From: Nannocystis sp.
GTDB lineage: Bacteria > Myxococcota_A > Polyangia > Nannocystales > Nannocystaceae
Assembly (NCBI RefSeq): GCF_016714285.1
Contig: NZ_JADJNN010000008.1
Span: 4,669 to 68,668 of the forward strand
DNA length: 64,000 nt
Reading direction: 5' to 3'
Part shown: positions 1-64,000 of the stretch, piece after piece
Numbering within the stretch: position 1 is the stretch's first letter
Layout of the letters: the number at the start of each line of letters is the position of its first letter
Position numbers and translations under genes: made by a program
The notes under the pieces: model-generated
What the model was told of the DNA's origin: nothing
Database searches by the model: none
The model's input: only the letters and a program-made list of their open reading frames with translations

Positions 1-1364
1 TCGCTGATGCCGGGGACCGGCTGGGCCAGAGATCGGTCGGCGAGGGTGCCGTCGCCGAGCTGACCGAGGCCGCCGGCGCCCCAGCACTGGACGGTGCCGG
101 CCGCGACGGCGCAGGAGAAGGCGTTGCCGCTGCTGAGGTCGGTGGCGTCGGTGAGGTTGCGGACGGTGCCGGCCTGGCCGTCGTCGCCGCCGCCGGGGAG
201 CAGGCCGGCCCCGAGCGCGCCGGCGTCGTTGCTGCCCCAGCACTGCACGCCGCCGGTGTGGGTGAGGGCGCAGGTGTGGCGGGCGCCGGCGGCGAGGCCG
301 ATCGCGTCGGGGAGGCCGCGCACGGGGGCGCCGGTGTTGCGGCTGTCGCGGGTGCCGTCGCCGAGCTGGCCGCGCTCGTTGTGACCCCAGCACAGCAGGT
401 TGCCCTTGCTGCGGGCGCAGGTGTGGCCGCCGCCGGCGCTGAGCTCGGCGACCTTGTCGACGCCAGCGACGGCGACGGGGGTCTTGCCGAAGCCGCTGCC
501 CCAGCACATCACGGTGCCGGCGCGGCGCAGGGCGCAGCTGTGGTCGCCGCCGGACACGAGGATCGTGGCGTCGGCGAGGCCGCTGACGGGGGCGGGCGCG
601 CTGTGCTTGCTGGCGCCGTCACCGAGCTGTCCCTCGGGACCTGTCCCGAAGCACAGGACCTTGCCGGCCCGGGTGCGGGCGCAGGTGTGCTGCGCGCCGG
701 GGGCGACCTCGATGATGTCCGTGAGGCCCGGTACCTGGGTCGGCGTGACCCAGGCGGTGCGGACCTCGTTGCCGAGCTGACCGCCGCGGTTGTCGCCCCA
801 GCAGACCACGCCGCCGCTGCGGCGCAGGGCGCAGGTGTGGTCGTCGCCGGCGCGCAGGTCGGTGGCGTCGTTGATACCGCGGACGACCACCGGCATGGCG
901 CTGCGCGAGCCGGGTCGACCCTGGCCGTCGCCGAGCTGGCCGTGGACGTTGCTGCCCCAGCACACGACCTGGCCGTCGCGGGTGCGGGCGCAGCTGTGGC
1001 TGGTGCCGAGGGCCAGCTGCACGGCGTCGGCGAGGCCGCGGACGCCGACGGGCTTGGGGCTGTCGCGGAGGTTGCCGTCGCCGAGCTCGCCGCTGCTGCC
1101 GCGGCCCCAGCAGTCGACGCTGCCGTTCTCGCTGCGGGCACAGGCATGATCGCCGCCGGCGGCGATCTCGACGGGGGGGCCGAAGGGGCTGACCTGGGTG
1201 CCCGTGCCGGGGCCGGGCTTGGTGGCGGTGCCGGTGCTGCCGGTCGGTTTGCTCGGGGTGGTGCCGGTCTTGGTCGGGGTGTGCGTGCCGTAGCCGCGGG
1301 GGCCCTCGTCGCAGGCGGCGAGCGCGAGCAGGGGGAGGGCGAGCAGGAGCTTACGGGCGGGCAT
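1..1364 (-). CDS. RCC1/BLIP-II-type repeat lipoprotein (partial; C-terminal part lies beyond window start)
   Basis: Minus-strand ATG at 1362-1364 followed by a lipoprotein signal peptide (MPARKLLLALPLLALAAC, lipobox LAAC). Then many ~50-aa repeats with the RCC1 signature (HSCAR..DG.V.CWG.N..GQLGDG). Frame stays open to position 1 and third codon positions are strongly G/C. Confidence 0.75.
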   Translation of the reverse strand, partial: MPARKLLLALPLLALAACDEGPRGYGTHTPTKTGTTPSKPTGSTGTATKPGPGTGTQVSPFGPPVEIAAGGDHACARSENGSVDCWGRGSSGELGDGNLRDSPKPVGVRGLADAVQLALGTSHSCARTRDGQVVCWGSNVHGQLGDGQGRPGSRSAMPVVVRGINDATDLRAGDDHTCALRRSGGVVCWGDNRGGQLGNEVRTAWVTPTQVPGLTDIIEVAPGAQHTCARTRAGKVLCFGTGPEGQLGDGASKHSAPAPVSGLADATILVSGGDHSCALRRAGTVMCWGSGFGKTPVAVAGVDKVAELSAGGGHTCARSKGNLLCWGHNERGQLGDGTRDSRNTGAPVRGLPDAIGLAAGARHTCALTHTGGVQCWGSNDAGALGAGLLPGGGDDGQAGTVRNLTDATDLSSGNAFSCAVAAGTVQCWGAGGLGQLGDGTLADRSLAQPVPGIS

Positions 1365-1870
1365 CGAGCAGCAGTATGTGGGTGGCGCGCATTGGACTGC
1401 AATGCTCGTGCTGGGCTCGGGCTGGGCTCGTGCTGGGCTCGGGTGGGCGACGCGGGGCGAGGCTGCCTGGGCCGGGGAGGGGGCCGACGGACTGTGGGGC
1501 CCTGCGACGCGGGTCCTCCCGGGGCACGTGCTCGCCGCCCATCTGTCCCGATGGACAGGTTGATTTCACCGACCCTGGGGTCGCGGGGACGGGCGGCCGA
1601 GGGGCGTCTGCGCGCGAGCCCCGGGTCCTCCCGCTGCGCCCTCGCCGTCGGCCCCTTGTCCCCGGGCGGACAGCGTCGGCGCCCCGCTCGGTGCGGGCGT
1701 GGTGTGGCACGCGCGAGTGCTTGTCGGTCGTGGGGCCCCCGCTCACCGGCCCAGGCAGCCTCGCCCCGCGTGCTCGGTCGGCGAGGATCGGGAGCGGCAG
1801 TTGGGGCGGGGGCCTTAAAAGGTCGCGGCCCGAAGCGGGAAGCTTCAGGCCGGTCGACGATCTGCTTGCT

Positions 1871-1945
<75 letters not shown>

Positions 1946-2041
1946 AGGAGGAGGGTGTTTATAGGAGCCCCGGGCGCTTGTCAAAGGCTTTTCGCTGCCA
2001 TCTGGCTGCGGGTGCGATGGGGCGTTAGGCTGCACGCCGCG

Positions 2042-5000
2042 ATGAAGCCGTCGGACGCAGATCTCGGCGATACGACGGGTGTGCCCGAGTCGCCGGGCGT
2101 GAAGGCCACGCGATCGTCGGGGCCGCCGCTGCACACCTCGGGCGCGTCGATCGATCCGCTGGCGATGACCGGCACGAGCTCGGGTCAGGCGACGGCGCGG
2201 GTGGGTCGGCCGGGCTTCGACGTCGACGCCGAGCTGGCGCGCGCGCAGCTCGAGACGCGGCTCTACGGGGCCGGGCGCGGCGAGGGCGGGCCGCGGATCG
2301 GGAAGTATCAGATCCTCGATCACCTCGGGCGCGGCGGGATGGGCTCGGTGTACACGGTCTACAACCCGGACCTCGATCGCAAGAGCGTGATCAAGCTGGT
2401 CCGGCCCGATCGATCGAGCCCGGACAGCCGGCGGCGGCTGCTGCGGGAGGCCCGACTGACGGCGACGCTGTCGCATCCGAACGTGGTCCAGATCCACGAC
2501 TCGGGCGAGTACCTCGACGAGATCTACGTGGTGATGGAGTTCATCGCCGGGGTCGACCTCGACGCGTGGCGGCGGCAAGGGCCGCACGCGTGGCCGGAGG
2601 TGCTGGCGGTGTATCGCCAGGCGGGGCTCGGGCTGGCGGCCGCGCACGCGCAGGGGGTCGTGCACCGCGACTTCACGCCGCGCAACGCGATGCTCGGCGA
2701 GGATGGGCGGGTGCGGGTCCTCGACTTCGGGCTGGCGCACGCGCGGCGCGATGCGGGCGAGGTGATCGACGGTGCGCCGGGGTCTGGCGGACCACGGCCC
2801 GCTGCGGTGGCGGTGAGCGACGCGATGTCGGAGCCGGGGTCGGGGGACAGCTTGACGGCGACGGGGGCGATCGTCGGCACGCCGCGCTACATGTCGCCCG
2901 AGCAGTTGCGGAGCGTGCCGACCGACGGGCGCAGCGATCAGTTCAGCTTCTGCGTCGCGCTGTGGGAGGCGCTGCTCGGGCACCTGCCGTTCATGGGCGC
3001 CGATCTGTTCGAGTACAACGAGGCGGCGCTGGCCGGGGACATCCGGCCGCCGGAGGATCTGCGGGGGGTGCCGCGGCGGGTGTTGAAGGCGCTGCGGCGC
3101 GGGCTGGCGCCGCGGGCGGACGATCGCTTCGCGGACATGCACGCGCTGCTGGCGGAGCTCGACGTGCGGCCGCTGCGGCCGTGGATCGGGCTCGCGGGGG
3201 TGGCGGGGGCGCTGGCGCTGGTCGGGCTGTGGTTCCTCGCCCTGCCGGCGACGCCAGTGTCGCCGCGCGAGCAGTGTGCGAGCGAGTTGGCGGACGAGCT
3301 GCCGGTGACGTGGTCGGCGCTGCCCGGGCCGATCGCGGGGCGACTGGGGGAGTTCGCGGACCGCTGGCGGGCGGCGCGGGTCGAGCTGTGCGCGGCGGGT
3401 GTGGCGGGCGGGCTGCCGGCGCCGGCGCTGCGGCGCGGGCTGCGTTGCCTGGCGCAGCAGCGGGCGGTGTTCGACCTGGTGGTCGATCGGGTGACGGCTG
3501 GCGATGCGCTCGAGCTCGACCTCGGGGCGCTGCCGGACAGCGATCGGGTGGCGGCGTGCACCGATCCGCTGCGCCTCGCCGACGGGGCCGCGCCGCCGTC
3601 GCCCGCGGCGCGCGAGGCGGTGAGCCGGGTCGAGGCGGACCTGGCCCGCGCCGAGACGGCGCTGATCCTCGGGCGCTACGCCGAGAGTGAGGCGATCGCC
3701 GCGAGCGCGGTGCGGCGGGTCCGGGAGATCGGTCATGCGCCGACGCTGGCGGCGGCGCTGTACCAGCTGGCCCGCGCCGAGACCTACGGGCCGAACGCGG
3801 ACGCGGCCGAGGCGACGTTGCGCGAGGCGGCGGGGCTGGCCGAGCGGCACGACCTGCACGACCTCGCGGCGGACATTTATCTGCGCCTGGTGCGGGTGGC
3901 GATGGCCCACGGGCAGCGCAGCGCCGACGGCAGCGTGGTTCGCGGTCCTCGGCTACAAGCTGGCGCGGCTCGACGAGCGTCGCGGTCGGCGCTGGGCGGA
4001 GGGGCTCGAGTACCTCGGGGCGATCGCCCTCGACGCGCGTGAGCTGGCGACCGCCGAGAGTCTGTTCGAGCGGGGCGCGGCGGCCGAGGAGGGGGCCGGG
4101 CCGCTGCGTCGCGGCCTGGTCGAGCTGCGGCTCGGGCGGGTGCAGCGGCTGCGTGGCGATGCGGCGGGGGCGGCCGGGCGCTTCGCGCGGGGGCTCGCGC
4201 TGGCGGAGGAGGAGCTCGGGCCGGAGCACCCGCAGCTGGTGCAGTTCCTGGTCAACCTCGGCGAGGTGCAGCTCGAGCTGCGCGAGCTGGAGGCGGCGGA
4301 GGCGACGATCGGGCGCGGGCTGGCGATCTCTACGGGCGGGGCGGGCGGGGCGGGGCGCGGCGTGTACCGGCCGCAGCTGCTGCTCGCGGCGGCGCAGGTC
4401 GCCGAGCTGCGGGGCGACATGGCGGGCGCGGGGGCGCTGGCGCGGCAGGCCCGGGCCTTGCTGCGCGACCGGGCCCTGCCGGCCGATGTCCGCAGCTACC
4501 GCGGGGCGGTGCTCGACCTGGTGGCCCGGGCCGCGTTCGCGGCGGGCGACGCGACGGCGGCGCTGGACGCCTACAGCGAGCTGCTCGCGGTGCCGGAGGG
4601 GCACCTGTCCCGAGAGGCAGCTCGCTTGCTGATCGCGTACCGCAACGCGGCCGGGCTGGCGGTGACGCGCGAGCAGCCGGCGCTGGCGCTGCGCTTCGTG
4701 GCCGCGGCGGTGCCCCTGCTGGGCGAGCCGGGGCTGGCGGAGGCGGCCGGCGAGGCGCTGCGGGTCGATCTGGCGGCCCGCGAGGGGGAGGCCTTGCTGG
4801 CCCTGGGGCGGCCGGCGGCGGCGGTCCTGGTCGCCGAGCGCGCGCTCGAGCGCTGGGACCCGCAGGGCCGGCGGGAGGACGCCTCCACCGCCGACCTGCA
4901 CCTGCTGTGCTTCGAGGCGCTGAAGCAGCGGGCGCCGACGCAGGCGCTGCCGCACGCGCGGGCGGCCCTGCGATACTTCGCGAACGAGGCGTCGCTGCGC

Positions 5001-5057
5001 GAGATCACGGAGATCCTCGAGACATGGTTGCGCCGCTACCCGGGACCCTCGCGCTGA
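2042..5057 (+). CDS. Ser/Thr protein kinase fused to a C-terminal TPR-like repeat domain; reading frame shifts near 3925-3945 (frameshift or sequencing error)
   Basis: ATG at 2042; Hanks kinase motifs (GRGGMGSVY, VIK, HRDFTPRN, DFG, GTPRYMSPE) in frame 2 up to ~3930. From ~3930 the coding signal continues in frame 0 (AAWFAVLGYKLARLDERRGRRWAEGLEYLG... TPR-like helices) to the stop at 5057. Frame 2 after 3930 is Arg/Ala-rich junk ending at 4042. The ORF track therefore shows two pieces (1376..4042 and 3687..5057). Confidence 0.75.
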
Positions 5058-5082
5058 GCGAGGCCACCAGAAGGACCGAGAC

Positions 5083-5403
5083 ATGCCAGACCTGCTCACT
5101 GCATCCACGAATAGCTGCGATGACCCGAAGACCCCGCTGGTCGAGCTGTGTAGCGCGATCCGGCGGCCGAGGCCGTTGACGGGGAGCGTCGGCGGCGGCG
5201 GCGGCTCGGGTGGCAGCGGCCACATGCCGAACCCCGAGGAGCTGGTGGCCAAGGCGCTCGAGCACGTGTGGGACGCGCTGTCGGATCAGATCCAGACCCT
5301 GCGGGCCGAGAACCGCAGCTTGCAGGAGAAGATGGACGCGATGCAGCACAGCTTCGGCAGCGAGCTGGCGGCGGCGCGCAAGGTCGCCGAGCGCCAGCGC
5401 TGA
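5083..5403 (+). CDS. hypothetical small protein with a Gly-rich linker and a C-terminal coiled-coil (possible alternative start at ATG 5227)
   Basis: ORF 26 bp downstream of the kinase/TPR gene on the same strand, high GC3. C-terminal half (PNPEELVAKALEHVWDALSDQIQTLRAENRSLQEKMDAMQH...) is protein-like. Confidence 0.45.
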   Translation: MPDLLTASTNSCDDPKTPLVELCSAIRRPRPLTGSVGGGGGSGGSGHMPNPEELVAKALEHVWDALSDQIQTLRAENRSLQEKMDAMQHSFGSELAAARKVAERQR

Positions 5404-5490
5404 GCGTGACGGGTCGCCGCGGCGGCGCGACGCGAGGCCCTGGGATGAGGGGGCCGGCGTGCGCCGCCGCGGGATGTTGGCCTCGCTGGT

Positions 5491-5949
5491 TCACGCGGCG
5501 GCGCGGCGCGGGCGGGCGATCCGGAGATCGGGGCGCCCGCGCTCGAGCATGAAGCGCCACAGCGGCTTGTCGCTCTTGGCCCGGTTGCACGGGCCGCAGC
5601 TGGGCACCAGGTTGTCCGGGTGGTTGCTGCCGCCGCGCGAGCGCGGGACCACGTGGTCCCGCGTCACCTCGCGCTTGCACAGGCGCGCGCCGCAGTAGGT
5701 GCAGAGCGTGCGCACGTGCCAGAGGTAGTGGCGGAACTCGCTGGTGAAGCAGACATCGAGGCGGTCGTGGATAACGTCGGCGACGGAGGTCTTCTTGTAG
5801 CGTGCGGTCTCCCGGAGCCGGCCCAGACGCCCGTCGCCCTTGCCCTGGCGCAGGCCCATCTTGCGCAGATGGCGTGCCAGGTAGAACTCGGGGCCGCGCT
5901 CCGGGCGGGGCGTGAGGGTGTCGTATTCGTGTTTCAGCTTGACGTACAT
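5491..5949 (-). CDS. HNH endonuclease (small stand-alone HNH nuclease)
   Basis: 152-aa ORF with HNH motif C-YCG....-DH.VPRSRGG...DNLVPSC..CNRAKSDK. GGAGG Shine-Dalgarno sequence upstream of ATG 5949. 40 bp downstream of the AbrB-like gene on the same strand. Confidence 0.85.
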   Translation of the reverse strand: MYVKLKHEYDTLTPRPERGPEFYLARHLRKMGLRQGKGDGRLGRLRETARYKKTSVADVIHDRLDVCFTSEFRHYLWHVRTLCTYCGARLCKREVTRDHVVPRSRGGSNHPDNLVPSCGPCNRAKSDKPLWRFMLERGRPDLRIARPRRAAA

Positions 5950-5989
5950 GACGGCGCCTCCTTTCGGCTTGGAACGGGTGGTCGGTGGA

Positions 5990-6196
5990 TCAATCGCGGT
6001 AGGTCAGGGTGCTCCACTGCGGGACGGCGACCGGGCCGCCGCGGCGCAGCTCGACCTGGGCCTCGACCTCCATGTCGCCGCCGGCCAGGCGCACGCGGTC
6101 GCCGGTGCGGATGCACAGCTCGCGCAGGCGGGCCGGGGAGAGGGGGATGCAGTGGTCCTCGGTGCGGACCGTGATATCGGCGTGGATCGTGCGCAT
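5990..6196 (-). CDS. small AbrB/MazE/SpoVT-like (swapped-hairpin) protein, putative regulator/antitoxin or immunity partner of the HNH nuclease
   Basis: 68-aa ORF (MRTIHADITVRTEDHCIPLSPARLRELCIRTGDRVRLAGG...). Perfect AAGGAGG Shine-Dalgarno sequence 6 nt upstream of ATG 6194-6196. The pattern vR..D...IPl....LRelgI..GD.V.l resembles AbrB/MazE N-domains; this is pattern-based, not searched. Confidence 0.6.
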   Translation of the reverse strand: MRTIHADITVRTEDHCIPLSPARLRELCIRTGDRVRLAGGDMEVEAQVELRRGGPVAVPQWSTLTYRD

Positions 6197-6441
6197 GACG
6201 GCCTCCTTCTCGGCGGAGCGATGGATGAATGGACAGAGATAAAGCGCGCAGAGGGAGTTGAACCCTCGCTTCCTCCGTGGCAGGGAGGCGTGCGGCCACC
6301 AGCACCTTGCACGCAGATCGATGGATCGACGGGTGTGGCCGCGACGGGCCAATGCCGCGGCGAATCAGCGCCCACGGATATGTGGGTACTTGCGGAGCTG
6401 CGACGGCGGGCCGCGGTCCGACGGAGGGCCGATCGAGCGGG

Positions 6442-6490
6442 TGTCCCGATGTCGGGGTGCCCCGATGTCGGGGTGCCCCGATGTCGGGGG
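6442..6490. repeat. three tandem 16-bp direct repeats TGYCCCGATGTCGGGG, each an imperfect dyad (CCCGA-TG-TCGGG); candidate operator upstream of the AbrB-like/HNH operon
   Basis: Read directly in sequence 6442-6490. Followed by a 7-bp-arm palindrome GCTCGCT-C-AGCGAGC at ~6497-6511. Confidence 0.8.
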
Positions 6491-6516
6491 GCGCTCGCTC
6501 GCTCAGCGAGCGGGGC

Positions 6517-6699
6517 TCATTCGCTGCGGAGGTCGGGGCTGGCCTGCAGGTGATAACCTGTGTGGCCTGGCGCCGTACCTGCGAACCAGCGACCTCGTCC
6601 CGACTCGCTCGCATCGTTCGCGGCGAACAGGCCCTTCGCCTGCACTGGGGCGGCGATCGGGAGCTGGGCGCGAAGCGGCATGTCGTGGACGGAAAGCAT
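6517..6699 (-). CDS. hypothetical small ORF (60 aa) in intergenic region
   Basis: ATG 6699 preceded by AGAGGTG 5 nt upstream; mixed codon bias. Lies below a lower-GC putative promoter stretch (6700-6850) and is followed by a palindrome just after its stop. Could equally be noncoding. Confidence 0.3.
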   Translation of the reverse strand: MLSVHDMPLRAQLPIAAPVQAKGLFAANDASESGRGRWFAGTAPGHTGYHLQASPDLRSE

Positions 6700-6853
6700 G
6701 GTTCACCTCTTTTACAGGCGGGCAGTGTTCCCGAACGCCGCGCCGCTGTCAAGCACCTGAACGCGACGATTGTACGAATGCGGTGATAATTTTGTGGCCG
6801 GTCCGCGGGGCCTGCTTATATGCGCACTTTCGTTCTGATGGGTTTGTTCCGGA

Positions 6854-9199
6854 TCAGGGCGGCGCGATGCGGGCGCGGAGGATGTGGTCGCCGAGGGCGA
6901 GGGCGTCCAGGCGATCGGGATGACCGTGCTGGTCTGGGCGCAGGCGGCCGATCCAGGTGTAGCGGCCCTCGAGGTGCGGGGCGCGGGCGTGCATGAAGAA
7001 GAACTGGCTGCCGCCGGTGTCCTTGCCGGCGTCGGCGATGCCGACCGCGCCGCGATCGAAGGCGTGGTCGCCGGGCTCGCTCGGGAGCACGAAGCCGGGG
7101 CCGCCCCAGCCGTTGCCGTCGGGGTCGCCGCCCTGAAGCACGAAGCCCGGGACGTCGCGGTGGAAGCGGAGGCCGTCGTAGTAGCCGCGGCGGGTGAGGG
7201 CGACGATCTCGGCGACGGCCCAGGGCGCGGCGGTGGGGTCGAGGTCGATCTCGAGGTCGCCGACCTCGGTGCTGAGGATCCAGCGGATCGGGGCGCCGGG
7301 CAGGCTGCGCGGGTCGAGCGGCGGCGGGGGCAGTGCTGCGGCGGTGGCGATCGAGGCGGCGTTGCCCGGGCCCGGGTCGGGGGCGGTGGCGATCGCGGCG
7401 GGGCCCTGGCCCTGGCCCTGGCCGCGGAGCTGCTGCACGCAGGCGCGGGCGGCCTTGCGGACGGCGGGGCTGGCGTGGGCGCGGCTGGCCTCGCAGACGG
7501 GGAGACCGGCGGCGACACCGGTGGCCGCGAGGGTGGCGAGGAGGGTGCTGTGCAGCTCGGGCTCGCGGGCGGCGTGGGCGGTGGCGAGGGCGGCGAGGCG
7601 CTGCCACAGCGGATCGCTGGCGGCGAGAAGCGATGGCTTGGCGTGGGTCGGTGGCTTGTCGTGCGGTGCGGCGATCACATCGGCGGCCGATCCGACGACG
7701 CCGAGGACCGGGTCGGCGAGGGCGCGCAGCAGCCAGGCGTGGACGATCGTGGTGGTCGCGGGGTCGTGCCACAGCGGGCCGAGAGCGGCGACGGCGGCGA
7801 GGCGCAGCTGTGGATCGGTGGCGGTGAGGAGCGCGTCGAGCCGGGCGGCGCGCGCGGGCCAGGGGCCGCCGAAGCCGTGGATCAGCGGGCCGAGCTCGTG
7901 GGCCTCGCGCTCGCCGGGGCGCAGCAGCGGGCTCTGGCAGACGAGCGGCGGGCGCCAGCGCGGGTCGTGGGCGAGGCGCGCGGCGAGCTGGCAGTCGATG
8001 CGGGCGAGCAGGCGACGACGAGCTTCGCGGCGGGCGTCGTCGAGGTTGGCTGCGTTGGTGGGTGGGTTCGTGGGCGAGTTGTTGTTGGTCGCGGTGGGTG
8101 GGCTCGTTGGTGTGTTGTTGTTGGTCGTGGCGGGTGGGTTGATCGGCGAGTTGTTGGTGGTCGTGGTGGTGTTGCGATCGATCGCGGTGCGCAGCTGCTC
8201 GAGGGCGTGGCGCTCGCGGATCGAGGGGGCGGTGGTCTCGCTGGCGAGGCACGCGAGGGCGGCGTGGAGCTGGCGGGCGTGGGCGAGGCGCTGGGGCTCG
8301 TCCTGCGTGCGGTCGGCGATGCTGCTGCGGGCCCAGGCGAGGACGGCGAGGACGGCGGTCTGGCGATCGGGGGCGATGAGGGCGGCGAGGCGGCGCGGGT
8401 CGCTGGCGGCGGCGGGCAGCTCGCGGGTGAGGCAGGCTTGCAGCGGCGGTGTGGCGCTGCGGCGGACCAGGCCGGCGAGGGCGAGGCGCTGGAGCTCGCG
8501 GTCGCTGCTGCGGGTGTGGTCCCGCAGGAGGGCGAGGATCGACGGATCGGGGGGCGGCGTGTGCTCGTTGGCGAGGGCGTAGAGGGCGGCGTAGGTGAGC
8601 GCGGGGTCGCTGGCCAGGGCGAGGAGGTTGGCGCGGGTCGGGGCGTCGAGCGGGTGCTTGCGGCGACCGAGCACGCCGAGGGCGATCGCGGCGGTGCTGC
8701 GCAGGGCCGGGCTCGCGGTCGGGGCGAGGGCGTCGCGCAGGACGGGCAGAGATGCGGGGCCTCCGAGGCGGCCGAGAGCCTCGGCGATGGCGCGGCGCTC
8801 GTCGGCGTCGGCGCGCGGCCAGGCGGTGAGGAGGGCGGCGTCGAGGTCGGTGAGCTCGGTGTCGAGGAGGGCGGCGATGCCGAGCGCACGCGCGGCGTGC
8901 TCGCGTCGGCGAGGATCGTCGCCGCGGAGCAGGGTGAGCAGGGCGGCGATCGCCGGCGGGTCGCCGACGCGTGCGAGGGCGAGGATAACCGGGCCGGGAT
9001 CGGGGTCGCCGAGGCGAGCGATGAGGGGGGCGCTGTCGCGGAGCAGCTCGAGCTCGAAGAGGGGGGTCGCGGGGATCGTTGTCGTGGTTGGGGCGGGGCC
9101 GGGGGGCGCGGCGGGGACCTGCGGGGGCGCAGCGGGGACCTGCGGGGGCGCGCAGGCGAGCAGGCAGCTCAGGGTCGTGAGGGCGAGGGCCGGGCGCAT
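6854..9199 (-). CDS. HEAT/PBS-lyase repeat lipoprotein with C-terminal cyclophilin-type peptidyl-prolyl isomerase domain
   Basis: 781-aa ORF. Lipobox LSCLLAC at the N-terminus. Repeated ALG..GD..A...L helical repeats. C-terminal cyclophilin motifs (GYYDGLRFHRDVPGFVLQGGDP...GGSQFFF). Internal Asn/Thr/Pro-rich tandem repeat encoded by ~42-bp repeats at ~8040-8180. Confidence 0.85.
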   Translation of the reverse strand: MRPALALTTLSCLLACAPPQVPAAPPQVPAAPPGPAPTTTTIPATPLFELELLRDSAPLIARLGDPDPGPVILALARVGDPPAIAALLTLLRGDDPRRREHAARALGIAALLDTELTDLDAALLTAWPRADADERRAIAEALGRLGGPASLPVLRDALAPTASPALRSTAAIALGVLGRRKHPLDAPTRANLLALASDPALTYAALYALANEHTPPPDPSILALLRDHTRSSDRELQRLALAGLVRRSATPPLQACLTRELPAAASDPRRLAALIAPDRQTAVLAVLAWARSSIADRTQDEPQRLAHARQLHAALACLASETTAPSIRERHALEQLRTAIDRNTTTTTNNSPINPPATTNNNTPTSPPTATNNNSPTNPPTNAANLDDARREARRRLLARIDCQLAARLAHDPRWRPPLVCQSPLLRPGEREAHELGPLIHGFGGPWPARAARLDALLTATDPQLRLAAVAALGPLWHDPATTTIVHAWLLRALADPVLGVVGSAADVIAAPHDKPPTHAKPSLLAASDPLWQRLAALATAHAAREPELHSTLLATLAATGVAAGLPVCEASRAHASPAVRKAARACVQQLRGQGQGQGPAAIATAPDPGPGNAASIATAAALPPPPLDPRSLPGAPIRWILSTEVGDLEIDLDPTAAPWAVAEIVALTRRGYYDGLRFHRDVPGFVLQGGDPDGNGWGGPGFVLPSEPGDHAFDRGAVGIADAGKDTGGSQFFFMHARAPHLEGRYTWIGRLRPDQHGHPDRLDALALGDHILRARIAPP

Positions 9200-9367
9200 C
9201 GTCGGCGAGTGTACAGAACAATGTTGCGAGGGACTGCGGGCGAGCGAGAGAACAATGTTGCGAGCGGGATGGGTTGCGCGGGGTCGCGGCGGGCGTGCCT
9301 GCTAGCGCGGTGCGGGGTGCCTGATAGCGCGGTGGCGGCGGCGGGGCGCGCCTGATAGCGTGGGGGC

Positions 9368-9901
9368 ATGGCGAGGTCGGTGCATATTCTGTCGTTGCTG
9401 GACGACAGCGACATCGAGTGGTTGGTGCAGGTCGGGCTGCGCCTGAGCGTGCCGCCGGTGGCTCCGCTGGTGGAGGAGGGGCTGCGCACGCCGTTCCTCT
9501 ACATCATTCTTTCGGGGGCCTTTCTCGTGACGCAGAGCGCGACGGGGGCGACGGAGCGGTCGCTGTCGGTGATCCAGCGCGGGGAGCTGGTCGGGGAGCT
9601 GTCGTATCTCGACGCGCGGCCGCCGTCGGCGACGGTGCGGGCGGCCCGGGCCTCGCAGGTGCTGGCGGTGGCGCGCTCGGAGGTCGCGCGCAGGCTGCAG
9701 ACGGACGTCGGGTTCGCGGCCCGCTTCTACCGGGCGCTGGGGATCACGGTGGCGATGCGGCTGCGGGCCCTGACGCGCGGCGAGCCGGAGGACGAGCCGG
9801 ACCTCGAGCAGCTCGGGCTGGTGACGGTGGACGAGCGGCGCTTCGAGGCGATCATGCGCCGGCTGGAGGGGCTCCCAGGCGACGCAGACGCAGCGAGTTG
9901 A
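9368..9901 (+). CDS. cyclic nucleotide-binding domain protein
   Basis: 177-aa ORF starting at ATG 9368. cNMP-binding fold pattern ([12 protein letters not shown]...[23 protein letters not shown]). High GC3. Confidence 0.7.
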
Positions 9902-12323
9902 GCACGACGGTGAGGCTGCTGAGGGCCATCGCCAGGGCGGCGAGGGCGGGGTGGAGCGCGCGCAGGAAGCCCGGGGCGGCGGCGATCGGGTAGAGGGCGC
10001 CGGCGGCCACCGGGATCAGGACGAGGTTGTAGATCGAGGCCCACAGCAGGTTCTGGCGGACCACGGCGAGGGTGCGGCGCGACAGCTCCAGGGCCTCGGG
10101 CAGGCCGCGGAGGTCGCTGCGCATGAGGGTGAGGTCGGCGGCGTGGATCGCGACCTCGGCGCCGCTGCCCATGGCGACGCCGAGGTCGGCCTGGGCCAGG
10201 GCGGGGCCGTCGTTGATGCCGTCGCCGACCATGCCGACCGGGCCGTCCCGCTGGAGCGTGACGATCGCGGCGGCCTTGTCGGCCGGGAGCACGCCGGCGA
10301 TCACGTCGGCGGCGGGGATGCCGGCCTGGGCGGCGATGGCGATGGCGACCTGGCGGTGGTCGCCGGTCAGCATGAGCACGCGCAGGCCGGCGCGGCGCAG
10401 GGTGGCGACGGCCTCGGCGGCCTCGGGGCGCAGGGCGTCGGCCAGGGCGAGCAGGCCGAGCAGGGCGCCGTCGCGGGCCAGCCAGACGAGGGTCTGCGGG
10501 GCCTGCAGGGCGGCGGCGGGGAGGGCGAGGAGGGCGGGTGTCGCTTGGGACAGGTGGGTGGCGGTGGCGGTGGATGTCCCGGCGGACAGGTCGGGTGTCG
10601 CTTGGGACAGGTGGGTGGCGGCTGTCCCGGGGGACAGGTTTGATGTCTCTTGGGACAGGTTGATCGTGGCGCTGGCGGTGGCTGTCCCGGCGGACAGGTC
10701 GGCGGCGAGGGCGGTGAGGGCGGTGGTGTCGACGTGGTTGCTGGTGAGCCAGCGTTCGCTGCCGATGAGGAGGTCGTGGCCGCCGACGCGGGTGCGCAGG
10801 CCGTGGCCGCCGACGGCGCGGAGGTTGTCGCTGGCGGGGAGTTCGAGGCCGGCGTCGCGGGCGGCGGTGACGATCGCGCGGGCGAGCGGGTGCTCGCTGC
10901 GCTGCTCGGCGGCGGCGGCGAGGCGGAGGAGCTCGCGCGGGTCGACGCCGGGGGCGGGCGCGAGGGCGCTGAGCGTGGGGCGGCCGCGGGTGAGGGTGCC
11001 GGTCTTGTCGAGGACGAGGGTGCGCAGGGCCTGGGCTCGCTCGAGCGCGGCCATGTTCTTGAACAGGACGCCGCGGCGGGCGGCGGCGCCGGTGCCGACG
11101 ACGATCGCGGTCGGGGTGGCGAGGCCGAGGGCGCAGGGGCAGGCGATCACGAGGACGGCGACGGCGCGCAGGAGGGCCGCGCCGGCGCCCTGGTCGGCGA
11201 GCAGCCACCACAGCGTGAAGGTGAGGCCGGCGAGGGCGAGGACGACGGGGACGAACACGGCGGCGACGCGGTCGACCAGGCGCTGCACGGGGGCCTTGCT
11301 GGCCTGGGCGGCGCGGACGAGGCGGACGATCTGGGCCAGGGCCGTGGCTGCGCCGACGCGGGTGGCCTCGATCTCGAGGGCGCCGTCGCCGTTGACGGTG
11401 GCGCCGGTGACGGGGTCGCCGGTGGTCTTGCCGACGGGGCGGCTCTCGCCGGTCAGCATGCTCTCGTCGACCTCGGAGGCGCCGCTGCGGACGACGCCGT
11501 CGACCGGGATCGCGGCGCCAGGGGCGACCAACACGGTGTCGCGGACCCGGACCTCTGCGGCGGGGATCTCGAGCTCGTGGCCGTCGCGGCGGACCCGGGC
11601 GGTGGCGGGGCGGAGCGCGAGCAGGGCCCGGATCGCGGCGCCGGCCTGGCCGCGGGCGCGGGTCTCGAGCAGGCGGCCGACGCCCACGAGGGTGATGATC
11701 GCGGCGGAGGTCTCGAAGTGGACGTGGTGGCCGAGAGCGTGGCTGCCGAGGGACTCGGCGACGACCACCGGGACGCTGGCGAGGAAGGCCACGCCGGCGC
11801 CGAGGCTGATCAGGACGTCCATGGTGGCGGCGCGGGCCTTGAGCGCGTGCCAGGCCCCGCGCAGGTGCGGCGCGCCGGTGTAGGCGAGGACCGGCAGGGC
11901 GAGCGCCAGCAGGAGCCACAGGAGCCACGGGGCGGCCGTCCAGGCGCCGAGCAGGTCGAAGTCGCGGCCCATACCGAGGACCATCAGCGGGGCGGTGCAG
12001 GCGATCCCGACGAGGACGCGGCGGCGCTGACTGGCGAGCTCGGCGGCGCGGGCCAGCAGCTCGGCATCGTCGCCGCCCTCGCTGCCCGCGATCACGCTGT
12101 AGCCGGCGGCCTCGACGGCGGCGACCAGCTCACCGCGAGTGACTGTGCCGGGGGTCGCCAGGTGCACGCGGGCGGTCTCACTGGCGAAGTTGACGGCGGC
12201 CGCGGCGACGCCGGGGACGCTGGTGAGCGCGCGTTCGACGGTGTTCGCACAGTTGGCGCAGCGCAGCCCGGCGATCGCCAGCTCGAACTCGGGGTCGTCG
12301 GCGGCGGGCACGGAGCCGAGCAT
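9852..12323 (-). CDS. heavy-metal-translocating P-type ATPase (CopA-like) with N-terminal HMA domain; carries an in-frame low-complexity insertion in the N-domain
   Basis: 823-aa ORF. CxxC metal-binding motif ([12 protein letters not shown]), CPC motif ([11 protein letters not shown]), DKTGTLT phosphorylation motif, [10 protein letters not shown] hinge. A 70-80 aa Ser/Thr/Ala-rich insertion (LSQET/LSAGT repeats) is encoded by the GGACAGGT repeat array at 10540-10720. Confidence 0.9.
10540..10720. repeat. intragenic array of GGGACAGGT / TGTCCCGGCGGACAGG repeat units inside the P-type ATPase gene
   Basis: Direct repeats of gtcgcttgggacaggtgggtggcgg (x2), tgtcccggcggacaggtcgg (x2) and related units read directly in sequence. 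Confidence 0.85.
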
Positions 12324-12403
12324 ATCGCCGAGTCGGCGGCGGGGTGAGCGCGGCGTGTGAAATTGCTGGACGTGCTGGTGGGGTCGCGGCGATCGTCACG
12401 CCG

Positions 12404-13219
12404 ATGCATCGCATTTCGGTCGCGGCCTTGTTGTTGTTCGCGTGCGGACCCTCGGGCGGCAAGGACCCGTCCTCGACGAGCGAGACCGGCGAGTCCGCGA
12501 CGGCGACGGGCGGGTCGACGACGGTGACGGGCGGGTCGACGACGATGACGCCGACGAGCGACGGGACCGGCGCGACGAGCGACGGGACCGGCGCGGCGAG
12601 CGAGGGGACTGGCGAGACCGCGGGGGTGGATTGCTCGCCGGTCGGGCTGGACGCGTGCCCGGTGACGCAGTGCATCGAGCGCTGGGCCTTCGAGTGCCCG
12701 GGCTGCGGTGTGGAGGTTAACCCGGTGACCTGCTTCGAGATCGATGTCGGCTGCGCCTACCCGCTGCAGAATTGTCCGCTGGCGACGCCCTGCGATCGGG
12801 TGTGGGGGATGGGCTACGACGCGATCGAGGCGTTCGAGAGCGAGGCGGCGGCGCTGTGCATGTTGACGGCGCTGCGCGACGGGACGCCCGGCAGGTTCGA
12901 GGTGCTGTGGGGCGAGATGGGCGACGAGGGCATCAACTACATGCAGGTGTACAGCGGGGGCAAGGGCACGGTGCTGATCGAGTGGGAGGTGGACTGTCAG
13001 GGCTGCCCGGAGTCGGGGGCGGTCGGTCGCTCGGGCCAGCTGACCCTTCAGCCAGGTAGCTACTTCGACGACTGTCTGGCGGCGCCGGACACCGCGTCGC
13101 TGATCCAGTGCGTGTTTGGCTTCGTCGACTTCGCCGCCGGTCAGCCGCCGCCGGACGCCTACGCGCCGCCGTTCACGACCGGCGAGTGCGCGTCGCTGGA
13201 TCTGAGCTGCCCGACCTGA
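12404..13219 (+). CDS. hypothetical Cys-rich lipoprotein
   Basis: ATG 12404 gives MHRISVAALLLFACGPSGG (lipobox LFAC). Ser/Thr/Gly-rich linker, then a Cys-rich globular domain. The ORF track allows an earlier start at 12344. Confidence 0.6.
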   Translation: MHRISVAALLLFACGPSGGKDPSSTSETGESATATGGSTTVTGGSTTMTPTSDGTGATSDGTGAASEGTGETAGVDCSPVGLDACPVTQCIERWAFECPGCGVEVNPVTCFEIDVGCAYPLQNCPLATPCDRVWGMGYDAIEAFESEAAALCMLTALRDGTPGRFEVLWGEMGDEGINYMQVYSGGKGTVLIEWEVDCQGCPESGAVGRSGQLTLQPGSYFDDCLAAPDTASLIQCVFGFVDFAAGQPPPDAYAPPFTTGECASLDLSCPT

Positions 13220-13236
13220 GGGTCGCGGGCGCGGGC

Positions 13237-13956
13237 TCAGGTGCAGTAGTTGCCGTTCATGTTGTTGGGCAGGGCGAGGCCGGTGCAGGCCATGCCGATC
13301 GGGCAGTCGGCGACGCCGGTGCACTTGAGGGCGCACACCTTCTGCGCCGGGTTCAGGCTGATCGTCAGGCACTCCTGGACGGCGGGGGCCTTGGGCGCGG
13401 GGCCGCAGTCGGCGACCTGGTTGCACAGCAGGGTGCAGTAGCCGTCGATGACCTTCATCGTCATGGCGTCGGTGATCGTGAAGCAGCCGTCGGTGAGGTT
13501 GACGTTGCAGGGGGTGTTGTCGAGGCAGGACTCGTAGAGGCCGTCGGCGGGCTGCGGGTCCTTCGGGTCGGGTGGGTCGCCGGTGGTGGTGCTGGGGTCG
13601 ACGTTGGTGGTGCTGGGGTCGACGCCGGTGGTGGTGCTGGGGTCGACGTTGGTGGTGCTGGGGTCGACGCCGGTGGTGGTGCTGGGGTCGACGCCGGTGG
13701 TGGTGACGGGGTCGCTGCTGGTCTCGCCGGGGCCCTGGGTGGTCGCGCTGACCTCACCGGTGGTGACGCCGCCGGTCTCGCCGCCGGTGGCGCTGGGGTC
13801 GGAGCTGGCCTGGGTGGGCTGGCTGGCGCTGATGCTGCTGGAGAAGCCGGAGACGTTGGACTTGTCGTCGCCGCAGGCGCTGGCCAGCGAGAGCAGGGAG
13901 ACGAGCGCGACGGAGCCTCGCAGGCGGTGAGCGGACGATAAGTAGTGCATTGTCAA
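13237..13956 (-). CDS. hypothetical lipoprotein with Thr-rich VDPSTTTG tandem repeats and C-terminal Cys-rich domain
   Basis: 239-aa ORF. Signal peptide with lipobox LASAC. Six copies of the (V/G)DPSTT(T)G repeat encoded by the 13583-13700 tandem repeats. C-terminal domain with 10 Cys. Confidence 0.65.
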   Translation of the reverse strand: MTMHYLSSAHRLRGSVALVSLLSLASACGDDKSNVSGFSSSISASQPTQASSDPSATGGETGGVTTGEVSATTQGPGETSSDPVTTTGVDPSTTTGVDPSTTNVDPSTTTGVDPSTTNVDPSTTTGDPPDPKDPQPADGLYESCLDNTPCNVNLTDGCFTITDAMTMKVIDGYCTLLCNQVADCGPAPKAPAVQECLTISLNPAQKVCALKCTGVADCPIGMACTGLALPNNMNGNYCT

Positions 13957-14028
13957 CGACCCTCCGGGGGCGCGCCTGATCTGCGAGCGCCAGCCTCGCT
14001 TTGTCTTATCGACAACGCGAGCGCAGCG

Positions 14029-15615
14029 TCAAGCGGGAACTCGCGGGGCCGGGGCGGGGGCCGGAGCCGGGGCCTTGCGGCGGCGCAGCCACAACTGCCG
14101 ACAGGCGCGCAGGGCCAGGAGCAAGGCCAGCAGGAAGCAGGCGGCCCGGCCCTGGACCAGCAGCATGCTGGCGAGGCCGGTGCTGCTCGGCATCAGCGGC
14201 GGCGTGGCGAACAGGAGGGCGTCCGGGGCGCGACAGAGGACCAGGGCGGCGAGGGTGATGAGGGCCCAGGGGACCAGGGCGGCGCGCAGCAGGGCAGCGT
14301 CGCTGCAGTCCCAGCGCCACACGGCGACGCCGGCGAGGACCAGCAGGCCGAGCAGACCGGGGCCGCTGGCGTAGAGCATGGCCTGACCCTGCGGCGGGTA
14401 GACGGCGGGGTTGGAGAGCGAGGGCCAGCCGCACTCGGCGGTCACGCCGAGGAGGGCGAGCAGGAGCCAGCCGACGCCGAGGGCGGGCGGGAGCCAGCGC
14501 GGGCCGCCGAGCGGCGGTGAGAGCAGGGCGAGGCGGCTGGTCCATGGGACATGGTGCGAACGACCTGTCCTCAGGGACAGGCTGGCGAGGATGATGATGA
14601 GGCCGGCGACGGTCCAGCGCAGCGGGCCGGGGCGGGGGATCGTGGCGCCGCGGGCGGGGTCCTGGAGGGCGGCGGCGAGGGGCCGGCCGCGGGCCTCGGG
14701 GTGGAGCTCGGCACTGAGGGCGTCGGCGAGGGCGCGGGACAGGTCGACCAGGTGGACCAGCGCGGGCAGGCCGGGGGCCACGGCGCCGCCGAACAGGCAG
14801 GCGCGGACGATGCGGATCTCCGGCTCGGCGCCGCCGTGGCCCCCGGCGGCGCGGTGACCGTGATCGGAGAGCACGAGCCAGAGGGTGCCGGGGTCGGAGG
14901 GGGCGGCGGTGTGGAGGACGCCGAGGAGGCTGTCGGCCCACGCGGCCGCGGTCGCGTAGTCGAGGGAGGCGGCGCCGCTGCGGTGGCCGGCCTCGTCGAC
15001 GCGCAGGACGTGGACGAACGCGAGGCGGGCCGGCGAGGTGACGGCGGCGTGGGCGGTGGGGATGAAGTCGTGGGCGCGCCAGTTGGGCAGGTCGTCGGAG
15101 GTGGGGTCGTCGCTCGCGTCCCATTGCGGCAGGGCGCGGCTGAAGCCGAAGGCGTGGACGATCTCCGGGTGCGATTCGGCGACGGCGACGCTGTCGACCT
15201 GACGCGGGAGCGCGGCGCGGGGCGGCTCGGGGAGGCCGCCGACGTGGTACTGCACGCCCGACTGCTGCTGCGTGCGCCCGGTCCACAGGACGTGCTGCAC
15301 GGGCAGGGAGACGGTCGGGAAGCCGACGTCGACGTGGAGCTCCTGGCCGCGGGCGCACAGCTCGGAGAGGTGCGGGAGGCCGGCGGCGTGGCTGCGCGAG
15401 AGGCCGTCGAGGAGGACGACGCGGACGCGGACGACTGGTTCGACGCCGGCGCCGATCGGGGCGCGCGGCCACACCGGGGCGTCGTCGGCGACGGCGCCGT
15501 CGACGAAGAACTGGCGGATGAAGGCGCGACGCCCGGCGCCGATGCCGAGGCCCGCGAGCACGAGCGCGAGCAGCAGGAGGCCGCGGAGCGCGAGGGTGCG
15601 GGCGAGGAAGGTCAT
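14029..15615 (-). CDS. alkaline-phosphatase-superfamily membrane protein (type I phosphodiesterase/nucleotide pyrophosphatase-like; PigN/PigO-like phosphoethanolamine-transferase architecture)
   Basis: ATG 15615 (MTFLARTLALRGLLLLALVLAGL, an N-terminal TM helix). Motifs VVLLDGLS, VDEAGH, LVLSDHGH typical of the AP/PF01663 family, followed by several C-terminal TM helices. The upstream extension to 15888 in the ORF track is Arg/Pro-rich and was rejected. Confidence 0.75.
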   Translation of the reverse strand: MTFLARTLALRGLLLLALVLAGLGIGAGRRAFIRQFFVDGAVADDAPVWPRAPIGAGVEPVVRVRVVLLDGLSRSHAAGLPHLSELCARGQELHVDVGFPTVSLPVQHVLWTGRTQQQSGVQYHVGGLPEPPRAALPRQVDSVAVAESHPEIVHAFGFSRALPQWDASDDPTSDDLPNWRAHDFIPTAHAAVTSPARLAFVHVLRVDEAGHRSGAASLDYATAAAWADSLLGVLHTAAPSDPGTLWLVLSDHGHRAAGGHGGAEPEIRIVRACLFGGAVAPGLPALVHLVDLSRALADALSAELHPEARGRPLAAALQDPARGATIPRPGPLRWTVAGLIIILASLSLRTGRSHHVPWTSRLALLSPPLGGPRWLPPALGVGWLLLALLGVTAECGWPSLSNPAVYPPQGQAMLYASGPGLLGLLVLAGVAVWRWDCSDAALLRAALVPWALITLAALVLCRAPDALLFATPPLMPSSTGLASMLLVQGRAACFLLALLLALRACRQLWLRRRKAPAPAPAPAPRVPA

Positions 15616-15761
15616 CCGCGGCGAGGGTAGGCGATCGGGCGCGGGATGTCGCCGCTGCGGGGAGCGCACGCCAGAAGCGGGCAGGCGATCGGGCGCGGGA
15701 TGCGGGGAGCGCGGGGCGGTGAGACGTTGAGTGCTGGGGTCGGGCGGTGGAGCCGACGGAT

Positions 15762-16709
15762 TCAGCGCTTCTGCGGGTGGGCCTGGAACCACGCGACGGT
15801 GGCCGCGACGGCGCGCTCGTGGGGCGTGACCTCGGCGCCGAAGGCTCGCTCGAACTTGGCGTGGCTGAACTGGTAGGGGCGCTCCCACTGGTAGAGGAGC
15901 TCGGAGAGCTCGCGCATGACGGGGATGAAGAGGCCGAGGATCTTGAACACGGCGCCGGGGGCCTCGCCGAGCTTCGGGGGCTTGCCGGCGGCCTGGAAGA
16001 TCAGGGTGAGGAGCTCGCGCTGGGTCAGGGTCGGGGCGCAGGGGAGGTGCCAGACCTGGCCCATGGCCTCCTCGTGGCTGCCGAGGGTGATGAGGCCGCG
16101 GGCGAAGTCGTCGAGGTAGATGAACGTGTGGGGCAGGTCGAGCTTGCCCATGACGGCGACCTTCTTGCCGGCGATCGCGGGGTAGAAGACGCGGTCGCCG
16201 TAGATGGTTGTGGTGGTAGCGAGCGGGCCGTAGAAGTCGGGGGCGCGGCCGATCGCGGCGCGCAGCTTGCCGGCGGCGTGGGCCTCGAGGAGCATGTTGG
16301 ACATCTCGGCGCGCAGGCGGCCCTTGCGGGTGGTGGCGGCGTACGGGAGGTCCTCCGTCATCGGGCCGGCGACGGGGCCGTAGGCGTAGACGCTCTCGGC
16401 GCTGACGAGGCGGGCGCCCCTGGCCTCGGCGGCGGCCATGACCCCGCGCTGGATCGGCGGGTAGAGCTCGGCCCAGCGGGTGTAGTCGGGGGCGGCGGTG
16501 TGGTAGAGGACGGCGGCGCCGTGGGCCGCTTTGGTGGCGGCGGCGGGGTCGGAGGCGTCGGCGCGGACGACCTCGACGCCGGCCGGGGCCTGCAGGTTGC
16601 CGCCGCGGCTGACCATTCGGACAGGTAGGTCGCGGGCCACGAGCTGGCGCATGATCGCCTGGCCGAGAGCGGCCGACCCGAACACCACGTGGAGGCCCTG
16701 GCTTGTCAT
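15762..16709 (-). CDS. NAD(P)-dependent epimerase/dehydratase (SDR/NmrA-like)
   Basis: Start at ATG 16709 (MTSQGLHVVFGSAALGQAIMRQL, a Rossmann GxxGxxG-type N-terminus). 315 aa, high GC3. Confidence 0.8.
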   Translation of the reverse strand: MTSQGLHVVFGSAALGQAIMRQLVARDLPVRMVSRGGNLQAPAGVEVVRADASDPAAATKAAHGAAVLYHTAAPDYTRWAELYPPIQRGVMAAAEARGARLVSAESVYAYGPVAGPMTEDLPYAATTRKGRLRAEMSNMLLEAHAAGKLRAAIGRAPDFYGPLATTTTIYGDRVFYPAIAGKKVAVMGKLDLPHTFIYLDDFARGLITLGSHEEAMGQVWHLPCAPTLTQRELLTLIFQAAGKPPKLGEAPGAVFKILGLFIPVMRELSELLYQWERPYQFSHAKFERAFGAEVTPHERAVAATVAWFQAHPQKR

Positions 16710-16943
16710 CGAGGCTCCCATATCACGATCGCCGGGCGGCCGGCAGCAGGGGCGGGAGGGGCATGTGCGAGCGCGTGCCGTGGCGCCAGGGCCGAGCGAG
16801 GTGGGCGCTCGCGTGGGGTGGCCGCTGGACGGCGTTTCTCGGGGGTGTGGGCTCGCAGGCGCGGACTGGCAGCGATCGCGCCCGCGGCTGCGGGGCGGCC
16901 GATCTCAGGGGCGGCGCATCAGCAGCGCCGGACATCCCGGATC

Positions 16944-18362
16944 TCAGCCGCGCCGCATCAGCAGCAAGTACGCCGCGCCGGACACCAGGACCCCCGAGAA
17001 CCACGCCCCCTGGAACAGGAACAGCGCGCCAGGGATGAGCTTGCCGGCGAGGACGACGGCGACGCCGAGCAGCATCGCGGCGATGGCCTTGAGGTTAAAT
17101 CCACGGGTATAGCGATAGGGGCCGCGGCTGTCGTAGAGGCCGTCCAGGTCGAGCTGGGTGCGGCGCAATAGCCAATAGTCGGCGAGCAGGACGCCGCTGA
17201 CGGAGCCGAGCAGGCCGGAGTAGCTGACGAGCCAGCCGATGTACATATCGAGGACCAGCCAGGGGCAGAGCAGGACGCCGAGGACGGCGGCGATGAGGCC
17301 GCCGCTGCGGAACGAGACGCGGCGGGGGAAGGCGCTGGCGATCGAGTTGGCGGGGCCGACGACGTTGGCGGCGATGTTGGTGGACAAGGTGGCGACGGCG
17401 AGTGTGAACATTGCGACGAAGGCGAGCAGGGGGCTATCGGCGTCGTGGGCCAGGCGGACGACGAGGTCGACGGGGTTCCAGATCGCGTGGCCGTAGAGCA
17501 GGACGGTGGCGGAGGTGACGGCGACGCCGATGAAGCTAAACAGCAGCATGGTGGTCGGCAGGCCGTAGAGCTGGCCGAGCAGCTGCTCGCGCTGGTCCTT
17601 GCAATAGCGGGTGAAGTCGGGAATGTTGAGCGAGAGGGTGGCCCAGAAGCCGACCATGGCGGTGAGGCCGGGGAGGAACACGTGGATAAACCAGGACAGG
17701 CCGCTGTACTCGGATTCAGTGACGAGGCTCGCTGAATGGGCGAGGATCGTGCCGAGGCCGCCAGCGGCGCTGACGGCCCAGCCGAGCAGGGCGAGGCCGA
17801 CGACGATGAGGAAGGGGGCGGCGAAGTTCTCGAGCCATTTGATTGAGTCGGTGCCGCGCCACACGAACACGACGTTCATGAGCCAGAAGGCGACGAAGCA
17901 GATCCAGCTCGGGAGGGTCAGGCTGATGAAGGTCGCGCCGCCGCCGAGGGTGAGCCATCCGGGCCAGAGGATGCCGACCATGGCGGAGATGGCCTCGCCG
18001 CCGATGTACGTCTGGATGCCGAACCAGCCGCAGGCGACCAGGGCGCGGGCGAGGCTCGGGACGTGGGCCCCGAACACGCCGAAGGAGGCGCGGGCGAACA
18101 CGGGGAAGGGGACGCCGTAGCGGGTGCCGGCGTGGCCGCAGAGGATCATCGGCACCAGCACGACGAGGTTGCCGAGCAGGATCGCCAGCATGGCCTGCCA
18201 CCAATTCATGCCGCTGTCGACCAGCGAGGCGGCCATCATGTAAGTCGGGACGCACACGGCCATGCCGACCCACAGGGCGGCGAGGTGCCAGCGGTTCCAG
18301 GTCCGCTCGTCGGGGCGGGTGGGCGCGAGGTCGGGGTTGTGGAGGACCGGGTCGGTGGTCAT
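16944..18362 (-). CDS. NCS1-family nucleobase:cation symporter (cytosine/purine/uracil/allantoin permease family)
   Basis: 12-TM hydrophobic ORF with NCS1-like segments (WNRWHLAALWVGMAV..., GFNLKAIAAMLLG). Start taken at the second ATG (18362, MTTDPVLHNPDL...). The first (18437) lies in a tandem duplication of the 5' end. Confidence 0.85.
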   Translation of the reverse strand: MTTDPVLHNPDLAPTRPDERTWNRWHLAALWVGMAVCVPTYMMAASLVDSGMNWWQAMLAILLGNLVVLVPMILCGHAGTRYGVPFPVFARASFGVFGAHVPSLARALVACGWFGIQTYIGGEAISAMVGILWPGWLTLGGGATFISLTLPSWICFVAFWLMNVVFVWRGTDSIKWLENFAAPFLIVVGLALLGWAVSAAGGLGTILAHSASLVTESEYSGLSWFIHVFLPGLTAMVGFWATLSLNIPDFTRYCKDQREQLLGQLYGLPTTMLLFSFIGVAVTSATVLLYGHAIWNPVDLVVRLAHDADSPLLAFVAMFTLAVATLSTNIAANVVGPANSIASAFPRRVSFRSGGLIAAVLGVLLCPWLVLDMYIGWLVSYSGLLGSVSGVLLADYWLLRRTQLDLDGLYDSRGPYRYTRGFNLKAIAAMLLGVAVVLAGKLIPGALFLFQGAWFSGVLVSGAAYLLLMRRG

Positions 18363-18433
18363 TGGCGCGCTGCGCTCGTGGTGGAGGACCGGGTCGGTGG
18401 TCGGGCACGCTCGTGGTGGCGGACCGGGGATGG

Positions 18434-19174
18434 TCACGGGCAGTTCTGGACCGGGAGGTCAGTGACCTGCATCGGCTCGCTGGCGGGCACCCAGGGCATG
18501 TCTTGCGGGAAGTCGAGGGTGAGGTCGAGGTCGACTGTGTGCGGGCAGCCGAGCATCGGGTCGATGATGAAGTCGACGGTGCCAGCGCCGGCGATCGCGG
18601 CGACGCCCATGTTGCCAGGCATGCCGTCGAGGCAACCGGCGACGCCCTGGGTGATGTTGGCGTTCTGGGCGCCCCACTCGGCGGGGGCGACGATCTTGAG
18701 GTTGGGGTCGCCTTGCGTGGGGTGGGCGACGTGGAGCGTGGTGCAGCGATCGTTCACCACGTCGGCCTTGTGGATCAGGACGTGGTCGAGGCCGCCGGCG
18801 AAGAAGAAGGCGGCGTACTGGGCGTCGAGGTCGACGCCGGTGGTGGTGTCGGTGGTGCTGGTCGTGGTGCTGGTCTCACCGGTGGTGCTGGTCTCACCGG
18901 TGGTGGCGTCGCTGGTGGCGGCGTGGGTGGTGATGCTGGCGTGCGTAGTGGCGAGGCCAGTGTCGTGGCCGGTGTCGTGGCCGCTGTCGGTGGTGGTCGA
19001 CGGGGTGGTGTCGCTCGAGAGCGGGCTGGTCGGGACGTCGCCGGTGTCGTCGGGGGTCGTGGTGACGTCGGTGGCGCCGGCGGTGCTGCTGGTGCCGGCG
19101 GTCTCGCCGGTGCTGTCGGCCTTGTCGGGGCCGCAGGCGGCGAGGAGGGGCAGAACCAGGAGAAGGCGAGTCAT
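18434..19174 (-). CDS. hypothetical lipoprotein with Thr/Ser-rich linker
   Basis: MTRLLLVLPLLAACG (lipobox LAAC). T/S/D-rich low-complexity region, then a C-terminal globular domain ending in CP. Confidence 0.65.
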   Translation of the reverse strand: MTRLLLVLPLLAACGPDKADSTGETAGTSSTAGATDVTTTPDDTGDVPTSPLSSDTTPSTTTDSGHDTGHDTGLATTHASITTHAATSDATTGETSTTGETSTTTSTTDTTTGVDLDAQYAAFFFAGGLDHVLIHKADVVNDRCTTLHVAHPTQGDPNLKIVAPAEWGAQNANITQGVAGCLDGMPGNMGVAAIAGAGTVDFIIDPMLGCPHTVDLDLTLDFPQDMPWVPASEPMQVTDLPVQNCP

Positions 19175-19232
19175 GAGCCCGGGTGTACGCCGGGCGGCCG
19201 CGGGCTGTCCACGGGGCCGACGAAGCAGGACG

Positions 19233-19646
19233 TCAGGGGCACACGCAGCGGACCTTGTCGCCGCCGTTCGGGACCTTGCCGGTCTGGCCGCAGTCGAGGT
19301 CGTAGCGGGCGCCGGTACAGCGTTGGGCGCCCTTCCCGTCGGGGCTGCAGGCGGAGTACATCTCGACGCAGCCGTCGCCGAGGCCGGGGCGCGGGTGGAG
19401 GTCGCGGTGGCCGGCGAGCGGAGGGGGCGGGGCGGCGGGCGGTGGAGTTGGTGGGGTTTCGGCGAGCGGGGGTGGGGGTGTCGGAGGCGTCGGTGGGGTT
19501 TCGGCGATTGGGGGTGGTGGTGTCGGAGGCGTCGGTGGGGTGGGTGCGGTCGGGGTTGTCGGTGGCGTCGGGGCGGCGGGCTTGGTCGGCTCGGTCGGGG
19601 CGGTGCAGGCGAGGAGCAGGGCGCCGAGGAGGAGGAGGCGGTGCAT
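19233..19646 (-). CDS. Pro/Thr-rich lipoprotein with C-terminal Cys-rich domain
   Basis: Start ATG 19646 (MHRLLLLGALLLAC, lipobox LLAC). PTPPTPP repeats encoded by ~45-bp tandem repeats at 19440-19560. C-terminal domain with 6 Cys. The longer upstream ORF to 19991 is low-GC3 and was rejected. Confidence 0.55.
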   Translation of the reverse strand: MHRLLLLGALLLACTAPTEPTKPAAPTPPTTPTAPTPPTPPTPPPPIAETPPTPPTPPPPLAETPPTPPPAAPPPPLAGHRDLHPRPGLGDGCVEMYSACSPDGKGAQRCTGARYDLDCGQTGKVPNGGDKVRCVCP

Positions 19647-19649
19647 GGT

Positions 19650-20564
19650 GGGACGATAACCTGGGTGGGAGCGCGGGCGGTGGGGCACGGGCCGGGGTGG
19701 GGCCGGCCCTCCGGCGAGCGACGCCTCCGCTAAAGGCAAGGCGGTCGGCGTCGCCGAGAGCCGGCCCCACCCCGGCCCTGAATGGGGTGACGTCGCTGCG
19801 CGGTATGTAGCAGCGAATGCGACGGGTTGCACTCGATATGTCGCATTGCTGTGAGCCTCGAAGCGCTCACCGTTCAATGCACTCAAATGGGTCCGGGGCA
19901 GTCCTGCGGAGCGTCCGTGTCGGGCGCGCACATTGCTGTCGGGCCCATGTCGCCGCAACAATCGTCGTGGCTGCAGAGGATGCAACTCCATTCGAAGCAG
20001 GCCGTGATGCGTCCAATGTGAATGAGTTGTGGTCGCCGTGTGGCACCTTTCGTTCCTGTCCGAAGAGGCAGGTTGCGAGTCTCAGGCCGGGGCGGGCCTC
20101 GGCGACGCCGTGATGCATGCAATGTGAATGAGTTGTGGTCGCCGTGTGGCACCTTTCGTTCCTGTCCGAAGAGGCAGGTTACGAGTCTCAGGGCCGGGGC
20201 GGGTCCGGCCTCGGCGACGCCGATCGTACCGTCCTTTAGCGGAGGCTTCGCTTGCCGGGGGGCCGACGGGGGGGTCGACCGAGTCAAGGGGCGCCGTGGA
20301 GAACGAAGTTCTCCAAAGGCGAACCCGCCCTGTCTGAGGGCGAACCCCCCGTCGGACATCCGGCTTCTCGAGGATACGCGCGCGCCCGCCGGACCCGCCC
20401 CGGTCCGTGCCACGATACTCGCGGAGTCCTGCTGTGATAGCGAGGATACTCGCGGAGTCCTGCTGTGATAGCCCGGTCCGTGCCACGATACTCGCGGAGT
20501 CCTGCTGTGATAGGCCGGTCCGTGCCTTGATATTCGCGGACCTGCGATAGCGAGGGGTCGGCCT
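19650..20564. repeat. repeat-rich noncoding region: two ~105-bp direct repeats (20005-20109, 20110-20221), 3-4 tandem ~42/27-bp units (20399-20555), flanking inverted 14-bp repeat (cctccgctaaagg / cctttagcggagg at ~19727 and ~20243)
   Basis: Read directly. Locally lower GC, with no ORF showing credible codon bias. Confidence 0.8.
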
Positions 20565-20941
20565 TCAGGGCAGCTGGGCGCGGCGCAGGGCGGCGGCGGC
20601 GAGGGCGTCGAGCACGGGCTCGTCCATGCCGATCGCGCCGGGGCTCAGGTGGAGGGTCAGCTGCGGGTATGCGGCCTGGACGGCGGCGATGAGGGCGGGG
20701 ACGTCGCGCTTGATGTGTTTGCCGCCGGGGCTGAGGAACAGGGGGACGACGGCGATCGTGCGGTGGTCCGTGGCGAGCCTGGCGATCGCGGCGGCGAGGG
20801 TGGGCCCGTGCTCGAGGGTGGCGACGTGGACCGGCGTGGCGGGCTGAGCAGGCGCAGGCGAGCCGCGGTGCGCTCTGCCGGGGCGAGCCAGTCGGGGTCG
20901 GGGCTGCCGTGGGCGAGCAGGACGATCGCGTCGGCGATCAT
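20565..20941 (-). pseudogene. cbiX: sirohydrochlorin chelatase CbiX (small form), frame-disrupted near 20850-20870 (frameshift or sequencing error)
   Basis: N-terminus MIADAIVLLAHGSPDPDW in one frame (from ATG 20941). The rest of CbiX (ATPVHVATLEHGPTLAAAIARLATDHRTIAVVPLFLSPGGKHIKRDVPALIAA...) is in the +1 frame, ending at stop 20565-20567. Start overlaps the serA stop by ATGA. Confidence 0.6.
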
Positions 20942-22143
20942 GCGCGGGCGGCTCGCAGCTCGACGGCGAGGATCGAGGCGTGGTCGCGCAGGCGCTGCAG
21001 GAGGGCGGGCGTGGGCTCCTGCTCGAAGGTGATGGTGGCGCAGGCTGCCTGGCCGCCGGCGAAGATGATGTTGCTCATGTTCTGCACGTTGACCTGCTCC
21101 TCGCGCAGGGCCGTGAGCACGCCGGCGAGCACGCCGACGTGGTCGAGGTGGCGGATGACGAGGCTGTAGCGGGTGCTGCGGTCCGCGAGGTTGACGCTGT
21201 GGTGGACCACGCCGTGGGCGGCGTAGTCGTGGACGATGCGCAGGACCTCCTCGGCGATCGCGGCCTCGGCCTGCTCGGTGGAGGCGCCGATGTGCGGGGT
21301 GGCGTAGATGTCCGGGAGGTCGGCGGCGAGGCTGTGGTAGCTGGCCTTGCTGTCGGCGGGCTCGCCCTCGAAGACGTCGAGGCCGGCGCGCAGCTGGCCG
21401 CTGCGCACGGCCGCGGCGAGGGCGGCGTCGTCGACCACGCCGCCGCGCGAGGTGTGGAGGACGATGCTGCCGGGGCGCAGGAGGGCGAGCTGCTCGGCGC
21501 CGATGAGGTGGTGGGTCGCCTTGTTGAAGGGGACGTGGACGCTGACGACATCGGCGGCGCAGAGGAGATCGGCGAGGGACGGCTGGGGGGTGACGCCGAG
21601 GTGCTCGTAGAGCTCGGGGCCGGGCATCTGCGGGTCGTAGGCGAGGAGCTTCATGCCGAAGGCGCGGGCGCGGACGGCGACCTCACGGGCGATGACGCCG
21701 AAGCCGACGAGGCCGAGGGTCTGGCCCTTGATGCCGCGGGCCTTGCCGAACTTGCCCTTGTTCCACGTGCCCTGGCGCAGCTCGAGGGTGGCGTCGACGA
21801 TGCGGCGGTCGAGCGCGAGGAGGAGGCCCATGGTGAGCTCGGCGACGGCGATGGCGTTCTTGCCGGGGCAGTTGGCGACGAAGATGCCGCGGGCGCTGGC
21901 GGCCTTGAGGTCGATGGTGTTGACGCCGGCGCCGGCGCGGATGACCAGCGAGAGGTTGGCGCTGGCCTGCATCGCGGCGGCGTTGACGACGGTGGATCGG
22001 ACGACGAGGATGTCGGCGCGGGTCTCGGCGATCGCGGCGGGCAGGTCGGCCTCGCCGAGCTCGGGGCGGTACACGACCTCGCCTGTGCGGGCCAGGATGT
22101 CGCGGCCCTGGGTCGGGAACTTGTCGGCGATCAGCACCAGCAT
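20938..22143 (-). CDS. serA: D-3-phosphoglycerate dehydrogenase with C-terminal ACT domain
   Basis: 401-aa ORF. NAD-binding GLVGFGVIAREVA motif and 2-hydroxyacid dehydrogenase catalytic region. C-terminal ACT-like domain. Confidence 0.9.
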   Translation of the reverse strand: MLVLIADKFPTQGRDILARTGEVVYRPELGEADLPAAIAETRADILVVRSTVVNAAAMQASANLSLVIRAGAGVNTIDLKAASARGIFVANCPGKNAIAVAELTMGLLLALDRRIVDATLELRQGTWNKGKFGKARGIKGQTLGLVGFGVIAREVAVRARAFGMKLLAYDPQMPGPELYEHLGVTPQPSLADLLCAADVVSVHVPFNKATHHLIGAEQLALLRPGSIVLHTSRGGVVDDAALAAAVRSGQLRAGLDVFEGEPADSKASYHSLAADLPDIYATPHIGASTEQAEAAIAEEVLRIVHDYAAHGVVHHSVNLADRSTRYSLVIRHLDHVGVLAGVLTALREEQVNVQNMSNIIFAGGQAACATITFEQEPTPALLQRLRDHASILAVELRAARA

Positions 22144-22171
22144 GCGCGCAGAGATATCACAGGCGCGGGGA

Positions 22172-22275
22172 GCGGTGGATCGCGGATCTGGCGGTGGGCG
22201 GGTCGTGTCTGGCAGGCGGCGGATCGGCGTGCGGTGTGCAGGAGCGGGTGGATCGCGGATCTGGCGGTGGGCGGG
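22172..22275. repeat. 31-bp direct repeat (GCGGTGGATCGCGGATCTGGCGGTGGGCGGG x2) in divergent serA / lipoprotein promoter region
   Basis: Copies at ~22172-22202 and ~22244-22275, read directly. Confidence 0.8.
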
Positions 22276-22285
22276 AGATCCCGGT

Positions 22286-24358
22286 ATGTGTGGGGCCGTG
22301 CGTGGCGCGGAGCGACTGCTGTGGGGTTCGTTGTGGCTGCTCGGCTGCGGGGCGGGCGAGCGGGCGCCGTCGGCCAGCCCGTCGCCGCCGCCGGCGAGCG
22401 GGGCGGTCGGTGGGCAGGAGCGCAGCGCGGGGCCGCCGGCTGCGGGTGCGGGGACCGGTGGTGGGATCGCGGGTGTTGCGGGTCTCGCTGGTGGGTCGAG
22501 CGCTGCGGGGCCGGGCGTGGTGGCGCAAGCGGTCGCGGCGAGGCCGGGGCCGGCGGACGCGGGCAGCTGCCCGGCGCAGGACGATCCGGGCTACGGGCTG
22601 CTGGTGGTGCCGCAGCGGGCGGTGGTCGGGCAGCAGCTGACGATCCTGGCGGCGACGCTCGACGACGAGGCGGCGATCGCCGTGCGCGTCGACGCGGGGC
22701 CGCGGGTGCAGGAGGCGGGGGAGGGTGTCCCTGCGGACATGTCCTTTCGGACTGGTGTGCCGGCGGCGACGATCGTCCGCCTGACGCCGACGCAGGCCGG
22801 CGAGCTGACGGTGGTCGCCGGGCGCGGCGGGGTCGGGCGCGCGTGCTTGCGGGTCAAGGTGCGGGCCGCGGCGGCGCGCGAGGCCCCGCCGGCGGCGCCC
22901 GGGAATCAGGCGTGGCCGAGCGTGCGCGGGTGGGACGCGGGCGAGGAGGCGCTGTACTCGGCGTGGCTGCGCGAGCTGTTCCACGCCGAGCTCGGGGCCG
23001 ACCTGGCGACCACGGCGCTCGACCAGATCACGAGCGACGCGGGGCGCAACCTGCTGCATGGGTCGCTCGGCTGGGACGAGGACGCGAAGCACCCGACCGG
23101 GCTGGCGATGCGGCCGGACTGCGCCGACGTGCCGTACTTCTTGCGGGCGTACTACGCGTGGAAGCGCGGGCTGCCCTTCGTGTTCCGCGGCTGCTCGCGC
23201 GGGAGCCCGGGCAAGGCGCCGCGCTGCGGTGAGGGGACGGACAACGCGGCGCCGCAGGACGGCACCGGGCCGCAGCCGGGGCAGCTCGGGGCGGTGCAGT
23301 ACTACCTGCGGCGGACGCTGGCGTGGGGGGTGCATACGGGCAACGGGCGGGTGGCGATGACGGACGAGCGCAGCGACCTGTACCCGGTGCGCCTCGATCG
23401 CCGGGCGCTGCGGCCGGGCACGGTGTACGCGGATCCCTACGGGCATATTTTGGTGCTGGTGGAGCTGTTCGAAGGGACAGGTGGTCGACCGGGGGTGCTG
23501 TACGCGGTCGACGGTCAGCCGGACGGGAGCATCACGCGCAAGCGGTTCTGGGAGGGCAACTTCCTGTGGAACCCGGACCCGGGGCTCGGCGGATCGGGGT
23601 TCAAGAACTTTCGTCCGGTGGTGGTGAGGGACGGGGTGGCGGCGCAGATGACCGACGCGGAGATCGCCGGGGCGCCGGGCTACGGGGATGGATCGCCGGC
23701 GCAGGCCGAGCTGGCGGCGCCGGCCTTTTATGACGCGATGGAGCGCATCATCACGCCGGGGACCCGCGACGCGCTGCTGGCCCAGGAGGAGGCCGTGGCG
23801 GCGCTGTTCGAGCAGGCCCGCGTGCGCGTGACCTCGGTGGCCAACGGCGACGACTACTTTAAAAAGAACCCGGGCGCGACGGTGGCGATGCCGGAGGGCT
23901 TCAAGGTGTTCGAGACGACGGGGGCGTGGGAGTCGTACTCGACGCCGGCACGCGACCTGCGGCTGCTGATCGCGATGGACGTGGTGCGCGGCTTCTCGGA
24001 CAAGGTGCGGCGCCAGCCGGCGGTGTTCGGGGTGACCGAGGGGCCGGGGCTGGACGAGTTGATCGTGAAGCTCGAGCAGGCGCGCGGGGAGCTGCTGGCC
24101 GCGCCGCGCTTTCGCTTCGAGTACCGGCGCAGCGACGGGTCGACGTGGGGGCTGACGCTCGCGGATCTGATGACGCGGGCGAGCGCGCTCGAGGCGGCCT
24201 ACAACCCGAACGACTGCCCGGAGCTGCGCTGGGGCGCGAAGCCGGGGAGCGACGAGGCGAGGACCTGCGGGCGCACGGCGCCGGCCGAGCAGCAGGCGAA
24301 GATGCAGCGGTACCGGAGCTGGTTCGCGGAGCGCAAGCGTCCGGCGCGGGGGACCTGA
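22286..24358 (+). CDS. hypothetical secreted lipoprotein (~690 aa)
   Basis: ATG 22286 gives MCGAVRGAERLLWGSLWLLGC (lipobox LLGC). Long ORF with good GC3 and globular composition; no family recognised by eye. Confidence 0.7.
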   Translation: MCGAVRGAERLLWGSLWLLGCGAGERAPSASPSPPPASGAVGGQERSAGPPAAGAGTGGGIAGVAGLAGGSSAAGPGVVAQAVAARPGPADAGSCPAQDDPGYGLLVVPQRAVVGQQLTILAATLDDEAAIAVRVDAGPRVQEAGEGVPADMSFRTGVPAATIVRLTPTQAGELTVVAGRGGVGRACLRVKVRAAAAREAPPAAPGNQAWPSVRGWDAGEEALYSAWLRELFHAELGADLATTALDQITSDAGRNLLHGSLGWDEDAKHPTGLAMRPDCADVPYFLRAYYAWKRGLPFVFRGCSRGSPGKAPRCGEGTDNAAPQDGTGPQPGQLGAVQYYLRRTLAWGVHTGNGRVAMTDERSDLYPVRLDRRALRPGTVYADPYGHILVLVELFEGTGGRPGVLYAVDGQPDGSITRKRFWEGNFLWNPDPGLGGSGFKNFRPVVVRDGVAAQMTDAEIAGAPGYGDGSPAQAELAAPAFYDAMERIITPGTRDALLAQEEAVAALFEQARVRVTSVANGDDYFKKNPGATVAMPEGFKVFETTGAWESYSTPARDLRLLIAMDVVRGFSDKVRRQPAVFGVTEGPGLDELIVKLEQARGELLAAPRFRFEYRRSDGSTWGLTLADLMTRASALEAAYNPNDCPELRWGAKPGSDEARTCGRTAPAEQQAKMQRYRSWFAERKRPARGT

Positions 24359-24456
24359 GGCGCTGCAGGGCGCAGGGGACCGGAGGGGGGGCAGGGCCTG
24401 GCATGAGGGACCTGAGGCCCGGGGCCGGGCTGGCGCGAGGGACCTGAGGGCCCGGG

Positions 24457-25104
24457 TCAGGGGTGGCGCGGGGCGTGGTCGAGGGCGCCGAGGATCATGC
24501 CGGTCATGGCGGCGGCCATCGCGGGGTCGTCGAGGCGCTCGGGGTCGCGGCGCAGGGTGGTGCGGACGAGGCCGCCGAGGGCCTGCACGAGGGCCGCGCC
24601 GAGCAGCTCGGGGGCGGCGAGGCGGAGCTCGCTGCGGGCGCGCAGGGCCTCGCCGACCCGCAGCTCGAGCTCTGTCTCGAAGTGGTCGATGCTGGCGCTG
24701 GCCTGGCGGGCGGCGCACTGGTGGAGGGCCTGGTGGAGGCGCGGGGCGACGCGGTGGGCGGCGACGATGGCGGCGACCAGCTGGGCGACCGCGCCGGGCA
24801 GCGGGCGGTCGCGGATGCCGGCGAGGGCTTCGCCGAGGACGCTGCTCATGACGGCGATGTGGCGGCGCACCAGCTCGTCGATGAGGGCGTCGCGGTCGGT
24901 GAAGTACTGGTAGAGCGAGCCGATGCTGACGCCGGCCCGCTCGGCGATCGCGTTGGTGGTGGCGGCCTCGGCTCCGTGGCGCTCGAGGATCTGAGCCGCG
25001 GCCTTGAGGATCGCCTCGACGGTCGCCTGGGCTCGACCCTGGATCGGGCTGCGGCGGGGCTGGGGACGCTTCTTGTGGGCTTTCGGGCGGGTGGGGGTGG
25101 GCAT
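24457..25104 (-). CDS. TetR-family transcriptional regulator
   Basis: N-terminal helix-turn-helix (ILKAAAQILERHGAEAATTNAIAERAGVSIGSLYQYFTDRDAL), a typical TetR signature. 215 aa. Confidence 0.9.
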   Translation of the reverse strand: MPTPTRPKAHKKRPQPRRSPIQGRAQATVEAILKAAAQILERHGAEAATTNAIAERAGVSIGSLYQYFTDRDALIDELVRRHIAVMSSVLGEALAGIRDRPLPGAVAQLVAAIVAAHRVAPRLHQALHQCAARQASASIDHFETELELRVGEALRARSELRLAAPELLGAALVQALGGLVRTTLRRDPERLDDPAMAAAMTGMILGALDHAPRHP

Positions 25105-25175
25105 CGGGAGAACGCGAGTGGCGAATATCTGAGCAAAGGCTCATCTTCTTCGCAAGCCAAAAAGGAAAGGCCACC

Positions 25176-25853
25176 ATGCGAAAGATCGTCAAGCTGTTGC
25201 GCTTTGGAAGCACGTACATCCGCCTCGTCCGCGACGCGGGTCGCCTTGATCTGGTGTTCGCCCTCGCGGACGCGCTGGCCGACCCGAAGGAGCCGCCGCC
25301 GGGGCTCACCGAGATGCTGGGTCGGCCGGGAGTCGCGGAGTATATGGCCGGGTCGATGGCGCCGCTCCAGGTCGAGTTGGTGGCGCTGCGGGCGATGCCC
25401 GCGGGCAGCCTGGGGCGGGCCTTCGCGGCCTTCCTCGACCAGCGTGGGCTCGATCCGCACGGGCTCTATCACAGAGATGCGGAGCAGGTCGTCACAGATG
25501 TCGATCGCTTCAAGCTGCACATGGAGCGGACCCACGACGTGTGGCACACGGTGCTGGGCTTCGAGACGGACGTCGCGGGCGAGCTGGGGCTGCAGGCGTT
25601 CACGATGGCGCAGCTGGATTCACCGCTGGGCGCGGTGCTCCTGTCGGCGGGGCTGCTCAACGGGCTGCTGTTGGCGCCGGAGGATCTGACGCGGCGGATG
25701 GAGGCGATCGTCCGCGGCTGGCGGCTGGGGCAGAGCTTGCGGCCGCTGTTCGGCGCCGACTGGGCCAGCATGCTGGGCTGGCAGCTCACGGAGGTGCGGG
25801 CCCACTTCGGCGTGCGTGACGAGGACGTGCGGGTCGCGGCGATGGCGGCGTGA
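25176..25853 (+). CDS. Coq4-family (ubiquinone biosynthesis COQ4-like) protein
   Basis: 225 aa. The RTHDVWHTVLGFETDVAGELGLQAF segment matches the conserved Coq4 HDxxH-(x)n-E metal-binding motif (recalled family knowledge). Divergent from the TetR gene. Confidence 0.7.
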   Translation: MRKIVKLLRFGSTYIRLVRDAGRLDLVFALADALADPKEPPPGLTEMLGRPGVAEYMAGSMAPLQVELVALRAMPAGSLGRAFAAFLDQRGLDPHGLYHRDAEQVVTDVDRFKLHMERTHDVWHTVLGFETDVAGELGLQAFTMAQLDSPLGAVLLSAGLLNGLLLAPEDLTRRMEAIVRGWRLGQSLRPLFGADWASMLGWQLTEVRAHFGVRDEDVRVAAMAA

Positions 25854-25972
25854 GCGTGGCTGCGGCGGGGGAATAATCGCCGCGATGGGCGTGCGGGGGT
25901 GACGACGCGGTGGAGCGGGCGAATGGCGCCCGCGGTTGACACCCGCGGGCGCGCGCGCGAGAACGCGGGCCC

Positions 25973-26839
25973 GTGCGCCGCCTCGCCTGTCTCTGGCTCG
26001 CCTCCTCGCTGATCGCGGTGGGCGGGCCGGCGCGCCCGCTGCACGCGGCGCCGGTCAGCGAGCGCGCGGCCGATGTGCCGCTCGCGGTCGAGGGACCTGC
26101 GCCAAAGGACAGGTCGGGAGAGGCTGGCGCGGAGGACAGGTCGGCTGGCTCCGGGGACAGGTCGGGGTCAGCTGGCCCGGAGGACAGGTCGGGAGAGGCT
26201 GGCCCGGAGGACAGGTCGGGGTCGGCTGGCCCGGAGGACAGGTCGGCTGGCTCTGGGGACAGGTCGACGCCGCGGTCGGCGGCCGAGGGGATGCCCGCGG
26301 CGCCGCGGGTGCCGGCGCCGACGGCTGCGATCAAGGATGGGGGTCCAGAGCTGGTCACGGTGGCGGTCGGGCTCGGGCCCTCGGCGCCGGGCTCGAAGGC
26401 GGAGACGGCGGTGGTCGACGCGCTCGAGCGCGCCGCCCGGGCCTCGCAGGCGCCGCCGACGCTGGTTCGCCGCCTGCGGGCCGGGGCGGGCGAGGGGCGG
26501 GCGATCTGCCGCGAGCGTCGCGACGACCTGGTGCTGCTGCTCGAGTACATGCCCGATCGACCCGAGCCGGTGTTGGTGCCCCGGGACTGCCGCCTCGACC
26601 GTGAGCTGGCGCTCCGGGGGAAGGAGGCCGCAGGTGAGCCGGCCCTCATCGGCGTACTGTGGGAGGAACATCGGGCGCTCGTCCGCGGCGGGGCCCGCGA
26701 GCGCAAGGTGAGGATCAGCCGCAAGGTGAAGACGGGCCTCATCGCTGGCGGGGCGATCGTGGTCGTCGGGCTGGCGATCGTGCTGGTTGTGGTCAACAGC
26801 TTGCGCCGCGAGACGGTCGTGCTCACAGTGGGGCCATGA
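25973..26839 (+). CDS. secreted/membrane-anchored protein with (G/A)E(A/D)GPEDRSG tandem repeats
   Basis: GTG 25973. Signal peptide LACLWLASSLIAVG. Seven ~8-9-aa repeats encoded by the GAGGACAGGTCGG tandem array at 26095-26270. C-terminal TM helix. Stop overlaps the next ATG (ATGA). Confidence 0.6.
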   Translation: MRRLACLWLASSLIAVGGPARPLHAAPVSERAADVPLAVEGPAPKDRSGEAGAEDRSAGSGDRSGSAGPEDRSGEAGPEDRSGSAGPEDRSAGSGDRSTPRSAAEGMPAAPRVPAPTAAIKDGGPELVTVAVGLGPSAPGSKAETAVVDALERAARASQAPPTLVRRLRAGAGEGRAICRERRDDLVLLLEYMPDRPEPVLVPRDCRLDRELALRGKEAAGEPALIGVLWEEHRALVRGGARERKVRISRKVKTGLIAGGAIVVVGLAIVLVVVNSLRRETVVLTVGP

Positions 26840-27879
26840 CGCTTGCGGCACGTTTCGGGCGCTGGTTCATTTCTTTGTCCCTCGCGCTCGTGGCGGCTGT
26901 ATTGCTGTACGTGGGGCTGTTCGTGGGGCTGTTCGTGGGCCCCGTCGGGGTGGCACACGCGGAGTCGGGCACGCTGGCGGGCTGGCAGCTGTCGACGGCG
27001 AGCAGCGAGCTGATCGTCGGGCGGGTGACGCTGCGCTACGACCCGAGCCTGGCCGACGAGGCGCGCGAGCTGGCGGACTACATCCCGGGCTCGTGGCGGG
27101 AGATCGAGAAGGCGCTGGCCGGCGACCTCGACGACCGGCTGACGATCAACTTCGTGGCCCACGCGGGGCGCATCGCCGAGGGCACCGGCATGCCGCGCTG
27201 GGCCGCGGGTGTGGCCCACTCGGAGAGCGGGGAGATCGTGATCTCGAAGCACGCGCCCGACGGCTCGCTCAGCGACCTCGACTCGCTGCTGCGCCACGAG
27301 ATGGCCCACGTCGCCCTGTATCGGGCCACGGGCGGGCAGGAGCTGCCGCGCTGGTTCCACGAGGGCGTGGCCGAGAGCTTCGGCAACGAGATCGATCTGC
27401 TGCGCAGCCAGACCCTCGCGGGCGCGGTGTTCGGGCCCGGCGTGCCGGCGCTCGATCAGCTCGAGGACAACTTCCACGGCATCGACCCGATCGCGGTCAC
27501 GGTGAGCTACGCGGCGGCCCGCGACTTCGTGAACCACCTCCGCTACCGCGACGACGGCTCCGACCTGCGCCAGCTGATGACCGAGCTGCGCCGCGGCACC
27601 AACTTCGAGGCCGCGTTCGTCAAGGCCTTCGACCGCAGCCTCGGGGAGCTCGACGGCGAGTGGCGCAGCGGGCTGACGGGGCGCTTCGTGTGGTTCCCGG
27701 TGATCAGCTCTGGCGGGCTGCCCTTCGCCGCCCTGTCGCCGCTGGTCGTGATCGCGGCGGTGCGTCGGCGTCGCCAGCTGAAGGCCGGCTGGGACCGCCT
27801 GAGCCGCGAGGACGAGGCGCTGCACGCCGAGGTCGCGGCGGTGCTGCGCCGGCCCGGGCTGGTGCTGGCGCCGTCCTGA
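26836..27879 (+). CDS. membrane-anchored putative zinc metallopeptidase (HEMAH motif, MA-clan-like)
   Basis: ATG 26836 overlaps the upstream stop. N-terminal TM helix. HEMAHV (HExxH) followed by EGVAESFGNE. C-terminal TM helix. 347 aa. Confidence 0.7.
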   Translation: MTLAARFGRWFISLSLALVAAVLLYVGLFVGLFVGPVGVAHAESGTLAGWQLSTASSELIVGRVTLRYDPSLADEARELADYIPGSWREIEKALAGDLDDRLTINFVAHAGRIAEGTGMPRWAAGVAHSESGEIVISKHAPDGSLSDLDSLLRHEMAHVALYRATGGQELPRWFHEGVAESFGNEIDLLRSQTLAGAVFGPGVPALDQLEDNFHGIDPIAVTVSYAAARDFVNHLRYRDDGSDLRQLMTELRRGTNFEAAFVKAFDRSLGELDGEWRSGLTGRFVWFPVISSGGLPFAALSPLVVIAAVRRRRQLKAGWDRLSREDEALHAEVAAVLRRPGLVLAPS

Positions 27880-27905
27880 GCGGGTGAGACCTCGCCTGGC
27901 CTCAG

Positions 27906-27980
27906 GGACATGTCCGTGGGGCCTCGGCTGCTGACTCCGTCCTGAGGGGGGCGCTTCGCCTGGCCCCACGGACATGTCTG
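27906..27980. repeat. inverted pair of GGACATGTC(C/T)GTGGGG 16-mers flanking a ~45-bp spacer in the intergenic region
   Basis: gggacatgtccgtgggg at 27905-27921 and ccccacggacatgtct at 27965-27980, read directly. Confidence 0.85.
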
Positions 27981-28080
27981 CAAGGCCAGGTGGATCGGCG
28001 CGGCCGAGGTCGAGGGGGCAGGTGGCGCGCCGAGGGCGCGGCTTTACAGGAGGGGGCGCGCTGGGCTATGGCCCCGGACG

Positions 28081-28662
28081 ATGCAACGGATCGGTGCAGG
28101 GACGCTGCGCGGGCGGGTGCTTCGGCCGCTGCCGGCTGCGATCGCGGGCCTGCGTCCGACCGGGTCGAAGGTGCGGGGGGCGATCTTCGATCGCCTGCAC
28201 CTCGGGCTCCCGGACATGGTGGTGCTCGATCTGTTCGGGGGCAGCGGGGCCCTGACGATCGAGGCGCTGAGCCGCGGCGCAGCCCGGGCCACGATGTTTG
28301 AGCAGCACCCGAAGGTGCTTGCCCACCTGCGGACGCAGCTCCGTGAGTTCGCGCTCGAAGATCGGGTGCGGCTGTTCGCGGGCGACGCCTGCGAGCTGCT
28401 GCTGCGCCCGGTGGCGGTGCTCGGCGGGCCCTTCTCGCTGGTCCTGGTCGATCCGCCCTACGCGATCACCACGGCCGTGCTGCCGATCGTGGCGGCGCGC
28501 CTGAGCGGGGGTCTGCTGGTCCCGGGGGCCACGCTGGTGTGCGGGTACGATCGCGCGACTCGCCTGCCCGCGTGGCCGGCGGGGTTCACCGTCGAGACCT
28601 CGCGTCACTACGGTCAGGCCGGGGTGGATTTTGTCCGCTGGGACGGCGGCTCCAGCCGCTAA
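28081..28662 (+). CDS. rsmD: 16S rRNA (guanine966-N2)-methyltransferase RsmD
   Basis: 193 aa. LDLFGGSGALTIEALSRGA SAM-binding motif and DPPY motif typical of RsmD. Confidence 0.85.
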   Translation: MQRIGAGTLRGRVLRPLPAAIAGLRPTGSKVRGAIFDRLHLGLPDMVVLDLFGGSGALTIEALSRGAARATMFEQHPKVLAHLRTQLREFALEDRVRLFAGDACELLLRPVAVLGGPFSLVLVDPPYAITTAVLPIVAARLSGGLLVPGATLVCGYDRATRLPAWPAGFTVETSRHYGQAGVDFVRWDGGSSR

Positions 28663-28696
28663 GCTGGGGACACCCGAAAACCCCGAGGCGACGCCG

Positions 28697-29914
28697 ATGA
28701 TCGACCTACCCACCAACGCTCGCGCCGGCATGCTGAGCTCGTCGCCCACTCTGGCGATCTCCGCCCGTGCGGGCGAGCTGCGGGCGCAGGGCAAGGCGGT
28801 GCTCAACTTCAGCGCTGGCGAGCCCGACTTCCGCCCGCCGGCCGCGGTCACGGCGGCGCTCACCGAGTTCCTGGCCACGCGGCCGGTGCACTACACGCCG
28901 GTCGCGGGGATGCCCGAGCTGCGTGACGCGGCGGCGGCCGAGCTCGGTCGCTACCACGAGCGGCCGGTGCTGCGGAGCGAGCTGCTGGTGTCGTGCGGGG
29001 CGAAGCACAGCCTGGCCAACCTGTTCGCGGTGACGCTGGCGCCGGGCGACGAGGTCGTGATCCCGGCGCCGTATTGGGTCTCGTACGTGGACATGGTGAA
29101 GCTCGGGGACGGCGTGCCGGTGGTCGTGTCGACCCGGCGCGAGGACGGCTGGCGCCTGCAGCCGGACGATCTGGCGGCGGCCCTGACCCCGCGGACGCGC
29201 TTCGTCGTGATCGGCAACCCGACCAACCCGACGGGCGCCGGCTACAGCGCGGCCCAGCTGCGGGCGCTCGGCGAGGTGATGGCCCGGGTGGCGCCGCAGT
29301 GCTGGCTGCTGGTCGACGACATCTATCGTCGGCTGGTGTACGGCGACTTCGTGCACGCGAGCGCGTTCACGGCGCTGCGCGGGGTGACGGAGCAGATCGT
29401 GGTGATCGACGGGGTGTCCAAGAGCTTCGCGATGACGGGCTACCGCATCGGCTTCATGCTCGCGCCGGCGAAGGTGGTCGCGGCGGCGTCGCGGCTGCAG
29501 GGGCACGTCACCTCGGGCGCGGCGACAACCTCGCAGGTGGCGGCCCTCGCCGCGCTGCGCGACCCGAGCTGCGAGCCGGCGGTGCAGGCGATGCACGCCG
29601 CCTTCACGCGGCGCCGCGAGTTCATGCTCGCGGGGCTGCAGGCGCTGCCGGGGGTCGACACCTTCGCGCCGGACGGGGCCTTCTATTTGTTCGCGGACAT
29701 CTCGCGCCACCTCGGGCCGGGCACGCCCTTCGCGGACGATCTGGCGCTGGCGACCTGGTTGCTCGAGCAGAAGCTGGTGGCGACGGTGCCGGGCACGGCC
29801 TTCGGCACGCCCGGGTTCCTGCGCATCTCGTATGCGACCGACGACGAGAGTCTGCGGGCCGGGCTTGTGCGGATCGGCGAGGCGATCGGCGGGCTGGCGA
29901 CGGCGCGGGCCTGA
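28697..29914 (+). CDS. pyridoxal-phosphate-dependent aminotransferase, class I (aspartate aminotransferase-like)
   Basis: ATG 28697 (MIDLPTNARAGMLSSSPTL...); an alternative TTG at 28631 would overlap rsmD. Motifs NPTNPTG, SKSFAMTGYRIGF (Lys-PLP region) and GxAFG. Confidence 0.9.
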   Translation: MIDLPTNARAGMLSSSPTLAISARAGELRAQGKAVLNFSAGEPDFRPPAAVTAALTEFLATRPVHYTPVAGMPELRDAAAAELGRYHERPVLRSELLVSCGAKHSLANLFAVTLAPGDEVVIPAPYWVSYVDMVKLGDGVPVVVSTRREDGWRLQPDDLAAALTPRTRFVVIGNPTNPTGAGYSAAQLRALGEVMARVAPQCWLLVDDIYRRLVYGDFVHASAFTALRGVTEQIVVIDGVSKSFAMTGYRIGFMLAPAKVVAAASRLQGHVTSGAATTSQVAALAALRDPSCEPAVQAMHAAFTRRREFMLAGLQALPGVDTFAPDGAFYLFADISRHLGPGTPFADDLALATWLLEQKLVATVPGTAFGTPGFLRISYATDDESLRAGLVRIGEAIGGLATARA

Positions 29915-30006
29915 GGTCTCGTCGCGGCGCGGCGGAGCTCGTGCCGCTCGTCGGCGAGGCGATCGGCGGGCTGGCGACGGCGCGGGCCTGAGGTCTCGTC
30001 GCGGCG
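29874..30006. repeat. tandem duplication (~55 bp x2, 22-bp spacer) of the 3' end and stop of the aminotransferase gene
   Basis: GGCGAGGCGATCGGCGGGCTGGCGACGGCGCGGGCCTGAGGTCTCGTCGCGGCG occurs at 29874-29930 and 29953-30006. Confidence 0.85.
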
Positions 30007-30010
30007 AAGC

Positions 30011-31768
30011 TCAGACGCGGGCGTCGGTCTCGAACAGGCGCTCGAGCTCGTCGGCGGACTGCTTTGCGTGGGCGATCAGGGCCTGCTCGTTGTCGCGGAG
30101 GGTGAATTGCTCGGCGAGGACGCGCTCGTCCCAGCGGCGGAAGGCGAGGGTGAGCTCGTGGGCGTCGGCGCGGCCGAGCTCGGTGAGGGCCTGCTCGGCG
30201 AGCTCGAGGCTGGACACGAGTGTCTCGCGGATCACCGTGTCGGCGCCGGCGGCGACGAGCGCGTGGTTGTGCTGGCGGTTGCGGCTGCGGGCGAGGATCC
30301 GCAGCTGGGGGAAGTGCTGGCGCGCGTGCTGGACGATGTGGAGCGCGGCCTCGGTGTCGTCGACGGCGACGATCAGGAGGCGGGCCTTGTGGGCGCCGGC
30401 GGCGTGGAGCAGGTCGAGGCGGGCGGCGTCGCCGTAGAAGATCTTGCTGCCGTAGCGGCGCACGAAGTCGATCTGGGTCGGGCTGACCTCGAGCGCCGTG
30501 AAGCCGACGCGGGCCATGCGGAGCACGCGGGCGACGATCTGACCGAAGCGGCCGAAGCCGGCGATGATGACCCCGTGGGCCTCGTCGATGGTGTCGAAGG
30601 GGCGCGGATCTGCGGCTGTCTCTCGGGACAGACGGTCGCGCAGCAGGAAGAGCAGCGGGGTGGTGACCATCGACAGGGTGACGACCAGGATCAGCATGTC
30701 GGCGGTCGGGCGGTCGAACACGCCGGCCGCGATCGCGGCGCTGCAGACGACGAAGGCGAACTCACCGCCCTGGGACAGGGCGATAGCGAGGTCGAGGGCG
30801 CCGTGGCGCGGCAGCTTGAAGACCAGGCGGCCGAGCACGAGCACGGCGAGCAGCTTGACGGCGACCAGCGCGAGGACCAGGCCGGCGAGGGTGAGCGGCT
30901 GCTCGGCGAGCAGGCCGAGGCGGGCCGACATGCCGACGGCGACGAAGAAGAGGCCGAGCAGGAGGCCCTTGAAGGGGTCGATGTCGGCCTCTAGCTGGTG
31001 GCGGTAGGGCGAGTCGGCGAGCAGCACGCCGGCCAGGAAGGCGCCGAGGGCCATCGACAGGCCGACCTGTTCGACGAGGATGGCGGTGGCGAGGACGATG
31101 AGGAGGGCGAGCGCGGCGGAGAGCTCGCGGATGCGGGTGCCGGCGACGACGCGGAACAGCGGGCCGAGCAGGTAGCGGCCGGCGAACACGAGGCTGACGA
31201 TGACGCCGAGGGCGAGGCCGACCTGGGCGAGGCCGCTGCGGCCGGCGGCCTCGGCGGCGCGGGCCGTGCCGAGCAGGGGGAGGACGGCGAGGAGCGGGCT
31301 GGCGGCGACGTCCTGGAACAGGAGGATGCCGAACGCGGCGTGGCCGTGGGGCGTGGAGAGGCTGTGGCGGTCGGCGAGGATCTGCAGGACGATCGCGGTG
31401 GACGAGAGGGCGAGGGCGAGGCCGGTGACGATCGCGGCGCTCGGGGGCAGGCCGAGCAGCCAGACGATCGGCGCGAGCAGGACGGCGCTGACGGCCACCT
31501 GCAGGCCGCCGTACTCGAACACCTGGGCGCGCAGCTGCCACAGGCGGGCGGGCTGCAGCTCGAGGCCGACGAGGAACATGAGCAGGACGACGCCGAGCTC
31601 GGCGAAGTGGAGGGTGGAGTCGACCTCGTGGATGAAGCCGAAGCCGGAGGGGCCGATCGCCACGCCCGCGGCGAGGTAGCCGAGCACGGCGCCGAGGCCG
31701 AGGCGCTTGAACACCGGGACCGCGACGACGGCAGCGGCGAGGAAGATCGTGGCCTGGGCGAGCTGCAT
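30011..31768 (-). CDS. CPA2-family K+/H+ antiporter (KefB/KefC-like) with C-terminal RCK/TrkA-N domain
   Basis: ATG 31768 (MQLAQATIFLAAAVVAVPVFKRLGLGAVLGYLAAGV...). 12-13 TM helices, then a Rossmann RCK domain (GVIIAGFGRFGQIVARVL). The upstream extension in the ORF track lies in a tandem duplication. Confidence 0.9.
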   Translation of the reverse strand: MQLAQATIFLAAAVVAVPVFKRLGLGAVLGYLAAGVAIGPSGFGFIHEVDSTLHFAELGVVLLMFLVGLELQPARLWQLRAQVFEYGGLQVAVSAVLLAPIVWLLGLPPSAAIVTGLALALSSTAIVLQILADRHSLSTPHGHAAFGILLFQDVAASPLLAVLPLLGTARAAEAAGRSGLAQVGLALGVIVSLVFAGRYLLGPLFRVVAGTRIRELSAALALLIVLATAILVEQVGLSMALGAFLAGVLLADSPYRHQLEADIDPFKGLLLGLFFVAVGMSARLGLLAEQPLTLAGLVLALVAVKLLAVLVLGRLVFKLPRHGALDLAIALSQGGEFAFVVCSAAIAAGVFDRPTADMLILVVTLSMVTTPLLFLLRDRLSRETAADPRPFDTIDEAHGVIIAGFGRFGQIVARVLRMARVGFTALEVSPTQIDFVRRYGSKIFYGDAARLDLLHAAGAHKARLLIVAVDDTEAALHIVQHARQHFPQLRILARSRNRQHNHALVAAGADTVIRETLVSSLELAEQALTELGRADAHELTLAFRRWDERVLAEQFTLRDNEQALIAHAKQSADELERLFETDARV

Positions 31769-31870
31769 CCCGGCGGTGATGGTTACGCGAGCTCGCGGGC
31801 GGCGGCGAGGAAGATCGTGGCCTGGGCGAGCTGCATCCCGGCGGTGGTGATTACGCGAGCTCGGGGCGGG
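31737..31870. repeat. tandem duplication (~65 bp x2) of the ribosome-binding site, start codon and first ~10 codons of the kefB-like gene
   Basis: GAGGAAGATCGTGGCCTGGGCGAGCTGCATCCCGGCGGTG(A/G)TG(G/A)TTACGCGAGCTCG at ~31737-31800 and ~31808-31870. Confidence 0.85.
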
Positions 31871-32954
31871 CGCCGAGGACGGGGAGGCGGCGGACCGGCG
31901 CACGGGGGGAAGCGGCCGCTGCGGCGAGCTCGGGGCGCGGGGCGCCGCAGACGGAGCCCTCGAGGCCGAGCTGGGCGAGCATGTCGAGGTCGTCCTGGAC
32001 CGAGCGGTTGGGGGTGGTGAGGAAGTCGCCGATCATCATGCCGGAGGCGCCGGCGCTGAAGATGAGCGGCTGGAGCTGACCGAGGTGCTGGCGACCGGCG
32101 GCGATGAAGATGTTCTGGCGCGGGAGGGCGAGGCGGAAGCAGGCGATGATGCGCAGCATCTCGAGCGGCTGCAGCGGCTCGGAGCGGGCCAGGCGGGTGC
32201 CGTCGACGCTGACGAGGAAGTTGATCGGGACCTCGTCGACGTCGAGGGCGCGCAGGTCCATGGCCAGCTCGGCGCGGTGCTCGGGGCGCTCGCCCATGCC
32301 CATGATGCCGCCGACGCAGGTGCGCAGGCCGAGCTCCCTGGCGTGGCGGATGGTGGCGATGCGGTCGTCGTAGCTGTGGGTGGTGACGACCTCGCCGAAG
32401 TAGCCGCGGCCGGTCTCGAGGTTGTGGTTGAACTCGGTCATGCCGGCGTCCTTGAGCCGCTGCAGGCCGGCCTTGCTGACGAAGCCGAGCGAGGCGTGGG
32501 CCTCGGTGAAGCCGGCCTCACGCACGGCGCGGATGCCCTCGACCATGTGCTCGAGCGCGCGGGAGCCGTCTTCGTAGCCGCGGGTGGCGGTGACCAGGCC
32601 GAGCGCGCTGGCCCCCTGGGCCTGGGCGCGCAGGCTGGCGCTGACCATCTGATCGTGCGTGAGGAATTTTTCGGCGCTGACGCCAGTGTCGAAGTGCTTC
32701 GATTGGGCACAGAAGCCGCAGTCCTCGGGGCAGCCGCCCTGCTTGGCGTTGACGATCGAGCAGAGGTGGACGTGGTTGCCGAAGCGCCCGCGGCGGACGC
32801 GGTCGGCGGCGGCGATGAGCTCCCAGGTGTCGTGCTCACCGGCGAGGTAGCGGGTCAGGCTGGCAGCGTCGAGCGCGTCGAGCTCGCCAGCGAGGACGCG
32901 ATCGGCGATCGCGTGCGGGGCGGGGAGATCGAGGGGCCGCGCTTCATGCTGCAT
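31851..32954 (-). CDS. bioB: biotin synthase (radical SAM)
   Basis: CPEDCGFCAQ (CxxxCxxC) radical-SAM motif and YNHNLET motif. The 3' end runs into the duplicated kefB start region, so the last ~30 codons are uncertain. Confidence 0.9.
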   Translation of the reverse strand: MQHEARPLDLPAPHAIADRVLAGELDALDAASLTRYLAGEHDTWELIAAADRVRRGRFGNHVHLCSIVNAKQGGCPEDCGFCAQSKHFDTGVSAEKFLTHDQMVSASLRAQAQGASALGLVTATRGYEDGSRALEHMVEGIRAVREAGFTEAHASLGFVSKAGLQRLKDAGMTEFNHNLETGRGYFGEVVTTHSYDDRIATIRHARELGLRTCVGGIMGMGERPEHRAELAMDLRALDVDEVPINFLVSVDGTRLARSEPLQPLEMLRIIACFRLALPRQNIFIAAGRQHLGQLQPLIFSAGASGMMIGDFLTTPNRSVQDDLDMLAQLGLEGSVCGAPRPELAAAAASPRAPVRRLPVLGARPELA

Positions 32955-33047
32955 GGCCGCGAGATATACCGCAGGCGACCGGCGTGGCCGAGTGCGCAGC
33001 GCTCAGGCTGCGACGGCGGCGTGCATGGCCCTGCGCGGGTGGTCGGA

Positions 33048-33173
33048 GGGAGCTCGTGCGGCCGGCGGGAGGCGATCGCGGTGGTCTGCGGGCTCGTGCG
33101 GCCGAGGGGAGGCGAGCGCGGTGGCAGGAGGGGGCCTCGCGCGGCCGGGGAGGCTATCGCGGCGGGGGAGCTG
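33048..33173. repeat. three tandem ~42-bp repeats (CTCG(Y)GCGGCCG(R)NGGGAGGC(K)A(K)CGCGG...) in the bioB / pdhA divergent promoter region
   Basis: Read directly at 33048-33089, 33090-33130, 33131-33173. Confidence 0.75.
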
Positions 33174-33210
33174 TGTTACCCTCCCGGCGCCCTGCGAGGG
33201 GGAGATCGTG

Positions 33211-34257
33211 ATGACCGCATCCACTGCTACATCCGAGGCCGCGGCGACGACGACGGCGGAGCACGCCGCCGCCGAGATCGCCGCCCAGTTCAAGGGCCAG
33301 AGCAAGGACGACACGCTGCGCGACTATCTGGCGATGCTGCGGATCCGTCGCTTCGAGGAGTCTGCCGCGCGCGCGTACACGCGCGGGAAGATCAGCGGCT
33401 TCCTCCACCTCTACATCGGCCAGGAGGCGATCGCGGTGGCGACCAAGCAGGCGATCGCGGCCCACGACCGGGTCGTCTCGGCGTACCGCACCCACGGCTT
33501 CGCCCTCGCGCTCGGCAGCGACATCAAGGCCTGCGCGGCGGAGCTGTTCGGCAAGGCGGCGGGGCTGGTCGGCGGGATGGGCGGGTCGATGCACTTCTTC
33601 GACAAGGCGCACCAGCTGTGGGGCGGCTACGCGATCGTGGGCAACCACATCCCGGTCGCGACGGGGCACGCCTTCGCCAGCAAGTACACCGGCGACGGCG
33701 CGGTGACCCTGGTGTTCATGGGCGACGGGGCGGTCGGCATCGGCCCGGTGCACGAGGGCATGACCCTGGCGGGGGTGTGGAAGCTGCCGATCGTGTTCGT
33801 CGTCGAGAACAACCAGTACTCGATGGGCACGCCGCTCAAGCGCAGCGTGCCGGTCGAGGACATCACGGCGCGGGCGGCCGGCTACGGGTTTCACAGCGAC
33901 CGCTTTCACGTGACCTCGGTGCACGAGACGCGGGCCCGCATCGCCGCGGCGGTGGACCGGGCGCGGGCCGACAACCAGCCGAGCCTGCTCGAGCTCATCA
34001 CGTACCGCTTCCGCGGGCACAGCATGAGCGACCCGGCGAAGTACCGGCAGAAGGAGGAGGTCGACACCTGGCGGCTGCAGGACCCGCTCGAGCGCACGCT
34101 GCTGGCGCTGCAGCAGCTGCACGGCCTCGACGAGGCGACGCTCGAGCAGCACGACGCGAAGATCATCGCCGAGGTCGACGCGGCCTACGAGTTCGCCGAG
34201 GCGACGCCGCAGCCGCCGCCCGAGGCGCGCTTCGAGAACATCCTGGTGGGGGAGTAA
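33211..34257 (+). CDS. pdhA: pyruvate dehydrogenase E1 component alpha subunit
   Basis: ATG 33211 with GAGGGGGAG ribosome-binding site. ThDP-binding motif (GDGA...NN) and the phosphorylation-loop region YRFRGHSMSDP. Confidence 0.9.
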   Translation: MTASTATSEAAATTTAEHAAAEIAAQFKGQSKDDTLRDYLAMLRIRRFEESAARAYTRGKISGFLHLYIGQEAIAVATKQAIAAHDRVVSAYRTHGFALALGSDIKACAAELFGKAAGLVGGMGGSMHFFDKAHQLWGGYAIVGNHIPVATGHAFASKYTGDGAVTLVFMGDGAVGIGPVHEGMTLAGVWKLPIVFVVENNQYSMGTPLKRSVPVEDITARAAGYGFHSDRFHVTSVHETRARIAAAVDRARADNQPSLLELITYRFRGHSMSDPAKYRQKEEVDTWRLQDPLERTLLALQQLHGLDEATLEQHDAKIIAEVDAAYEFAEATPQPPPEARFENILVGE

Positions 34258-34260
34258 GCC

Positions 34261-35241
34261 ATGGCCATCTTGCAGATCCGTCAAGCCATCCGCGACGCGA
34301 TGAAGGAGGAGATGCTCCGCGACGAGCGGGTGTTCCTCATGGGCGAGGAGGTCGGCCACTACAACGGGGCGTACAAGGCCAGCGAGGGGCTGCTCGAGCA
34401 GTTCGGGGCGCGGCGCGTGATCGACACGCCGATCGTCGAGACCGGCTTCGCCGGGGTCGGGATCGGGGCGGCGATGTGCGGGCTGCGGCCGATCATCGAG
34501 TTCATGACCTTCAACTTCTCGGCCGTGGCCTTCGACCAGATCTTGAACAACGCGGCCAAGATCCGGCACATGACGCACGGGCAGTTCGGGGTGCCGATCG
34601 TGTTCCGCGGGCCGAACGCAGCGGCGCACATGCTGGGTTCGACGCACAGCCAGGCATTCGAGCCGTTCTACGCGCACATCCCCGGGCTCAAGGTGGTCGC
34701 GGTGGCGACCCCCTACGACGCCAAGGGGCTGCTCAAGTCGGCGATCCGCGACGACAACCCGGTGGTCTTCCTCGAGGCCGAGCTGATGTACTCGGTGAAG
34801 GGCGAGGTGCCCGACGAGGAGTACACGATCCCGATCGGCAAGGCCGACATCAAGCGCGAGGGCAAGCACGTCACGCTGATCACCTGGGGGCAGGCGGTGC
34901 CGATCTCGCTGAAGACGGCCGAGCTGGCGGCGAAGGAGGGCATCGAGGTCGAGGTGATCGACCTGCGGACGCTGCGGCCGCTCGACACCGACGCGATCCT
35001 CGCCAGCGTGATGAAGACCAACCGCGCGGTGGTGCTGTTCCACGGCTGGCCCTACGGCGGGGTCGGCTGCGAGGTCATCGCCCGCATTCAGGAGCTGGCC
35101 TTCGACCACCTCGACGCGCCCGTGCTGCGCGAGTGCTACGAGGACGTGCCCTTCCCGTACGCCGAGAACCTCGAGCACCTGTGCCTGCCGACCCCCGAGA
35201 AGGGGCTCGCGGCGGTCAAAAAGGTGCTCTACAAGCGATAA
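34261..35241 (+). CDS. pdhB: pyruvate dehydrogenase E1 component beta subunit
   Basis: 326 aa. Transketolase-like pyrimidine-binding and C-terminal domains (MGEEVGHYNGAYK, FHGWPYGGVG). Confidence 0.9.
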   Translation: MAILQIRQAIRDAMKEEMLRDERVFLMGEEVGHYNGAYKASEGLLEQFGARRVIDTPIVETGFAGVGIGAAMCGLRPIIEFMTFNFSAVAFDQILNNAAKIRHMTHGQFGVPIVFRGPNAAAHMLGSTHSQAFEPFYAHIPGLKVVAVATPYDAKGLLKSAIRDDNPVVFLEAELMYSVKGEVPDEEYTIPIGKADIKREGKHVTLITWGQAVPISLKTAELAAKEGIEVEVIDLRTLRPLDTDAILASVMKTNRAVVLFHGWPYGGVGCEVIARIQELAFDHLDAPVLRECYEDVPFPYAENLEHLCLPTPEKGLAAVKKVLYKR

Positions 35242-35295
35242 CGGGCGATAACGGGCGATAACGGGCGATAGAAGCGACAGAAGGAAACAGACGCC

Positions 35296-36716
35296 ATGGC
35301 AACCGTGGTCCAGCTCCCGCGACTCAGCGACACGATGGAAGAGGGCGTGATCGCCAAGTGGCGGATCAAGGTCGGCGACAAGGTCAAGCGCGGCCAGGTC
35401 ATCGCCGAGATCGAGACCGACAAGGCGACGATGGAGTTCGAGTCATTCGACTCGGGCGTCGTGCTCAAGCTGATAGCGACGGAGGGCGAGACGCTGCCGC
35501 TCGGGGCGCCGATCGCCGTGCTCGGGCAGGCGGGCGAGAGCCCGGACGGGGCGAGCGCGGGTGCCGGCGCGAGTGTTGGCGCGAGCGAGCCGGCAGCGGC
35601 GACGCCGGCGGCTGAGGCGAGCAAGCCGGCAGCGGCGGCTGAGGCGAGCAAGCCGGCAGCGGCGGTGGCCGAGGCGGCGGCGAGCAGTCCCGAAGGCCAG
35701 GTAGCGAAGGACATGTCCAAAAAGCCAGCCGGGGACGGCGCGCGGGTGCCGGCGTCGCCGCTGGCGCGGCGTCTGGCGCGGGAGCACGACCTCGAGCTCG
35801 GCGAGATCAGCGGCAGCGGCCCGCACGGGCGGGTCGTGAAGGCGGACGTCGACCAGGCGATCGCGGCGGCTGGCAAGCCGCCAGCGACCGCTGCGGCTGC
35901 GGGGACGAGCGCTGCTGCGGCGCCGGTTGCTGCGGGGACGCGCTCGGGGGGAGCGACGGCCGCGGCCGCCGTGAAGTCCGTGGGTGCGGCGACGGCCGAG
36001 GTCGACGCCGACGGGCGGCCCTACGTGTCGCGCCCGGCGCGGACGATCAAGCTGAGCCAGATGCGCAAGACGATCGTCAAGCGCATGGGCCAGAGCAAGC
36101 GCGAGGCGCCGCACATCTACCTCACGACGGCGATCCGCATGGACCGGGCGCTGGCGGTGCGGGCCGAGATCAACGCGGCGGTCGACGGGACCAAGGTCAG
36201 CGTCAACGACCTCATCGTGCTGGCCTGCGCCAAGGCGCTGCGCAAGCACCCGAAGGTGAACGCCAACTACACCGAGGCCGGCATCGTCGAGCACGGCGAC
36301 ATCCACGTCGGCGTGGCGGTCGCGCTGGACGACGGGCTGGTGGTGCCGGTGGTCCGCTTCGCCGAGCAGAAGTCGATCACGGCGATCTCGCGCGAGACGC
36401 GGGACCTCGGCCTGCGGCCAAGGCCAAGGAGCTGCGCCCGGAGGAGATGGCGGGGAGCACCTTCACGATCAGCAACCTCGGGATGCTCGGCGTGGAGAGC
36501 TTCATGGCGGTGATCAACCCGGGCGAGGGGGCGATCCTCGCGGTCGGGGCGACGGCCGACGAGGCGGTGGTCGAGGACGGGGCCGTGGTGATCCGCAAGG
36601 TCATGCGCGTGACGATGTGCTCCGACCACCGGGCCTTCGACGGGGCCGACAGCGCCCGCTTCCTGCAGACGCTGAAGGCGCTGCTCGAGGCGCCGCTGGC
36701 GATGTTCAGCTGAGCG
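35296..36716 (+). CDS. dihydrolipoamide acetyltransferase E2 of pyruvate dehydrogenase; frame broken by an apparent 1-nt deletion near 36417 (probable sequencing error in a G run)
   Basis: Lipoyl domain (EIETDKATME), Ala/Pro-rich linkers and E3-binding domain in frame 1 up to ...SRETRDLGLR. The catalytic-domain continuation (AKAKELRPEEMAGSTFTISNLGMLGVESF...DHRAFDGAD) is in frame 0 to stop 36716. The ORF track shows 35296..36513 and 36447..36713. Confidence 0.85.
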
Positions 36717-37389
36717 AGCGGCCGCTGACCGCGGTGACGAGGGCGGCGAGGCTGGTGCTCGCGTCGCCCTCGACGCGCTGGATCGCGAGCTCGATCAGGT
36801 CGATCGGGGTGGGGTCGTCGGCGGCGAGGAACGCGAGGGACAGGGCGGCGTGCTCGTCGTCGAGGATCCAGCGGCCGCCGTGGCGGGCTCGCAGGAGCTC
36901 GCCGGCGAAGGCTGCGAGCTCGACGACGGCGCGCCAGTGGCGGAGCTCGTCGGCGTCGCGGAGGACGATCGGGGTGGCCTGCTCGAGCTGCGCGAGGCCG
37001 GCGAGGTCGCGGCCGAGCCCGCGATCGCGCGCGATGCGGGTGGCGAGGCCGGCGAGGGCGAGGCGGACGATCGCGGTGAGGTCGGGCGGGACGCCAGCGA
37101 AGGGGTGATGGACGTCGGTCCACAGCTCGGCGCCGGCGGCCGCGATCGCGGCGCGCAGGAAGGCGGGCGGCAGATGCTGGCACCTGTACTCGAGGACAGG
37201 TGGCGGAGCATCGATCGGGAAGTCGCGCCGCGGCGAGCGCAGGCGCAGGGCGGCGTAGATCAGGGAGAGCTCGGGCTCGGCCTCGATGTGGGCGGGGCGG
37301 CGGTGGTCGGTCTGCAGCCAGCGAGTGCGGCCCGCAGGGTCGGTGTAGACGAGGTCGACGCAGTCGAGCGAGCTGAACAAGGCGGGCAC
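36706..37389 (-). CDS. hypothetical protein
   Basis: GTG 37389 (VPALFSSLDCVDLVYTDPAGRTRWLQTDH...). 227 aa with balanced globular composition and good GC3. The upstream part of the 352-aa track ORF is Arg/Pro-rich and was rejected. Converges on the E2 gene with an 11-bp overlap. Confidence 0.5.
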   Translation of the reverse strand: MPALFSSLDCVDLVYTDPAGRTRWLQTDHRRPAHIEAEPELSLIYAALRLRSPRRDFPIDAPPPVLEYRCQHLPPAFLRAAIAAAGAELWTDVHHPFAGVPPDLTAIVRLALAGLATRIARDRGLGRDLAGLAQLEQATPIVLRDADELRHWRAVVELAAFAGELLRARHGGRWILDDEHAALSLAFLAADDPTPIDLIELAIQRVEGDASTSLAALVTAVSGRSLS

Positions 37390-37481
37390 GCTAGCATGCG
37401 GCGGCGGGGGGGCCGGTGGGCGCGGGCTTGCTCGCGGCGGTGGGGTGTCGGGGTAGCGCGGGTCCGTGGTAGGGTGGCGAC

Positions 37482-37955
37482 GTGCGGGGACTGCCTCGAA
37501 TTCTCCTCGTGGCTGCGGTGGTCGTGGCGCCGCTGGCGTGCGCGAGCGGGCCGCGGCGGACCAACGGCGAGCTGCGGATGCCGGTGGCATCGAGTTCGTC
37601 GGGGGCGTCGGGGTCATCGGGGCGGACGACGCGGCAGCAGGTGCTGGACCGCGACCGGGCGTTGATCGCCGGGCTGGCGACCAGCCTCGCGTTCGGGATC
37701 GTCGGGCTCGGGATGCTGCTGGCCAACGCCAACCTGGCGCGACCGGCCGACACGGCGCCGCCACCCGGGATGCCGGCCGTGTTCGCGGTGTCGGGCGGGG
37801 TGATGAGCGCGGGCTTCCTGGCGGCGATCCCGTTCGGTGTGGCGGTCGAGCGCCACCGCAATCGCCATCCGGAGTACTTCAGGCCGCGTGCGCCGCGGCC
37901 GAGCGCGTCGCTGCGGCCAGGGGTTCGTCTCGCGCCGACGCCCGCGCAGCCGTGA
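37482..37955 (+). CDS. hypothetical lipoprotein / membrane protein
   Basis: GTG 37482. MRGLPRILLVAAVVVAPLACASG (lipobox LAC). Two predicted TM segments. Confidence 0.5.
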   Translation: MRGLPRILLVAAVVVAPLACASGPRRTNGELRMPVASSSSGASGSSGRTTRQQVLDRDRALIAGLATSLAFGIVGLGMLLANANLARPADTAPPPGMPAVFAVSGGVMSAGFLAAIPFGVAVERHRNRHPEYFRPRAPRPSASLRPGVRLAPTPAQP

Positions 37956-38041
37956 CGGCGGGCCGTCACCGGGCACGATCGCTGATCGCCGACGCTGCCC
38001 CGAAGATCGGTGCTCGCGGATCGCCGAGCGGTGATCGGCGA

Positions 38042-39571
38042 TCAGGGCGTGAAGGCGTGGTCGAGGGTCAGGCCGCCCTGGTTTTGCGAGAAGCGGTGGC
38101 GGCGAAACAGGTCGGCGATGCAGCGGGCGGCCGGGCTGCTGGCGAGGGTGGCGGTGGCCCGGGCGGCGCCGCTGGGGTCGATCTCGACGCGGACCGGGAA
38201 CTGCTGACCCTTGATCAGGCGGGTGTGCTGGGCCAGGCAGGCGCGGGCCTTCGGGGCGATCTTGCGGTCGATCTCCTTGCGCACGGCGGCGACTTGCAGA
38301 CGCACGGGGCGGGGCGGCTCGCTCGCGGCTGGTTCGACGCGCGGGGGCGGAGCGCGGGTCGCAGGCGGGGCGGGCGGGGCGAGGTGCAGGGGCAGGCGCG
38401 GCGCAGGGACGGGCTCGGCGAGCGCGAGCGGCGGGGCGGGGGCGTCGGTCTGGAGCTGCTCGGGCGCGGCGGGGATGAGGGCCCAGGTGAGCGCGCCGGT
38501 CGCGAGGACGACCAGCAGGGCGGCGCCGAGGTAGATGCCGAGGGGACGGCGACGCGTCGGGGGGACGGGTCGGTGGGCGCGCGAGGCCTCGCGGCGCATG
38601 GCCGTGAGGTACGAGCCGGTCGGCACGGCGCCGCTCTCGATCGCGATCTGCAGGGTGTCGGGATCGAGGGTGGCGGCGACGGCCTCGGCGAGCTCGGCCA
38701 TGCTCTGGAAGCGCTGGGCGGGGTCCTTCTCGAGGCTGCGGAGGACCAGGGCGTCGACGGCCTCGGACACGCGCGCGGGGATCTTGCTGCGCAGCGGGGC
38801 CGGGCGGTGCTGGAGGTGGCCGAGCAGGATGTCGGCGAGGGCCTCGCCGGTGAACGGGCGCTCGCCGAGGAGGAGCTCGTACATGAGGATGCCGAGCGCG
38901 TAGATGTCGACGCGGTGGTCGGCGGTCTTGCCGGAGAGGAGCTCGGGGGCGACGTAGGCGGCTGTGCCGTAGACGGAGCCGCTGACGGTGCGCGGACGGT
39001 CGCCGTGGAGGTTGCCGGCGAGGTCCTTGGCGATGCCGAAGTCGATGATCTTGACGTAGTCTTGGGCGCCGTTGAAGTCGGTGACGACGCAGTTCTCGGG
39101 TTTGATGTCGCGGTGGACGATGCCGCGGGCGTGGGTCGCGGTGAGGGCGTCGCAGATCTGCAGGACCATCGGGCCGAGCCGGGCCCACGGGAGCGGGCCG
39201 CTGCGCGCGAGCAGGGTCGCGAGGTCCTCGCCGTCGAGCAGCTCCATCGCCATGTAGGCGAGGCCCTCGGGGGTGAAGCCGACGTCGATGATGTCGACGA
39301 CGTGGGGGTTTCGCACCAGCGAGGCGGCGCGGGCCTCCTGCAGGAAGCGACGGACGACGTCGGGCTGCACGGCCTGGTCGGGGTGGAGGATCTTGATGGC
39401 GAGCTGGCGGCCGACGGCGACGTGCTCGGCGAGGTAGACGGTGGCCATGCCGCCGTCGCTGAGGTGCTCGAGGATGCGGTAGCGGTCCGCGATCACGGTG
39501 CCGACCGGGTCGTCGAAGCGCAGGGCTCCGGCGGGCAGGCTGTCGGACGCAGGGGGTGTGGTCGGGACCAT
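38042..39571 (-). CDS. Ser/Thr protein kinase with TM segment and C-terminal extracytoplasmic domain
   Basis: ATG 39571 (MVPTTPPASD...). Kinase motifs YRILEHLSDGGMATVY, AIK, HRDIKPEN, DFGIA, APE. TM helix LGIYLGAALLVVLATGALTWAL. ~130-aa C-terminal domain. The upstream extension to 39727 in the track would overlap the neighbouring gene. Confidence 0.85.
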   Translation of the reverse strand: MVPTTPPASDSLPAGALRFDDPVGTVIADRYRILEHLSDGGMATVYLAEHVAVGRQLAIKILHPDQAVQPDVVRRFLQEARAASLVRNPHVVDIIDVGFTPEGLAYMAMELLDGEDLATLLARSGPLPWARLGPMVLQICDALTATHARGIVHRDIKPENCVVTDFNGAQDYVKIIDFGIAKDLAGNLHGDRPRTVSGSVYGTAAYVAPELLSGKTADHRVDIYALGILMYELLLGERPFTGEALADILLGHLQHRPAPLRSKIPARVSEAVDALVLRSLEKDPAQRFQSMAELAEAVAATLDPDTLQIAIESGAVPTGSYLTAMRREASRAHRPVPPTRRRPLGIYLGAALLVVLATGALTWALIPAAPEQLQTDAPAPPLALAEPVPAPRLPLHLAPPAPPATRAPPPRVEPAASEPPRPVRLQVAAVRKEIDRKIAPKARACLAQHTRLIKGQQFPVRVEIDPSGAARATATLASSPAARCIADLFRRHRFSQNQGGLTLDHAFTP

Positions 39572-39614
39572 CGAGCCCCGGGATCCTAGCCAGGTTTGAG
39601 CGCGTGAACGTTGG

Positions 39615-40541
39615 CTAAAAGCGCAGACCGAGGCCGCCGGGGCCGACGGCGACGCGGGTCCGCGGCCGCGTCTTGGCGAGGGCCATGAGGGCCGCACCGG
39701 CGACGAGGGTGACGCCAGCCAGGACACCGCCGACGACGGCGAGGCGGTTGCCGGCGCGGCCGCGCTGGATCAGGCCCTCGGCGAGCAGGGCGTCGATATC
39801 GCGCCCGGGATCGGCGGCTCGCTCGTCGCGCAGGCGGGACTCGGCGTGGGCGCCGACGCCGAGGCCGGTGGCGAACAGGGCGAGGCAGAGGCCGCCGGCG
39901 CCGAGCAGGGCGGCGCCGGCGATCACCCGCGGGTCGGGGCCGGGGACCGGGGCGGGGGCGAGGCGCAGCGGGGGTGCACGCGGCGGTGGCACCTCGGCGA
40001 CGGGCTGGTCTTCGGGACAGGTCGCTTCGGCCAGCTGGGCGTCGAGCTCGTCGCGCAGCTGGAGCGCCTGGCGCACGCCGTCGAGCTCGTGGGCGGCGAG
40101 GCCGTGGGCCGCGTCGGCGGCGGCGAGGTAGTCGCGGACGAGGGTGCGGGCGCGACACAGCTGCGCGGGGTCGTGGCTGCGGGCGTGGGCCTGGCGGCGG
40201 GCGGCGACGCTGTCGAGGAGGGCGAGGGCGCGGCTCTCGTGGGTCTCGCGCGACTCGACGAGCAGGGCGAGGACCTCGGCGTAGCGGTCGGCGGCGGCGG
40301 CGAAGTCACCGGCCTGGGTGGCCTCGTTGGCGGCGCCGTAGATCGCCTCCAGGCGGGCGCGCTCGTCGGATGGCGGCGCCTCGCTGCTGTGGGCGCCGGC
40401 GTGGGCCGGGGTCGCGAGGGCGAGGACGACGGCGGCGATCAGGGTCCGCAGGCCCCTGGCGCCCTGGCGGGCACCCGCCTGCAGGCCCGCTGGGCCGCGA
40501 TCCTGGCGCTTTCGCGGGCAAATGCGAGCCGCAAGGTACAC
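39615..40541 (-). CDS. hypothetical secreted/membrane protein (helical, Ala-rich)
   Basis: 308-aa ORF with signal-like LRTLIAAVVLALATPAHA and a C-terminal TM region. Stop 44 bp upstream of the kinase start. Confidence 0.55.
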   Translation of the reverse strand: MYLAARICPRKRQDRGPAGLQAGARQGARGLRTLIAAVVLALATPAHAGAHSSEAPPSDERARLEAIYGAANEATQAGDFAAAADRYAEVLALLVESRETHESRALALLDSVAARRQAHARSHDPAQLCRARTLVRDYLAAADAAHGLAAHELDGVRQALQLRDELDAQLAEATCPEDQPVAEVPPPRAPPLRLAPAPVPGPDPRVIAGAALLGAGGLCLALFATGLGVGAHAESRLRDERAADPGRDIDALLAEGLIQRGRAGNRLAVVGGVLAGVTLVAGAALMALAKTRPRTRVAVGPGGLGLRF

Positions 40542-40604
40542 CGGTGTGCAGGATCACCGATGGCCGGCCCCGGTGCAAGCCGACGAGGGTGATAGCATCG
40601 GCCG

Positions 40605-40952
40605 ATGTTCGCGCGGAGCCAGCGACGAGCCGGCCGGCGCTCGCTGAGGGGCGCCGCGGGGCTGGCTCTCGGGGGGCTGCTCGGCTGCTTCGTGCCGGAT
40701 TTCCTGGCTTATACGCCGTGCCTGAGCGCGGACAGCTGCGCGGAGGCCGGGCTGCTCGGCTGCCTGTTGCCGCCGGCGGACAGCGGCCTGCGCGGGCTGT
40801 GCACGCTGGCCTGCGAGGACGACGCGGGCTGTCCGGAGCCGGCCGACGGCGACGCGCCGGCTCGCTGCGCGGGGGTCGGCGAGCGGCACCTGTGTGTCCT
40901 TTCGTGCATGGACGGAGAGACATGTCCCGAGGACATCTTTGCGCCGCGGTGA
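40605..40952 (+). CDS. small Cys-rich lipoprotein
   Basis: Lipobox LGGLLGC; 10 Cys in 115 aa. Confidence 0.45.
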   Translation: MFARSQRRAGRRSLRGAAGLALGGLLGCFVPDFLAYTPCLSADSCAEAGLLGCLLPPADSGLRGLCTLACEDDAGCPEPADGDAPARCAGVGERHLCVLSCMDGETCPEDIFAPR

Positions 40953-40961
40953 CAGGCGTCG

Positions 40962-42587
40962 ATGGCGGGACGGCGTCGCTGTGCTTCCCGGAGGCGGCGC
41001 CGTGAGGGGCTGGGGCGGCTGTGGTCGGCGGGCCTTTGGCGCGGGTTGTGGCTGGGGCTGGGGCTGGTGCCGGTGGTGGCGGCGGCGATGGTGCCGGTGC
41101 ACGCGCAGCAGCAGCCGATCGTGGCGCCCGTGCGCGGGGCGGGCGATCAGTTCGGGTCGGCGATCGCGGTCGACGGCGACTTCGCGGTGATTGGCGCGCC
41201 GACGCGGACCTCGGTGTACCTGGGCGCGGGCGCGTTCTATCTCCTGCAGCGCAGCGGCGACACCTGGACGGTGACGCTGACCTACGACGAGCTGACGACG
41301 ACGAGCCCGAACCGGGCGCTCGGGAGCTCGCTGGCGATCCGCGGTGATCTGCTGGCCGTGGGGGCGCCCGGGGCCAACGCCGTCGGGCAGACCTACCTGT
41401 ACCGCTACACGCGGGGGCTCGGCTGGACGATGGCGACGCTGCTCGGGTCGCCGCTGCCGACGGTGGGGGCCCGCTTCGGCGCGGCGGTCGGGGTGGCGCA
41501 GGGGCAGGTGCTGGTCGGCGAGACGGTCGAGAGCTTGCCGCCGGTCGACATGGTGACGGGCAAGGCCCATGTGTTCGACGAGGCGAGCAGCTGGGTCGCC
41601 ACGCAGACGCTGACGCCGGTCGACAGCGAGGCCGGCGATCGCTTCGGGCTGGCGATCGCGGTCGACGGCGACATCGCGGTGATCGGGGCGCCAGGCAAGG
41701 AGGGGGCGCGCGGGGCGGCCTATGTGTGGACGCGCTTCGGCGCGACGTGGACGCAGGCGCAGAAGCTGGTGATCGCGGGCGACCGGGTGATCGACGACTT
41801 CTTCGGGCAGACGGTGGCGGTGGCGGGGGAGCGGGTGCTGGTCGGGGCGTACGGCCGCAATGGTCAGCTCGGGGCGGCGTACCTGTTCGTGCGCAGCGGC
41901 GACACCTGGACGCAGACGCAGGAGCTGACCGCGGACGAGCCGACGATGTTCGAGGTGTTCGGCGGGCGGGTGGCGCTGACGTCCGAGCACGCGCTGGTGG
42001 CCGGCTGGGGCTACGAGTTCGTCGACGCGATCGGCTCGCGCGGGGGCGGGTACCTGTTTCGCGGCAGCGGCGAGGCGCTGACAATGCTGGCGGCGCTGCG
42101 GGCCGACGACGGGGTGCCGGGCGATCTGCTCGGCGTCGGCGCGGCGCTGTCCGACCAGGCGGCGCTGCTCGGCGCGCCCTTCGACGACGCGCCGGCCAAT
42201 CCGCCCAACATGAGCAAGGCGCCTGGCTCGGCGCAGGTGTTCGGGCTGCTGCAGGCGGTCGGGGAGGGCTGCGTCGACGACCTCGACTGCGGGGCGGAGG
42301 CCCGCTGCTGCGAGGATGTGTGCGCCGAGGTGTCGCTGTGCGCGGTGGCCGGCTCGAGCAGCGGCGGGGGCGAGGGGTCGAGCGGCGGGGCGGCGACGAC
42401 GCCGACGACCGGCGGTCCAGAGCAAGGCAGCAGCGGGACGGGCCCGCCGGGCGTGAGCTTCGAGCCGGGTGAGGCGGGCTGCGCCTGCGGGGCGACGCGG
42501 CCCAGCGGCGTCGCCGCCGCGTGGTGCTTCGCGCTGCTGCTGAGTTTGCGCAGGCGACGGGTGGCGAGTCGCCGGGTCGGGATGTAA
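40962..42587 (+). CDS. FG-GAP (integrin-alpha-like) repeat protein with MYXO-CTERM sorting signal
   Basis: Signal peptide. Repeats FGSAIAVDGDFAVIGAP, FGLAIAVDGDIAVIGAP, FGQTVAVAGERVLVGA. C-terminus GCACGATRPSGVAAAWCFALLLSLRRRRV is a MYXO-CTERM (Gly-Cys motif, hydrophobic helix, Arg cluster). Confidence 0.8.
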   Translation: MAGRRRCASRRRRREGLGRLWSAGLWRGLWLGLGLVPVVAAAMVPVHAQQQPIVAPVRGAGDQFGSAIAVDGDFAVIGAPTRTSVYLGAGAFYLLQRSGDTWTVTLTYDELTTTSPNRALGSSLAIRGDLLAVGAPGANAVGQTYLYRYTRGLGWTMATLLGSPLPTVGARFGAAVGVAQGQVLVGETVESLPPVDMVTGKAHVFDEASSWVATQTLTPVDSEAGDRFGLAIAVDGDIAVIGAPGKEGARGAAYVWTRFGATWTQAQKLVIAGDRVIDDFFGQTVAVAGERVLVGAYGRNGQLGAAYLFVRSGDTWTQTQELTADEPTMFEVFGGRVALTSEHALVAGWGYEFVDAIGSRGGGYLFRGSGEALTMLAALRADDGVPGDLLGVGAALSDQAALLGAPFDDAPANPPNMSKAPGSAQVFGLLQAVGEGCVDDLDCGAEARCCEDVCAEVSLCAVAGSSSGGGEGSSGGAATTPTTGGPEQGSSGTGPPGVSFEPGEAGCACGATRPSGVAAAWCFALLLSLRRRRVASRRVGM

Positions 42588-42637
42588 GAGTTTCATTGCC
42601 GCTGCAACGAGGGCGGCGTCGCGGACGAACGCCGGCC

Positions 42638-44497
42638 ATGCACACACGCAACACGGCAGCGATCATCGGGATCGGGATGATGTGGGTCGCGCTCGTCGCT
42701 GGCTGTTACACCGGGGCGGTGGCGCAGGAGGCGAGCGAGGGCGGTGAGATCGAGGGCAGCGGGGGCAGCGGCGGCAGCGGGGGCGCGGCGGGTGAGAGCA
42801 GCGGCGAGGTCGGCGAGAGCAGCGGCGGTGAGTCCGAGGGGCGCATGCTGGACGCGGGCAACCAGGCGCCGGAGATCGTCGACCCGGGGCCGCAGAGCGT
42901 CGCAGAGGATGAGTCGCTGGCGCTGGCGCTGACGGTCCACGATCCCGACGGCGATCCGCTGCGGGTGTGGGCGCTGGGGCTGCCGCCCGGGGCCAGCTGG
43001 GACGAGCCGGCGCGGGTGCTGCGGTTCCGGCCGGACTTCATCCAGGGCGGGCAGCAATGGACGGTGACGATCGTCGCCGACGACGGGGCGCGCCGCAGCA
43101 CGCTCGCGGTGGAGGTCGCGGCGAGCGACAGCATCCGTCCGCCCGAACCGGAGATCCTCGGGGTCGAGGAGCTCGACGGCTTCACTCGCATCACCCTGTC
43201 GCAGATCCCGGACGACTACCTGGCGAGCCCGGGCAACGCCGGCCAGGAGTTCGCTGCGTTCGTGATGGTGCCGGCGTTCATGGACGAGGCTGAGCGCTTC
43301 CCGGTGCGGATCGGGCTGCACGGGATCGGCACCGCGACGCCGCCGAGCAGCGGCAGCGCCAGCGAGTTTCGCATCGGCCCGCACGACCCGGACAACACCT
43401 ACTGGTGGGGCTACGACGCCGGCCTGCCGGACGCCGACCCGCTCGGCGTGGACGTGCCGGACTACACGCAGCGGCGGGTGATGCACCTGCTCGGCTGGGT
43501 GCTGGAGTCGTATCCGCAGGCCGACGCGGGGCGGGTGTACGTGGCCGGGAGCTCGATGGGCGGGGCCGGGGCGATGACGCTGGGGCTGTGGTACGCGCGG
43601 CACTTCGCGTACCTGAGCGCGCAGCTCGGGCAGTCGGTGCCGCGCAACCACCGGCCGTCCCGCGTGGCCCAGCTCGAGGGGCTGTGGGGTCCGAGCGACG
43701 CGCCGGTGTGGGACAGCCTCGACCTGACGTGGGTGCTGGCGACGTCGGCGGAGGCGCGCGAGCAGTACCTGTTCGTGCGGCACGGCAAGGACGACCCGAC
43801 GATCCACTTCGGGGCCGCGGTGCGGGCGAGCCCGCGGACCGGCGAGCGCTTCTACGACGCGCTGCAGGGGCTGGCGGTCGGGCACCTCGCGGTGTGGGAC
43901 GAGGGGGCGCACGGTCCGGCGGACCCGAAGCTCGGCGCGGGCTGGTGGGACGAGAGCTTCTCGCCGATCTACGACGGGACCAGCTTCCTGCGCAGCGACC
44001 TCGCGTTCCCGGCCTTCAGCCTGTCGTCGGCGGACGGCGATCCGGGCGACGGCGGCGGCAACGGCAAGCAGAGCTGGGACGTGAACGCCGGCTACGCGGG
44101 CGTGCTGGAGGTGGCGGGGGACACCGGCTGGAACGGCGAGATCGCGGGGGCGCTCAATCGTTTCTTGCGCTGGGACGCGACCGCGATCGTCGACACGCTC
44201 GACCGCTTCGCCGTGCCGCTGCACGTCCACGACGGCGACGGTGAGGATGCGCCGGCGGCCGGGTACCCGAGCCGTGGCGATCGCTTCGACGGCGAGCTGC
44301 CGGTGGTGGTCGACGTGACGCCGCGGCGAGTGCAGGCGTTTCGTCTGCGGCCGGGCGAGGTGGTGGCGTGGCGCTTCGGCGCGCAGTCGGGCGAGGCGAG
44401 CGCGAACGCGACGGGCGAGCTGACGATCCCGGGGCTCGAGCTGGGGCTCGACTGGCAGCTGCTCGAGCTGCGTCGGGTGGCGATCCTGGTGCGCTGA
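42638..44497 (+). CDS. secreted lipoprotein with alpha/beta-hydrolase (esterase/depolymerase-like) domain
   Basis: ATG 42638 gives MHTRNTAAIIGIGMMWVALVAGC (lipobox). Gly/Ser/Glu-rich linker. Nucleophile elbow GSSMGG (GxSxG) and a His near the C-terminus. Confidence 0.75.
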   Translation: MHTRNTAAIIGIGMMWVALVAGCYTGAVAQEASEGGEIEGSGGSGGSGGAAGESSGEVGESSGGESEGRMLDAGNQAPEIVDPGPQSVAEDESLALALTVHDPDGDPLRVWALGLPPGASWDEPARVLRFRPDFIQGGQQWTVTIVADDGARRSTLAVEVAASDSIRPPEPEILGVEELDGFTRITLSQIPDDYLASPGNAGQEFAAFVMVPAFMDEAERFPVRIGLHGIGTATPPSSGSASEFRIGPHDPDNTYWWGYDAGLPDADPLGVDVPDYTQRRVMHLLGWVLESYPQADAGRVYVAGSSMGGAGAMTLGLWYARHFAYLSAQLGQSVPRNHRPSRVAQLEGLWGPSDAPVWDSLDLTWVLATSAEAREQYLFVRHGKDDPTIHFGAAVRASPRTGERFYDALQGLAVGHLAVWDEGAHGPADPKLGAGWWDESFSPIYDGTSFLRSDLAFPAFSLSSADGDPGDGGGNGKQSWDVNAGYAGVLEVAGDTGWNGEIAGALNRFLRWDATAIVDTLDRFAVPLHVHDGDGEDAPAAGYPSRGDRFDGELPVVVDVTPRRVQAFRLRPGEVVAWRFGAQSGEASANATGELTIPGLELGLDWQLLELRRVAILVR

Positions 44498-44529
44498 GCG
44501 ACGGGTGAGGGCCGCGGGGGCGCTGCGGC

Positions 44530-45072
44530 TCAGGGCGCCGGCTGGCCGTCGCGGCGGGCCTCGCTGAGCAGGCGCTCGAGCAGCTGGATCTGCTGCTGTT
44601 GCATCTGCACGAGCTCGGACCACTGGCGCTCGCGCAGGAGGTCGAGCTTCTCGTGGAGGTAGCGGATCTCGAGCTCGGCCTTGAGGTTGACCTCGTAGTC
44701 GTGGGCGGCGTCGGCCCGGTCGCGGGCGGCCTGGCGGTTCTGCGACATGAGGATGACCGGGGCCTGGAGGGCGGCGAGCATCGACAGGGCGAGGTTTAGC
44801 AGGATGAAGGGGAAGGGGTCGAAGGCGCCGCGGCCGAGCGAGATGTTGAAGACGATCCACACGGCGAGCACGCCGAGGCAGATCAGGATGAAGGTCCACG
44901 AGCCGCCGAAGCTGGCGATGCGGTCGGCGATGCGCTCGCCGAAGGTGCGCTCGTCGTCGAGGGCCTGCTGAACGTCGCGGCTGATCGCCGTTCCGGCCCG
45001 CAGGGCCTCGACGACGCGGAGCTCCTGGGCGTCGAGTTCACGGGGGTCGCCGGTCGGCTCGGGGGGCTGCAT
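44530..45072 (-). CDS. DUF1003-family membrane protein
   Basis: 180 aa. Two TM helices (WTFILICLGVLAVWIVFNISLG, FPFILLNLALSMLAALQAPVILMSQNR), then a coiled-coil; matches the DUF1003 pattern from memory. Confidence 0.7.
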   Translation of the reverse strand: MQPPEPTGDPRELDAQELRVVEALRAGTAISRDVQQALDDERTFGERIADRIASFGGSWTFILICLGVLAVWIVFNISLGRGAFDPFPFILLNLALSMLAALQAPVILMSQNRQAARDRADAAHDYEVNLKAELEIRYLHEKLDLLRERQWSELVQMQQQQIQLLERLLSEARRDGQPAP

Positions 45073-45084
45073 GGCCTGGCGAGC

Positions 45085-46113
45085 CTACACCGGCGGTCTG
45101 CGGTTCAGGAGGTGGCGATCACGGCGAGGCCCAGGACGACAGGTAGGGGACGAAGGGAGCAGGCCGACGCGCACGAGCAGGGTCATGAGGGCGCGCAGGG
45201 TCAGGCTGCCGACCGCGAAGCTGGCGGCGAAGCCGAGGGCGTAGCTGGTCGGGGCGATGCTCGTGGCGCTGCCGTGCTGCCACAGGTCGAGCGACTCCTT
45301 GAGCGAGGCGCCGAGGATCGCGGGGATCGCGAGCAGGAAGGAGAAGCGGGCCGCGGGCAGGCGACCGAGGCCGAGGGCCATCGCCGCGGCCATGGTCGTG
45401 CCGCTGCGCGAGACGCCGGGGAGGATCGCGACCAGCTGGGCGAGGCCGATGACGAGGCCCTGCCACGGGCGCGGGGCCTCGAGGCTGGCGACGCTGTCGT
45501 CGCGCCGGTGCGAGAAGGCGAGCAGGGCGGCGGTGATGAGGAAGCCGCAGCCGATCCAGCGGGTGCTGGTCTCGGCGGCGAGGACGATCGCCATGGTGGT
45601 GTCGCTGAGCGCGAGGGCCAGCGGGAGGGTGCCGACGATCAGGGCGAACAGGAGGGCGCGGGCGGTGTTCAGCGGCGGGCCGACGCGCGCGGGGACCAGG
45701 TCGCGCGAGGGGCCAGGTGGGGGGCCAGGGTTAGCACCTGGCCCATCGGACAGGTCGTCGGCGAGCGCGGGGCCAGTGTGTGGGCCTGGCCGTGAACCTG
45801 CCCCATTGGACAGGTCGTCGGCGAGCGCGAGGGGGTCGCCGACGGGGGCTGTGGGGGTCCCGGTGTGGTGGACGATCGCGACCTGGCGCGGCTGGAACAC
45901 GGCGCGGGCGAGGGCGCCGAGGTCGTGGCGGTAGAACAGCAGGACGGCGACCAGGGTGCCGGCGTGGACGACGATGTTGAAGGTGTGGCCGCCGCTGGCC
46001 GCGTCGACGCCGAGCCAGGTCTGGGCCAGGGCGAGGTGGCCCGAGGAGGAGATCGGGAGGAACTCGGCGACGCCCTGGAGTGCGCCGAGGGCGAGGGCCA
46101 GCAGCGGGCCCAT
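45085..46113 (-). CDS. uppP: undecaprenyl-diphosphatase (UppP/BacA) carrying an ~80-aa in-frame low-complexity insertion
   Basis: ATG 46113 (MGPLLALALGALQGVAEFLPISSSGHL, the BacA N-terminal motif). Later BacA motifs (PGVSRSGTTM, FSFLLAIP). The insertion (QPRQVAIVHHTGTPTAPVGDPLALADDLS...GPPPGPSRDL) is encoded by GGACAGGTCGTCGGCGAGCGCG direct repeats at 45745-45835. Confidence 0.85.
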   Translation of the reverse strand: MGPLLALALGALQGVAEFLPISSSGHLALAQTWLGVDAASGGHTFNIVVHAGTLVAVLLFYRHDLGALARAVFQPRQVAIVHHTGTPTAPVGDPLALADDLSNGAGSRPGPHTGPALADDLSDGPGANPGPPPGPSRDLVPARVGPPLNTARALLFALIVGTLPLALALSDTTMAIVLAAETSTRWIGCGFLITAALLAFSHRRDDSVASLEAPRPWQGLVIGLAQLVAILPGVSRSGTTMAAAMALGLGRLPAARFSFLLAIPAILGASLKESLDLWQHGSATSIAPTSYALGFAASFAVGSLTLRALMTLLVRVGLLPSSPTCRPGPRRDRHLLNRRPPV

Positions 46114-46124
46114 GCCGGGGTCGC

Positions 46125-48041
46125 TCACGCATCCTCCGCGGGGGCCTCGTTGGCGGCGGAGCTGTCCTCCGGGACAGCCGGACGCGTGCTGTCCTCCGGG
46201 ACAGCCGCGGACGCGTGCTCGGCGGAGCTGTCCTCCGGGACAGCCGCGGACGCGTGCTCGGCGGAGCTGTCCTCCGGGACAGCCGCGGACGCGTGCTCGG
46301 CGGAGCTGTCCTCCGGGACAGCCGCGCGCGCGCGCTCGACGACGCCGCGCTCCCACAGCTGCTCGTCGATCGCGCGCATGAGGGCCGCGGTGCTGCGGCG
46401 CTCGTTGGCGCTGATGAAGTAGGTGTGGCGGTCGGCGTCGGCGCGGCGGTGGTTGAGCTCGTCGGGGCCCAGGCGGTCGATCTTGTTGTAGACCCACAGG
46501 CGGGGCACGGCGCCGGCACCGATCTCGCCGAGGATCGCCTCGACGGTGGCGCGCTGCTGGTCCTGGTCGGGGTCGCTGGCGTCGACGACGACGAGCAGGA
46601 GGTCGGCCTCGGCGACCTCCTCGAGGGTGGCGGAGAAGGCCTGGACGAGCGCGGGGGGGAGGTCGCGGATGAAGCCGACGGTGTCGAGGAGGACGACCTC
46701 GTAGTCCTTGGGGAAGCGGATCCTGCGGACGCTGGGGTCGAGGGTGGCGAACAGCTTGTCCTCGGCGACGACGGCGCTGTCGGTGACGGTGTTGAGCAGG
46801 CTGCTCTTGCCGGCGTTGGTGTAGCCGACGATCGCGACCACGGGCACGCCGGTGCGCCGACGCAGGGCCCGACGCTGGTCGCGGCGCTGCTTGAGCGCGA
46901 GCAGGCGGCGCTCGAGGTCGTGGATGCGCTCCTTGGCGCGGCGGCGGTCGATCTCGAGTTTGGTCTCGCCGGGGCCGCGACCACCGATGCCGCCGGCGAG
47001 CCGCGACATGGCGGTGCCGTGGCCGATCATCCGCGGCAGGAGGTAGCGCAGCTGGGCCAGCTCGACCTGCAGCTTGCCGTCGGCCGAGGTGGCGTGCTGG
47101 GCGAAGATGTCGAGGATGAGGGTGGTGCGGTCGATGACCTTGAGGTCGGTGCGCTCGCCGATCTCGCGGGCCTGCGAGGGGGTGAGGTCGGGGTCGCAGA
47201 TCAGGAGCTCGACGTCCTGGGCGAGGGCCCGCACGAGCACGTCGCGCAGCTTGCCCTGGCCGAAGAAGGTGCGCGGGTCGGGGCCGGGGCGGCGCTGGGT
47301 GGCGAGGTCGACTAAGTGGAGGCCGTCGGTGCGGCACAGCTCGCGCAGCTCCTGCTCGCGGGCGTGCAGCTCGGGGCCCTCGCCCTGGTGGATCATGAGG
47401 GCCATGGCGCGGGTGCCCTGCGACTCGGCGCGCGCGCCCGCGGTGGCGGCGACGAGGCCGGCCTCGAGGTCGCGGATGAAGCCGAGGAAGTCGGAGGGCA
47501 TGTCCGCGGCGGGCCGCATGCCGGTGGTGTGGCCGGGGTCGTCGTCGTCGCGGGCGAGCACGCCGAGCGGGACGCGCGGGAAGCCGCGCACGACGAAGAT
47601 GTCCTTTGAGCCAGGTTGTGGCGGGGCCAGGCTGGCGAGGTCGATCTGGACGCCGGCGGGGCCGGTGTGGATCGCGGCGAGGAGGTCGAGGCGCAGCTTG
47701 GCGAGGTCGGCGAGCTCCTCGCGGGTCGGCGGGTCGGGGACCAGGTGGGTGAGGACCAGCCGGACGCCGCGCAGGCGGCCGCCCTGGCCGCGCACGCGGG
47801 TGAACTCCGGGAGGGCGAGGCTGTGGGCGTCGCCGAGGATGACGCGCTGCACGCGGCCGCGGCGGTCGATGAAGAGGCCGAGCTGGCGGTTGAGCTGGTG
47901 CGAGAGCTCGAGCAGGTCGCGCGCGAGCACGGCCGAGATGACGCTCGTCGGCGGGACCTGGCGCGCGCCGAGCCGCTGCAGCGCGCGGGCCTGGCTGCTC
48001 TTGAGGTTCGCCGTGTCGCCGTGGACGATCGGGTCGCTCAC
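46125..48041 (-). CDS. hflX: GTPase HflX with N-terminal extension and C-terminal AAVPEDSSAEHAS tandem-repeat tail
   Basis: GTG 48041 overlaps the stop of the upstream gene (GTGA). HflX N-domain and G-domain motifs (GYTNAGKSSLLN, DTVGF, NKID). Five C-terminal 13-aa repeats encoded by 39-bp tandem repeats at 46160-46326. Confidence 0.9.
   Translation of the reverse strand: MSDPIVHGDTANLKSSQARALQRLGARQVPPTSVISAVLARDLLELSHQLNRQLGLFIDRRGRVQRVILGDAHSLALPEFTRVRGQGGRLRGVRLVLTHLVPDPPTREELADLAKLRLDLLAAIHTGPAGVQIDLASLAPPQPGSKDIFVVRGFPRVPLGVLARDDDDPGHTTGMRPAADMPSDFLGFIRDLEAGLVAATAGARAESQGTRAMALMIHQGEGPELHAREQELRELCRTDGLHLVDLATQRRPGPDPRTFFGQGKLRDVLVRALAQDVELLICDPDLTPSQAREIGERTDLKVIDRTTLILDIFAQHATSADGKLQVELAQLRYLLPRMIGHGTAMSRLAGGIGGRGPGETKLEIDRRRAKERIHDLERRLLALKQRRDQRRALRRRTGVPVVAIVGYTNAGKSSLLNTVTDSAVVAEDKLFATLDPSVRRIRFPKDYEVVLLDTVGFIRDLPPALVQAFSATLEEVAEADLLLVVVDASDPDQDQQRATVEAILGEIGAGAVPRLWVYNKIDRLGPDELNHRRADADRHTYFISANERRSTAALMRAIDEQLWERGVVERARAAVPEDSSAEHASAAVPEDSSAEHASAAVPEDSSAEHASAAVPEDSTRPAVPEDSSAANEAPAEDA
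46160..46326. repeat. five tandem ~39-bp repeats each containing the perfect palindrome GCTGTCC-TCCG-GGACAGC, inside the 3' end of hflX
   Basis: Read directly (gagctgtcctccgggacagccgcggacgcgtgctcggcg x5). Confidence 0.9.
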
Positions 48042-49996
48042 GAGGCGTCGCTGTCGCCGGTGTCAAGCACGCGCAGGGCCACGGCGAGGGCCTGCTGGGC
48101 GTGCAGCGCGGCCTCGCGGCGGCGGTGGAGCCCAGCCTCGGCGCGCTCGAGGTTGCCGGTCAGGTCGTCCTGGATCGCGACGAGCTCGCGGATCCTGGCG
48201 GCGGCCTCGTCGGCCTGGCTCTGGGCCTGGTCGGCGGCGATGTCGGCGGCCTGCTGGAGGCGCTGGATCTCGGCGCGGGCGTGGGCCTCGGCGGTGGCGA
48301 GGTTGTGGGTGAGGCGCTGGATCTCGGCGCGGGCGCTGTCCTCGGTGGCGGCCAGGCTCTGGGTGAGCTGGGAGATCTGGAGGCGGGCGTTCTCCTCGGT
48401 CTCGGCGAGCAGCTGGGACATGCGCTCGCGCTCGTGCTGGGCCTGCTGCTGGGCCGCGGTGAGCTGGCGCTGGGCCTGCTGCTGGGTGTCGGCGAGCTGG
48501 CGCTGGGCCTGCTGCTGGGTGTCGGCGAGCAGGTGCTGGGCTTGCTGCTGGGTGTCGGCGAGCTCCTTCTGCAGGCCGTCGACGGTGATGCGGTGCTCCT
48601 GCGTGAGCTCGTCGATCTCGGCCTGGTGCTGATCACCGAGCGAGGCGATGGCGGCGGCGCGCTCCCTGCGGGCGGTGGCGAGGCCGTCGGCGAGCTCCTG
48701 GCGGGCCAGCTCGAGCTGCTGGGCGAGGCTCGCGGCCTGTTCGCGGGTGTTCTCGAGGTCCTCGTGGATGCCGGCGACCTGCTCCGAGAGCGCCTGCACG
48801 CGGGCGGCGAGGCCGTCGCGCTCCTGCTCGAGCTCGGCGATCTGGCTGGCCTGCGTGGCGATGTGCTGGCGGGCCTCGGTGGCGGCGGCGCCGGCCTGCT
48901 GTTGGGTCTGGGCGAGCTGCTGCTGGACGCCGGCGAGCTGGGCCTCGGTGTCCTTGAGCTTCTTGAGGGTGACCTCGAGGCGGGTCTTGAGGCCCTCCTC
49001 GCGCTTGAGCAGCGTCTGCTTGTCGCGCTGGGCGGCCTCGGCGGTCTCGCGCGAGGAGAGGACCTGCTCCTGCGAGCTGACCAGCTGGGTCTCGAGCTCG
49101 CCGAGCTGGGCCTGGAGCTCGCGGTGGTGCTTCTTGGCGTCGAGGACGGCGCGCTCACGCAGCTCGAGCTCGTCCTTGAGGGCGAGGATCTCGCGGTTCT
49201 TGGCGTTGAGCTGCGACTTGAGCTGGAGCGCCTCGCGCTGGGCCTTGAAGCCGGCGCCGGACGACTCGCCGTCGCCGACGGCGAGCTCGGGGACGGGTCC
49301 GGAGATCCGGCTGGCGCCGGAGGCCTCGCTGACGACGCCGCTGCGCGAGCGGGCCGGCGGCTCGGCGCTGCGGCGCACGGCGACGGTATGATCGTCGTCG
49401 TCGCGGAGCTCACCCGTCTGGTTGCCGCTGGTGGCGGTCAAGTTGTTGAACTCGTCGGCGAACTCGCGTTCGAACTGCTGGTGCGGGGCGGGTGGCGGGG
49501 CTCGGATGCCGGAGGGCTCGCTGAGCTCGACGTCGAGGCGGGGGCGGGCGCGGGCCTCGGGGCGGGAGATCGGGCGCGGACTCGCGGGCGCAGCGGCGGC
49601 GGCCGGGGCGGCGCGGCCGGGCTCGCCGAGGTTCAAGTACGGGCGCACGGCGGCGAGCAGGCGATCGGCGTCGACCGGGAGGCGCAGGTACTGGTCGGCG
49701 TGGGTCTTGAGGTTGCGGTGCTGCTCGATGACATCGTCGCTGGCGTTGGACGAGTAGAGCACCAGCGGGATCTTGCGCGTGTCCTCGTTGCGGCGCAGGC
49801 GGTTGCACACCGAGAAGCCGGTGGTCAGCGGCAGCTCGGCGCGCAGGAGGATGATGTCCGGCGCGGCCTGGCGGGCGACGTTGACGGCCTCCGGTCCGTT
49901 CTCCGTGACCGTGAACTCGAACCCGTACGGCGCGAGGATGCTCTTGAGGGTGGCGGGAGTCTTGCCGTCAGCGTCGATGATCAGGGCAGAGAACAC
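48038..49996 (-). CDS. response-regulator receiver domain protein with long C-terminal coiled-coil (FrzS/AglZ-like architecture)
   Basis: GTG 49996 (VFSALIIDADGKTPATLKSILAPYGFEFTVTENGPEAVNVARQAAPDIILLRAELPLTTGF..., a CheY-like receiver). About 450 aa of heptad-rich Q/E/A/L/R coiled-coil with internal ADTQQQAQ(H/R)(L/Q)L repeats. The upstream part of the 760-aa track ORF is Arg/Pro-rich and was rejected. Confidence 0.75.
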   Translation of the reverse strand: MFSALIIDADGKTPATLKSILAPYGFEFTVTENGPEAVNVARQAAPDIILLRAELPLTTGFSVCNRLRRNEDTRKIPLVLYSSNASDDVIEQHRNLKTHADQYLRLPVDADRLLAAVRPYLNLGEPGRAAPAAAAAPASPRPISRPEARARPRLDVELSEPSGIRAPPPAPHQQFEREFADEFNNLTATSGNQTGELRDDDDHTVAVRRSAEPPARSRSGVVSEASGASRISGPVPELAVGDGESSGAGFKAQREALQLKSQLNAKNREILALKDELELRERAVLDAKKHHRELQAQLGELETQLVSSQEQVLSSRETAEAAQRDKQTLLKREEGLKTRLEVTLKKLKDTEAQLAGVQQQLAQTQQQAGAAATEARQHIATQASQIAELEQERDGLAARVQALSEQVAGIHEDLENTREQAASLAQQLELARQELADGLATARRERAAAIASLGDQHQAEIDELTQEHRITVDGLQKELADTQQQAQHLLADTQQQAQRQLADTQQQAQRQLTAAQQQAQHERERMSQLLAETEENARLQISQLTQSLAATEDSARAEIQRLTHNLATAEAHARAEIQRLQQAADIAADQAQSQADEAAARIRELVAIQDDLTGNLERAEAGLHRRREAALHAQQALAVALRVLDTGDSDAS

Positions 49997-50466
49997 GGGC
50001 GGCAGGTTATCCGACCTGCCGGTGCTGTGACCAGAGGCGCGCCGAAAGTCGAGGCGGGGTGGGGCGCGGGGGGCGGGTCGTGGGGTGCAGGGCCGGGCTG
50101 TCGGGGCGGGTCCTGGGCCAGGAGCAATTGCTGGCCAGGCGCGGCGTTGCTGGCCATGGCGGGGCGCGGGGCGATTTGGCGCATGATGAACGGTCGCGGG
50201 TGCGGGAGTTGCCGGGCCGGGGGCCGCGTCGGATCGGGCCGGGACCGGAGCCAGACCTCCGGACCTCGCCGCGTCGACGAGCCGGGCGCGGCGGGTGTCG
50301 GGGCCGGGCCTTTTGGACATGTTCCTTTGGACATGTCCCTTGGCGCAGGCCGTGGCGCGTGGCGACGCGCGTGTGTCCAGAGCGGCGGGCCGACGCGCGG
50401 CGGCGTGGCTTGACCGGGGTCGGCGGTCTGGCTACGAAGGATCGGTTTTTGGCGGGAGGTGCTGCG

Positions 50467-51792
50467 ATGGGCGTGCGTCATTGGTCGGTGTTGGTGTCCC
50501 TCACGGTGGGCAGCGCGGGGCTGCTGGTGGCGCATCCGTTGCTCGCTGCGCCGCAGCTCAAGAAGACGACGCCGCAGGTCGCAGTGCAGCCCGCGCGCAA
50601 GCTGGAACCGGCGCCGGGGACCGGGGGCGGGCGCTTCGTCACGTTGCCGCAAGCGGGCGGCCCGGTGGTGCGAGACAACCAGACCGGGCGCATGTGGCTG
50701 CGGGCGCCGGCGACCAGCAAGTACGGGTTCGCGGCGGCGAAGGCCGCGTGCGATGCGAAGGTTGTCGGGGGCCACGACGACTGGCGGCTGCCTCGCATCG
50801 AGGAGCTCAAGGGTTTGCTGTCCGGACCGGTGGAGGCGCCGCTGCCGGCGGGGCACCCGTTCACCGTGACCGGGACGTACTGGTCGTCGACCGAGACCTC
50901 GGACACAGGGGCGCTGCAGATCCTGGTCTTCAACGGCAACATGTTCCACGACATGAAGACCAGCGAGCTCGGGGCGTGGTGCGTGCGCGGCGGGGGCGAC
51001 ACCTCGTACCCGAACAGCAACCCGCGCTTCCACGTGATCGGGGCGGATGTCGAGGACGCGCAGACAGGGCGGCTGTGGAAGCGGCAGCCGACCGGGATCG
51101 GTGGCTGGCACGCGGCCCGGATCGAGTGCCGGGCGCACGGGGCGGGCTGGCGGCTGCCGACGATCGCCGAGCTGACGGGGCTGCTCGACATGAACGCGGC
51201 GGAGACCAAGCTACCGGCGGGGCACCCGTTCCTCAACGCGTGGGCGCCCTATGATCAGCGGCAGATGTGGTCGAACGACTCGAGCAGCATCAGCGCCGCG
51301 GCGACGCTGCGCTTCGCGGACGGCGTGGTCGGCGGGGCCGACAAGGCGGCGTCCGACGGGATGAGTCGCTGCATCAAGATGGACCTCGGCGCGGCCTGGC
51401 CGGTCGGTCCGGTGGGTCGCTTCGCGCTGCGCCTCGGCGACGCGGCGGTGCTCGACCAGGAGACGCGGCTGCTGTGGGAGCGCGCGCCGGCGGCGAGCGG
51501 CGTGCAGTACCCCGACGCGGCGGCGGCGTGCGCGGGCAAGTCGATCGCCGGGGTCGGCGGGTGGCGGCTGCCGACGCTCGTCGAGATCACGACGCTGATC
51601 GACTACAACATCTCGAGCGGGGCCAAGCTGCCGGCGGGGCACCCCTTCGTCGGCATCGTCACGGGCGACTACTGGACGACCACGCCGCACACCTCGGACA
51701 TGAAGACGCTGGACCTCGGCAACGGGCTGCCGGGGCACATGTCGCAGATGGGCGGGCACCTCTACGGCTGGTGCGTGCGCGCCGAGCCGTGA
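50467..51792 (+). CDS. secreted protein with three DUF1566 (Lcl C-terminal-like) repeats
   Basis: ATG 50467, signal peptide. Three repeats of the pattern WRLP(T/R)I(E/A)EL..L.......LP.GHPF....YW(S/T)(S/T)T. Recognised from memory of PF07603. Confidence 0.7.
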   Translation: MGVRHWSVLVSLTVGSAGLLVAHPLLAAPQLKKTTPQVAVQPARKLEPAPGTGGGRFVTLPQAGGPVVRDNQTGRMWLRAPATSKYGFAAAKAACDAKVVGGHDDWRLPRIEELKGLLSGPVEAPLPAGHPFTVTGTYWSSTETSDTGALQILVFNGNMFHDMKTSELGAWCVRGGGDTSYPNSNPRFHVIGADVEDAQTGRLWKRQPTGIGGWHAARIECRAHGAGWRLPTIAELTGLLDMNAAETKLPAGHPFLNAWAPYDQRQMWSNDSSSISAAATLRFADGVVGGADKAASDGMSRCIKMDLGAAWPVGPVGRFALRLGDAAVLDQETRLLWERAPAASGVQYPDAAAACAGKSIAGVGGWRLPTLVEITTLIDYNISSGAKLPAGHPFVGIVTGDYWTTTPHTSDMKTLDLGNGLPGHMSQMGGHLYGWCVRAEP

Positions 51793-51857
51793 CGGCTGGT
51801 GCGTGCGCGCCGGGCCGTGGTGTGCGCGCCGAGCCGTGACGGTCCTTGTGCGGGGGC

Positions 51858-52733
51858 TCAGCGCGGGCGCTCGGCGTCGCGGAGGGCGTGGCCGAGGCTG
51901 AGCAGCAGCATGTACTCACGGGCGTCGCGCAGGGTCTGTTCGTCGCCGCTGCTGAGGGTGTGGCGGACGCCGTCGGACTCGAAGGCGACGGCGGGCCGGC
52001 CCTGGACCTGGCCGAGCCAGTAGCTGCGGCCGCGGTACTCGTGGGCGCGGCTCGGCCCGGGCTGCTCGGCGCCGGCGGGCCCCCTGGCGGGCCCCCTGGC
52101 GGGCCCCCTGGCGGGCTGATGGCGATCGAGCACCAGGCGGGCGCCGACGCGGCGCTTGACGATGACGGAGCGGGCCTCGCCGAGCTCGGGGTTGTCCCCC
52201 GGGAGGGCCGCGCCGACCAGGCGCACGCCGGCGGCGGGGCGTTCGCCCGGAGCTTCGGCGCCGACGATCAGCGGGGCGGCGGTCGCCACGGTGCTCGCGG
52301 CGGTGGCGACGGTCGGGCTGGCCTCGAGGACATGTCTCTCGGTTCCTGTCCGCGTGACCAGGAAGAGGGCGAGGGCGGTGGCGCCGGCGGGGACCATGAC
52401 GGCGGCGCCGCGGAGGAAGCTGCGCAGGCGGGCGGCGAGGCCCGGGCGGAGCTCACCGGCGGGGCGGAGCTCGGCCTCGGCGGCGTGCTCGCGGTCGACG
52501 GCGTCGAGCTCGAGCAGGACGCGGGCCTGCAGCGCCTGCGGGGCTGGCTCTCGGGACATGTCCCGGAGGACCTGGCGGACGGTTCGTTGCTCGTCGACCA
52601 TGTCCCGAAGGACAGGATCTTCGGCGAGCACGGCCTCGACCCGGGCGCGCTCGGCGGGCCCGAGCTCGTCGTCGACGAAGGGCTGGATGAGGGCGATGAG
52701 GCTGTCGCTGGCGGACTTGGCTTCGGGGCTCAT
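51858..52733 (-). CDS. putative anti-sigma factor (membrane-spanning)
   Basis: ATG 52733 overlaps the stop of the ECF sigma gene (ATGA). N-terminal anti-sigma-like helix (LIALIQPFVDDELGPAERARVEAVLAEDPVLRDMV). Central TM helix (AAVMVPAGATALALFLV). 291 aa. Confidence 0.6.
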   Translation of the reverse strand: MSPEAKSASDSLIALIQPFVDDELGPAERARVEAVLAEDPVLRDMVDEQRTVRQVLRDMSREPAPQALQARVLLELDAVDREHAAEAELRPAGELRPGLAARLRSFLRGAAVMVPAGATALALFLVTRTGTERHVLEASPTVATAASTVATAAPLIVGAEAPGERPAAGVRLVGAALPGDNPELGEARSVIVKRRVGARLVLDRHQPARGPARGPARGPAGAEQPGPSRAHEYRGRSYWLGQVQGRPAVAFESDGVRHTLSSGDEQTLRDAREYMLLLSLGHALRDAERPR

Positions 52734-53380
52734 GCTTGACCTCGCTTGCGGTACGCGGCGAGCGACACGGGCGGCTCGGCCTTTGCCTCCACGACCAGGC
52801 CGGCCTCGACGGCGGCGGGGTAGAGGAGGGTGTGGAGCTGGCGGCGGCCGCGGTAGATGCGGCTCATGACGGTGCCGATCGGGCACTCCATGACCTCGGC
52901 GATCTCCTTGTAGGAGAGGCCCTCGATGTCGGCGAGGGCGACGGCCATGCGGTAGTCCGGGGGGAGCTGCTGGAGGGCGGCGTCGATGCGCTCGCGGGTG
53001 CCGAGGCGGCCGAGGGCCTGCTCCGGGGTGAGCATGTGGGCGGGGGCGGGGCCGCAGGCGCCGTCGTCGTCGGCGCTCTCGTGGTGGACGGCGAGCGCAC
53101 CGTTGGCGATGCGGTCGCGGTTGGCGGTGTGATAGCGGGTGATGAAGGTGTTGCGCACGATGGTGAAGAGCCACGAGCGGACGCTCGTGCCGGGCTTGAA
53201 GCTGGCCCAGAAGCGGTAGGCGCGGACCATGACGTCCTGCGCGAGATCTTCGGCCTCGGCCCGGCTCCGGGTCAGGCGGAGGGCCATGCCGAAGACGCGG
53301 TCCAGCTGGGGGAGGACCGTGTCCTCGAAGGCGCGACGAGCAGCGGCGTCCATGCGGGGGTCGGAACCGGAGGGGGTCAT
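52730..53380 (-). CDS. ECF-family RNA polymerase sigma-70 factor
   Basis: Region 2 (LAQDVMVRAYRFWASF...SWLFTIVRNTFITRY) and region 4 (IEGLSYKEIAEVMECPIGTVMSRIYRGRRQL) motifs. Confidence 0.9.
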   Translation of the reverse strand: MTPSGSDPRMDAAARRAFEDTVLPQLDRVFGMALRLTRSRAEAEDLAQDVMVRAYRFWASFKPGTSVRSWLFTIVRNTFITRYHTANRDRIANGALAVHHESADDDGACGPAPAHMLTPEQALGRLGTRERIDAALQQLPPDYRMAVALADIEGLSYKEIAEVMECPIGTVMSRIYRGRRQLHTLLYPAAVEAGLVVEAKAEPPVSLAAYRKRGQA

Positions 53381-53498
53381 GGGCTATTCCCGTGCGCTTT
53401 CTCGTGTTCCTCGAGCGGTGTCGGAGCGGGGGTGGAGCGGCGGTCCGCGGGGGCAGGCGCGCCATCACGGGGTCCGGGGCGAGTATGTTCTCGCCGCG

Positions 53499-54953
53499 AT
53501 GACCACGCGACCGTCCGTCACGGAGCCCGAGGCAACATACACGAGCCCGCTCGGCCAGCGCTACGCCACGCCGGCGATGCTGGCCAACTTCTCGGACCGG
53601 CGCCGGGTGCTGCTGTGGCGCGACCTGTGGATCGCCCTGGCGGAGGCCGAGCGGGGGCTCGGGCTGCCGATCTCGGCGGCGCAGGTCGAGGCGCTGCGGG
53701 CCGCTCGCGAGCAGATCGACATGGGCCGGGTCGCCGAGCTCGAGGCCCGCCTGCGTCACGACGTGATGGCGCACGTGCACCACTTCGGCGAGGTGGCGGG
53801 GGCGGACGCGGCGAAGATCATCCACCTCGGGGCGACCAGCTGCTTCGTCACCGACAACGCGGAGCTGGTGATGATCCGGGCCGGGCTCGAGCTGGTGATG
53901 GACCGGCTGGTGGCGGCGCTCGAGCGGCTGGCGGAGTTCGCCCGGGCCCAGCGCGAGCAGCCCTGCCTGGCCTTCACGCACTTCCAGCCGGCCCAGCTGA
54001 CGACGGTCGGGAAGCGGGCCTGCCTGTGGGCGCAGGACCTGGGCCTCGACCTCGAGACGATCGCGGCGCTGTGCGAGCGCCTGCCGCTGCGCGGGGTGAA
54101 GGGGACGACGGGGACGCAGGCGTCGTTCCTCGGGCTGTTCGCGGGCGACCACGCGAAGGTCCGCGAGCTCGATCGACGGGTCTGCGCGGCGATGGGCTTC
54201 GCCAAGTCGATCGCGGTGAGCGGGCAGACCTACACGCGCAAGCTCGACACCTGGGTGGTGTCGGCGCTGGCCGACGTGTGCGGCTCGGCGGCCAAGCTGG
54301 CGACCGACCTGCGCCTGCTGGCGCACAAGCGGGAGGTCGACGAGCCCTTCGAGGCGCACCAGGTCGGGTCGTCGGCGATGGCGTACAAGCGCAACCCGAT
54401 GCGCAGCGAACGGATCTGCAGCCTGGCGCGCTTCGTCCACTCGCTGGCGAGCAGCCCGCGCGAGACGCACGCGAATCAGTGGTTCGAGCGCACCCTCGAC
54501 GACAGCGCGAACCGGCGGCTGGTGATCACGGAGGCGTTCCTGGCGACCGACGCGGTGCTGAACCTGGTGGTCGACGTGTGCGGCGGGCTGATCGTCCACC
54601 CGGCGGTGATCGCCGCCAACATGCGCGACGAGCTGCCGTTCATGGCGACCGAGGACGTGATCATGCGCGGGACGGCGGCGGGGGCGAGCCGGCAGGCGTT
54701 GCACGAGGCGGTGCGCACGGCCAGCCTGGCGGCGGTGGCCGGCATGAAGGAGGGAGCGGGCAACGACCTGGTCGCGCGCATGCTGGCCGACCCGGAGCTG
54801 GCGCCGCACGTGAACCCGGGGGCGATCGACCCGCGGCGCTACGTCGGGCGCGCGCCGGAGCAGGTCGACGAATTTCTCGGCGAGACGCTGGGGCCGCTGC
54901 TGGCCGCACACGCGCAGCGTCGCGGTCGCTTCGTGCCGGGGGTGCGGGTCTAG
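53499..54953 (+). CDS. purB: adenylosuccinate lyase
   Basis: ATG 53499. Fumarate-lyase signature GSSAMAYKRNPMRSE. 484 aa. Length and motifs fit PurB. Confidence 0.9.
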   Translation: MTTRPSVTEPEATYTSPLGQRYATPAMLANFSDRRRVLLWRDLWIALAEAERGLGLPISAAQVEALRAAREQIDMGRVAELEARLRHDVMAHVHHFGEVAGADAAKIIHLGATSCFVTDNAELVMIRAGLELVMDRLVAALERLAEFARAQREQPCLAFTHFQPAQLTTVGKRACLWAQDLGLDLETIAALCERLPLRGVKGTTGTQASFLGLFAGDHAKVRELDRRVCAAMGFAKSIAVSGQTYTRKLDTWVVSALADVCGSAAKLATDLRLLAHKREVDEPFEAHQVGSSAMAYKRNPMRSERICSLARFVHSLASSPRETHANQWFERTLDDSANRRLVITEAFLATDAVLNLVVDVCGGLIVHPAVIAANMRDELPFMATEDVIMRGTAAGASRQALHEAVRTASLAAVAGMKEGAGNDLVARMLADPELAPHVNPGAIDPRRYVGRAPEQVDEFLGETLGPLLAAHAQRRGRFVPGVRV

Positions 54954-55017
54954 CAGCCCGGCGTTCGCGGGCTCGCGGCGGGAGAAAAAAGCGACGCTCG
55001 CCGGTTGATTCGCGCGC

Positions 55018-55289
<272 letters not shown>

Positions 55290-55305
<16 letters not shown>

Positions 55306-55370
55306 GGCTGTCCGAGGGGACAGGTTGCGGCCGGCGTACTTGATGTGAGGCTGTCCGAGCGGACAGGTCA
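55290..55370. repeat. two direct copies of TGATGTGAGGCTGTCCGAG(G/C)GGACAGGT, each with a CTGTCC-N4-GGACAG palindrome, between convergent genes whose stop codons lie in or next to the copies
   Basis: Read directly. Candidate bidirectional terminator or repeat element. Confidence 0.8.
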
Positions 55371-56270
55371 GCGGCGACGACGGAGCAGGAGGGCGAGCGG
55401 GAGCAGGAGGGCGAGCGAGGCGGGCTCGCCGGGGCTGCCGTTGCAGCCGCAGCCGCTGCTGCGCTCGGGGTCGGTGTTGATGCAGTCGCAGTCGCTGCAG
55501 TCGGGCGGGCGCAGGTCGAGGCCCGAGGCCTGCTCGAGCCAGCACAGGCCGCCGATCGGCGCGGCGTAGAAGCCGCCCTTGCCGCAGGTGTAGCCGCGCG
55601 AGGTGACGCCGGCGAGCACGTACTCGCCGCTGGCGAGCTTGGCGAAGGCGGGGCCGCCGGAGTCGCCCTGGCACGAGTCGAGGCCCATGCCGCCGGCCTG
55701 GAACTCGAGGCCGGAGCCGCTGAACTTGGTGATCGGGACGTCGACCTGGCGCTTGATGCCGGTGATGTCGCCCTCGTTGAGGCCGTAGCCGACGACGGTG
55801 ACCTTGTTGTCGACGGCCATGAGCTCGTCCCACTCGTCCTGGTCGGCGATCGGGCGCGGGAACTCGAGGATGTCGGACTGCGGCTTGGTGAGCACGAGGA
55901 AGCCGTAGTCGTGGATGTCCTCCTTGCAGCTCTTCGCGCCGCAGAACTCGGGGTCGAAGCCGATGGCGGCGACCTTGTAGACCGGGACCGGGAAGTTGAC
56001 GTCGTCGCCGCGGCGGACGGTGATGCTGCTGAGCGAGGGCTCGGACTCGAGGCAGTGGGCGGCGGTGAGGACGATGGTCGGGCTGACGAGGGTGCCGGTG
56101 CACAGCGAGCTGCCGAGGGTGATGGCGACGACCGCCGGCCAGGCGCCCGGCTCGACGACCTGGCCGCCGTAGATCGGGACGGGCGGCGGTGGGACGGCGG
56201 TGAGGGTGCCCGTGGGGGTGGCGAGGGCGATCACGGCGGCGAGCCCGGAGAGCAGCATGGCGGCCAGCAT
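55368..56270 (-). CDS. trypsin-like S1 serine protease with MYXO-CTERM sorting signal
   Basis: Catalytic triad context TAAHC, D, GDSGGP. C-terminus GCGCNGSPGEPASLALLLPLALLLRRRR (MYXO-CTERM). Confidence 0.85.
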   Translation of the reverse strand: MLAAMLLSGLAAVIALATPTGTLTAVPPPPVPIYGGQVVEPGAWPAVVAITLGSSLCTGTLVSPTIVLTAAHCLESEPSLSSITVRRGDDVNFPVPVYKVAAIGFDPEFCGAKSCKEDIHDYGFLVLTKPQSDILEFPRPIADQDEWDELMAVDNKVTVVGYGLNEGDITGIKRQVDVPITKFSGSGLEFQAGGMGLDSCQGDSGGPAFAKLASGEYVLAGVTSRGYTCGKGGFYAAPIGGLCWLEQASGLDLRPPDCSDCDCINTDPERSSGCGCNGSPGEPASLALLLPLALLLRRRR

Positions 56271-56315
56271 ACCGTGTTCACCGTGGGGCCGCGGTGAGCG
56301 ATGCTGCGCCCGTGA

Positions 56316-57698
56316 TCACAGGCTGGCGGCGGGGAGGTCGACGATCGGGCCGAGGTCGAGGTCGGCGAGCGGGGCGTCGACGAGGGACGGGTCGCCGACG
56401 ACGACGATCTGGAGGTCGTCGAGGGCGAAGTGGCTGCGCAGCGAGCGGGTGACCGCGGCGGCGTCGCAGGGTGGGGGGCGAGCGTTCGGGAGCGCGTGCC
56501 AGTGGGCGCGGGCGAGGCTCTGCAGCTGGTCGGCGTCGGTCTGGCGGCGGTACAGCTGCTCCAGGGCCTCGTGGACGCAGACGCGGGCGACGAGCCCGGG
56601 AGCGAGGCCCTGGCGGCGCAGGCGGGCGAGGGTGTCGGCGATGACGCCGAGGCTGCGGCCGACGGCGGCGGCGTCGACCTGGGTGACGATGCGGAGCAGG
56701 CCCGGGCCGCGGGCGGGCTCGCGGCTCACTTCGACGCCGTAGGTCGCGGCCATGTCGTCGCGCAGGCGCTCGCCGAGGGCGCTCTGCACGATGTCGGCGG
56801 CGACCTGGGTGGCGAGGTCGTCCTCGGCGATCGCGGCGGCGCGGCCGAGCACGACGACGGCCTGGGCGAGGCCCGGGCGGGCGATGCGGTGGATGGCGCG
56901 GCGCGGGGCGGGCGCGAGGGCGGGGAGCCCCTGCGGGTCGGCGGGGCCGCTCCAGCCGGCGAGTCTGGGGGCGGCGGCGGCGACGAGGGCCTGCGGGTCG
57001 GCGTCGCCGGCGACGACGATCGTCAGCGCGGCGGGGCCGAGGCTGCGCTGGCCGTGCTCGCGGACCTGCTCCAAGGACCATGTCCCGGAGGACAGCTCGC
57101 TGGTCGCGTGGGGGTGGCCGGGCGGGAGGCTGACGCGGCGCAGGCCGGCGAGCGCGAGGGTTGTTGGGTCGTCGCGGGCGCGGGCCCGGGCGGCGGCGAG
57201 TTCGGCGGTGATGTCGGCCAACTCGGCGGCCAGCTCGGCGGCGTCGCCGGGCTGGTCGAGCGGGCGGCGGATCGCAGCGAGGAGGGCGCGCAGCGCCGCG
57301 GGGGCGTGCTCGGCGGGGACCTCGGTGGCGAGCAGGGCGCCCGAGCTGCTGATGTGCAGCTGCGGCGCGCCGCCGAGGTCGGCGAGGGCGGCGGCGAGGC
57401 TGCCCTCGCGCTCGTCGTGGCCGCGCAGGAGGCCGAGCAGGAGGGCGCTGAGGCCCGGGCGATCGGGCGGGTCGCTGGCGTGGCCGAGGCGGAGCGACAG
57501 GCCGAGGGCGACGCTGCGCGGGCCGGCGCCGGGGCGCGTGATCGGGGTGAAGTGCAGCGGCACGTCGGCGACGACGAGGCGACGGGTGGCGGGCGCGGGC
57601 GGGAGCGCGGGCGCGGGCGGGGCCGGCGGCGGCGTGCGCCGCCAGACCGAGCAGGCGAGGGTGGCGGCGGCGAGGGTGAGGACGAGGGCGCGAGACAT
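56316..57698 (-). CDS. M16-family peptidase-like lipoprotein (non-catalytic/C-terminal-type subunit)
   Basis: ATG 57698; lipobox LAC. M16 C-terminal-domain-like sequence, no HxxEH. 460 aa. Paired with the upstream M16 gene. Confidence 0.75.
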   Translation of the reverse strand: MSRALVLTLAAATLACSVWRRTPPPAPPAPALPPAPATRRLVVADVPLHFTPITRPGAGPRSVALGLSLRLGHASDPPDRPGLSALLLGLLRGHDEREGSLAAALADLGGAPQLHISSSGALLATEVPAEHAPAALRALLAAIRRPLDQPGDAAELAAELADITAELAAARARARDDPTTLALAGLRRVSLPPGHPHATSELSSGTWSLEQVREHGQRSLGPAALTIVVAGDADPQALVAAAAPRLAGWSGPADPQGLPALAPAPRRAIHRIARPGLAQAVVVLGRAAAIAEDDLATQVAADIVQSALGERLRDDMAATYGVEVSREPARGPGLLRIVTQVDAAAVGRSLGVIADTLARLRRQGLAPGLVARVCVHEALEQLYRRQTDADQLQSLARAHWHALPNARPPPCDAAAVTRSLRSHFALDDLQIVVVGDPSLVDAPLADLDLGPIVDLPAASL

Positions 57699-57848
57699 GG
57701 CGCGGGGGACAGGTGCGAGGAGACAGGTGCGAAGGGACAGGTTGGAAGGGACAGGTGGGATGGCCGCGGGGACAGGTGCGAAGGGACAGGTGGGGATGGC
57801 CGAAGGGACAGGTGGGAGGGGACCGGTGGGGATGGCCGAAGGGACAGC
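57699..57848. repeat. intergenic tandem array of eight degenerate 14-22-bp units built on GGGACAGGTG (…GGACAGGTGCGAAG / GGACAGGTTGGAAG / GGACAGGTGGGGATGGCCGAAG…)
   Basis: Read directly between the two M16 peptidase genes. All copies are on the + strand. Confidence 0.9.
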
Positions 57849-59189
57849 TCAGGTGGGTGGGGTGGCGAGGATGATGGCGCGGCGCGGGGCGGCGAGGAGG
57901 GTCCTGGCGGCGGCGGCGACGTCGGCGGGGGTGACGGCGAGCCACTGGGCGAGGTCGTGCTCGAGGCGGTCGGGGTCGCCGAATGCGGCGGCGTAGCCAG
58001 ACAGGAGGCTGGCGCGGGTGAGCAGGTCCTGGGGGGCGCGGCGCAGGCGCTGGGCGAGGCGCAGGCGGGCGCGGCGGAGCTCGGGCTCGGCGAGCTCGCC
58101 GGCGGCGACGCGGGCGAGCACGCCGTCGATCGCGGCGAGCAGGCGGGCCCCGTCGCTGCCGGGCGGGCCGATCAGCTCGATGACGGCGACCGACTGCTGC
58201 GGCTGGCTGAACTGCTCGGCGCCCAGGGCGGCGACGAGGGCGGCGTCGGGGCCGGCGAGGCGGCGGAAGGCGCCGGCGTGGAGGGCCGCGAACAGGACGT
58301 CGAGGGCGGCGTCGCCGTCGGCGTGCAGGCCCGGGCTGGCCCAGCCGCACAGGGCGCTCGGCGGGCCGCCGGTGGCGACGCGCTCGTGCTGCGGGCCGTC
58401 GGCGGGGAGCGGCGGGAGCGGGCGCGGGCGCCTGTCCCGGGGGACAGGTGAGCCGGGGATGCTGGCGAAGTAGCGGTCGATCTGGGCGCGGGTGTCTTGC
58501 GGGAGGTCGCCGACGATCGTGAGGGTGGCGTTGCTCGGGGTGTAGTGGGCGGCGAGGAAGGCGTCGACGTCGGCGGGGCGGATCGCGGCGATCGCCGCGT
58601 GCGGGCCGATGACGGTGTGGTGGTAGGGGTGCTCGGGCGGGAAGAGGCGGGCGAACAGGCGCTCGATGCGGGCGCCGCGGGGGTCGGTCTCGCGTCGCTG
58701 GCGGCGCTCCTGGGCGACGATCGCCTGCACCGAGGCGAGGGTGTGGGCGCCGGTGCTGCCGCGCAGGTAGCCCATGCGGTCGGCCTCGAGCCACAGCACG
58801 GTGGCGAGGCCGGCCTGCGGGGCGAGGGTGTAGTACTCGCTGCTGTGGAGGTCGGTCTCGGCGTTGTCGTGGTGGATGAAGGCGCGGGCGCGGGCGCGTT
58901 CGCGGGCCTCGGCGTCGATGTGGCGCGAGCCCGCGAACATGAGGTGCTCGACGACGTGGGCGAGGCCGCGGCGCTGCGGCGGATCGTCGACGGCGCCGAC
59001 GTGGTAGCGCAGGTGCACGGCGACGAGCGGGAGCCGGGCGTCGCGGCGGAGGATGACCTCGAGGCCGTTGGCGAGGTGGTAGTGCGCGTCGCCGGGGGCG
59101 CGGGCGGAGCTCGGGGTCGCGGGGGCGAGGTCCGGTGCCGCGGGCGCGAGGGCCAGCCAGGCGGGCAGCAGGGCGGCGAGGATGCGCAC
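57849..59189 (-). CDS. M16-family zinc peptidase (pitrilysin-like, HxxEH motif)
   Basis: GTG 59189 (VRILAALLPAWLALAPAAP, a signal peptide). Inverted zinc-binding motif HVVEHLMFAGS. 446 aa. Confidence 0.8.
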   Translation of the reverse strand: MRILAALLPAWLALAPAAPDLAPATPSSARAPGDAHYHLANGLEVILRRDARLPLVAVHLRYHVGAVDDPPQRRGLAHVVEHLMFAGSRHIDAEARERARARAFIHHDNAETDLHSSEYYTLAPQAGLATVLWLEADRMGYLRGSTGAHTLASVQAIVAQERRQRRETDPRGARIERLFARLFPPEHPYHHTVIGPHAAIAAIRPADVDAFLAAHYTPSNATLTIVGDLPQDTRAQIDRYFASIPGSPVPRDRRPRPLPPLPADGPQHERVATGGPPSALCGWASPGLHADGDAALDVLFAALHAGAFRRLAGPDAALVAALGAEQFSQPQQSVAVIELIGPPGSDGARLLAAIDGVLARVAAGELAEPELRRARLRLAQRLRRAPQDLLTRASLLSGYAAAFGDPDRLEHDLAQWLAVTPADVAAAARTLLAAPRRAIILATPPT

Positions 59190-59408
59190 GAATTGACCAT
59201 GGGGCGACGACGTCGCGGGGGTCAAGGGCAGGGCCGGTCGCGGTCCGATCGGGTGGGCGCGAAGCGGGGCGCGCAGGGACGGCGGAGCGTGAAAGGCGGC
59301 GCACACTCGGGCCGGGGCGGGCCTGGGATCCGTACGGGGCGGGCGGCGCCGCGGTCGTGAAGGCCGGCAGAGAAATCTGGTAATGCTCGGGCCGCCGCGG
59401 AGCCTCGC

Positions 59409-60665
59409 TTGTCCACCTCCTCGACTCCTCCCTCCGGCGATCGCCAGACCCCGCCCCAGGTGGTGCGGCCGGACCTGCCGCCGCGCTTCGAGCTCGACCA
59501 CGACTTCACGGAGGCGCTGGCCCACATCGCGGCGATCCGGACCCGCCGCAAGCTCGAGCGCGACCCGGTGTACCGCGAGATCAAGCCGCAGCTCGAGCGG
59601 GTGCTGCGGGGCTTCGAGTGGGACCTCGAGCCGACGCTCGGGACCTCGCTGACGGCGCGGCGGCCGGGCGTGGTGCGGGTGGCGGCGTGGAACGTCGAGC
59701 GAGGCAAGCGCTTCGCCGGGCTGCGGCACGCGCTGACCCACGACCCGGTGCTGCGCGAGGCGGACGTGCTGCTGCTGACGGAGGTCGACATCGGCATGGG
59801 TCGCTCGCAAAACCTCAACGTGCCGCGCGAGCTGGCGGCGGCGCTGGGCATGGGCTACGTGTTCGCCAACTATCACATCGTGCTGGCGGAGGGCGACCGC
59901 GGCGAGCGCGGGCACGGGATCCCGAACACCAAGGCGATGCACGGCTGCGCCCTGCTGACCCGCTTCCCGGTGCTGCGCTTCGAGGCGGTCGACCTGGCGG
60001 AGCGCAAGGACAAGTTCCACGCGACCGAGAAGCGCATCGGCAACAAGCGCACGCTGCTGTGCGAGCTGCTGCTGCCGGACGGGCCGCTGTCGCTGGCGCT
60101 GGTGCACCTCGATCCCTTCACGGGGCCGCGGCACCGGGCGGGCCAGCTGCGGCAGATCGTCGCCCGGCTGCGGCGCTTCGGCGGCGAGCGGATGCTGCTC
60201 GGCGGCGACCTCAACACCAACACCTACGACCTCGGCAGCGGCCAGGGGATGCTCTACAACATGCTCTACAAGCTCACGCGCTTCGGCTTCGAGGGCACGG
60301 TGGAGCAGTACATGAAGCCGGAGGAGATCCTCGAGCGCAAGGTGTTCGACGCGCTGCGAGCGGGCGGGCTGGCGATCGAGGGCTTCAACGACTTCGCCCG
60401 CGGGACCATTTACTACGACGTGTACGACCCGGAGATGGCGCGCAAGGCCCTCGACTACCTGCCGAAGCCGGTGTGTCGGTGGTTGATGGGCTGGCTCGAG
60501 CGCCGGCTCGAGCCGTGGGACGGCCGGGTGCCGCTGCGGGTCGACTGGTTCGCGGGCGCCGGGCTGCGACCGCGCTCGCCGCAGGTGATCGAGCGGCCGA
60601 TGGTCGACGGGCAGATCATCAGCGACCACAACCCGATCCTCGTCGACCTCGAGCTGGCGAACTAG
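59409..60665 (+). CDS. endonuclease/exonuclease/phosphatase (EEP) family protein
   Basis: 418-aa ORF (TTG start in track, so the true start is uncertain). EEP-like segments (VAAWNVERGKRF, LLTEVD, LVHLDPF, ISDHNPILVDLEL). Confidence 0.75.
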   Translation: MSTSSTPPSGDRQTPPQVVRPDLPPRFELDHDFTEALAHIAAIRTRRKLERDPVYREIKPQLERVLRGFEWDLEPTLGTSLTARRPGVVRVAAWNVERGKRFAGLRHALTHDPVLREADVLLLTEVDIGMGRSQNLNVPRELAAALGMGYVFANYHIVLAEGDRGERGHGIPNTKAMHGCALLTRFPVLRFEAVDLAERKDKFHATEKRIGNKRTLLCELLLPDGPLSLALVHLDPFTGPRHRAGQLRQIVARLRRFGGERMLLGGDLNTNTYDLGSGQGMLYNMLYKLTRFGFEGTVEQYMKPEEILERKVFDALRAGGLAIEGFNDFARGTIYYDVYDPEMARKALDYLPKPVCRWLMGWLERRLEPWDGRVPLRVDWFAGAGLRPRSPQVIERPMVDGQIISDHNPILVDLELAN

Positions 60666-60826
60666 GGCGCCGCGGACGTCGCACGACGTCGCCGATGCTG
60701 TGTCGAGCTACGAGGCGGCCACGAAGCGTGGTCGCGCGGGCGCGTGGTCGCGCGGGCGGGTGTGGGTGGGCCTGTCGCTGCGGGCGAGAGACGGGTAAAT
60801 TCGCGGCCCGTGGAGGCGCAGCGGAC

Positions 60827-62614
<1,788 letters not shown>

Positions 62615-62676
62615 CCCGGGCTGGCCCCCGGGACATGCGCCGAAGGACATGGCAGATCGGACATGTCCTCGCGGCC

Positions 62677-64000
62677 ATGTTGATCGCGGGCTGCGCGGCG
62701 CGGGGCAAGGGGACGGCGGCAGCGAGCGCGCCAGCGGCCGAGCAGGCGGCGACGGGCGGCGGGGCGGCGATCGCTGCGTGCACGCAGCAGGCGGCGGTCG
62801 TGGAGCTGGCGCTCGAGCGGCACGCGGATCGCTACCTGTGGGAGGAGATCGAGGCGCTCGTGCAGCGCTGGGTCGCGGCGGGTGGGGCGGGGTCCGGCGT
62901 CACGGCGGGCGGCGGGACGGCGGGGTCCGGCGTCACGGCGGGCGAGCTCGTGGCCTGCGGGCAGGTGGCCGAGGCGGCCTTGTTGGCGGCGGCGCGGCGC
63001 TGGGCCGAGGCGGGTGCGCGTGGCGGCGGTGGGCAGGACCACGACCTGGCGCAGCGGGCCTACCGGGCGCTGGCGAGCCACTTCCCGGGGGCGGAGCAGG
63101 AGCTGGACTTCGCGTTCGGGCGGCTCGACTGGGCGCGGGCGCTGCGGACCGCGAACGAGCTCGGCGAGCAGACGCTGGCGGCCGAGCTCTACGCGTCGGC
63201 GCAGCAGCACCACGCAGCGGCGCTGCGGCGCGGCGGGCTGCGGCCGGAGCAGGCGCGCATGGCAGCGAGCGAGCAGCTCGAGGCGACGCGGCGGGTGCTC
63301 GACTACCAGGCGGGCTGGCAGCCGACGGCGTGGTCGCCCGAGCCGTGGATCTGCGCGCCGGACCCGGGCGGGCGCTGCGTGACGCGGCCGAGCTCGGCGG
63401 TGACGATCCCGCTGCCGCCGGCCGAGGCGCAGATGCTGGCGGCGTACGAGCTGTACCTGGGGGAGCCGGCGACGCGCGAGCTGCCGGAGGCGGCGACGGT
63501 GGCGGTCGATAGGGCCGAGCTGCTGCTGCGGCACGGTCGGCTGGCGGAGGCGGAGGCGGGGCTGCGCGAGGTGCTGCGGGCGCGCGACGGCGACGCGGTC
63601 GGGGCGCGGGCGGGGCTGCTGCTGCTGCGATCGCTGCAGGCGCGCTGGCAAGATCCGGCGGCCTCGCCGGCCGCGCAGGCGCGGGCGCGGGCGGGGCTCA
63701 TCGCCACCACGAGCGAGCTGCAGCGGCTGCGGGCGTGGCACCTGGCGACCCCGGCGGGCGAGGAGATCCGGCGGGCGACGCCGGGGCTGCGGGCGGCGGC
63801 GCTGTGGCAGGCGGCCGCGGCGGCGCGCGCGAGCGGGGCCTTCGCCGAGTGCGCGCAGGTCCTCGAGGACATGTCCGAAGAGACCGGTCCCGAAGGCCAG
63901 CCGGAGTCGACGCTGCGCTTCGAGGCGGCGGCGTGTCACGAGGAGGGCGGGGCCTTCGCGGCGGCGATCGCCGGCTACGGCGAGTGGCTGCGCCGCTTCG
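62677..64000 (+). CDS. hypothetical lipoprotein, Ala/Arg-rich helical (partial; continues beyond window end)
   Basis: ATG 62677 gives MLIAGCAARG (lipobox LIAGC). Frame 1 stays open to 64000 with protein-like composition. The two other + frames in the track have stops or junk. Confidence 0.55.
   Translation, partial: MLIAGCAARGKGTAAASAPAAEQAATGGGAAIAACTQQAAVVELALERHADRYLWEEIEALVQRWVAAGGAGSGVTAGGGTAGSGVTAGELVACGQVAEAALLAAARRWAEAGARGGGGQDHDLAQRAYRALASHFPGAEQELDFAFGRLDWARALRTANELGEQTLAAELYASAQQHHAAALRRGGLRPEQARMAASEQLEATRRVLDYQAGWQPTAWSPEPWICAPDPGGRCVTRPSSAVTIPLPPAEAQMLAAYELYLGEPATRELPEAATVAVDRAELLLRHGRLAEAEAGLREVLRARDGDAVGARAGLLLLRSLQARWQDPAASPAAQARARAGLIATTSELQRLRAWHLATPAGEEIRRATPGLRAAALWQAAAAARASGAFAECAQVLEDMSEETGPEGQPESTLRFEAAACHEEGGAFAAAIAGYGEWLRRF

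Follow-up and report, generated by a model that had tools for sequence, protein, structure and literature searches.

The window analysed here, a 64-kb stretch of DNA from Nannocystis sp., encodes on its minus strand an undecaprenyl-diphosphatase of the BacA/UppP family, an enzyme that recycles a cell-wall lipid, whose coding sequence contains a tandemly duplicated, palindrome-bearing unit. The features of this gene are:

45085..46113, minus strand: uppP/bacA coding sequence as assembled, 342 aa, Nannocystis sp.
46036-46065, minus strand: BacA1 motif EFLPISSSGH, aa 17-26
45664..45876, minus strand: 71-aa loop extension specific to the genus (aa 80-150; 15 P, 11 G, 8 A, 7 D)
45762..45821, minus strand: tandem unit 1, protein-proximal, encoding ..ALADDLSNGAGSRPGPHTGP..; spacing 60, 77% identity
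45796..45815: imperfect palindrome of unit 1, ACCTGCCC-catt-GGACAGGT, in the mRNA GACCUGUCC-AAUG-GGGCAGGUU, closed by a U.G pair
45702..45761, minus strand: tandem unit 2, encoding ..ALADDLSDGPGANPGPPPGP..; the segment that differs in strain L001
45736..45755: imperfect palindrome of unit 2, ACCTGGCC-catc-GGACAGGT
45400-45420, minus strand: BacA2 motif PGVSRSG, aa 232-238
45140..45154, minus strand: two single-base deletions at the uppP C-terminus, from DNA alignment with L001 and L002

The product belongs to the BacA/UppP undecaprenyl-diphosphatases, scoring well above the gathering threshold of the Pfam BacA profile (PF02673; E = 7.8e-54, 183.5 bits vs a cut-off of 33.4) in two stretches with the loop between them, and it is 100% identical to a Nannocystis sp. 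protein at NCBI (P0001). It also matches the E. coli BacA structures 5OON and 6CB2 (E ~ 2e-23), with query residues ~70-153 lying opposite chain residues ~83-99. Both conserved catalytic motifs of the family, defined as BacA1 (E..S..H in EFLPxSSxGH) and BacA2 (PGxSRSGxT) (PMC5852022), are intact and are invariant throughout the alignment of UppP homologues. At the C-terminus a run of four C is reduced to three at 45154 and a further base is missing at 45140 relative to L001 and L002, which puts the last ~22 codons out of frame and affects helix H10; the canonical stop would fall at 45105-45107. The conserved PFVPYLIVLGLAVIATS is thereby replaced by SSPTCRPGPRRDRHLLNRRPPV, the protein reads LLPSSPTCRP... 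where homologues keep LLPFVPYLIVLGLAVIATS, the Pfam match ends at position 244 of the 257 in the profile, and AlphaFold2 pLDDT is <50 from residue 320 onward. As assembled, the gene product hence falls short of the complete ten-helix BacA fold with its C-terminal H10, and either a sequencing error or a real mutation may be responsible. An earlier note on this DNA had held the reading frame to be preserved, which is true across the insert (60 nt being 20 codons) and not across the whole gene, given these two deletions.

The extra 71 aa, measured relative to the Enhygromyxa-type UppP (275 aa) that is without the segment, come close to the ~80-aa Pro/Gly/Asp-rich insertion of that note. In BacA the H3-H4 loop is cytoplasmic and connects domains 1 and 2 (PMC5852022). 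Structural comparison and modelling place the insert as an extension of this loop that is predicted to be disordered, with AlphaFold2 pLDDT <50 at residues 85-142. The Nannocystis sequence thus lies, as in the solved enzymes, in a cytoplasmic inter-domain connector remote from the periplasm-facing active site (PMC5852022), but its connector is 3-10 times longer and made of recurrent repeat expansions. Peptides encoded by the loop include PGPHTGPALADDLSDGPGANPGPPPGPSR. Across all Nannocystis homologues examined the loop measures 32-115 aa, as opposed to 11-12 aa in Enhygromyxa and related MAGs, and its tandem repeats vary by lineage (HLPQGPGQ x2, DLSSRPSDPSARTAAS x3, TDPAGHVPADS x2, APVPADSR x3); the UppP proteins of sister genera have no repeats at this site. 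The earlier note had read the segment as inserted into an otherwise canonical UppP, with a conserved loop in related proteins as the alternative that an orthologue alignment would reveal, and it is this alternative that the alignment supports, the loop being present in every Nannocystis homologue examined.

The two direct copies noted in uppP are real: GGACAGGTCGTCGGCGAGCGCG occurs exactly at 45748-45769 and 45808-45829, forming two 22-nt cores 60 nt apart, and a repeat search places these cores within a head-to-tail 60-nt duplication (45702-45761 and 45762-45821, 77% identity). At up to 3 mismatches GGACAGGTCGTCGGCGAGCGCG has 3 matches vs 0.03 expected, the third lying in another gene (CopA) at 10692 with 2 mismatches. 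A longer element shared by uppP and CopA was rejected as the meaning of this 22-nt match, as the additional similarity, CGGCGAG, is among the commonest heptamers on that strand and encodes similar Ala/Leu/Asp residues. The non-palindromic flanks (CTCGCGCTCGCCGACGAC...) are duplicated with each uppP unit and are homologous to a motif that relatives have in single copy. Specifically, PLALxDDLxDGPG is present once in the closer relatives (P0003-P0035) and twice in the window and in P0002, and the two-copy layout recurs, with a 57-nt period and 93% identity, on two independent JGI metagenome contigs (L002/L003) of an 85%-identical related species, where uppP is an intact 341-aa ORF. These alignments identify the uppP copies as a local duplication, in tandem, of one 57-60 nt unit. 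The duplication is real and old because the closer relatives carry the motif once and the window and the 85%-identical relative carry it twice. With adjacent head-to-tail copies, a unit whose length is divisible by three and a copy number that varies among related genomes, the array has the features of a VNTR; at 77% identity, its copies do not look like those of a presently fast-changing repeat. The comparison of insert length among strains envisaged earlier bears this variation out for the relatives, in which both copy number and loop length differ. The closest strain, L001 (97-99% identity), has a changed second copy, 14 nt shorter and frameshifted, and this difference may be a long-read assembly error. 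Over the 6.7 kb that the window shares with L001, indels are confined to three places: an array in the neighboring HflX gene, copy 2 of the uppP unit, and the pair of deletions near the uppP C-terminus.

Each uppP unit contains an imperfect 20-nt palindrome, ACCTGTCC-N4-GGACAGGT, with arms matching at 7 of 8 positions, so that the partial dyad proposed for each copy is found in both, at 45736-45755 and 45796-45815. The 9-bp hairpin of unit 1 is present in the minimum-free-energy fold of the mRNA, and the 161-nt loop region of that mRNA is predicted to fold at -79.8 kcal/mol (z = -4.76); the corresponding DNA hairpins are weak (-4.8 kcal/mol and z = -1.6 for unit 1, -5.9 kcal/mol and z = -2.3 for unit 2). 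The left arm of unit 2 is, in addition, perfectly complementary to GGCCAGGT at 45711-45718 (an inverted repeat of 14 nt, 93%). The dyad codons, CTG-TCC-...-GGG-CCA-GGT, are atypical for the minus-strand genes here, with a joint probability of ~1e-5, and a DNA- or RNA-level cause behind their choice is therefore likely. Versions of the motif without the dyad (GACCTCGCCGACGGCCCCGGC; L128, L127, L005 and L004) are single-copy in uppP, and units with the dyad number two in the window, L002 and P0004 and three in P0045, which suggests, from a handful of lineages, that presence of the dyad is linked with duplication. Dyad-bearing units occupy different positions of the loop in different lineages, and the position-A unit of L005 aligns with a decayed form in L004, not with an empty site.

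The same palindrome recurs through the window, where the following members were delineated:

46154..46338, minus strand: array in the C-terminal tail of HflX, five perfect CTGTCC-tccg-GGACAG dyads, 27/39-nt units, AAVPEDSSAEHAS repeats
10548..10699, minus strand: array in the CopA P-type ATPase, six [DNH]LSxxT units, spacings 36/21/27/21/39 nt
26107..26264, plus strand: array in a secreted/membrane protein, seven GGACAGGT units, spacings 27/21 nt, GPEDRSG repeats
57707..57813, no strand assigned: intergenic array, six GGGACAGGT and one GAGACAGGT, spacing 14/21/22 nt
55300..55370, no strand assigned: intergenic 43-nt direct repeat with two perfect dyads, between convergent gene ends

CTGTCC-N4-GGACAG, the commonest perfect hexamer dyad, has 12 perfect copies in the 64-kb window vs 0.006 expected and 25 copies with at most 1 mismatch, and GGACAGGT occurs 33 times vs 1.7 expected. 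The uppP-centred 21-kb loci of four other Nannocystis contain 2, 1, 1 and 1 dyad copies, and those of Pseudenhygromyxa and Enhygromyxa contain 0 and 0; among the 80 matches listed by a scan with the 14-base dyad over 185,579 species, which are a sample and not totals, 9 are from Nannocystis. Within the window and these 21-kb loci the family thus has the characteristics of REP-type sequences in being a short imperfect palindrome with many dispersed copies and restricted to the genus, except that its members are not confined to extragenic DNA: those in uppP, CopA, HflX and the secreted protein lie inside coding sequences, in frame in four unrelated genes, and others are extragenic, between convergent genes. 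The earlier proposal that one repeat family is common to uppP and other genes is accordingly upheld. A discrete 100-500 bp element with defined ends is not what is seen, as the palindrome spans 16-20 nt and the repeated unit includes flanks of the host motif.

The individual arrays differ in spacing and reading frame. In the coding arrays every one of the 16 spacings is a multiple of 3; among those measured between genes (14/14/14/21/14/22 and 43) only 1 of 7 is. The CopA units share their reading frame with the DLSxG units of uppP, and amount to ~60 extra residues relative to A. fulgidus CopA 492-513, in a segment whose length varies between 40 and 158 aa among 22 Nannocystis homologues. The GPEDRSG repeats follow the signal peptide of a plus-strand protein (25973..26839), in a strand and frame unlike those of uppP and CopA. 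The array at 57707..57813 lies between two minus-strand M16 peptidase genes, with spacings mostly not multiples of three and with direct half-sites only, and the repeat at 55300..55370 is flanked by genes at 55009..55305 (plus) and 55368..56315 (minus) and has a hairpin z of -3.97. Copy number ranges among relatives from 1 to 2 in uppP, takes the values 2, 3 or 5 in HflX (5 in the window, 3 in L001, 2 in L002/L003) and runs from ~1 to at least 12 in CopA. Run over the whole window, the Rfam 15 covariance models recovered only two tRNAs and had no match among the repeats. A check for T-run terminators was likewise negative, including at 55300..55370, and known RNA families and canonical terminators were thus rejected as explanations. 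Our literature search on palindromic, REP or tandem repeats of Nannocystis or myxobacteria, or on the motif itself, found nothing relevant.

Three further candidates were set aside: 1) A selected 'DLS' peptide as the origin of the family, as arrays are also intergenic (57707-57813 and 55300-55370) and occur in three frames, on both gene strands and with rare codons. 2) A replication-oriented KOPS- or Chi-like signal, proposed in view of the 30:3 strand bias that GGACAGGT shows; the GC skew of the window (+0.18) predicts a bias of ~4:1 for a motif of five G and one C, and as this matches the 12 plus-strand vs 3 minus-strand independent loci, no such signal is needed. 3) G-quadruplex arrays, whose G-tract pattern suits the 57.7-kb array only and not those in uppP or at 26 kb.

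The data document the uppP duplication and its age, the position and disorder of the loop, the excess of the palindrome family and its confinement to the genus, the contrast of in-frame with out-of-frame spacing, and the differing copy numbers of relatives. As an overall reading we consider it probable that the old, local, in-frame duplication in the disordered H3-H4 loop of uppP involved a member of a REP-like palindrome family that is prone to slippage and kept in tolerant loops. Outside genes, members of this family would sit as hairpins, in many cases directly behind the stop codons of genes that converge. Members within genes would survive only in insertion-tolerant loops and tails. In both situations the number of palindrome-bearing units rises and falls, and slipped-strand mispairing aided by hairpin formation is the mechanism that we infer as most plausible, with selection retaining only multiple-of-three changes in coding DNA. 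In uppP the outcome would be a longer floppy linker between two structural domains, probably of small effect on catalysis, and the duplication may have been close to neutral. Slippage itself was not directly observed, the uppP copies have diverged to 77%, and their imperfect dyads form weak DNA hairpins.

Two further observations sit less easily with this account. The PLALxDDLxDGPG core is kept among homologues that are 60-85% identical, and most of the codon differences within it are synonymous (L004 and L128 differ in the motif by 5 synonymous and 2 conservative changes), which points to protein-level constraint, unlike a purely neutral linker. Further, the rare-codon dyad has been kept in both copies in two lineages. 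Plain slippage leaves this retention unaccounted for, and selection or conversion acting on the DNA or RNA is suggested by it. It is possible, though we hold it only tentatively, that (A)CCTGTCC-N4-GGACAGG(T) represents a family of palindromes of 16-20 nt that spans the genus, has not been described before and is upheld at the DNA or RNA level against codon bias and mutational skew. Such a family would seed hypervariable in-frame peptide arrays such as the D-L/M-S-x-G-T and related arrays of CopA, HflX and UppP, and might be recognized or spread by a dedicated protein. It would then be the high-G+C counterpart, far shorter and forming arrays, of the Rickettsia palindromic elements.

Closely related is the notion that the palindrome is a selected DNA or RNA signal, for binding of a Nannocystis-specific protein, mRNA stability, termination between convergent genes or ribosome pausing between membrane-helix segments, and that the uppP copies are kept for it. 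Retention of the dyad in both copies against a strong mutational skew and the unusually stable fold of the loop mRNA would fit such a signal, as would the position, in three genomes, of intergenic dyads immediately past the stops of convergent genes and of a dyad at the same place of a ClpB-like gene in N. exedens and N. pusilla. We nevertheless regard it as unlikely: arrays keep one arm as the other decays without compensation (the CopA right arms read GGACAG, AGACAT and CGACAC), the 57.7-kb array with its direct half-sites is unlike what a hairpin requirement would produce, and neither T-run terminators nor an Rfam match were found. We know of no binding protein for the palindrome. It is similarly improbable that PLALxDDLxDGPG is a functional loop peptide, such as one to which a partner protein docks, duplicated and selected at the protein level with the palindrome incidental. 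The conservation of this 13-residue core, and its retention in both copies in the window and L002, speak for such a role, but it is missing from the UppP of N. exedens, N. pusilla, N. punicea and all sister genera, the remainder of the loop is hypervariable, selection on a peptide does not explain the codons CTG-TCC-GGG-CCA-GGT, and the DNA motif is found outside genes and in further reading frames as well.

Insertion of each copy in frame into uppP by a mobile palindromic element (REP/RAYT, MITE-like or RPE-like) is a doubtful proposition. The unit of 16-20 nt is far below the known sizes of MITEs and RPEs (PMC10969869). The occurrence of one palindrome at many unrelated loci of mainly one genus, the differing loop positions of dyad-bearing units among lineages and the rare codons CCA, GGT and GGG are what imported sequence might show; against this, the uppP copies are contiguous 57-60 nt units whose duplicated flanks derive from the same motif as the single copy of relatives, and the DNA alignments of uppP orthologues contain no target-site duplication, element boundary, terminal inverted repeats or empty site. 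Searched for empty sites as a trace of transposition, these alignments gave decayed or duplicated versions and no clean presence or absence, and we saw no evidence that the family is mobile. Finally, that the repeats are meaningless products of misassembly or of a decaying pseudogene is very improbable, for although the C-terminus is frameshifted as assembled, L001 is frameshifted differently, inside the second copy, and hairpin-rich and CCWGG-rich DNA is difficult to assemble with long reads, the same two copies stand in an intact ORF on two independent JGI contigs, contrary to the artefact that the earlier note had envisaged, the window and L001 are without other indels across 6.7 kb, so that errors are not general in these assemblies, and both catalytic motifs are intact.

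The reading as an old local duplication within a slippage-prone palindrome family finds partial parallels in several known systems: 1) The Rickettsia palindromic elements (RPEs) are likewise a palindromic family found between genes and in frame in unrelated housekeeping genes, where they yield tolerated peptides (PMC10969869). They measure ~100-150 bp, form ten sequence families each encoding a conserved peptide, and are single insertions in an AT-rich obligate intracellular host, whereas the Nannocystis palindrome has 16-20 nt, belongs to a free-living myxobacterium of 74% G+C, and occurs in several frames and mostly in tandem units of 21-60 nt, with the uppP copies coming from local duplication; no sequence relationship to RPEs was found. 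2) The REP/BIME sequences of Proteobacteria are also short imperfect palindromes, specific to species or genera, present in many copies, often just past stop codons or between convergent genes, and sometimes clustered, but they are by definition extragenic and RAYT-linked, with arms typically longer than the 6-8 nt seen here, and the Nannocystis family is frequent in coding DNA as in-frame arrays. 3) VNTR-like coding repeats, which arise by slipped-strand mispairing, share the head-to-tail units of a multiple of three, the varying copy number and the location in disordered or surface regions, and differ in being normally locus-specific, whereas the Nannocystis core is common to unrelated loci and non-coding DNA. 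4) The DNA uptake sequences of Neisseria (DUS) and Haemophilus (USS) are short, over-represented, taxon-specific motifs, often in inverted pairs after genes and with in-gene copies in poorly conserved segments; the Nannocystis family resembles them in being such a motif and differs from them in its tandem arrays.

Most likely, then, the uppP repeats reflect a REP-like palindrome family prone to slippage and kept only in tolerant loops. The H3-H4 connector of UppP tolerates 20-100 extra disordered residues, and gene-length differences in Nannocystis UppP come from repeat dynamics, not from new domains; this is useful in annotating, engineering and modelling an enzyme that is a drug target. A practical caution is that close assemblies differ in these repeat regions and that frameshifts turn up there. 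More broadly, a single short palindrome underlies several odd stretches of low complexity in essential proteins of the genus that are otherwise unrelated. Should the family be confirmed genome-wide, its arrays in CopA, HflX and UppP would be ready markers for strain typing, and it would offer a tractable case, in a free-living bacterium, of the dynamics of a non-coding repeat writing peptide sequence.

The gene at 45085..46113 on the minus strand encodes a 342-aa protein that is recovered by the Pfam BacA profile (E = 7.8e-54), aligns with the solved E. coli BacA/UppP structures and is 100% identical to one NCBI protein from Nannocystis sp. Relative to the 275-aa UppP of Enhygromyxa and related genera it contains 71 extra residues (aa 80-150; P15, G11, A8, D7), and both catalytic motifs are intact. 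The earlier note's claim of two repeat copies in this gene, each with a partial dyad, is borne out: the 22-mer GGACAGGTCGTCGGCGAGCGCG occurs in two exact copies in the window, at 45748 and 45808 (3 matches against 0.03 expected, counting one 2-mismatch copy elsewhere in the window). Both are enclosed by a head-to-tail 60-nt duplication (45702-45761 / 45762-45821, 77% identity) within the extra residues, and on the plus strand both copies read ACCTG(G/C)CC-N4-GGACAGGT. The peptide across the duplication is ...PLALADDLSNGAGSRPGPHTG-PALADDLSDGPGANPGPPPG....

E. coli BacA has a periplasmic N-terminus and a re-entrant h1-h2 pair; its H3 passes into the cytoplasm, and structural domains 1 and 2 are joined via the H3-H4 connector (PMC5852022). 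Structure alignment places the insert in this connector, with query residues ~70-153 opposite E. coli chain residues ~83-99, and an AlphaFold2 model computed from a 29-sequence alignment gives high-confidence helices and a pLDDT <50 at residues 85-142. Taken together, the connector position and low pLDDT predict that the extra segment is a disordered linker on the cytoplasmic side, remote from the active site, which faces the periplasm.

Extra sequence of 32-115 aa occupies this site in every Nannocystis-clade homologue, against only 11-12 aa in Enhygromyxa, Pseudenhygromyxa and related MAGs. Because the loop is thus found in related UppP proteins, which the earlier note had itself named as counting against its proposal, the idea of an insertion into an otherwise canonical gene fails, and only the repeat-family part of that interpretation stands. 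The loop content is hypervariable, and separate lineages have independent tandem repeats:

P0004 (UppP homologue): HLPQGPGQ, two copies
P0045 (UppP homologue): DLSSRPSDPSARTAAS, three copies
P0040 (UppP homologue): APVPADSR, three copies
N. pusilla and relatives: TDPAGHVPADS, two copies

Closer relatives (60-85% identity) have a single PLAL[AR][DE]DLxDGPG motif whose codon differences are mostly synonymous; the window protein and the homologue P0002 (85% identity) have two, and in P0002 the units are 57 nt long and 93% identical. As P0002 derives from two independent JGI metagenome contigs, this shared two-copy layout shows that the duplication is real and local, and predates the split of the two lineages.

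The repeats belong to a real family: GGACAGGT has 33 occurrences in the window where 1.7 would be expected, and alignment of the occurrences reveals a conserved CTG(T/G)CCC upstream, defining the element as a palindrome (A)CCTGTCC-N4-GGACAGG(T). CTGTCC-N4-GGACAG is the window's most frequent perfect hexamer dyad, with 12 occurrences against the 0.006 that base composition predicts; the spacer is 4 nt in every one. Four other Nannocystis genomes have 2, 1, 1 and 1 perfect dyads in 21-kb loci selected solely for containing uppP, and the matching uppP loci of Pseudenhygromyxa and Enhygromyxa have none, even allowing one mismatch. In a dyad scan of 185,579 species' genomes, Nannocystis accounts for 9 among the 80 matches listed. 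The 30:3 strand bias of the motif in the window is attributable to the large GC skew (+0.18; about -0.45 at third codon positions of minus-strand genes). This very strong asymmetry holds in every 8-kb block of 1-64000; third-position skew is +0.1 to +0.2 in plus-strand genes, and codon usage depends sharply on orientation (Gly GGC 89% in minus-strand versus 48% in plus-strand genes).

Family members lie in both coding and intergenic DNA:

10548-10699, minus: six in-frame [DNH]LSxxT palindrome units in the nucleotide-binding region of a CopA copper P-type ATPase (9852..12323)
26107-26264, plus: seven GGACAGGT units at 27/21-nt spacing, encoding GPEDRSG repeats in ORF 25973..26839
46154-46338, minus: five perfect GCTGTCC-tccg-GGACAGC dyads in the HflX C-terminal tail (46125..48041)
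55300-55370, non-coding: direct repeat of 43 nt, carrying two perfect dyads, between the ends of convergent genes
57707-57813, non-coding: six or seven GGGACAGGT half-sites in the 150 nt separating two M16 peptidase genes
Intergenic dyads between convergent genes: 2330 and 17915 in L004 and 1186 in L005 (loci of relatives); 55308/55351 in the window

The CopA array adds ~60 residues relative to A. fulgidus CopA, and the HflX tail comprises about 4 copies of a 39-nt repeat (97% identical) encoding AAVPEDSSAEHAS repeats. ORF 25973..26839 specifies a small secreted protein with the GPEDRSG repeats just past its signal peptide and a C-terminal membrane helix; here the strand and the frame in which the motif is read both differ from those in uppP. 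All 16 of the 16 coding-array spacings are divisible by three; the intergenic ones are 14/14/14/21/14/22 (57707-57813) and 43 (55300-55370). The intergenic dyads lie directly 3' of stop codons, and neither 57707-57813 nor 55300-55370 has a T-run terminator. A perfect CTGTCC-N4-GGACAG also occurs at the same position of an orthologous ClpB-like AAA gene in N. exedens / N. pusilla (L006 3696 and L131 3744), which suggests that some coding copies are old and stable rather than array-forming.

Arrays differ even among close relatives. L001, the closest strain (GCA_016717175), is 97.9-99.5% identical to the window over 6.7 kb. The indels separating the two map exclusively to three places: the array in HflX, the second copy in uppP, and a pair of 1-nt deletions at the C-terminus of the window uppP. 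HflX has 5 dyads in the window, 3 in L001 and 2 in the metagenome contigs L002/L003, and the CopA segment of D[LM]SxGT units spans 40-158 aa among 22 Nannocystis homologues. In L001 the second uppP copy is shorter by 14 nt and out of frame, so that the gene is broken into two parts of 127 and 229 aa. In the window, two bases that L001 and L002 possess are missing (45140-45154, one of them from a C4 run); these single-base deletions put the final ~22 codons out of frame and abolish helix H10, so that a tail LLPSSPTCRP... replaces the conserved LLPFVPYLIVLGLAVIATS; the canonical stop would be 45105-45107. The altered tail could reflect a mistake in sequencing or a genuine lesion. In L001 the C-terminus is undamaged and the frameshift lies instead inside the loop repeat; hence the two assemblies are both wrong at this locus, or uppP is degenerating in the lineage. 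H10 of E. coli BacA carries Arg261, described as part of the pyrophosphate-binding pocket (PMC5852022). Opposite it, 28/28 aligned homologues from Nannocystis and sister-genus relatives (UppP alignment A1) have Leu (motif PFVPYL), at aa ~326 of intact homologues (P0002 vs 5OON).

The uppP and CopA units share a frame, GAC CTG TCC xxx GGG xCA GGT, giving D-L-S-x-G-x-G. From codon frequencies in minus-strand window genes (CTG 34%, TCC 26%, GGG 5.7%, CCA 7.6%, GGT 3.2%), the joint probability of the uppP dyad codon choice is about 1e-5, yet the window and L002 each retain these improbable codons in their two copies. Some relatives write the same peptide as GACCTCGCCGACGGCCCCGGC, without the dyad, and there the motif is single; dyad-bearing units elsewhere in the UppP loop occur in two or three copies. 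This ties the palindrome to duplication, albeit in few lineages only.

Most likely, these elements constitute a REP-like family whose units would gain and lose copies by slipped-strand mispairing, with hairpins probably helping, while in coding DNA selection would purge changes that break the frame or fall in structured regions. We infer both slippage and near-neutrality. Three observations exceed this simple picture: 1) the conserved peptide core, which suggests some protein-level constraint; 2) the retained rare-codon dyad, which suggests a DNA- or RNA-level constraint or conversion; and 3) the unusually stable fold of the loop mRNA (-79.8 kcal/mol, z = -4.76). Good conservation in only one arm of the arrays counts against a strict hairpin function.

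The family works like coding tandem repeats. It resembles REP elements but is not restricted to extragenic DNA, and resembles Rickettsia palindromic elements but lacks the size and defined ends that characterize both these and MITEs (PMC10969869). No Rfam family or canonical terminator was matched, and literature searches on Nannocystis and other myxobacteria turned up no account of such repeats. Taken alone, the uppP locus is a modest, old tandem duplication inside a tolerant loop; the palindrome family to which its units belong appears to be undescribed, and is the more interesting result.

Follow-up and report, generated by a model that had tools for sequence, protein, structure and literature searches.

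The tandem array at the 3' end of hflX in the DNA analysed here (a stretch of 64,000 nucleotides, hereafter the window) appears to be one locus of a nucleotide-level palindrome family that extends across the genus Nannocystis. We consider it likely that the array itself is a coding-region minisatellite (VNTR): its 39-bp unit (13 codons) would be built around the genus-wide sequence TGTCC-N4-GGACA, its units would change by slippage or recombination, out-of-frame variants would be purged, and the length of the encoded tail would be nearly neutral. What a sequence-only reading of this DNA had missed is that the palindrome is not private to the hflX array and belongs to a genus-wide dispersed family.

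Structure of the array and of the tail that it encodes

The 638-aa ORF that holds the array is HflX by its Pfam domains (GTP-bdg_N, GTP-bdg_M and MMR_HSR1); its homologues are Nannocystis proteins named HflX, and the host is a Nannocystis-like myxobacterium. Database look-ups of the exact HflX of the window, and of a 100%-identical ATPase (P0121), returned no record. TRF reports a tandem array at 46188-46338 (period 39, 3.9 copies, 97% matches, score 281), within which the perfectly periodic stretch measures 139 bp, or 3.56 units, and in the best register comprises three perfect 39-bp units (Table 1). The sequence-only reading had described five perfect 39-bp repeats, each carrying the palindrome GCTGTCC-TCCG-GGACAGC with 7-bp arms. 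A strong array does lie where it was placed, and the palindrome has exactly five exact matches in the window, all of them in the array; the units, however, amount to 3.56 perfect copies and one 27-bp variant, and the exact 39-mer given in that reading occurs only twice, at 46225 and 46264. With up to three mismatches allowed, the 18-mer core is found 15 times in the window against 0.28 expected, so a chance origin of the array is excluded. The 27-bp unit differs from the 39-bp unit by deletions of 10 bp and 2 bp that jointly restore the frame (EHASA becoming STRP), and both unit lengths are multiples of 3. A CRISPR array was rejected: the units abut head to tail without spacers, inside a conserved ORF.

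Read on the minus strand, the array region encodes (AAVPEDSSAEHAS)x3, AAVPEDSTRP and AVPEDSSAANEAPAEDA*, in frame within the last 66 codons of hflX; this translation, together with the Pfam identity, bears out the earlier description of a repetitive C-terminal tail on HflX. The fold of the protein ends near residue 566 (LWERG) and is followed by a variable acidic tail (residues 567-638), of which residues 573-638 have a pLDDT below 50 and no secondary structure in an AlphaFold2 model; the array-encoded part is acidic, has predicted disorder and falls outside the conserved fold. Among 106 homologues the tail is 5-121 aa long (median 37), Asp and Glu make up 21-43% of it in the closest 20 listed homologues and P0072, and it is thus an appendix that evolves fast. 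A literature search for repetitive HflX tails found none.

The gene downstream of hflX encodes UppP/BacA by Pfam, and its start overlaps the hflX stop by 4 nt, as GTGA or ATGA, both in the window and at five related loci (L001, L002, L121, L122 and L123). In L122 an internal uppP ATG is replaced by CTG, which marks the overlapping start as the conserved one. The array ends 33 nt before the stop that takes part in this overlap, and all three minus-strand frames are open across it. Within uppP lies a 60-bp duplication that is hypervariable among close relatives.

Table 1. Positions in the window of the hflX-uppP genes, the units of the hflX array and other members of the palindrome family
Feature	Position	Strand	Details
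hflX CDS	46125..48041	-	638 aa; stop TGA 46125-46127; ORF list, Pfam, homologues
uppP (BacA)	45085..46128	-	GTG start 46126-46128 overlaps hflX stop (GTGA); Pfam BacA
60-bp duplication inside uppP	45735..45830	-	ALADDLS(N/D)G... twice; each copy with ACCTGTCC-N4-GGnCAGGT
In-frame minisatellite	46161..46326	-	Encodes HflX residues 573-627; codon-by-codon translation
27-bp variant unit	46161-46187	-
Perfect 39-bp units	46188-46226, 46227-46265, 46266-46304	-
22-bp partial unit	46305-46326	-
Palindrome core 1	46161..46178	.	GCTGTCC-TCCG-GGACAGC, exact match
Palindrome cores 2-5	46188-46205, 46227-46244, 46266-46283, 46305-46322		Same sequence as core 1
Palindrome-family array in Cu-ATPase gene (9852-12323)	10531..10702	-	Other frame: DLSAGT/NLSPGT/HLSQAT
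27-bp-period array	26106..26266	+	GPEDRSG(E/S)A; linker after signal peptide, ORF 25973-26839
About 10 direct GGACAGGTG half-sites	57700..57850	.	Intergenic, between two M16-peptidase genes
Two CTGTCC-N4-GGACAG hairpins, 43 bp apart	55308..55366	.	Spacer between convergent genes
Single palindrome copy in M16-peptidase gene	58432..58447	.	Read as PVPRDR
Single palindrome copy	1543-1558		Abuts start codon
Single palindrome copy	14565-14580
Single palindrome copy, one mismatch	57079-57096		Read as ELSSGT

A palindrome dispersed through the genus

Within the window, the whole 39-bp unit is confined to hflX and only its 16-18-bp core recurs elsewhere. CTGTCC-N4-GGACAG was observed 12 times, 7 of them outside hflX, against 0.00-0.01 expected under Markov models of orders 1-5, an excess of about 1000-fold, and the zero-spacer sister palindrome GGACATGTCC 7 times against 0.06-0.97. 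The former is the commonest hairpin with a 6-bp stem in the window, and its loop is always 4 nt long; the stem sequence is conserved, and loops and flanks vary freely. Further in-frame arrays of the palindrome, also variable, lie in the Cu-ATPase, in UppP and in a secreted protein, the last in the same motif frame as in hflX (PED[SR]), and the periods of the intergenic array (14, 22 and 36) are not kept to multiples of 3. Two other motif types were considered for short sequences in the window and rejected. A polar motif of the KOPS/Chi kind was suggested by GGACAGGT, which is distributed 30:3 between the strands; since GC skew runs from +0.12 to +0.26 throughout the window and Markov simulations already give a ratio of about 4:1, this bias is compositional. 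As for GGACATGTCC acting as start-codon context, some copies stand at plausible starts (22739, 35713) and others are internal or intergenic, an inconsistent pattern.

In a scan of genomes from 185,579 species, Nannocystis or Nannocystaceae contributed 18 of the 118 loci among the matches listed, and the same scan gave 25 extra copies of the 5+4+5 palindrome in 133 kb of Nannocystis loci versus 3 in 738 kb of other loci; in the sequences sampled, the density is about one copy per 5-9 kb. The reading frames of 42 listed palindrome copies were judged by hand: about 30 fall in ORFs and about 10-12 are intergenic or ambiguous, a strict script cut-off having called 12 of the 42 coding. The copies in ORFs are read as LSxGT (about 14), VPxD[SR] (about 14, the five hflX cores included) and CPxGQ (3), so that the palindrome occurs in at least three reading frames as well as in intergenic DNA. 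Rare codons prevail at the motif (TCC in 27/27, ACA in 26/29, GGG in 19/19), and GCT is used in every hflX core, versus 13 of 659 Ala codons elsewhere; units in one array share descent, and these counts are not independent. GACA is invariant in 26 of 26 units, while neighbouring third positions vary. Across the genus, copy number turns over but the loop or linker that houses the motif stays the same; in other lineages it is the sister palindrome GGACATGTCC that is present in the HflX tail. On this sequence evidence, the palindrome is a dispersed motif, held in place by rare codons (ACA, GGG, TCC, GCT). A literature search for a described palindrome or repeat family in Nannocystis or myxobacteria yielded nothing relevant.

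It is possible, and we propose it tentatively, that TGTCC-N4-GGACA and GGACATGTCC together form a Nannocystis-specific system of highly iterated palindromes, kept up as nucleotide sequence through selection or through a putative dedicated reader, which could be a DNA-binding or DNA-modifying protein or a hairpin-specific enzyme. Extrapolation from the density of about one per 5-9 kb would put the number of copies in a genome on the order of a thousand; within genes they would survive only where the peptide is unconstrained, and so give rise to in-frame minisatellites where loops, linkers and tails are disordered, and the variable HflX tail would be one footprint of the system.

A related explanation, somewhat unlikely in our judgement, holds that the hflX array itself is selected as nucleic acid: TGTCC-N4-GGACA would be a functional, genus-specific signal for a putative DNA- or RNA-binding factor, in line with what has been proposed for HIP1 of cyanobacteria, the array a cluster of five sites in an unconstrained stretch of ORF, and its translation a by-product. 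This is compatible with the VNTR description and adds a reason for the existence of the array. In its favour are the conserved stem amid free loops and flanks, the excess over all Markov nulls, the rank of the hairpin with its constant loop, the concentration of loci and of extra copies in Nannocystis, codon use that is overridden at the motif, the fixed GACA, the persistence of the motif at the same sites despite copy turnover, and the sister palindrome in other HflX tails. Against it, the signal has no known reader protein, methylation or phenotype, the shared descent of array units weakens the codon counts, some related HflX tails (for example P0003) are without the motif, and a hairpin-prone sequence that propagates itself, or repair that is biased, could give the same pattern without function.

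Variation in copy number among relatives

The hflX array holds five palindrome cores in the window, three in L001 and two each in L002 and L124, as read from assemblies (MAGs and metagenome contigs) and not from reads; short arrays can collapse or be mis-sized in assemblies. Over 7718 aligned bases (7.7 kb) the window and L001 share 99.1% identity, and the array accounts for the biggest difference between them, an indel of 66 bp (39+27); the two contigs with two cores are about 93% identical to the window. A metagenome scan with the 3' junction of the array recovered one further contig only, with the two-core allele. P0003 (91% aa identity) has no HflX repeat, nor is the array present in HflX proteins of greater divergence. 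Neither the reading frame nor the stop codon changes in any allele observed. Two other loci vary among these relatives in the same manner: the duplication in uppP and, in the gene upstream, a repeat of 33 bp.

These counts agree with the expectation, put forward from the sequence, that array length would vary; the result named beforehand as counting against it, an invariant length conserved in distant relatives, is not what the relatives display. As that reading had proposed, the near identity of the units is taken to reflect recent change. Its suggestion of contingency-like behaviour does not hold: with unit lengths that are multiples of 3 the array cannot switch the gene on or off, and we rejected a contingency locus or phase switch, as the 39- and 27-bp units alter only the length of the tail.

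For the array as a coding-region minisatellite, we infer a combination of slippage with selection for frame. Replication slippage, or unequal recombination among the identical 39-bp copies, would add and remove units, and hairpins formed at the palindrome would probably help; because the minimum-energy fold of the unit in the mRNA sense does not use the palindrome, such help would have to come from hairpins in DNA. Out-of-frame hflX variants would be removed, because all three minus frames are open and a shift would run hflX translation into uppP, breaking the coupled stop and start. The length of the HflX tail itself is assumed to be nearly neutral.

That the repeat is real, with its exact length and the differences between relatives being artefacts of assembly or sequencing, we regard as improbable. 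Every compared sequence is an assembly, and arrays of 80-170 bp are close to short-read length; moreover, the uppP 3' end of the window looks frameshifted relative to relatives (its C-terminus diverges, shifted by two 1-bp gaps), the uppP insert of L001 is frameshifted, and indel errors are probable in each of these two genes. The differences in the hflX array, however, are of whole units (66 bp and 105 bp) and not of single bases, the two-core allele was found independently in two metagenomes with identical private substitutions, and the 27-bp variant unit is internally consistent and in frame.

Peptide and mRNA as possible targets of selection

Still more improbable is selection on the protein, in which AVPEDSS would be a short linear motif for binding or phosphorylation and its copies would give multivalency to the HflX tail. 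Related peptides do recur: A(A/V)PED(M/S)S is present in the HflX tails of several lineages (P0001, P0002, P0005, P0008 and P0014), and its presence in lineages that are only 82-85% identical could mean a function for the tail or for its DNA, and VPEDRS, PEDMSE and VPADS recur in the linker of an unrelated family of secreted proteins. The same DNA motif is nevertheless read in other frames (DLSxGT, CPxGQ), exists as intergenic copies and in an intergenic array whose periods depart from multiples of three, and has its codon choice fixed beyond what the amino acid demands; on these three grounds a protein-level motif was rejected as the common cause. In addition, the carriers include a membrane ATPase, a lipid phosphatase and a protein for which a signal peptide is predicted, a set unlikely to have one peptide reader in common, and copy number varies in close relatives, P0003 being without the motif.

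The sequence-only reading had also proposed an mRNA structure or terminator between hflX and uppP. That the hairpins act in the mRNA, as a terminator, attenuator or processing site that would set the expression ratio of the two genes, we find scarcely credible, despite the five G+C-rich 7-bp stems near the gene junction and the single copies at 55308 and 55351, in a spacer of convergent genes that is an expected place for a terminator. A consensus scan of 44400-48400 found no terminator-like site, the array hairpins are followed by UCCGCC without a U-tract, ribosomes would unwind an array that lies inside an ORF, and the stop/start overlap points to co-translation of hflX and uppP; relatives with 0-3 copies retain the operon layout. 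Folding is no better than that of shuffled sequence (RNA z-scores of -1.45 for the array and of -1.07 and -0.48 for single units; DNA z-scores of -1.34 and -0.62), and an Rfam search at the array matched no family. An intrinsic terminator or attenuator and a structured RNA were rejected on these grounds. In-frame units in multiples of 3, the stop/start overlap and the lack of a U-tract together make the array neither a phase switch nor a terminator.

Comparison with known repeat systems

Coding-region VNTRs are the class that the hflX array resembles in its head-to-tail, near-identical units (3.56 perfect copies and the variant) of a multiple of 3 bp, translated in frame to a low-complexity segment of HflX, and in a copy number that differs between otherwise 99% identical strains. 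It differs from them in its position on a housekeeping ribosome GTPase rather than on a surface protein, and in a unit built on a genome-dispersed palindrome.

For the palindrome itself the comparison is with HIP1, the highly iterated palindrome GCGATCGC of cyanobacteria (PMC5861425, PMC4390886), for which PMC5861425 gives a 15- to 300-fold over-representation and conservation inside ORFs as well as between them. The Nannocystis palindrome is likewise short, restricted to one lineage by its share of the scan and the density of extra copies, over-represented far above composition, present in several frames of coding DNA and in non-coding DNA, and devoid of an evident peptide or RNA role; set against the HIP1 range, its excess is about 1000-fold, a value from one window. 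Unlike HIP1, it is bipartite (5-6 bp arms, N4 spacer) with a zero-spacer sister GGACATGTCC, rarer at its density in the sequences sampled, and inclined to tandem arrays and to segments coding for disordered protein.

Rickettsia palindromic elements (RPEs) are about 150 bp long, with one conserved peptide per family (PMC10969869). As with these elements, the Nannocystis palindrome lies in frame in unrelated conserved proteins (here HflX, UppP, Cu-ATPase and M16 peptidase) and adds peptide segments where they are tolerated. Its shared core, however, is only 16-18 bp long, is read in different frames (AVPEDS, DLSxGT or PEDRS, depending on the locus) and is duplicated locally in tandem, and there is no evidence of transposition.

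The MIRU-VNTRs of mycobacteria are interspersed 40-100-bp repeats at operon junctions, with a -4 spacing to the downstream start (PMC12548453). The hflX array is also a strain-variable tandem repeat of about 40 bp at an operon junction, with the same 4-nt overlap of stop and start; it differs in lying within the upstream gene, with hflX itself and not a separate small ORF running across the repeat, and its whole unit does not recur at many loci, only the core doing so in the window. REP, BIME and REPIN sequences share with the palindrome a short, G+C-rich, multicopy hairpin that is sometimes clustered or placed between convergent genes; they differ in being extragenic, whereas most copies here (about 30 of 42) are intragenic, with arms of 5-7 bp and a free loop.

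Significance

Taken alone, the hflX array is an ordinary, well-documented coding VNTR that would be usable as a strain-typing marker for this Nannocystis lineage, and an example of an overlapping stop and start at which frame-preserving selection would filter repeat variants. The palindrome, which appears fixed as DNA sequence and is found genus-wide, in several frames and in spacers, repeatedly builds variable inserts in conserved proteins. If it is a selected signal, Nannocystis would offer a second, independent system, beside cyanobacterial HIP1, in which to study the function of highly iterated palindromes, and its bipartite site would be well suited to pull-down and methylome work. Should it instead propagate itself as a sequence prone to hairpins, it would represent a route from DNA-level processes to disordered protein segments in large myxobacterial genomes.

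An in-frame array of variable length in the HflX tail

The array lies within an ORF whose closest homologues are HflX proteins from Nannocystis and other Nannocystaceae, and is translated in frame as residues 573-627, which bears out the repetitive C-terminal tail proposed in the sequence-only reading. The tail reads (AAVPEDSSAEHAS)x3, AAVPEDSTRP, AVPEDSSAANEAPAEDA*. The array as first described was partly confirmed: it is a strong tandem array with exactly five matches in the window to the core palindrome GCTGTCC-TCCG-GGACAGC (at 46161, 46188, 46227, 46266 and 46305), but it does not consist of five perfect 39-bp units. The exact 39-mer put forward occurs twice, the best register holds three perfect 39-bp units, perfect periodicity spans 139 bp (3.56 units, 46188-46326), and one unit is a 27-bp variant whose 10-bp and 2-bp deletions jointly restore the frame, changing EHASA to STRP.

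Features of the hflX region and of related repeats in the window
Feature	Coordinates	Strand	Remarks
hflX ORF, 638 aa	46125-48041	-	Domains GTP-bdg_N, GTP-bdg_M, MMR_HSR1; array inside
Tandem array	46154-46338		TRF period 39, 3.9 copies, 97% matches, score 281
27-bp variant unit	46161-46187	-	10-bp and 2-bp deletions relative to the full unit
HflX N-terminal extension	47355-48041		Residues 1-229
uppP 3' end	45085-45170		Two 1-bp gaps relative to L001, about 45141 and 45158
Duplication within uppP	45735-45830		Read as ALADDLSxG
Repeat in response-regulator/coiled-coil gene upstream of hflX	48436-48564		33-bp in-frame repeat LADTQQQAQRQ, 3.9 copies
Arrays in Cu-ATPase gene	10531-10702		Read as DLSAGT/NLSPGT
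Arrays in ORF 25973-26839	26106-26266		Read as GPEDRSG
Copies in spacer of a convergent gene pair	55308, 55351
Intergenic array of direct half-sites	57700-57850		Periods 14, 22, 36
Single palindrome sites	1543, 14565, 57079, 58432
GGACATGTCC copies	22735, 27906, 35709, 50329, 52554, 62659, 63867
Non-coding repeat cluster	20001-20540		106-bp unit x1.9, then 31- and 42-bp units; imperfect CCTGTCC...GGCAGG palindrome within 106-bp unit; no high-GC3 ORF
Small ORF	55018-55305		95-aa protein, extremely acidic, long poly-Asp runs; adjoins protease gene
Trypsin-like protease gene	55368-56270
tRNA genes	1872-1945, 6243-6314	-	Rfam RF00005, 67 and 48.9 bits

Over 7718 aligned bases the window is 99.1% identical to L001, a Nannocystis sp. 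MAG locus, and the biggest difference between them is a 66-bp (39+27) array indel. Cores number five in the window, three in L001 and two in L002, a related locus about 93% identical to the window, while the HflX homologue P0003 (91% protein identity) lacks the repeat; all these copy numbers come from assemblies, and uppP probably carries small indel errors in both the window and L001. An independent metagenome contig has the same two-core tail allele as L002, and the two alleles have in common a private change of the loop from CGGA to CCGA in each core, as well as two unit substitutions. The array is neither invariant nor conserved in length among these relatives, and the earlier claims of recent change and variability stand. 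The best supported interpretation is an in-frame VNTR whose length changes as identical units slip or undergo unequal exchange, and which is filtered for frame; the array is a further member of a familiar class.

Other differences were noted nearby. The window UppP C-terminus (...LLPSSPTCRPGPRRDRHLLNRRPPV) diverges from the conserved form (...LLPFVPYLL...), which suggests a frameshift or a sequencing error in the window. In L001, gene calling splits uppP into ORFs of 127 and 229 aa, with an insert at L001 5170-5240 and a net 14-bp deficit in the repeat-bearing loop, adjoining a C-run; an assembly error probably explains this split, or else uppP may be a pseudogene there. The window and L002 have LADTQQQAQRQ repeats that differ in length by a single 33-bp unit.

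Beyond the conserved LWERG, 106 HflX homologues carry a segment of 5 to 121 aa (median 37), several with private repeats of their own, and Asp plus Glu make up 21-43% of the tail in the closest 20 listed homologues and in P0072, another HflX homologue. In an AlphaFold2 model (47 homologues), the last helix ends at residue 564, and residues 573-638 have pLDDT <50 and are devoid of secondary structure. The array encodes an acidic tail, predicted to be disordered and probably of little consequence. The N-terminal extension of about 229 residues before GTP-bdg_N is kept across Nannocystaceae homologues (proteins of 580-650 aa), and its predicted structure is folded (block pLDDT about 70-90, dipping near residues 74-90 and 161-180).

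Frame at the hflX-uppP junction

Downstream, the hflX stop overlaps the GTG start of uppP/BacA (GTGA), and this 4-nt overlap is also called in five related loci. One of these five loci has CTG in place of an internal uppP ATG, so it is the overlapping start that is conserved. Across the array, each of the three minus-strand frames is open; an out-of-frame change would send ribosomes into uppP, with loss of the coupled stop and start. This would plausibly explain why every variant observed preserves the frame, the compensated 10+2-bp deletion among them.

Two further suggestions of the sequence-only reading fell, so that its interpretation is supported for the tail, recent change and variability, but not for perfection, contingency or termination. 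A phase switch, and with it contingency-like behaviour, was rejected because both unit lengths, 39 and 27 bp, are divisible by three, so that gain or loss of copies cannot switch hflX on or off. A terminator or structured RNA was rejected as well: 44400-48400 yielded no terminator-like or promoter-like site, the array hairpins have no 3' U-tract, the fold of the array RNA is no more favourable than that of shuffled sequences (z = -1.45), nothing in Rfam matches it, and the best fold of a single sense-strand unit leaves the palindrome unused.

A palindrome family across the window and beyond

In the window (G+C 74%), ten further sites match the 18-mer core at up to three mismatches, against 0.28 expected for all sites. 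Among hairpins with a 6-bp stem, CTGTCC-N4-GGACAG is the most frequent by a wide margin (12 copies, other stems at most five; expectation 0.00-0.01 under Markov nulls of order 1-5), and its loop is always 4 nt. The zero-spacer sister palindrome GGACATGTCC (10 bp) occurs seven times for 0.06-0.97 expected; its half-sites are common to the hflX palindrome, and its copies variously lie at plausible start codons, encode EDMSE or fall between genes. Array periods within ORFs are multiples of three (39, 27, 21, 48 and 60), whereas those of the intergenic array are not. Tandem repeats are dense overall (37 TRF rows at score of at least 80 in 64 kb, about 25 distinct arrays), many inside ORFs with periods in multiples of three. 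GC skew is uniformly positive and very strong (+0.12 to +0.26 per 4-kb block over 1-64000, whatever the gene orientation), which explains why G-rich words such as GGACAGGT favour one strand.

Every Nannocystis Cu-ATPase orthologue carries one to nine D(L/M)S-type repeats in a loop, with differing numbers and spacers, while orthologues outside the genus have a 56-aa segment without the insert. Orthologues of ORF 25973-26839 bear VPEDRS, PEDMSE, VPADS or DMSxGT in varying numbers in the corresponding linker, HflX tails of other lineages contain PEDMSE repeats encoded by GGACATGTCC, and the uppP duplication differs among the window, L001 and L002 and is single-copy in more distant relatives. These patterns indicate a motif that keeps its position even as the number of copies and the spacers change.

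Codon choice was contrasted in Cu-ATPase inserts from four lineages. At the motif, Ser is TCC in 27/27 cases (9/110 elsewhere in those genes), Thr is ACA in 26/29 (4/147) and Gly is GGG in 19/19 (20/287), with Fisher p about 1e-20 each, although the units share descent and are not independent. GACA is unchanged in 26/26 units while neighbouring third positions vary; of the 659 Ala codons counted across eight ORFs of the window, 13 are GCT, the codon forming the hflX stem. A palindrome scan of one genome per species (185,579 species) returned at least 118 loci, 18 of 118 from Nannocystis/Nannocystaceae among the matches listed. Among these same matches, copies beyond the one that retrieved each locus numbered 25 in 133 kb of Nannocystis/Nannocystaceae loci versus 3 in 738 kb of the others, with a single one in 273 kb of non-Nannocystaceae loci above 65% G+C. 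Read manually, 42 listed copies comprise about 14 LSxGT, about 14 VPxD(S/R) including the five hflX cores, 3 CPxGQ and some 10-12 intergenic or ambiguous copies (a strict automated cut-off gives 12/42 as coding), and neither loops nor flanks show a consensus. Judged from these comparisons, the palindrome is a nucleotide-level motif and is not private to hflX.

Discussion

The palindrome could be hairpin-prone sequence that propagates locally, or a selected genomic signal with a putative reader. The nearest parallel is cyanobacterial HIP1, a lineage-specific palindrome described as 15- to 300-fold over-represented and as conserved both inside ORFs and in the DNA between them, for which neither a peptide role nor an RNA role was found (PMC5861425); relative to HIP1 as described there, the Nannocystis palindrome is bipartite, less dense and tends to form arrays. 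Rickettsia RPEs likewise sit in frame within unrelated genes, but are about 150 bp long with a single peptide per family (PMC10969869). Like the hflX array, MIRUs lie at operon junctions and show -4 coupling (PMC12548453), but the whole unit of the hflX array is not dispersed. Literature on Nannocystis palindromes and myxobacterial repeats yielded no description of the motif. The genus-wide palindrome behind the hflX array seems to represent an undescribed form of the iterated-palindrome phenomenon.

Follow-up and report, generated by a model that had tools for sequence, protein, structure and literature searches.

A tandem array between two M16 peptidase genes as a probable local expansion of a dispersed palindromic repeat

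Two adjacent genes for M16 peptidases are separated by 150 nt of tandem repeats in the 64-kb stretch of DNA analysed here (the entire stretch is called the window, and the array occupies positions 57699-57848 within it). This position, between the stop codon of one gene and the start codon of the next, raises the question of whether the array serves as a dedicated regulatory site of the downstream gene or derives from a repeat that is also found elsewhere.

The array and the genes that it separates

Both flanking genes lie on the minus strand and encode M16 peptidases (Pfam). The features of the junction are as follows.

57849..59189, minus strand: upstream gene M16A, of the active-subunit type, with an HVVEH zinc motif and Peptidase_M16 and M16_C domains
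57841..57855, minus strand: ninth, interrupted repeat unit, GGGACAG-CTCAG-GTG on the + strand
57699..57848, minus strand: intercistronic tandem array of eight clean CACCTGTCCC units (sense), in which the GC3 signal is lost
56316..57698, minus strand: downstream gene M16B, of the inactive-subunit type, with the M16_C domain only, an N-terminal signal peptide and a conserved Cys

The best solved relatives of M16A were 4nnz and the 'zinc peptidase active subunit' 3amj_C, and a homologue search returned a protein identical to the M16B of the window (P0001). A pair of genes such as M16A and M16B is typical of heterodimeric M16B peptidases. The GC content of the window is ~74%, with an excess of G over C along the whole + strand (GC skew +0.09 to +0.31); minus-strand transcripts are C-rich in general.

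We observed eight clean copies of a core that reads GGGACAGGTG on the + strand (degenerately, G[G/A]GAC[A/C]GGT[G/T]) and CACCTGTCCC on the gene strand. They start at + strand positions 57706, 57720, 57734, 57748, 57769, 57783, 57805 and 57819, with core-to-core distances of 14/14/14/21/14/22/14 nt and a single orientation throughout. Short and long units alternate, giving a higher-order period of 36 nt. In mRNA sense, the short 14-nt unit is the core plus TTCG, and the long 21-22-nt unit is the core plus TTCGGCCATCC, which is TTCG followed by GCCATCC, the degenerate right arm of the palindrome described below. Tandem Repeats Finder reported period 14 (score 76) and the higher-order period 36 (3.3 copies, 87% matches, score 187). 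At ≤1 mismatch, the 10-mer core occurred 30 times in the window compared to 7.7 ± 2.7 times in shuffles, and 8 of the 30 occurrences were packed into 123 nt of the array. The repeats fill the non-coding gap exactly, from the upstream TGA (57849-57851) to the downstream ATG (57698). The interrupted ninth unit covers this TGA and the last codons of M16A, and the ATG of M16B falls within the last repeat, in that unit's degenerate right arm (ACCTGTCC-cccg-CGCCATGT).

The same array, equal in length and with one substitution, was present in a wastewater-metagenome contig that had been assembled independently (L001; 98.6% identity across 2860 bp). The array is therefore neither an assembly artefact nor hypervariable at 98.6% identity. 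Between the two strains, substitutions per base were fewer in the array (1 in 150) than in its flanks (41 in 2860), but the counts are far too low to tell array and flanks apart. The original prediction of eight head-to-tail units in one orientation, filling the 150-bp gap between two M16 genes, was confirmed by the positions, Tandem Repeats Finder, the shuffles and L001. It needs one correction of strand: the genes lie on the minus strand, and the mRNA-sense unit is CACCTGTCCC followed by TTCG or by TTCGGCCATCC.

In a CRISPR array, repeats of 23-48 nt alternate with spacers that are unique and comparable to them in length. Here, units of 14-22 nt lie head-to-tail and their 'spacers' of 4-12 nt are themselves repeated, in agreement with the earlier statement that the array is not CRISPR-like. 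Pfam analysis of 50 of the 52 window ORFs (all except 5224-5403 and 5990-6196) detected no Cas families, no transposase and no RAYT (IS200/IS605-type tyrosine transposase). GC3 was 0.95-1.0 in both M16 genes, and codon-position GC fell to ~0.7 at all three positions inside the gap. This flat third-position signal indicates that the array is non-coding.

A dispersed palindromic family

The most over-represented 8-mer of the window was GGACAGGT, with 30 copies on the + strand compared to 1.74 expected (z = 21) and 3 copies on the minus strand. We observed that this octamer is the conserved arm of a dispersed imperfect palindrome of 20-22 nt, ACCTGTCC-N4-GGMCAG. An alignment of 74 copies drawn from the window and its relatives gave the C-rich-strand consensus 5'-ACCTGTCC-(C)NNN-G-G-[A/C]-C-A-G-[C>G]-[C/T]-3', in which position 23 is C in 73 copies and the loop is variable (3-4 nt). 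The stem comprises 6 bp (CTGTCC/GGACAG), often with a T.C mismatch, and an unpaired AC is conserved at its 5' foot. Because the stem is kept by sequence and without compensatory changes, the element appears as repeat copies and not as a structure-selected RNA. The 64 kb contain ~20 (C)TGTCC-N4-GGACA(G) palindromes, and the motif is enriched 15-29 fold in both orientations. GGACA half-sites are seen as direct repeats, as inverted pairs (TGTCC-N4-GGACA) and as everted pairs (GGACATGTCC). Each 22-nt unit of the M16 array corresponds to this dispersed element, its right arm being degenerate (GGCCATCC). In the 14-nt units the right arm is wholly lost, and most array units are one-armed.

The motif was equally over-represented in the related loci L002, L003, L005 and L125 and in L083, a Nannocystis sp. 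MAG. A metagenome scan with the query ACCTGTCCCTTCNNCCAKCY yielded ~10 family-like loci among 120, the remainder being mostly chance singletons of ~60% GC. These ~10 further independent high-GC contigs carried multiple copies, including arrays of 27-45-nt period, and in some contigs a perfect palindrome, TGACCTGTCC-N4-GGACAGGTCA, fits exactly between the stops of convergent genes. We ruled out a universal motif. A scan of one genome per species (185,579 species) with CACCTGTCCC-N(4-12)-CACCTGTCCC matched >118 loci in many phyla. As a control, exact 10-mers repeated at 14-22 nt were found at ~1000 positions per Mb in the matched loci, and the cross-phylum matches are background because ~1000 matches are expected for any given 10-mer. 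The only related genome among them was the Nannocystis sp. MAG.

The strand bias of the octamer might suggest a polar signal oriented with replication, as Chi and KOPS are, of which the array would be a cluster. GGACAGGT lies almost exclusively on the G-rich strand (30:3 in the window; 10:0, 4:0, 12:0 and 5:0 in relatives), in genes of either orientation. Counted as independent events, however, the ratio was 40:11, and composition alone predicts 65-82% on the G-rich strand (P = 0.03 masked, P = 0.8 unmasked); GC skew largely accounts for the bias. Both orientations are enriched 15-29 fold, and the second arm, the loop and the arrays are features of a repeat and not of Chi or KOPS. We consider a polar signal highly improbable.

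Element events occur in the window roughly once per 4-5 kb, about two thirds of them inside ORFs (rough gene calls). The copies considered here are listed below.

58430..58449, minus strand: single copy CCTGTCC-CGGG-GGACAGGT within M16A, which codes for the PVP that is invariant in the interdomain linker
57081..57094, minus strand: palindrome TGTCC-N4-GGACA inside M16B, encoding L-S-x-G-T
55305..55370, minus strand: two hairpin copies, TGA-CCTGTCC-GCTC-GGACAG-CC and ACCTGTCC-CCTC-GGACAG-CC
46154..46338, minus strand: array of 39-nt period, ~4-5 copies, with the perfect variant hairpin GCTGTCC-TCCG-GGACAGC
45736..45817, minus strand: two copies 60 nt apart, ACCTGGCC-CATC-GGACAGGT and ACCTGCCC-CATT-GGACAGGT on the + strand
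26106..26284, + strand: array of 7 units GGCTGGCC-CGGA-GGACAGGTC, with periods of 27 and 21 nt, among + strand genes
10531..10702, minus strand: array inside a CopA-type P-type ATPase ORF, in frame

The copy in the M16A linker occupies the same site in all orthologues. Four species have one unit there, and L005 shows an expansion to 4 (+57 aa). L002 and L125 have the M16B-internal palindrome at a comparable offset, and its conservation may be that of the protein sequence only. Gene ends also carry the element. The hairpins at 55305..55370 directly follow the stop of a trypsin-like gene (the next after M16B), between convergent gene ends, and have orthologous copies in L003, L005 (3 copies) and L124. 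The TGACCTGTCC arrangement follows the stops of M16A, of the trypsin-like gene (window, L003, L005) and of a STAS-domain gene (L002).

Within ORFs, the CopA array accounts for ~60 extra residues (query residues 526-607) relative to A. fulgidus CopA. The array at 46154..46338 lies at the 3' end of an HflX-type GTPase ORF, and the copies at 45736..45817 lie inside a BacA/UppP ORF, the Pfam match of which is split into two stretches. The consensus unit contains no stop codon in any of six frames (read from the consensus), so in-frame copies can be tolerated inside genes; in proteins the element is read in different frames, as PVPS, HLSQ and DLSAGT. The array at 26106..26284 is oriented to transcription opposite to the M16 array, and its sense RNA carries the G-rich form, an orientation also seen in arrays of L141 and L162. 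Since arrays exist in either orientation to transcription, their formation is a DNA-level process, independent of any one RNA sequence.

The M16 junction in related bacteria

Homologues of M16B at 51-66% identity came from uncultured Nannocystis-like bacteria, and M16A identity was 64-82% across four loci (L002, L003, L005 and L125). The gene order common to the homologue loci was phosphatase, M16A, M16B, trypsin-like protease, small ORF, adenylosuccinate lyase and ECF sigma factor. We observed the core at 6/6 orthologous M16 junctions, as one copy where the gap is 9-29 nt and as 3-11 tandem copies where it is longer. Where the junction is minimal, the left arm follows the stop directly (TGA-CCTGTCC), and the start codon lies within the degenerate right arm (GCC-ATG-TC). 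The L003/L004 junction is a single unit in a 29-nt gap (TGA-CCTGTCCCAAGAGCCATCTCCCACGCGCC-ATG). At L127, a perfect hairpin, CCTGTCCCGAGGGACAG, lies in the last M16A codons and is followed by TGA, 9 nt and ATG. The L125/L126 junction (TGA-CCTGTCCCGAGAGCC-ATG) is duplicated once with a 57-nt period, and the duplication produces a 13-codon mini-ORF with its TGA 15 nt before the ATG.

The longer junctions differ from one another. L124 has at least three units of ~30 nt each, and L005 has four CACCTGTCCCTTCGGCCAG units with a 27-nt period. The 195-nt gap of L002 holds eleven CACCTGTCCC units followed by AAACGC or AAACGCCAGCC, with a 37-nt higher-order period. Spacers of the tandem copies differ among the orthologous junctions. 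The core and its position at the junction are old, and copy number and spacer sequence are lineage-specific. Array length, which the original prediction had proposed to compare among relatives, was unchanged in the 98.6%-identical strain and ranged from 1 to 11 units between species. The likeness to a minisatellite was thus upheld (tandem, one orientation, copy number differing between species).

These junctions also bear on whether the array is translated, either by read-through of the TGA, which would fuse the M16 halves via a proline-rich linker, or as an N-terminal extension of M16B. One reading frame is common to M16A and M16B, and the 150 nt are free of stops in every frame. The L002 junction is likewise in frame and open; by our reading the short L127 junction is in frame, and so is one L125 repeat unit, though it ends in TGA. 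The 27-nt period of L005 is a multiple of 3, with no other canonical start before the signal peptide, and gene callers annotated an N-terminal extension of the downstream protein there. Single-chain M16 enzymes with both halves exist (chains of ~900-990 residues among solved relatives). An open frame is nevertheless uninformative, because the element is stop-free in six frames, and chance alone would put ~1/3 of junctions in frame. Codon-position GC stays level throughout the array, the 14- and 22-nt units shift the frame from unit to unit, and the 29-nt junction of L003 is out of frame. The signal peptide and conserved Cys of M16B start directly at its own ATG. Translation of the array is hardly to be expected.

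[quoted passage not shown] DNA sites bound by a nucleoid protein or regulator with specificity for GGACAGGT, acting on the downstream M16 gene, would agree with a core that is strictly conserved and spacers that vary, both within arrays and between species. The direct, inverted and everted arrangements of GGACA are ones that operator half-sites can show. Events are found about every 4-5 kb, however, mostly in ORFs (rough calls; CopA, BacA, HflX and M16A) or after stops, and spacing of 14/21/22 nt (16/21 in L002) places successive sites on different helix faces. We found no promoter consensus. Neither a sigma-70-type promoter nor an intrinsic-terminator consensus was detected in 55000-60000 (the promoter scan used the sigma-70 consensus only), and by eye the array held no match to the sigma-54-type TGGCAC-N5-TTGC. 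An internal promoter is unneeded because the gene pair is contiguous in relatives. We regard a binding-site array as very unlikely. The earlier claim does not agree with an element scattered in coding sequences, at gene ends and in relatives' genomes, or with the 9-29 nt junctions of relatives and a locus with no sigma-70-type promoter, no helical phasing and no SD-like 4-mer. As an interpretation, the original prediction was partly supported: it was correct on the minisatellite and on CRISPR, was not supported on binding sites, and missed membership of a genome-wide palindromic family.

Our preferred explanation, which we consider probable, is that the array arose by head-to-tail amplification of the left arm of a short dispersed REP-like imperfect palindrome that is common in the Nannocystis-like lineage. 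The array is best read, from its sequence and that of its relatives, as a local pile-up of a dispersed repeat, without being a locus-specific dedicated regulatory site. The comparison of junctions shows one copy of the element as the seed at the ancestral M16A/M16B junction. In the lineage of the window, duplication of the conserved left arm and loop produced first 14- and 22-nt units and then 36-nt blocks, until the 150-nt gap was filled. Sister lineages expanded the same seed independently, with other spacers, and the same seed-and-expand process is seen in coding linkers (the M16A linker of L005, and CopA). Slippage during replication, or unequal recombination between repeat copies, is the likely route, as opposed to selection for a regulatory array, and the expansion was probably close to neutral. 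A conserved core with species-specific spacers could also reflect purifying selection on the core, that is, a function, and not re-expansion.

The array as RNA and its likeness to known repeats

The sense RNA of the window array had a minimum free energy (MFE) of −18.6 kcal/mol over 171 nt (z = +1.48), and 188 of 200 shuffles folded at least as well. The L002 array was less structured still (MFE −7.1 kcal/mol, 218 nt, z = +3.8), and the + strand transcript of the window array was unremarkable (z = −0.4). The sense strand of the window array is 55% C and 15% G, which places it at the 99.6th percentile of C minus G on the minus strand. Neither the window array nor the L002 array contains ATG, GTG or TTG, a stop codon or a Shine-Dalgarno (SD)-like 4-mer in any frame, and no SD-like sequence precedes M16B in any of the orthologues seen. 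A structured RNA was rejected: the array had no Rfam match and folds worse than shuffles. At gathering score, Rfam detected two tRNAs only in the whole window.

Rho utilisation (rut) sites are RNA stretches, 80 nt or longer, that are neither translated nor structured, are rich in C and poor in G, and have no defining repeated motif. The array has this composition (long, C-rich, G-poor, unstructured and untranslated); the likeness to a rut site is in composition only. One may ask whether the array is a selected RNA-level spacer that tunes expression through Rho loading or SD-less initiation, its length setting the A:B ratio. The window and L002 independently hold long and unusually unstructured arrays, both very C-rich and G-poor, with no start codon, no stop codon and no SD-like 4-mer. 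An SD-like sequence is absent ahead of M16B in every orthologue seen, and array length is equal in the two strains. A C-rich unit repeated head-to-tail will, however, give unstructured RNA of itself, so this property needs no selection. Minus-strand transcripts of the window are C-rich anyway, junctions of 9-29 nt suffice in relatives, arrays of opposite orientation give G-rich RNA (26106-26284, L141 and L162), and others lie inside coding regions. We consider a selected spacer unlikely.

An array that grew by amplification of a dispersed repeat would nonetheless form, on the bicistronic mRNA, an untranslated, unstructured, C-rich and G-poor spacer. Translational coupling is most efficient at short distances (PMC12548453). 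Because the relatives' start lies 9-29 nt after the stop, where short distance favours coupling, the 150-nt spacer should weaken or even abolish the close-range coupling of the inactive subunit that relatives use. Translation of M16B would then need long-range re-initiation or SD-independent entry on unstructured RNA. The spacer would also expose a stretch that resembles Rho loading sites in its general properties, and expression of the downstream subunit may be lower or uncoupled. For the M16 genes the consequence appears small: most probably the array is a side effect of repeat dynamics, and a shift in the subunit expression ratio is the most that it would cause.

The closest known kind is that of repetitive extragenic palindromes and their clusters (REP/BIME), with which we compared the element. 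Described REPs include GTAG- and CGTC-tagged families, with documented tandem reiteration, stop-supplying termini and intragenic copies (Di Nocera et al. 2013, PMC3733652). Similar to REP/BIME, which are 20-40 bp long, the element is a short imperfect palindrome in many copies, with a conserved stem and a variable loop (PMC3733652). Its terminus can supply a stop codon, some copies are intragenic, tandem clusters occur, and abundance differs between related species, as in REP/BIME (PMC3733652). REPs prefer unidirectional and convergent gene junctions and are rarely arranged head-to-tail (PMC3733652). REP/BIME copies lie mostly downstream of ORFs, and copies of the element likewise follow stops or lie between convergent genes, yet by rough gene calls ~2/3 of the events in the window are inside ORFs. 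REP superfamilies are defined by a terminal GTAG or CGTC tetranucleotide, and CGTC REPs have no dedicated transposase (PMC3733652). The element has neither terminal tetranucleotide: C/T and then G/C precede ACCTGTCC, (N)AC forms the conserved unpaired flank, and TGTC is part of the stem. Also unlike REP/BIME, the M16 array is head-to-tail with most units one-armed (no longer palindromes), many element copies are intragenic and in frame, and no RAYT was seen in the 64-kb window.

Another parallel is offered by the GTAG-1 repeats of Thauera sp. MZ1T, which have 5-bp stems and arrays flanking EPS genes, with a role in expression that their authors suggested and left untried (PMC3733652). The element shares with them very short stems, discovery through tandem-repeat searches and arrays beside particular genes; the Thauera repeats, unlike ours, are GTAG-tagged and belong to a host of a different phylum. 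Because REP traits are shared but the tag, the arrangement and the arm loss differ, we file the element as REP-like in behaviour and outside the described REP superfamilies.

Mycobacterial interspersed repetitive units (MIRU), reportedly described by Supply et al. in 1997, are said to be units of 46-101 bp with small ORFs that overlap the start and stop of the neighbouring genes and keep translational coupling. The M16 array resembles them as an intercistronic tandem repeat in one orientation, with lineage-varying copy number and with repeat ends that include the stop and start codons of the genes on either side. A further likeness is seen in L125/L126, where duplication over 57 nt makes a 13-codon mini-ORF. 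Unlike MIRU, the units of the window are 14-22 nt, contain no start codon and form no coupling ORFs, and array length is equal in the 98.6%-identical strain. In-frame copies in CopA, BacA, HflX and the M16A linker recall Rickettsia palindromic elements, palindromic repeats that are tolerated in frame in unrelated housekeeping genes (PMC10969869). Those elements are ~150 bp, single and encode a conserved peptide; the present element is 20-22 nt (seven times shorter), is read in several frames and grows in tandem.

A literature search by sequence strings returned primer matches only, and we found no literature on repeats of this kind in myxobacteria. The array appears to be an ordinary type of bacterial repeat, in a variant and a lineage that appear undescribed in the searched literature. 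A more far-reaching proposal, which we find unlikely, is that this is an undescribed REP-like family of Nannocystis-like myxobacteria, tagless, kept at orthologous junctions (M16B 51-66% identical) and growing one-armed and head-to-tail both between genes and in frame in housekeeping proteins, with its arrays acting as evolvable spacers that would tune the M16 subunit ratio via lost coupling and Rho-dependent polarity.

The wider value of the locus lies in an uncultured Nannocystis-like lineage with a dense, undescribed palindromic family that marks gene ends, supplies stop-codon contexts and is inserted in frame in conserved proteins. Such a family bears on how very GC-rich, strongly skewed genomes make low-complexity protein linkers, and in metagenomes it could be used for strain typing of Nannocystis-like organisms. 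It also affects annotation, as gene callers merged or extended ORFs over arrays, for example in a 492-aa call in L005.

Repeats inside coding genes

Copies of the palindromic element and a hairpin array were located inside coding genes on the minus strand:

10531-10702, minus strand: in-frame array of the palindromic element inside the CopA-type copper ATPase ORF (9852-12323)
45736-45817, minus strand: two copies of the palindromic element, 60 nt apart, inside the BacA/UppP ORF (45085-46128)
46154-46338, minus strand: array of about 4-5 copies with a 39-nt period (97% matches) in the HflX-type ORF (46125-48041), at its 3' end

The CopA array translates as DLSAGT../NLSQET../HLSQATP repeats. Upon comparison with A. 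fulgidus CopA (3j09), we observed that ~60 residues from this array, lying between query residues 526 and 607, were missing in the A. fulgidus protein. The Pfam match of the BacA/UppP ORF was broken into two stretches, and this split, in conjunction with the element copies within the ORF, suggests an in-frame insertion in BacA. The repeat unit of the HflX-type array is a perfect hairpin (GCTGTCC-TCCG-GGACAGC). The 39-nt period of this array is divisible by 3, so HflX probably gains a repetitive tail at its C-terminus.

We also observed an array amid plus-strand genes:

26106-26284, amid plus-strand genes: seven units of GGCTGGCC-CGGA-GGACAGGTC, together 150 nt long, with periods of 27 and 21 nt

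This array may lie within ORF 25940-26839, for which we did not find a Pfam match. It and the M16 array face opposite ways relative to transcription.

The M16 junction in relatives

In two loci of uncultured Nannocystis-like relatives (L125, positions 2057-2130, and the same region of L126), the minimal junction TGACCTGTCCCGAGAGCCATGTCCCG has undergone duplication at a period of 57 nt. The duplication produces a 13-codon mini-ORF (MSRFAFTAALVAP*), a copy of the M16B start, which terminates 15 nt ahead of the real M16B ATG. In a further relative (L005, 2563-2700), the public M16B gene call (492 aa) begins at the ATGA overlap and spans a 4-unit array. We did not observe a canonical start codon between that putative start and the M16B signal peptide.

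The wastewater-metagenome contig L001 does not match the window over its final 228 nt (2861-3088). Where the trypsin-like gene should have its 3' end, this segment resembles part of a polyketide ketosynthase, owing either to chimeric assembly or to a rearrangement.

Related palindromes and window composition

Betaproteobacteria MAGs (L015, L024, L032, L039-L041, L077, L080 and L090) carry a REP-like family on the same 10-mer. Their repeats are inverted pairs, GGGGACAGGTG-aattt-...-CACCTGTCCCC, in genomes unrelated to that of the window. Because of the background estimate, we treated the shared 10-mer as coincidence.

A second over-represented palindrome in the window is GGACATGTCC, with seven exact copies (22735, 27906, 35709, 50329, 52554, 62659 and 63867); GACATGTC occurs 10 times. 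The GGACATGTCC palindrome often resembles two overlapping elements of an ACATGTCC subfamily.

No convincing ORF was found in the ~1.8 kb at 19175-20937, which contains two sets of repeats:

20001-20203: 106-nt repeat, 1.9 copies (95% matches)
20414-20540: 31- and 42-nt repeats

Just upstream of these repeats lies the most G-rich stretch of the plus strand (19404-19604). The whole window shows a very strong, uniform GC skew (+0.09 to +0.31 in all 2-kb bins, mean ~+0.18), which is maintained over genes in either orientation. An HNH endonuclease ORF lies between two tRNA genes:

1872-1945, minus strand: tRNA gene
5491-5949: HNH endonuclease ORF
6243-6314, minus strand: tRNA gene
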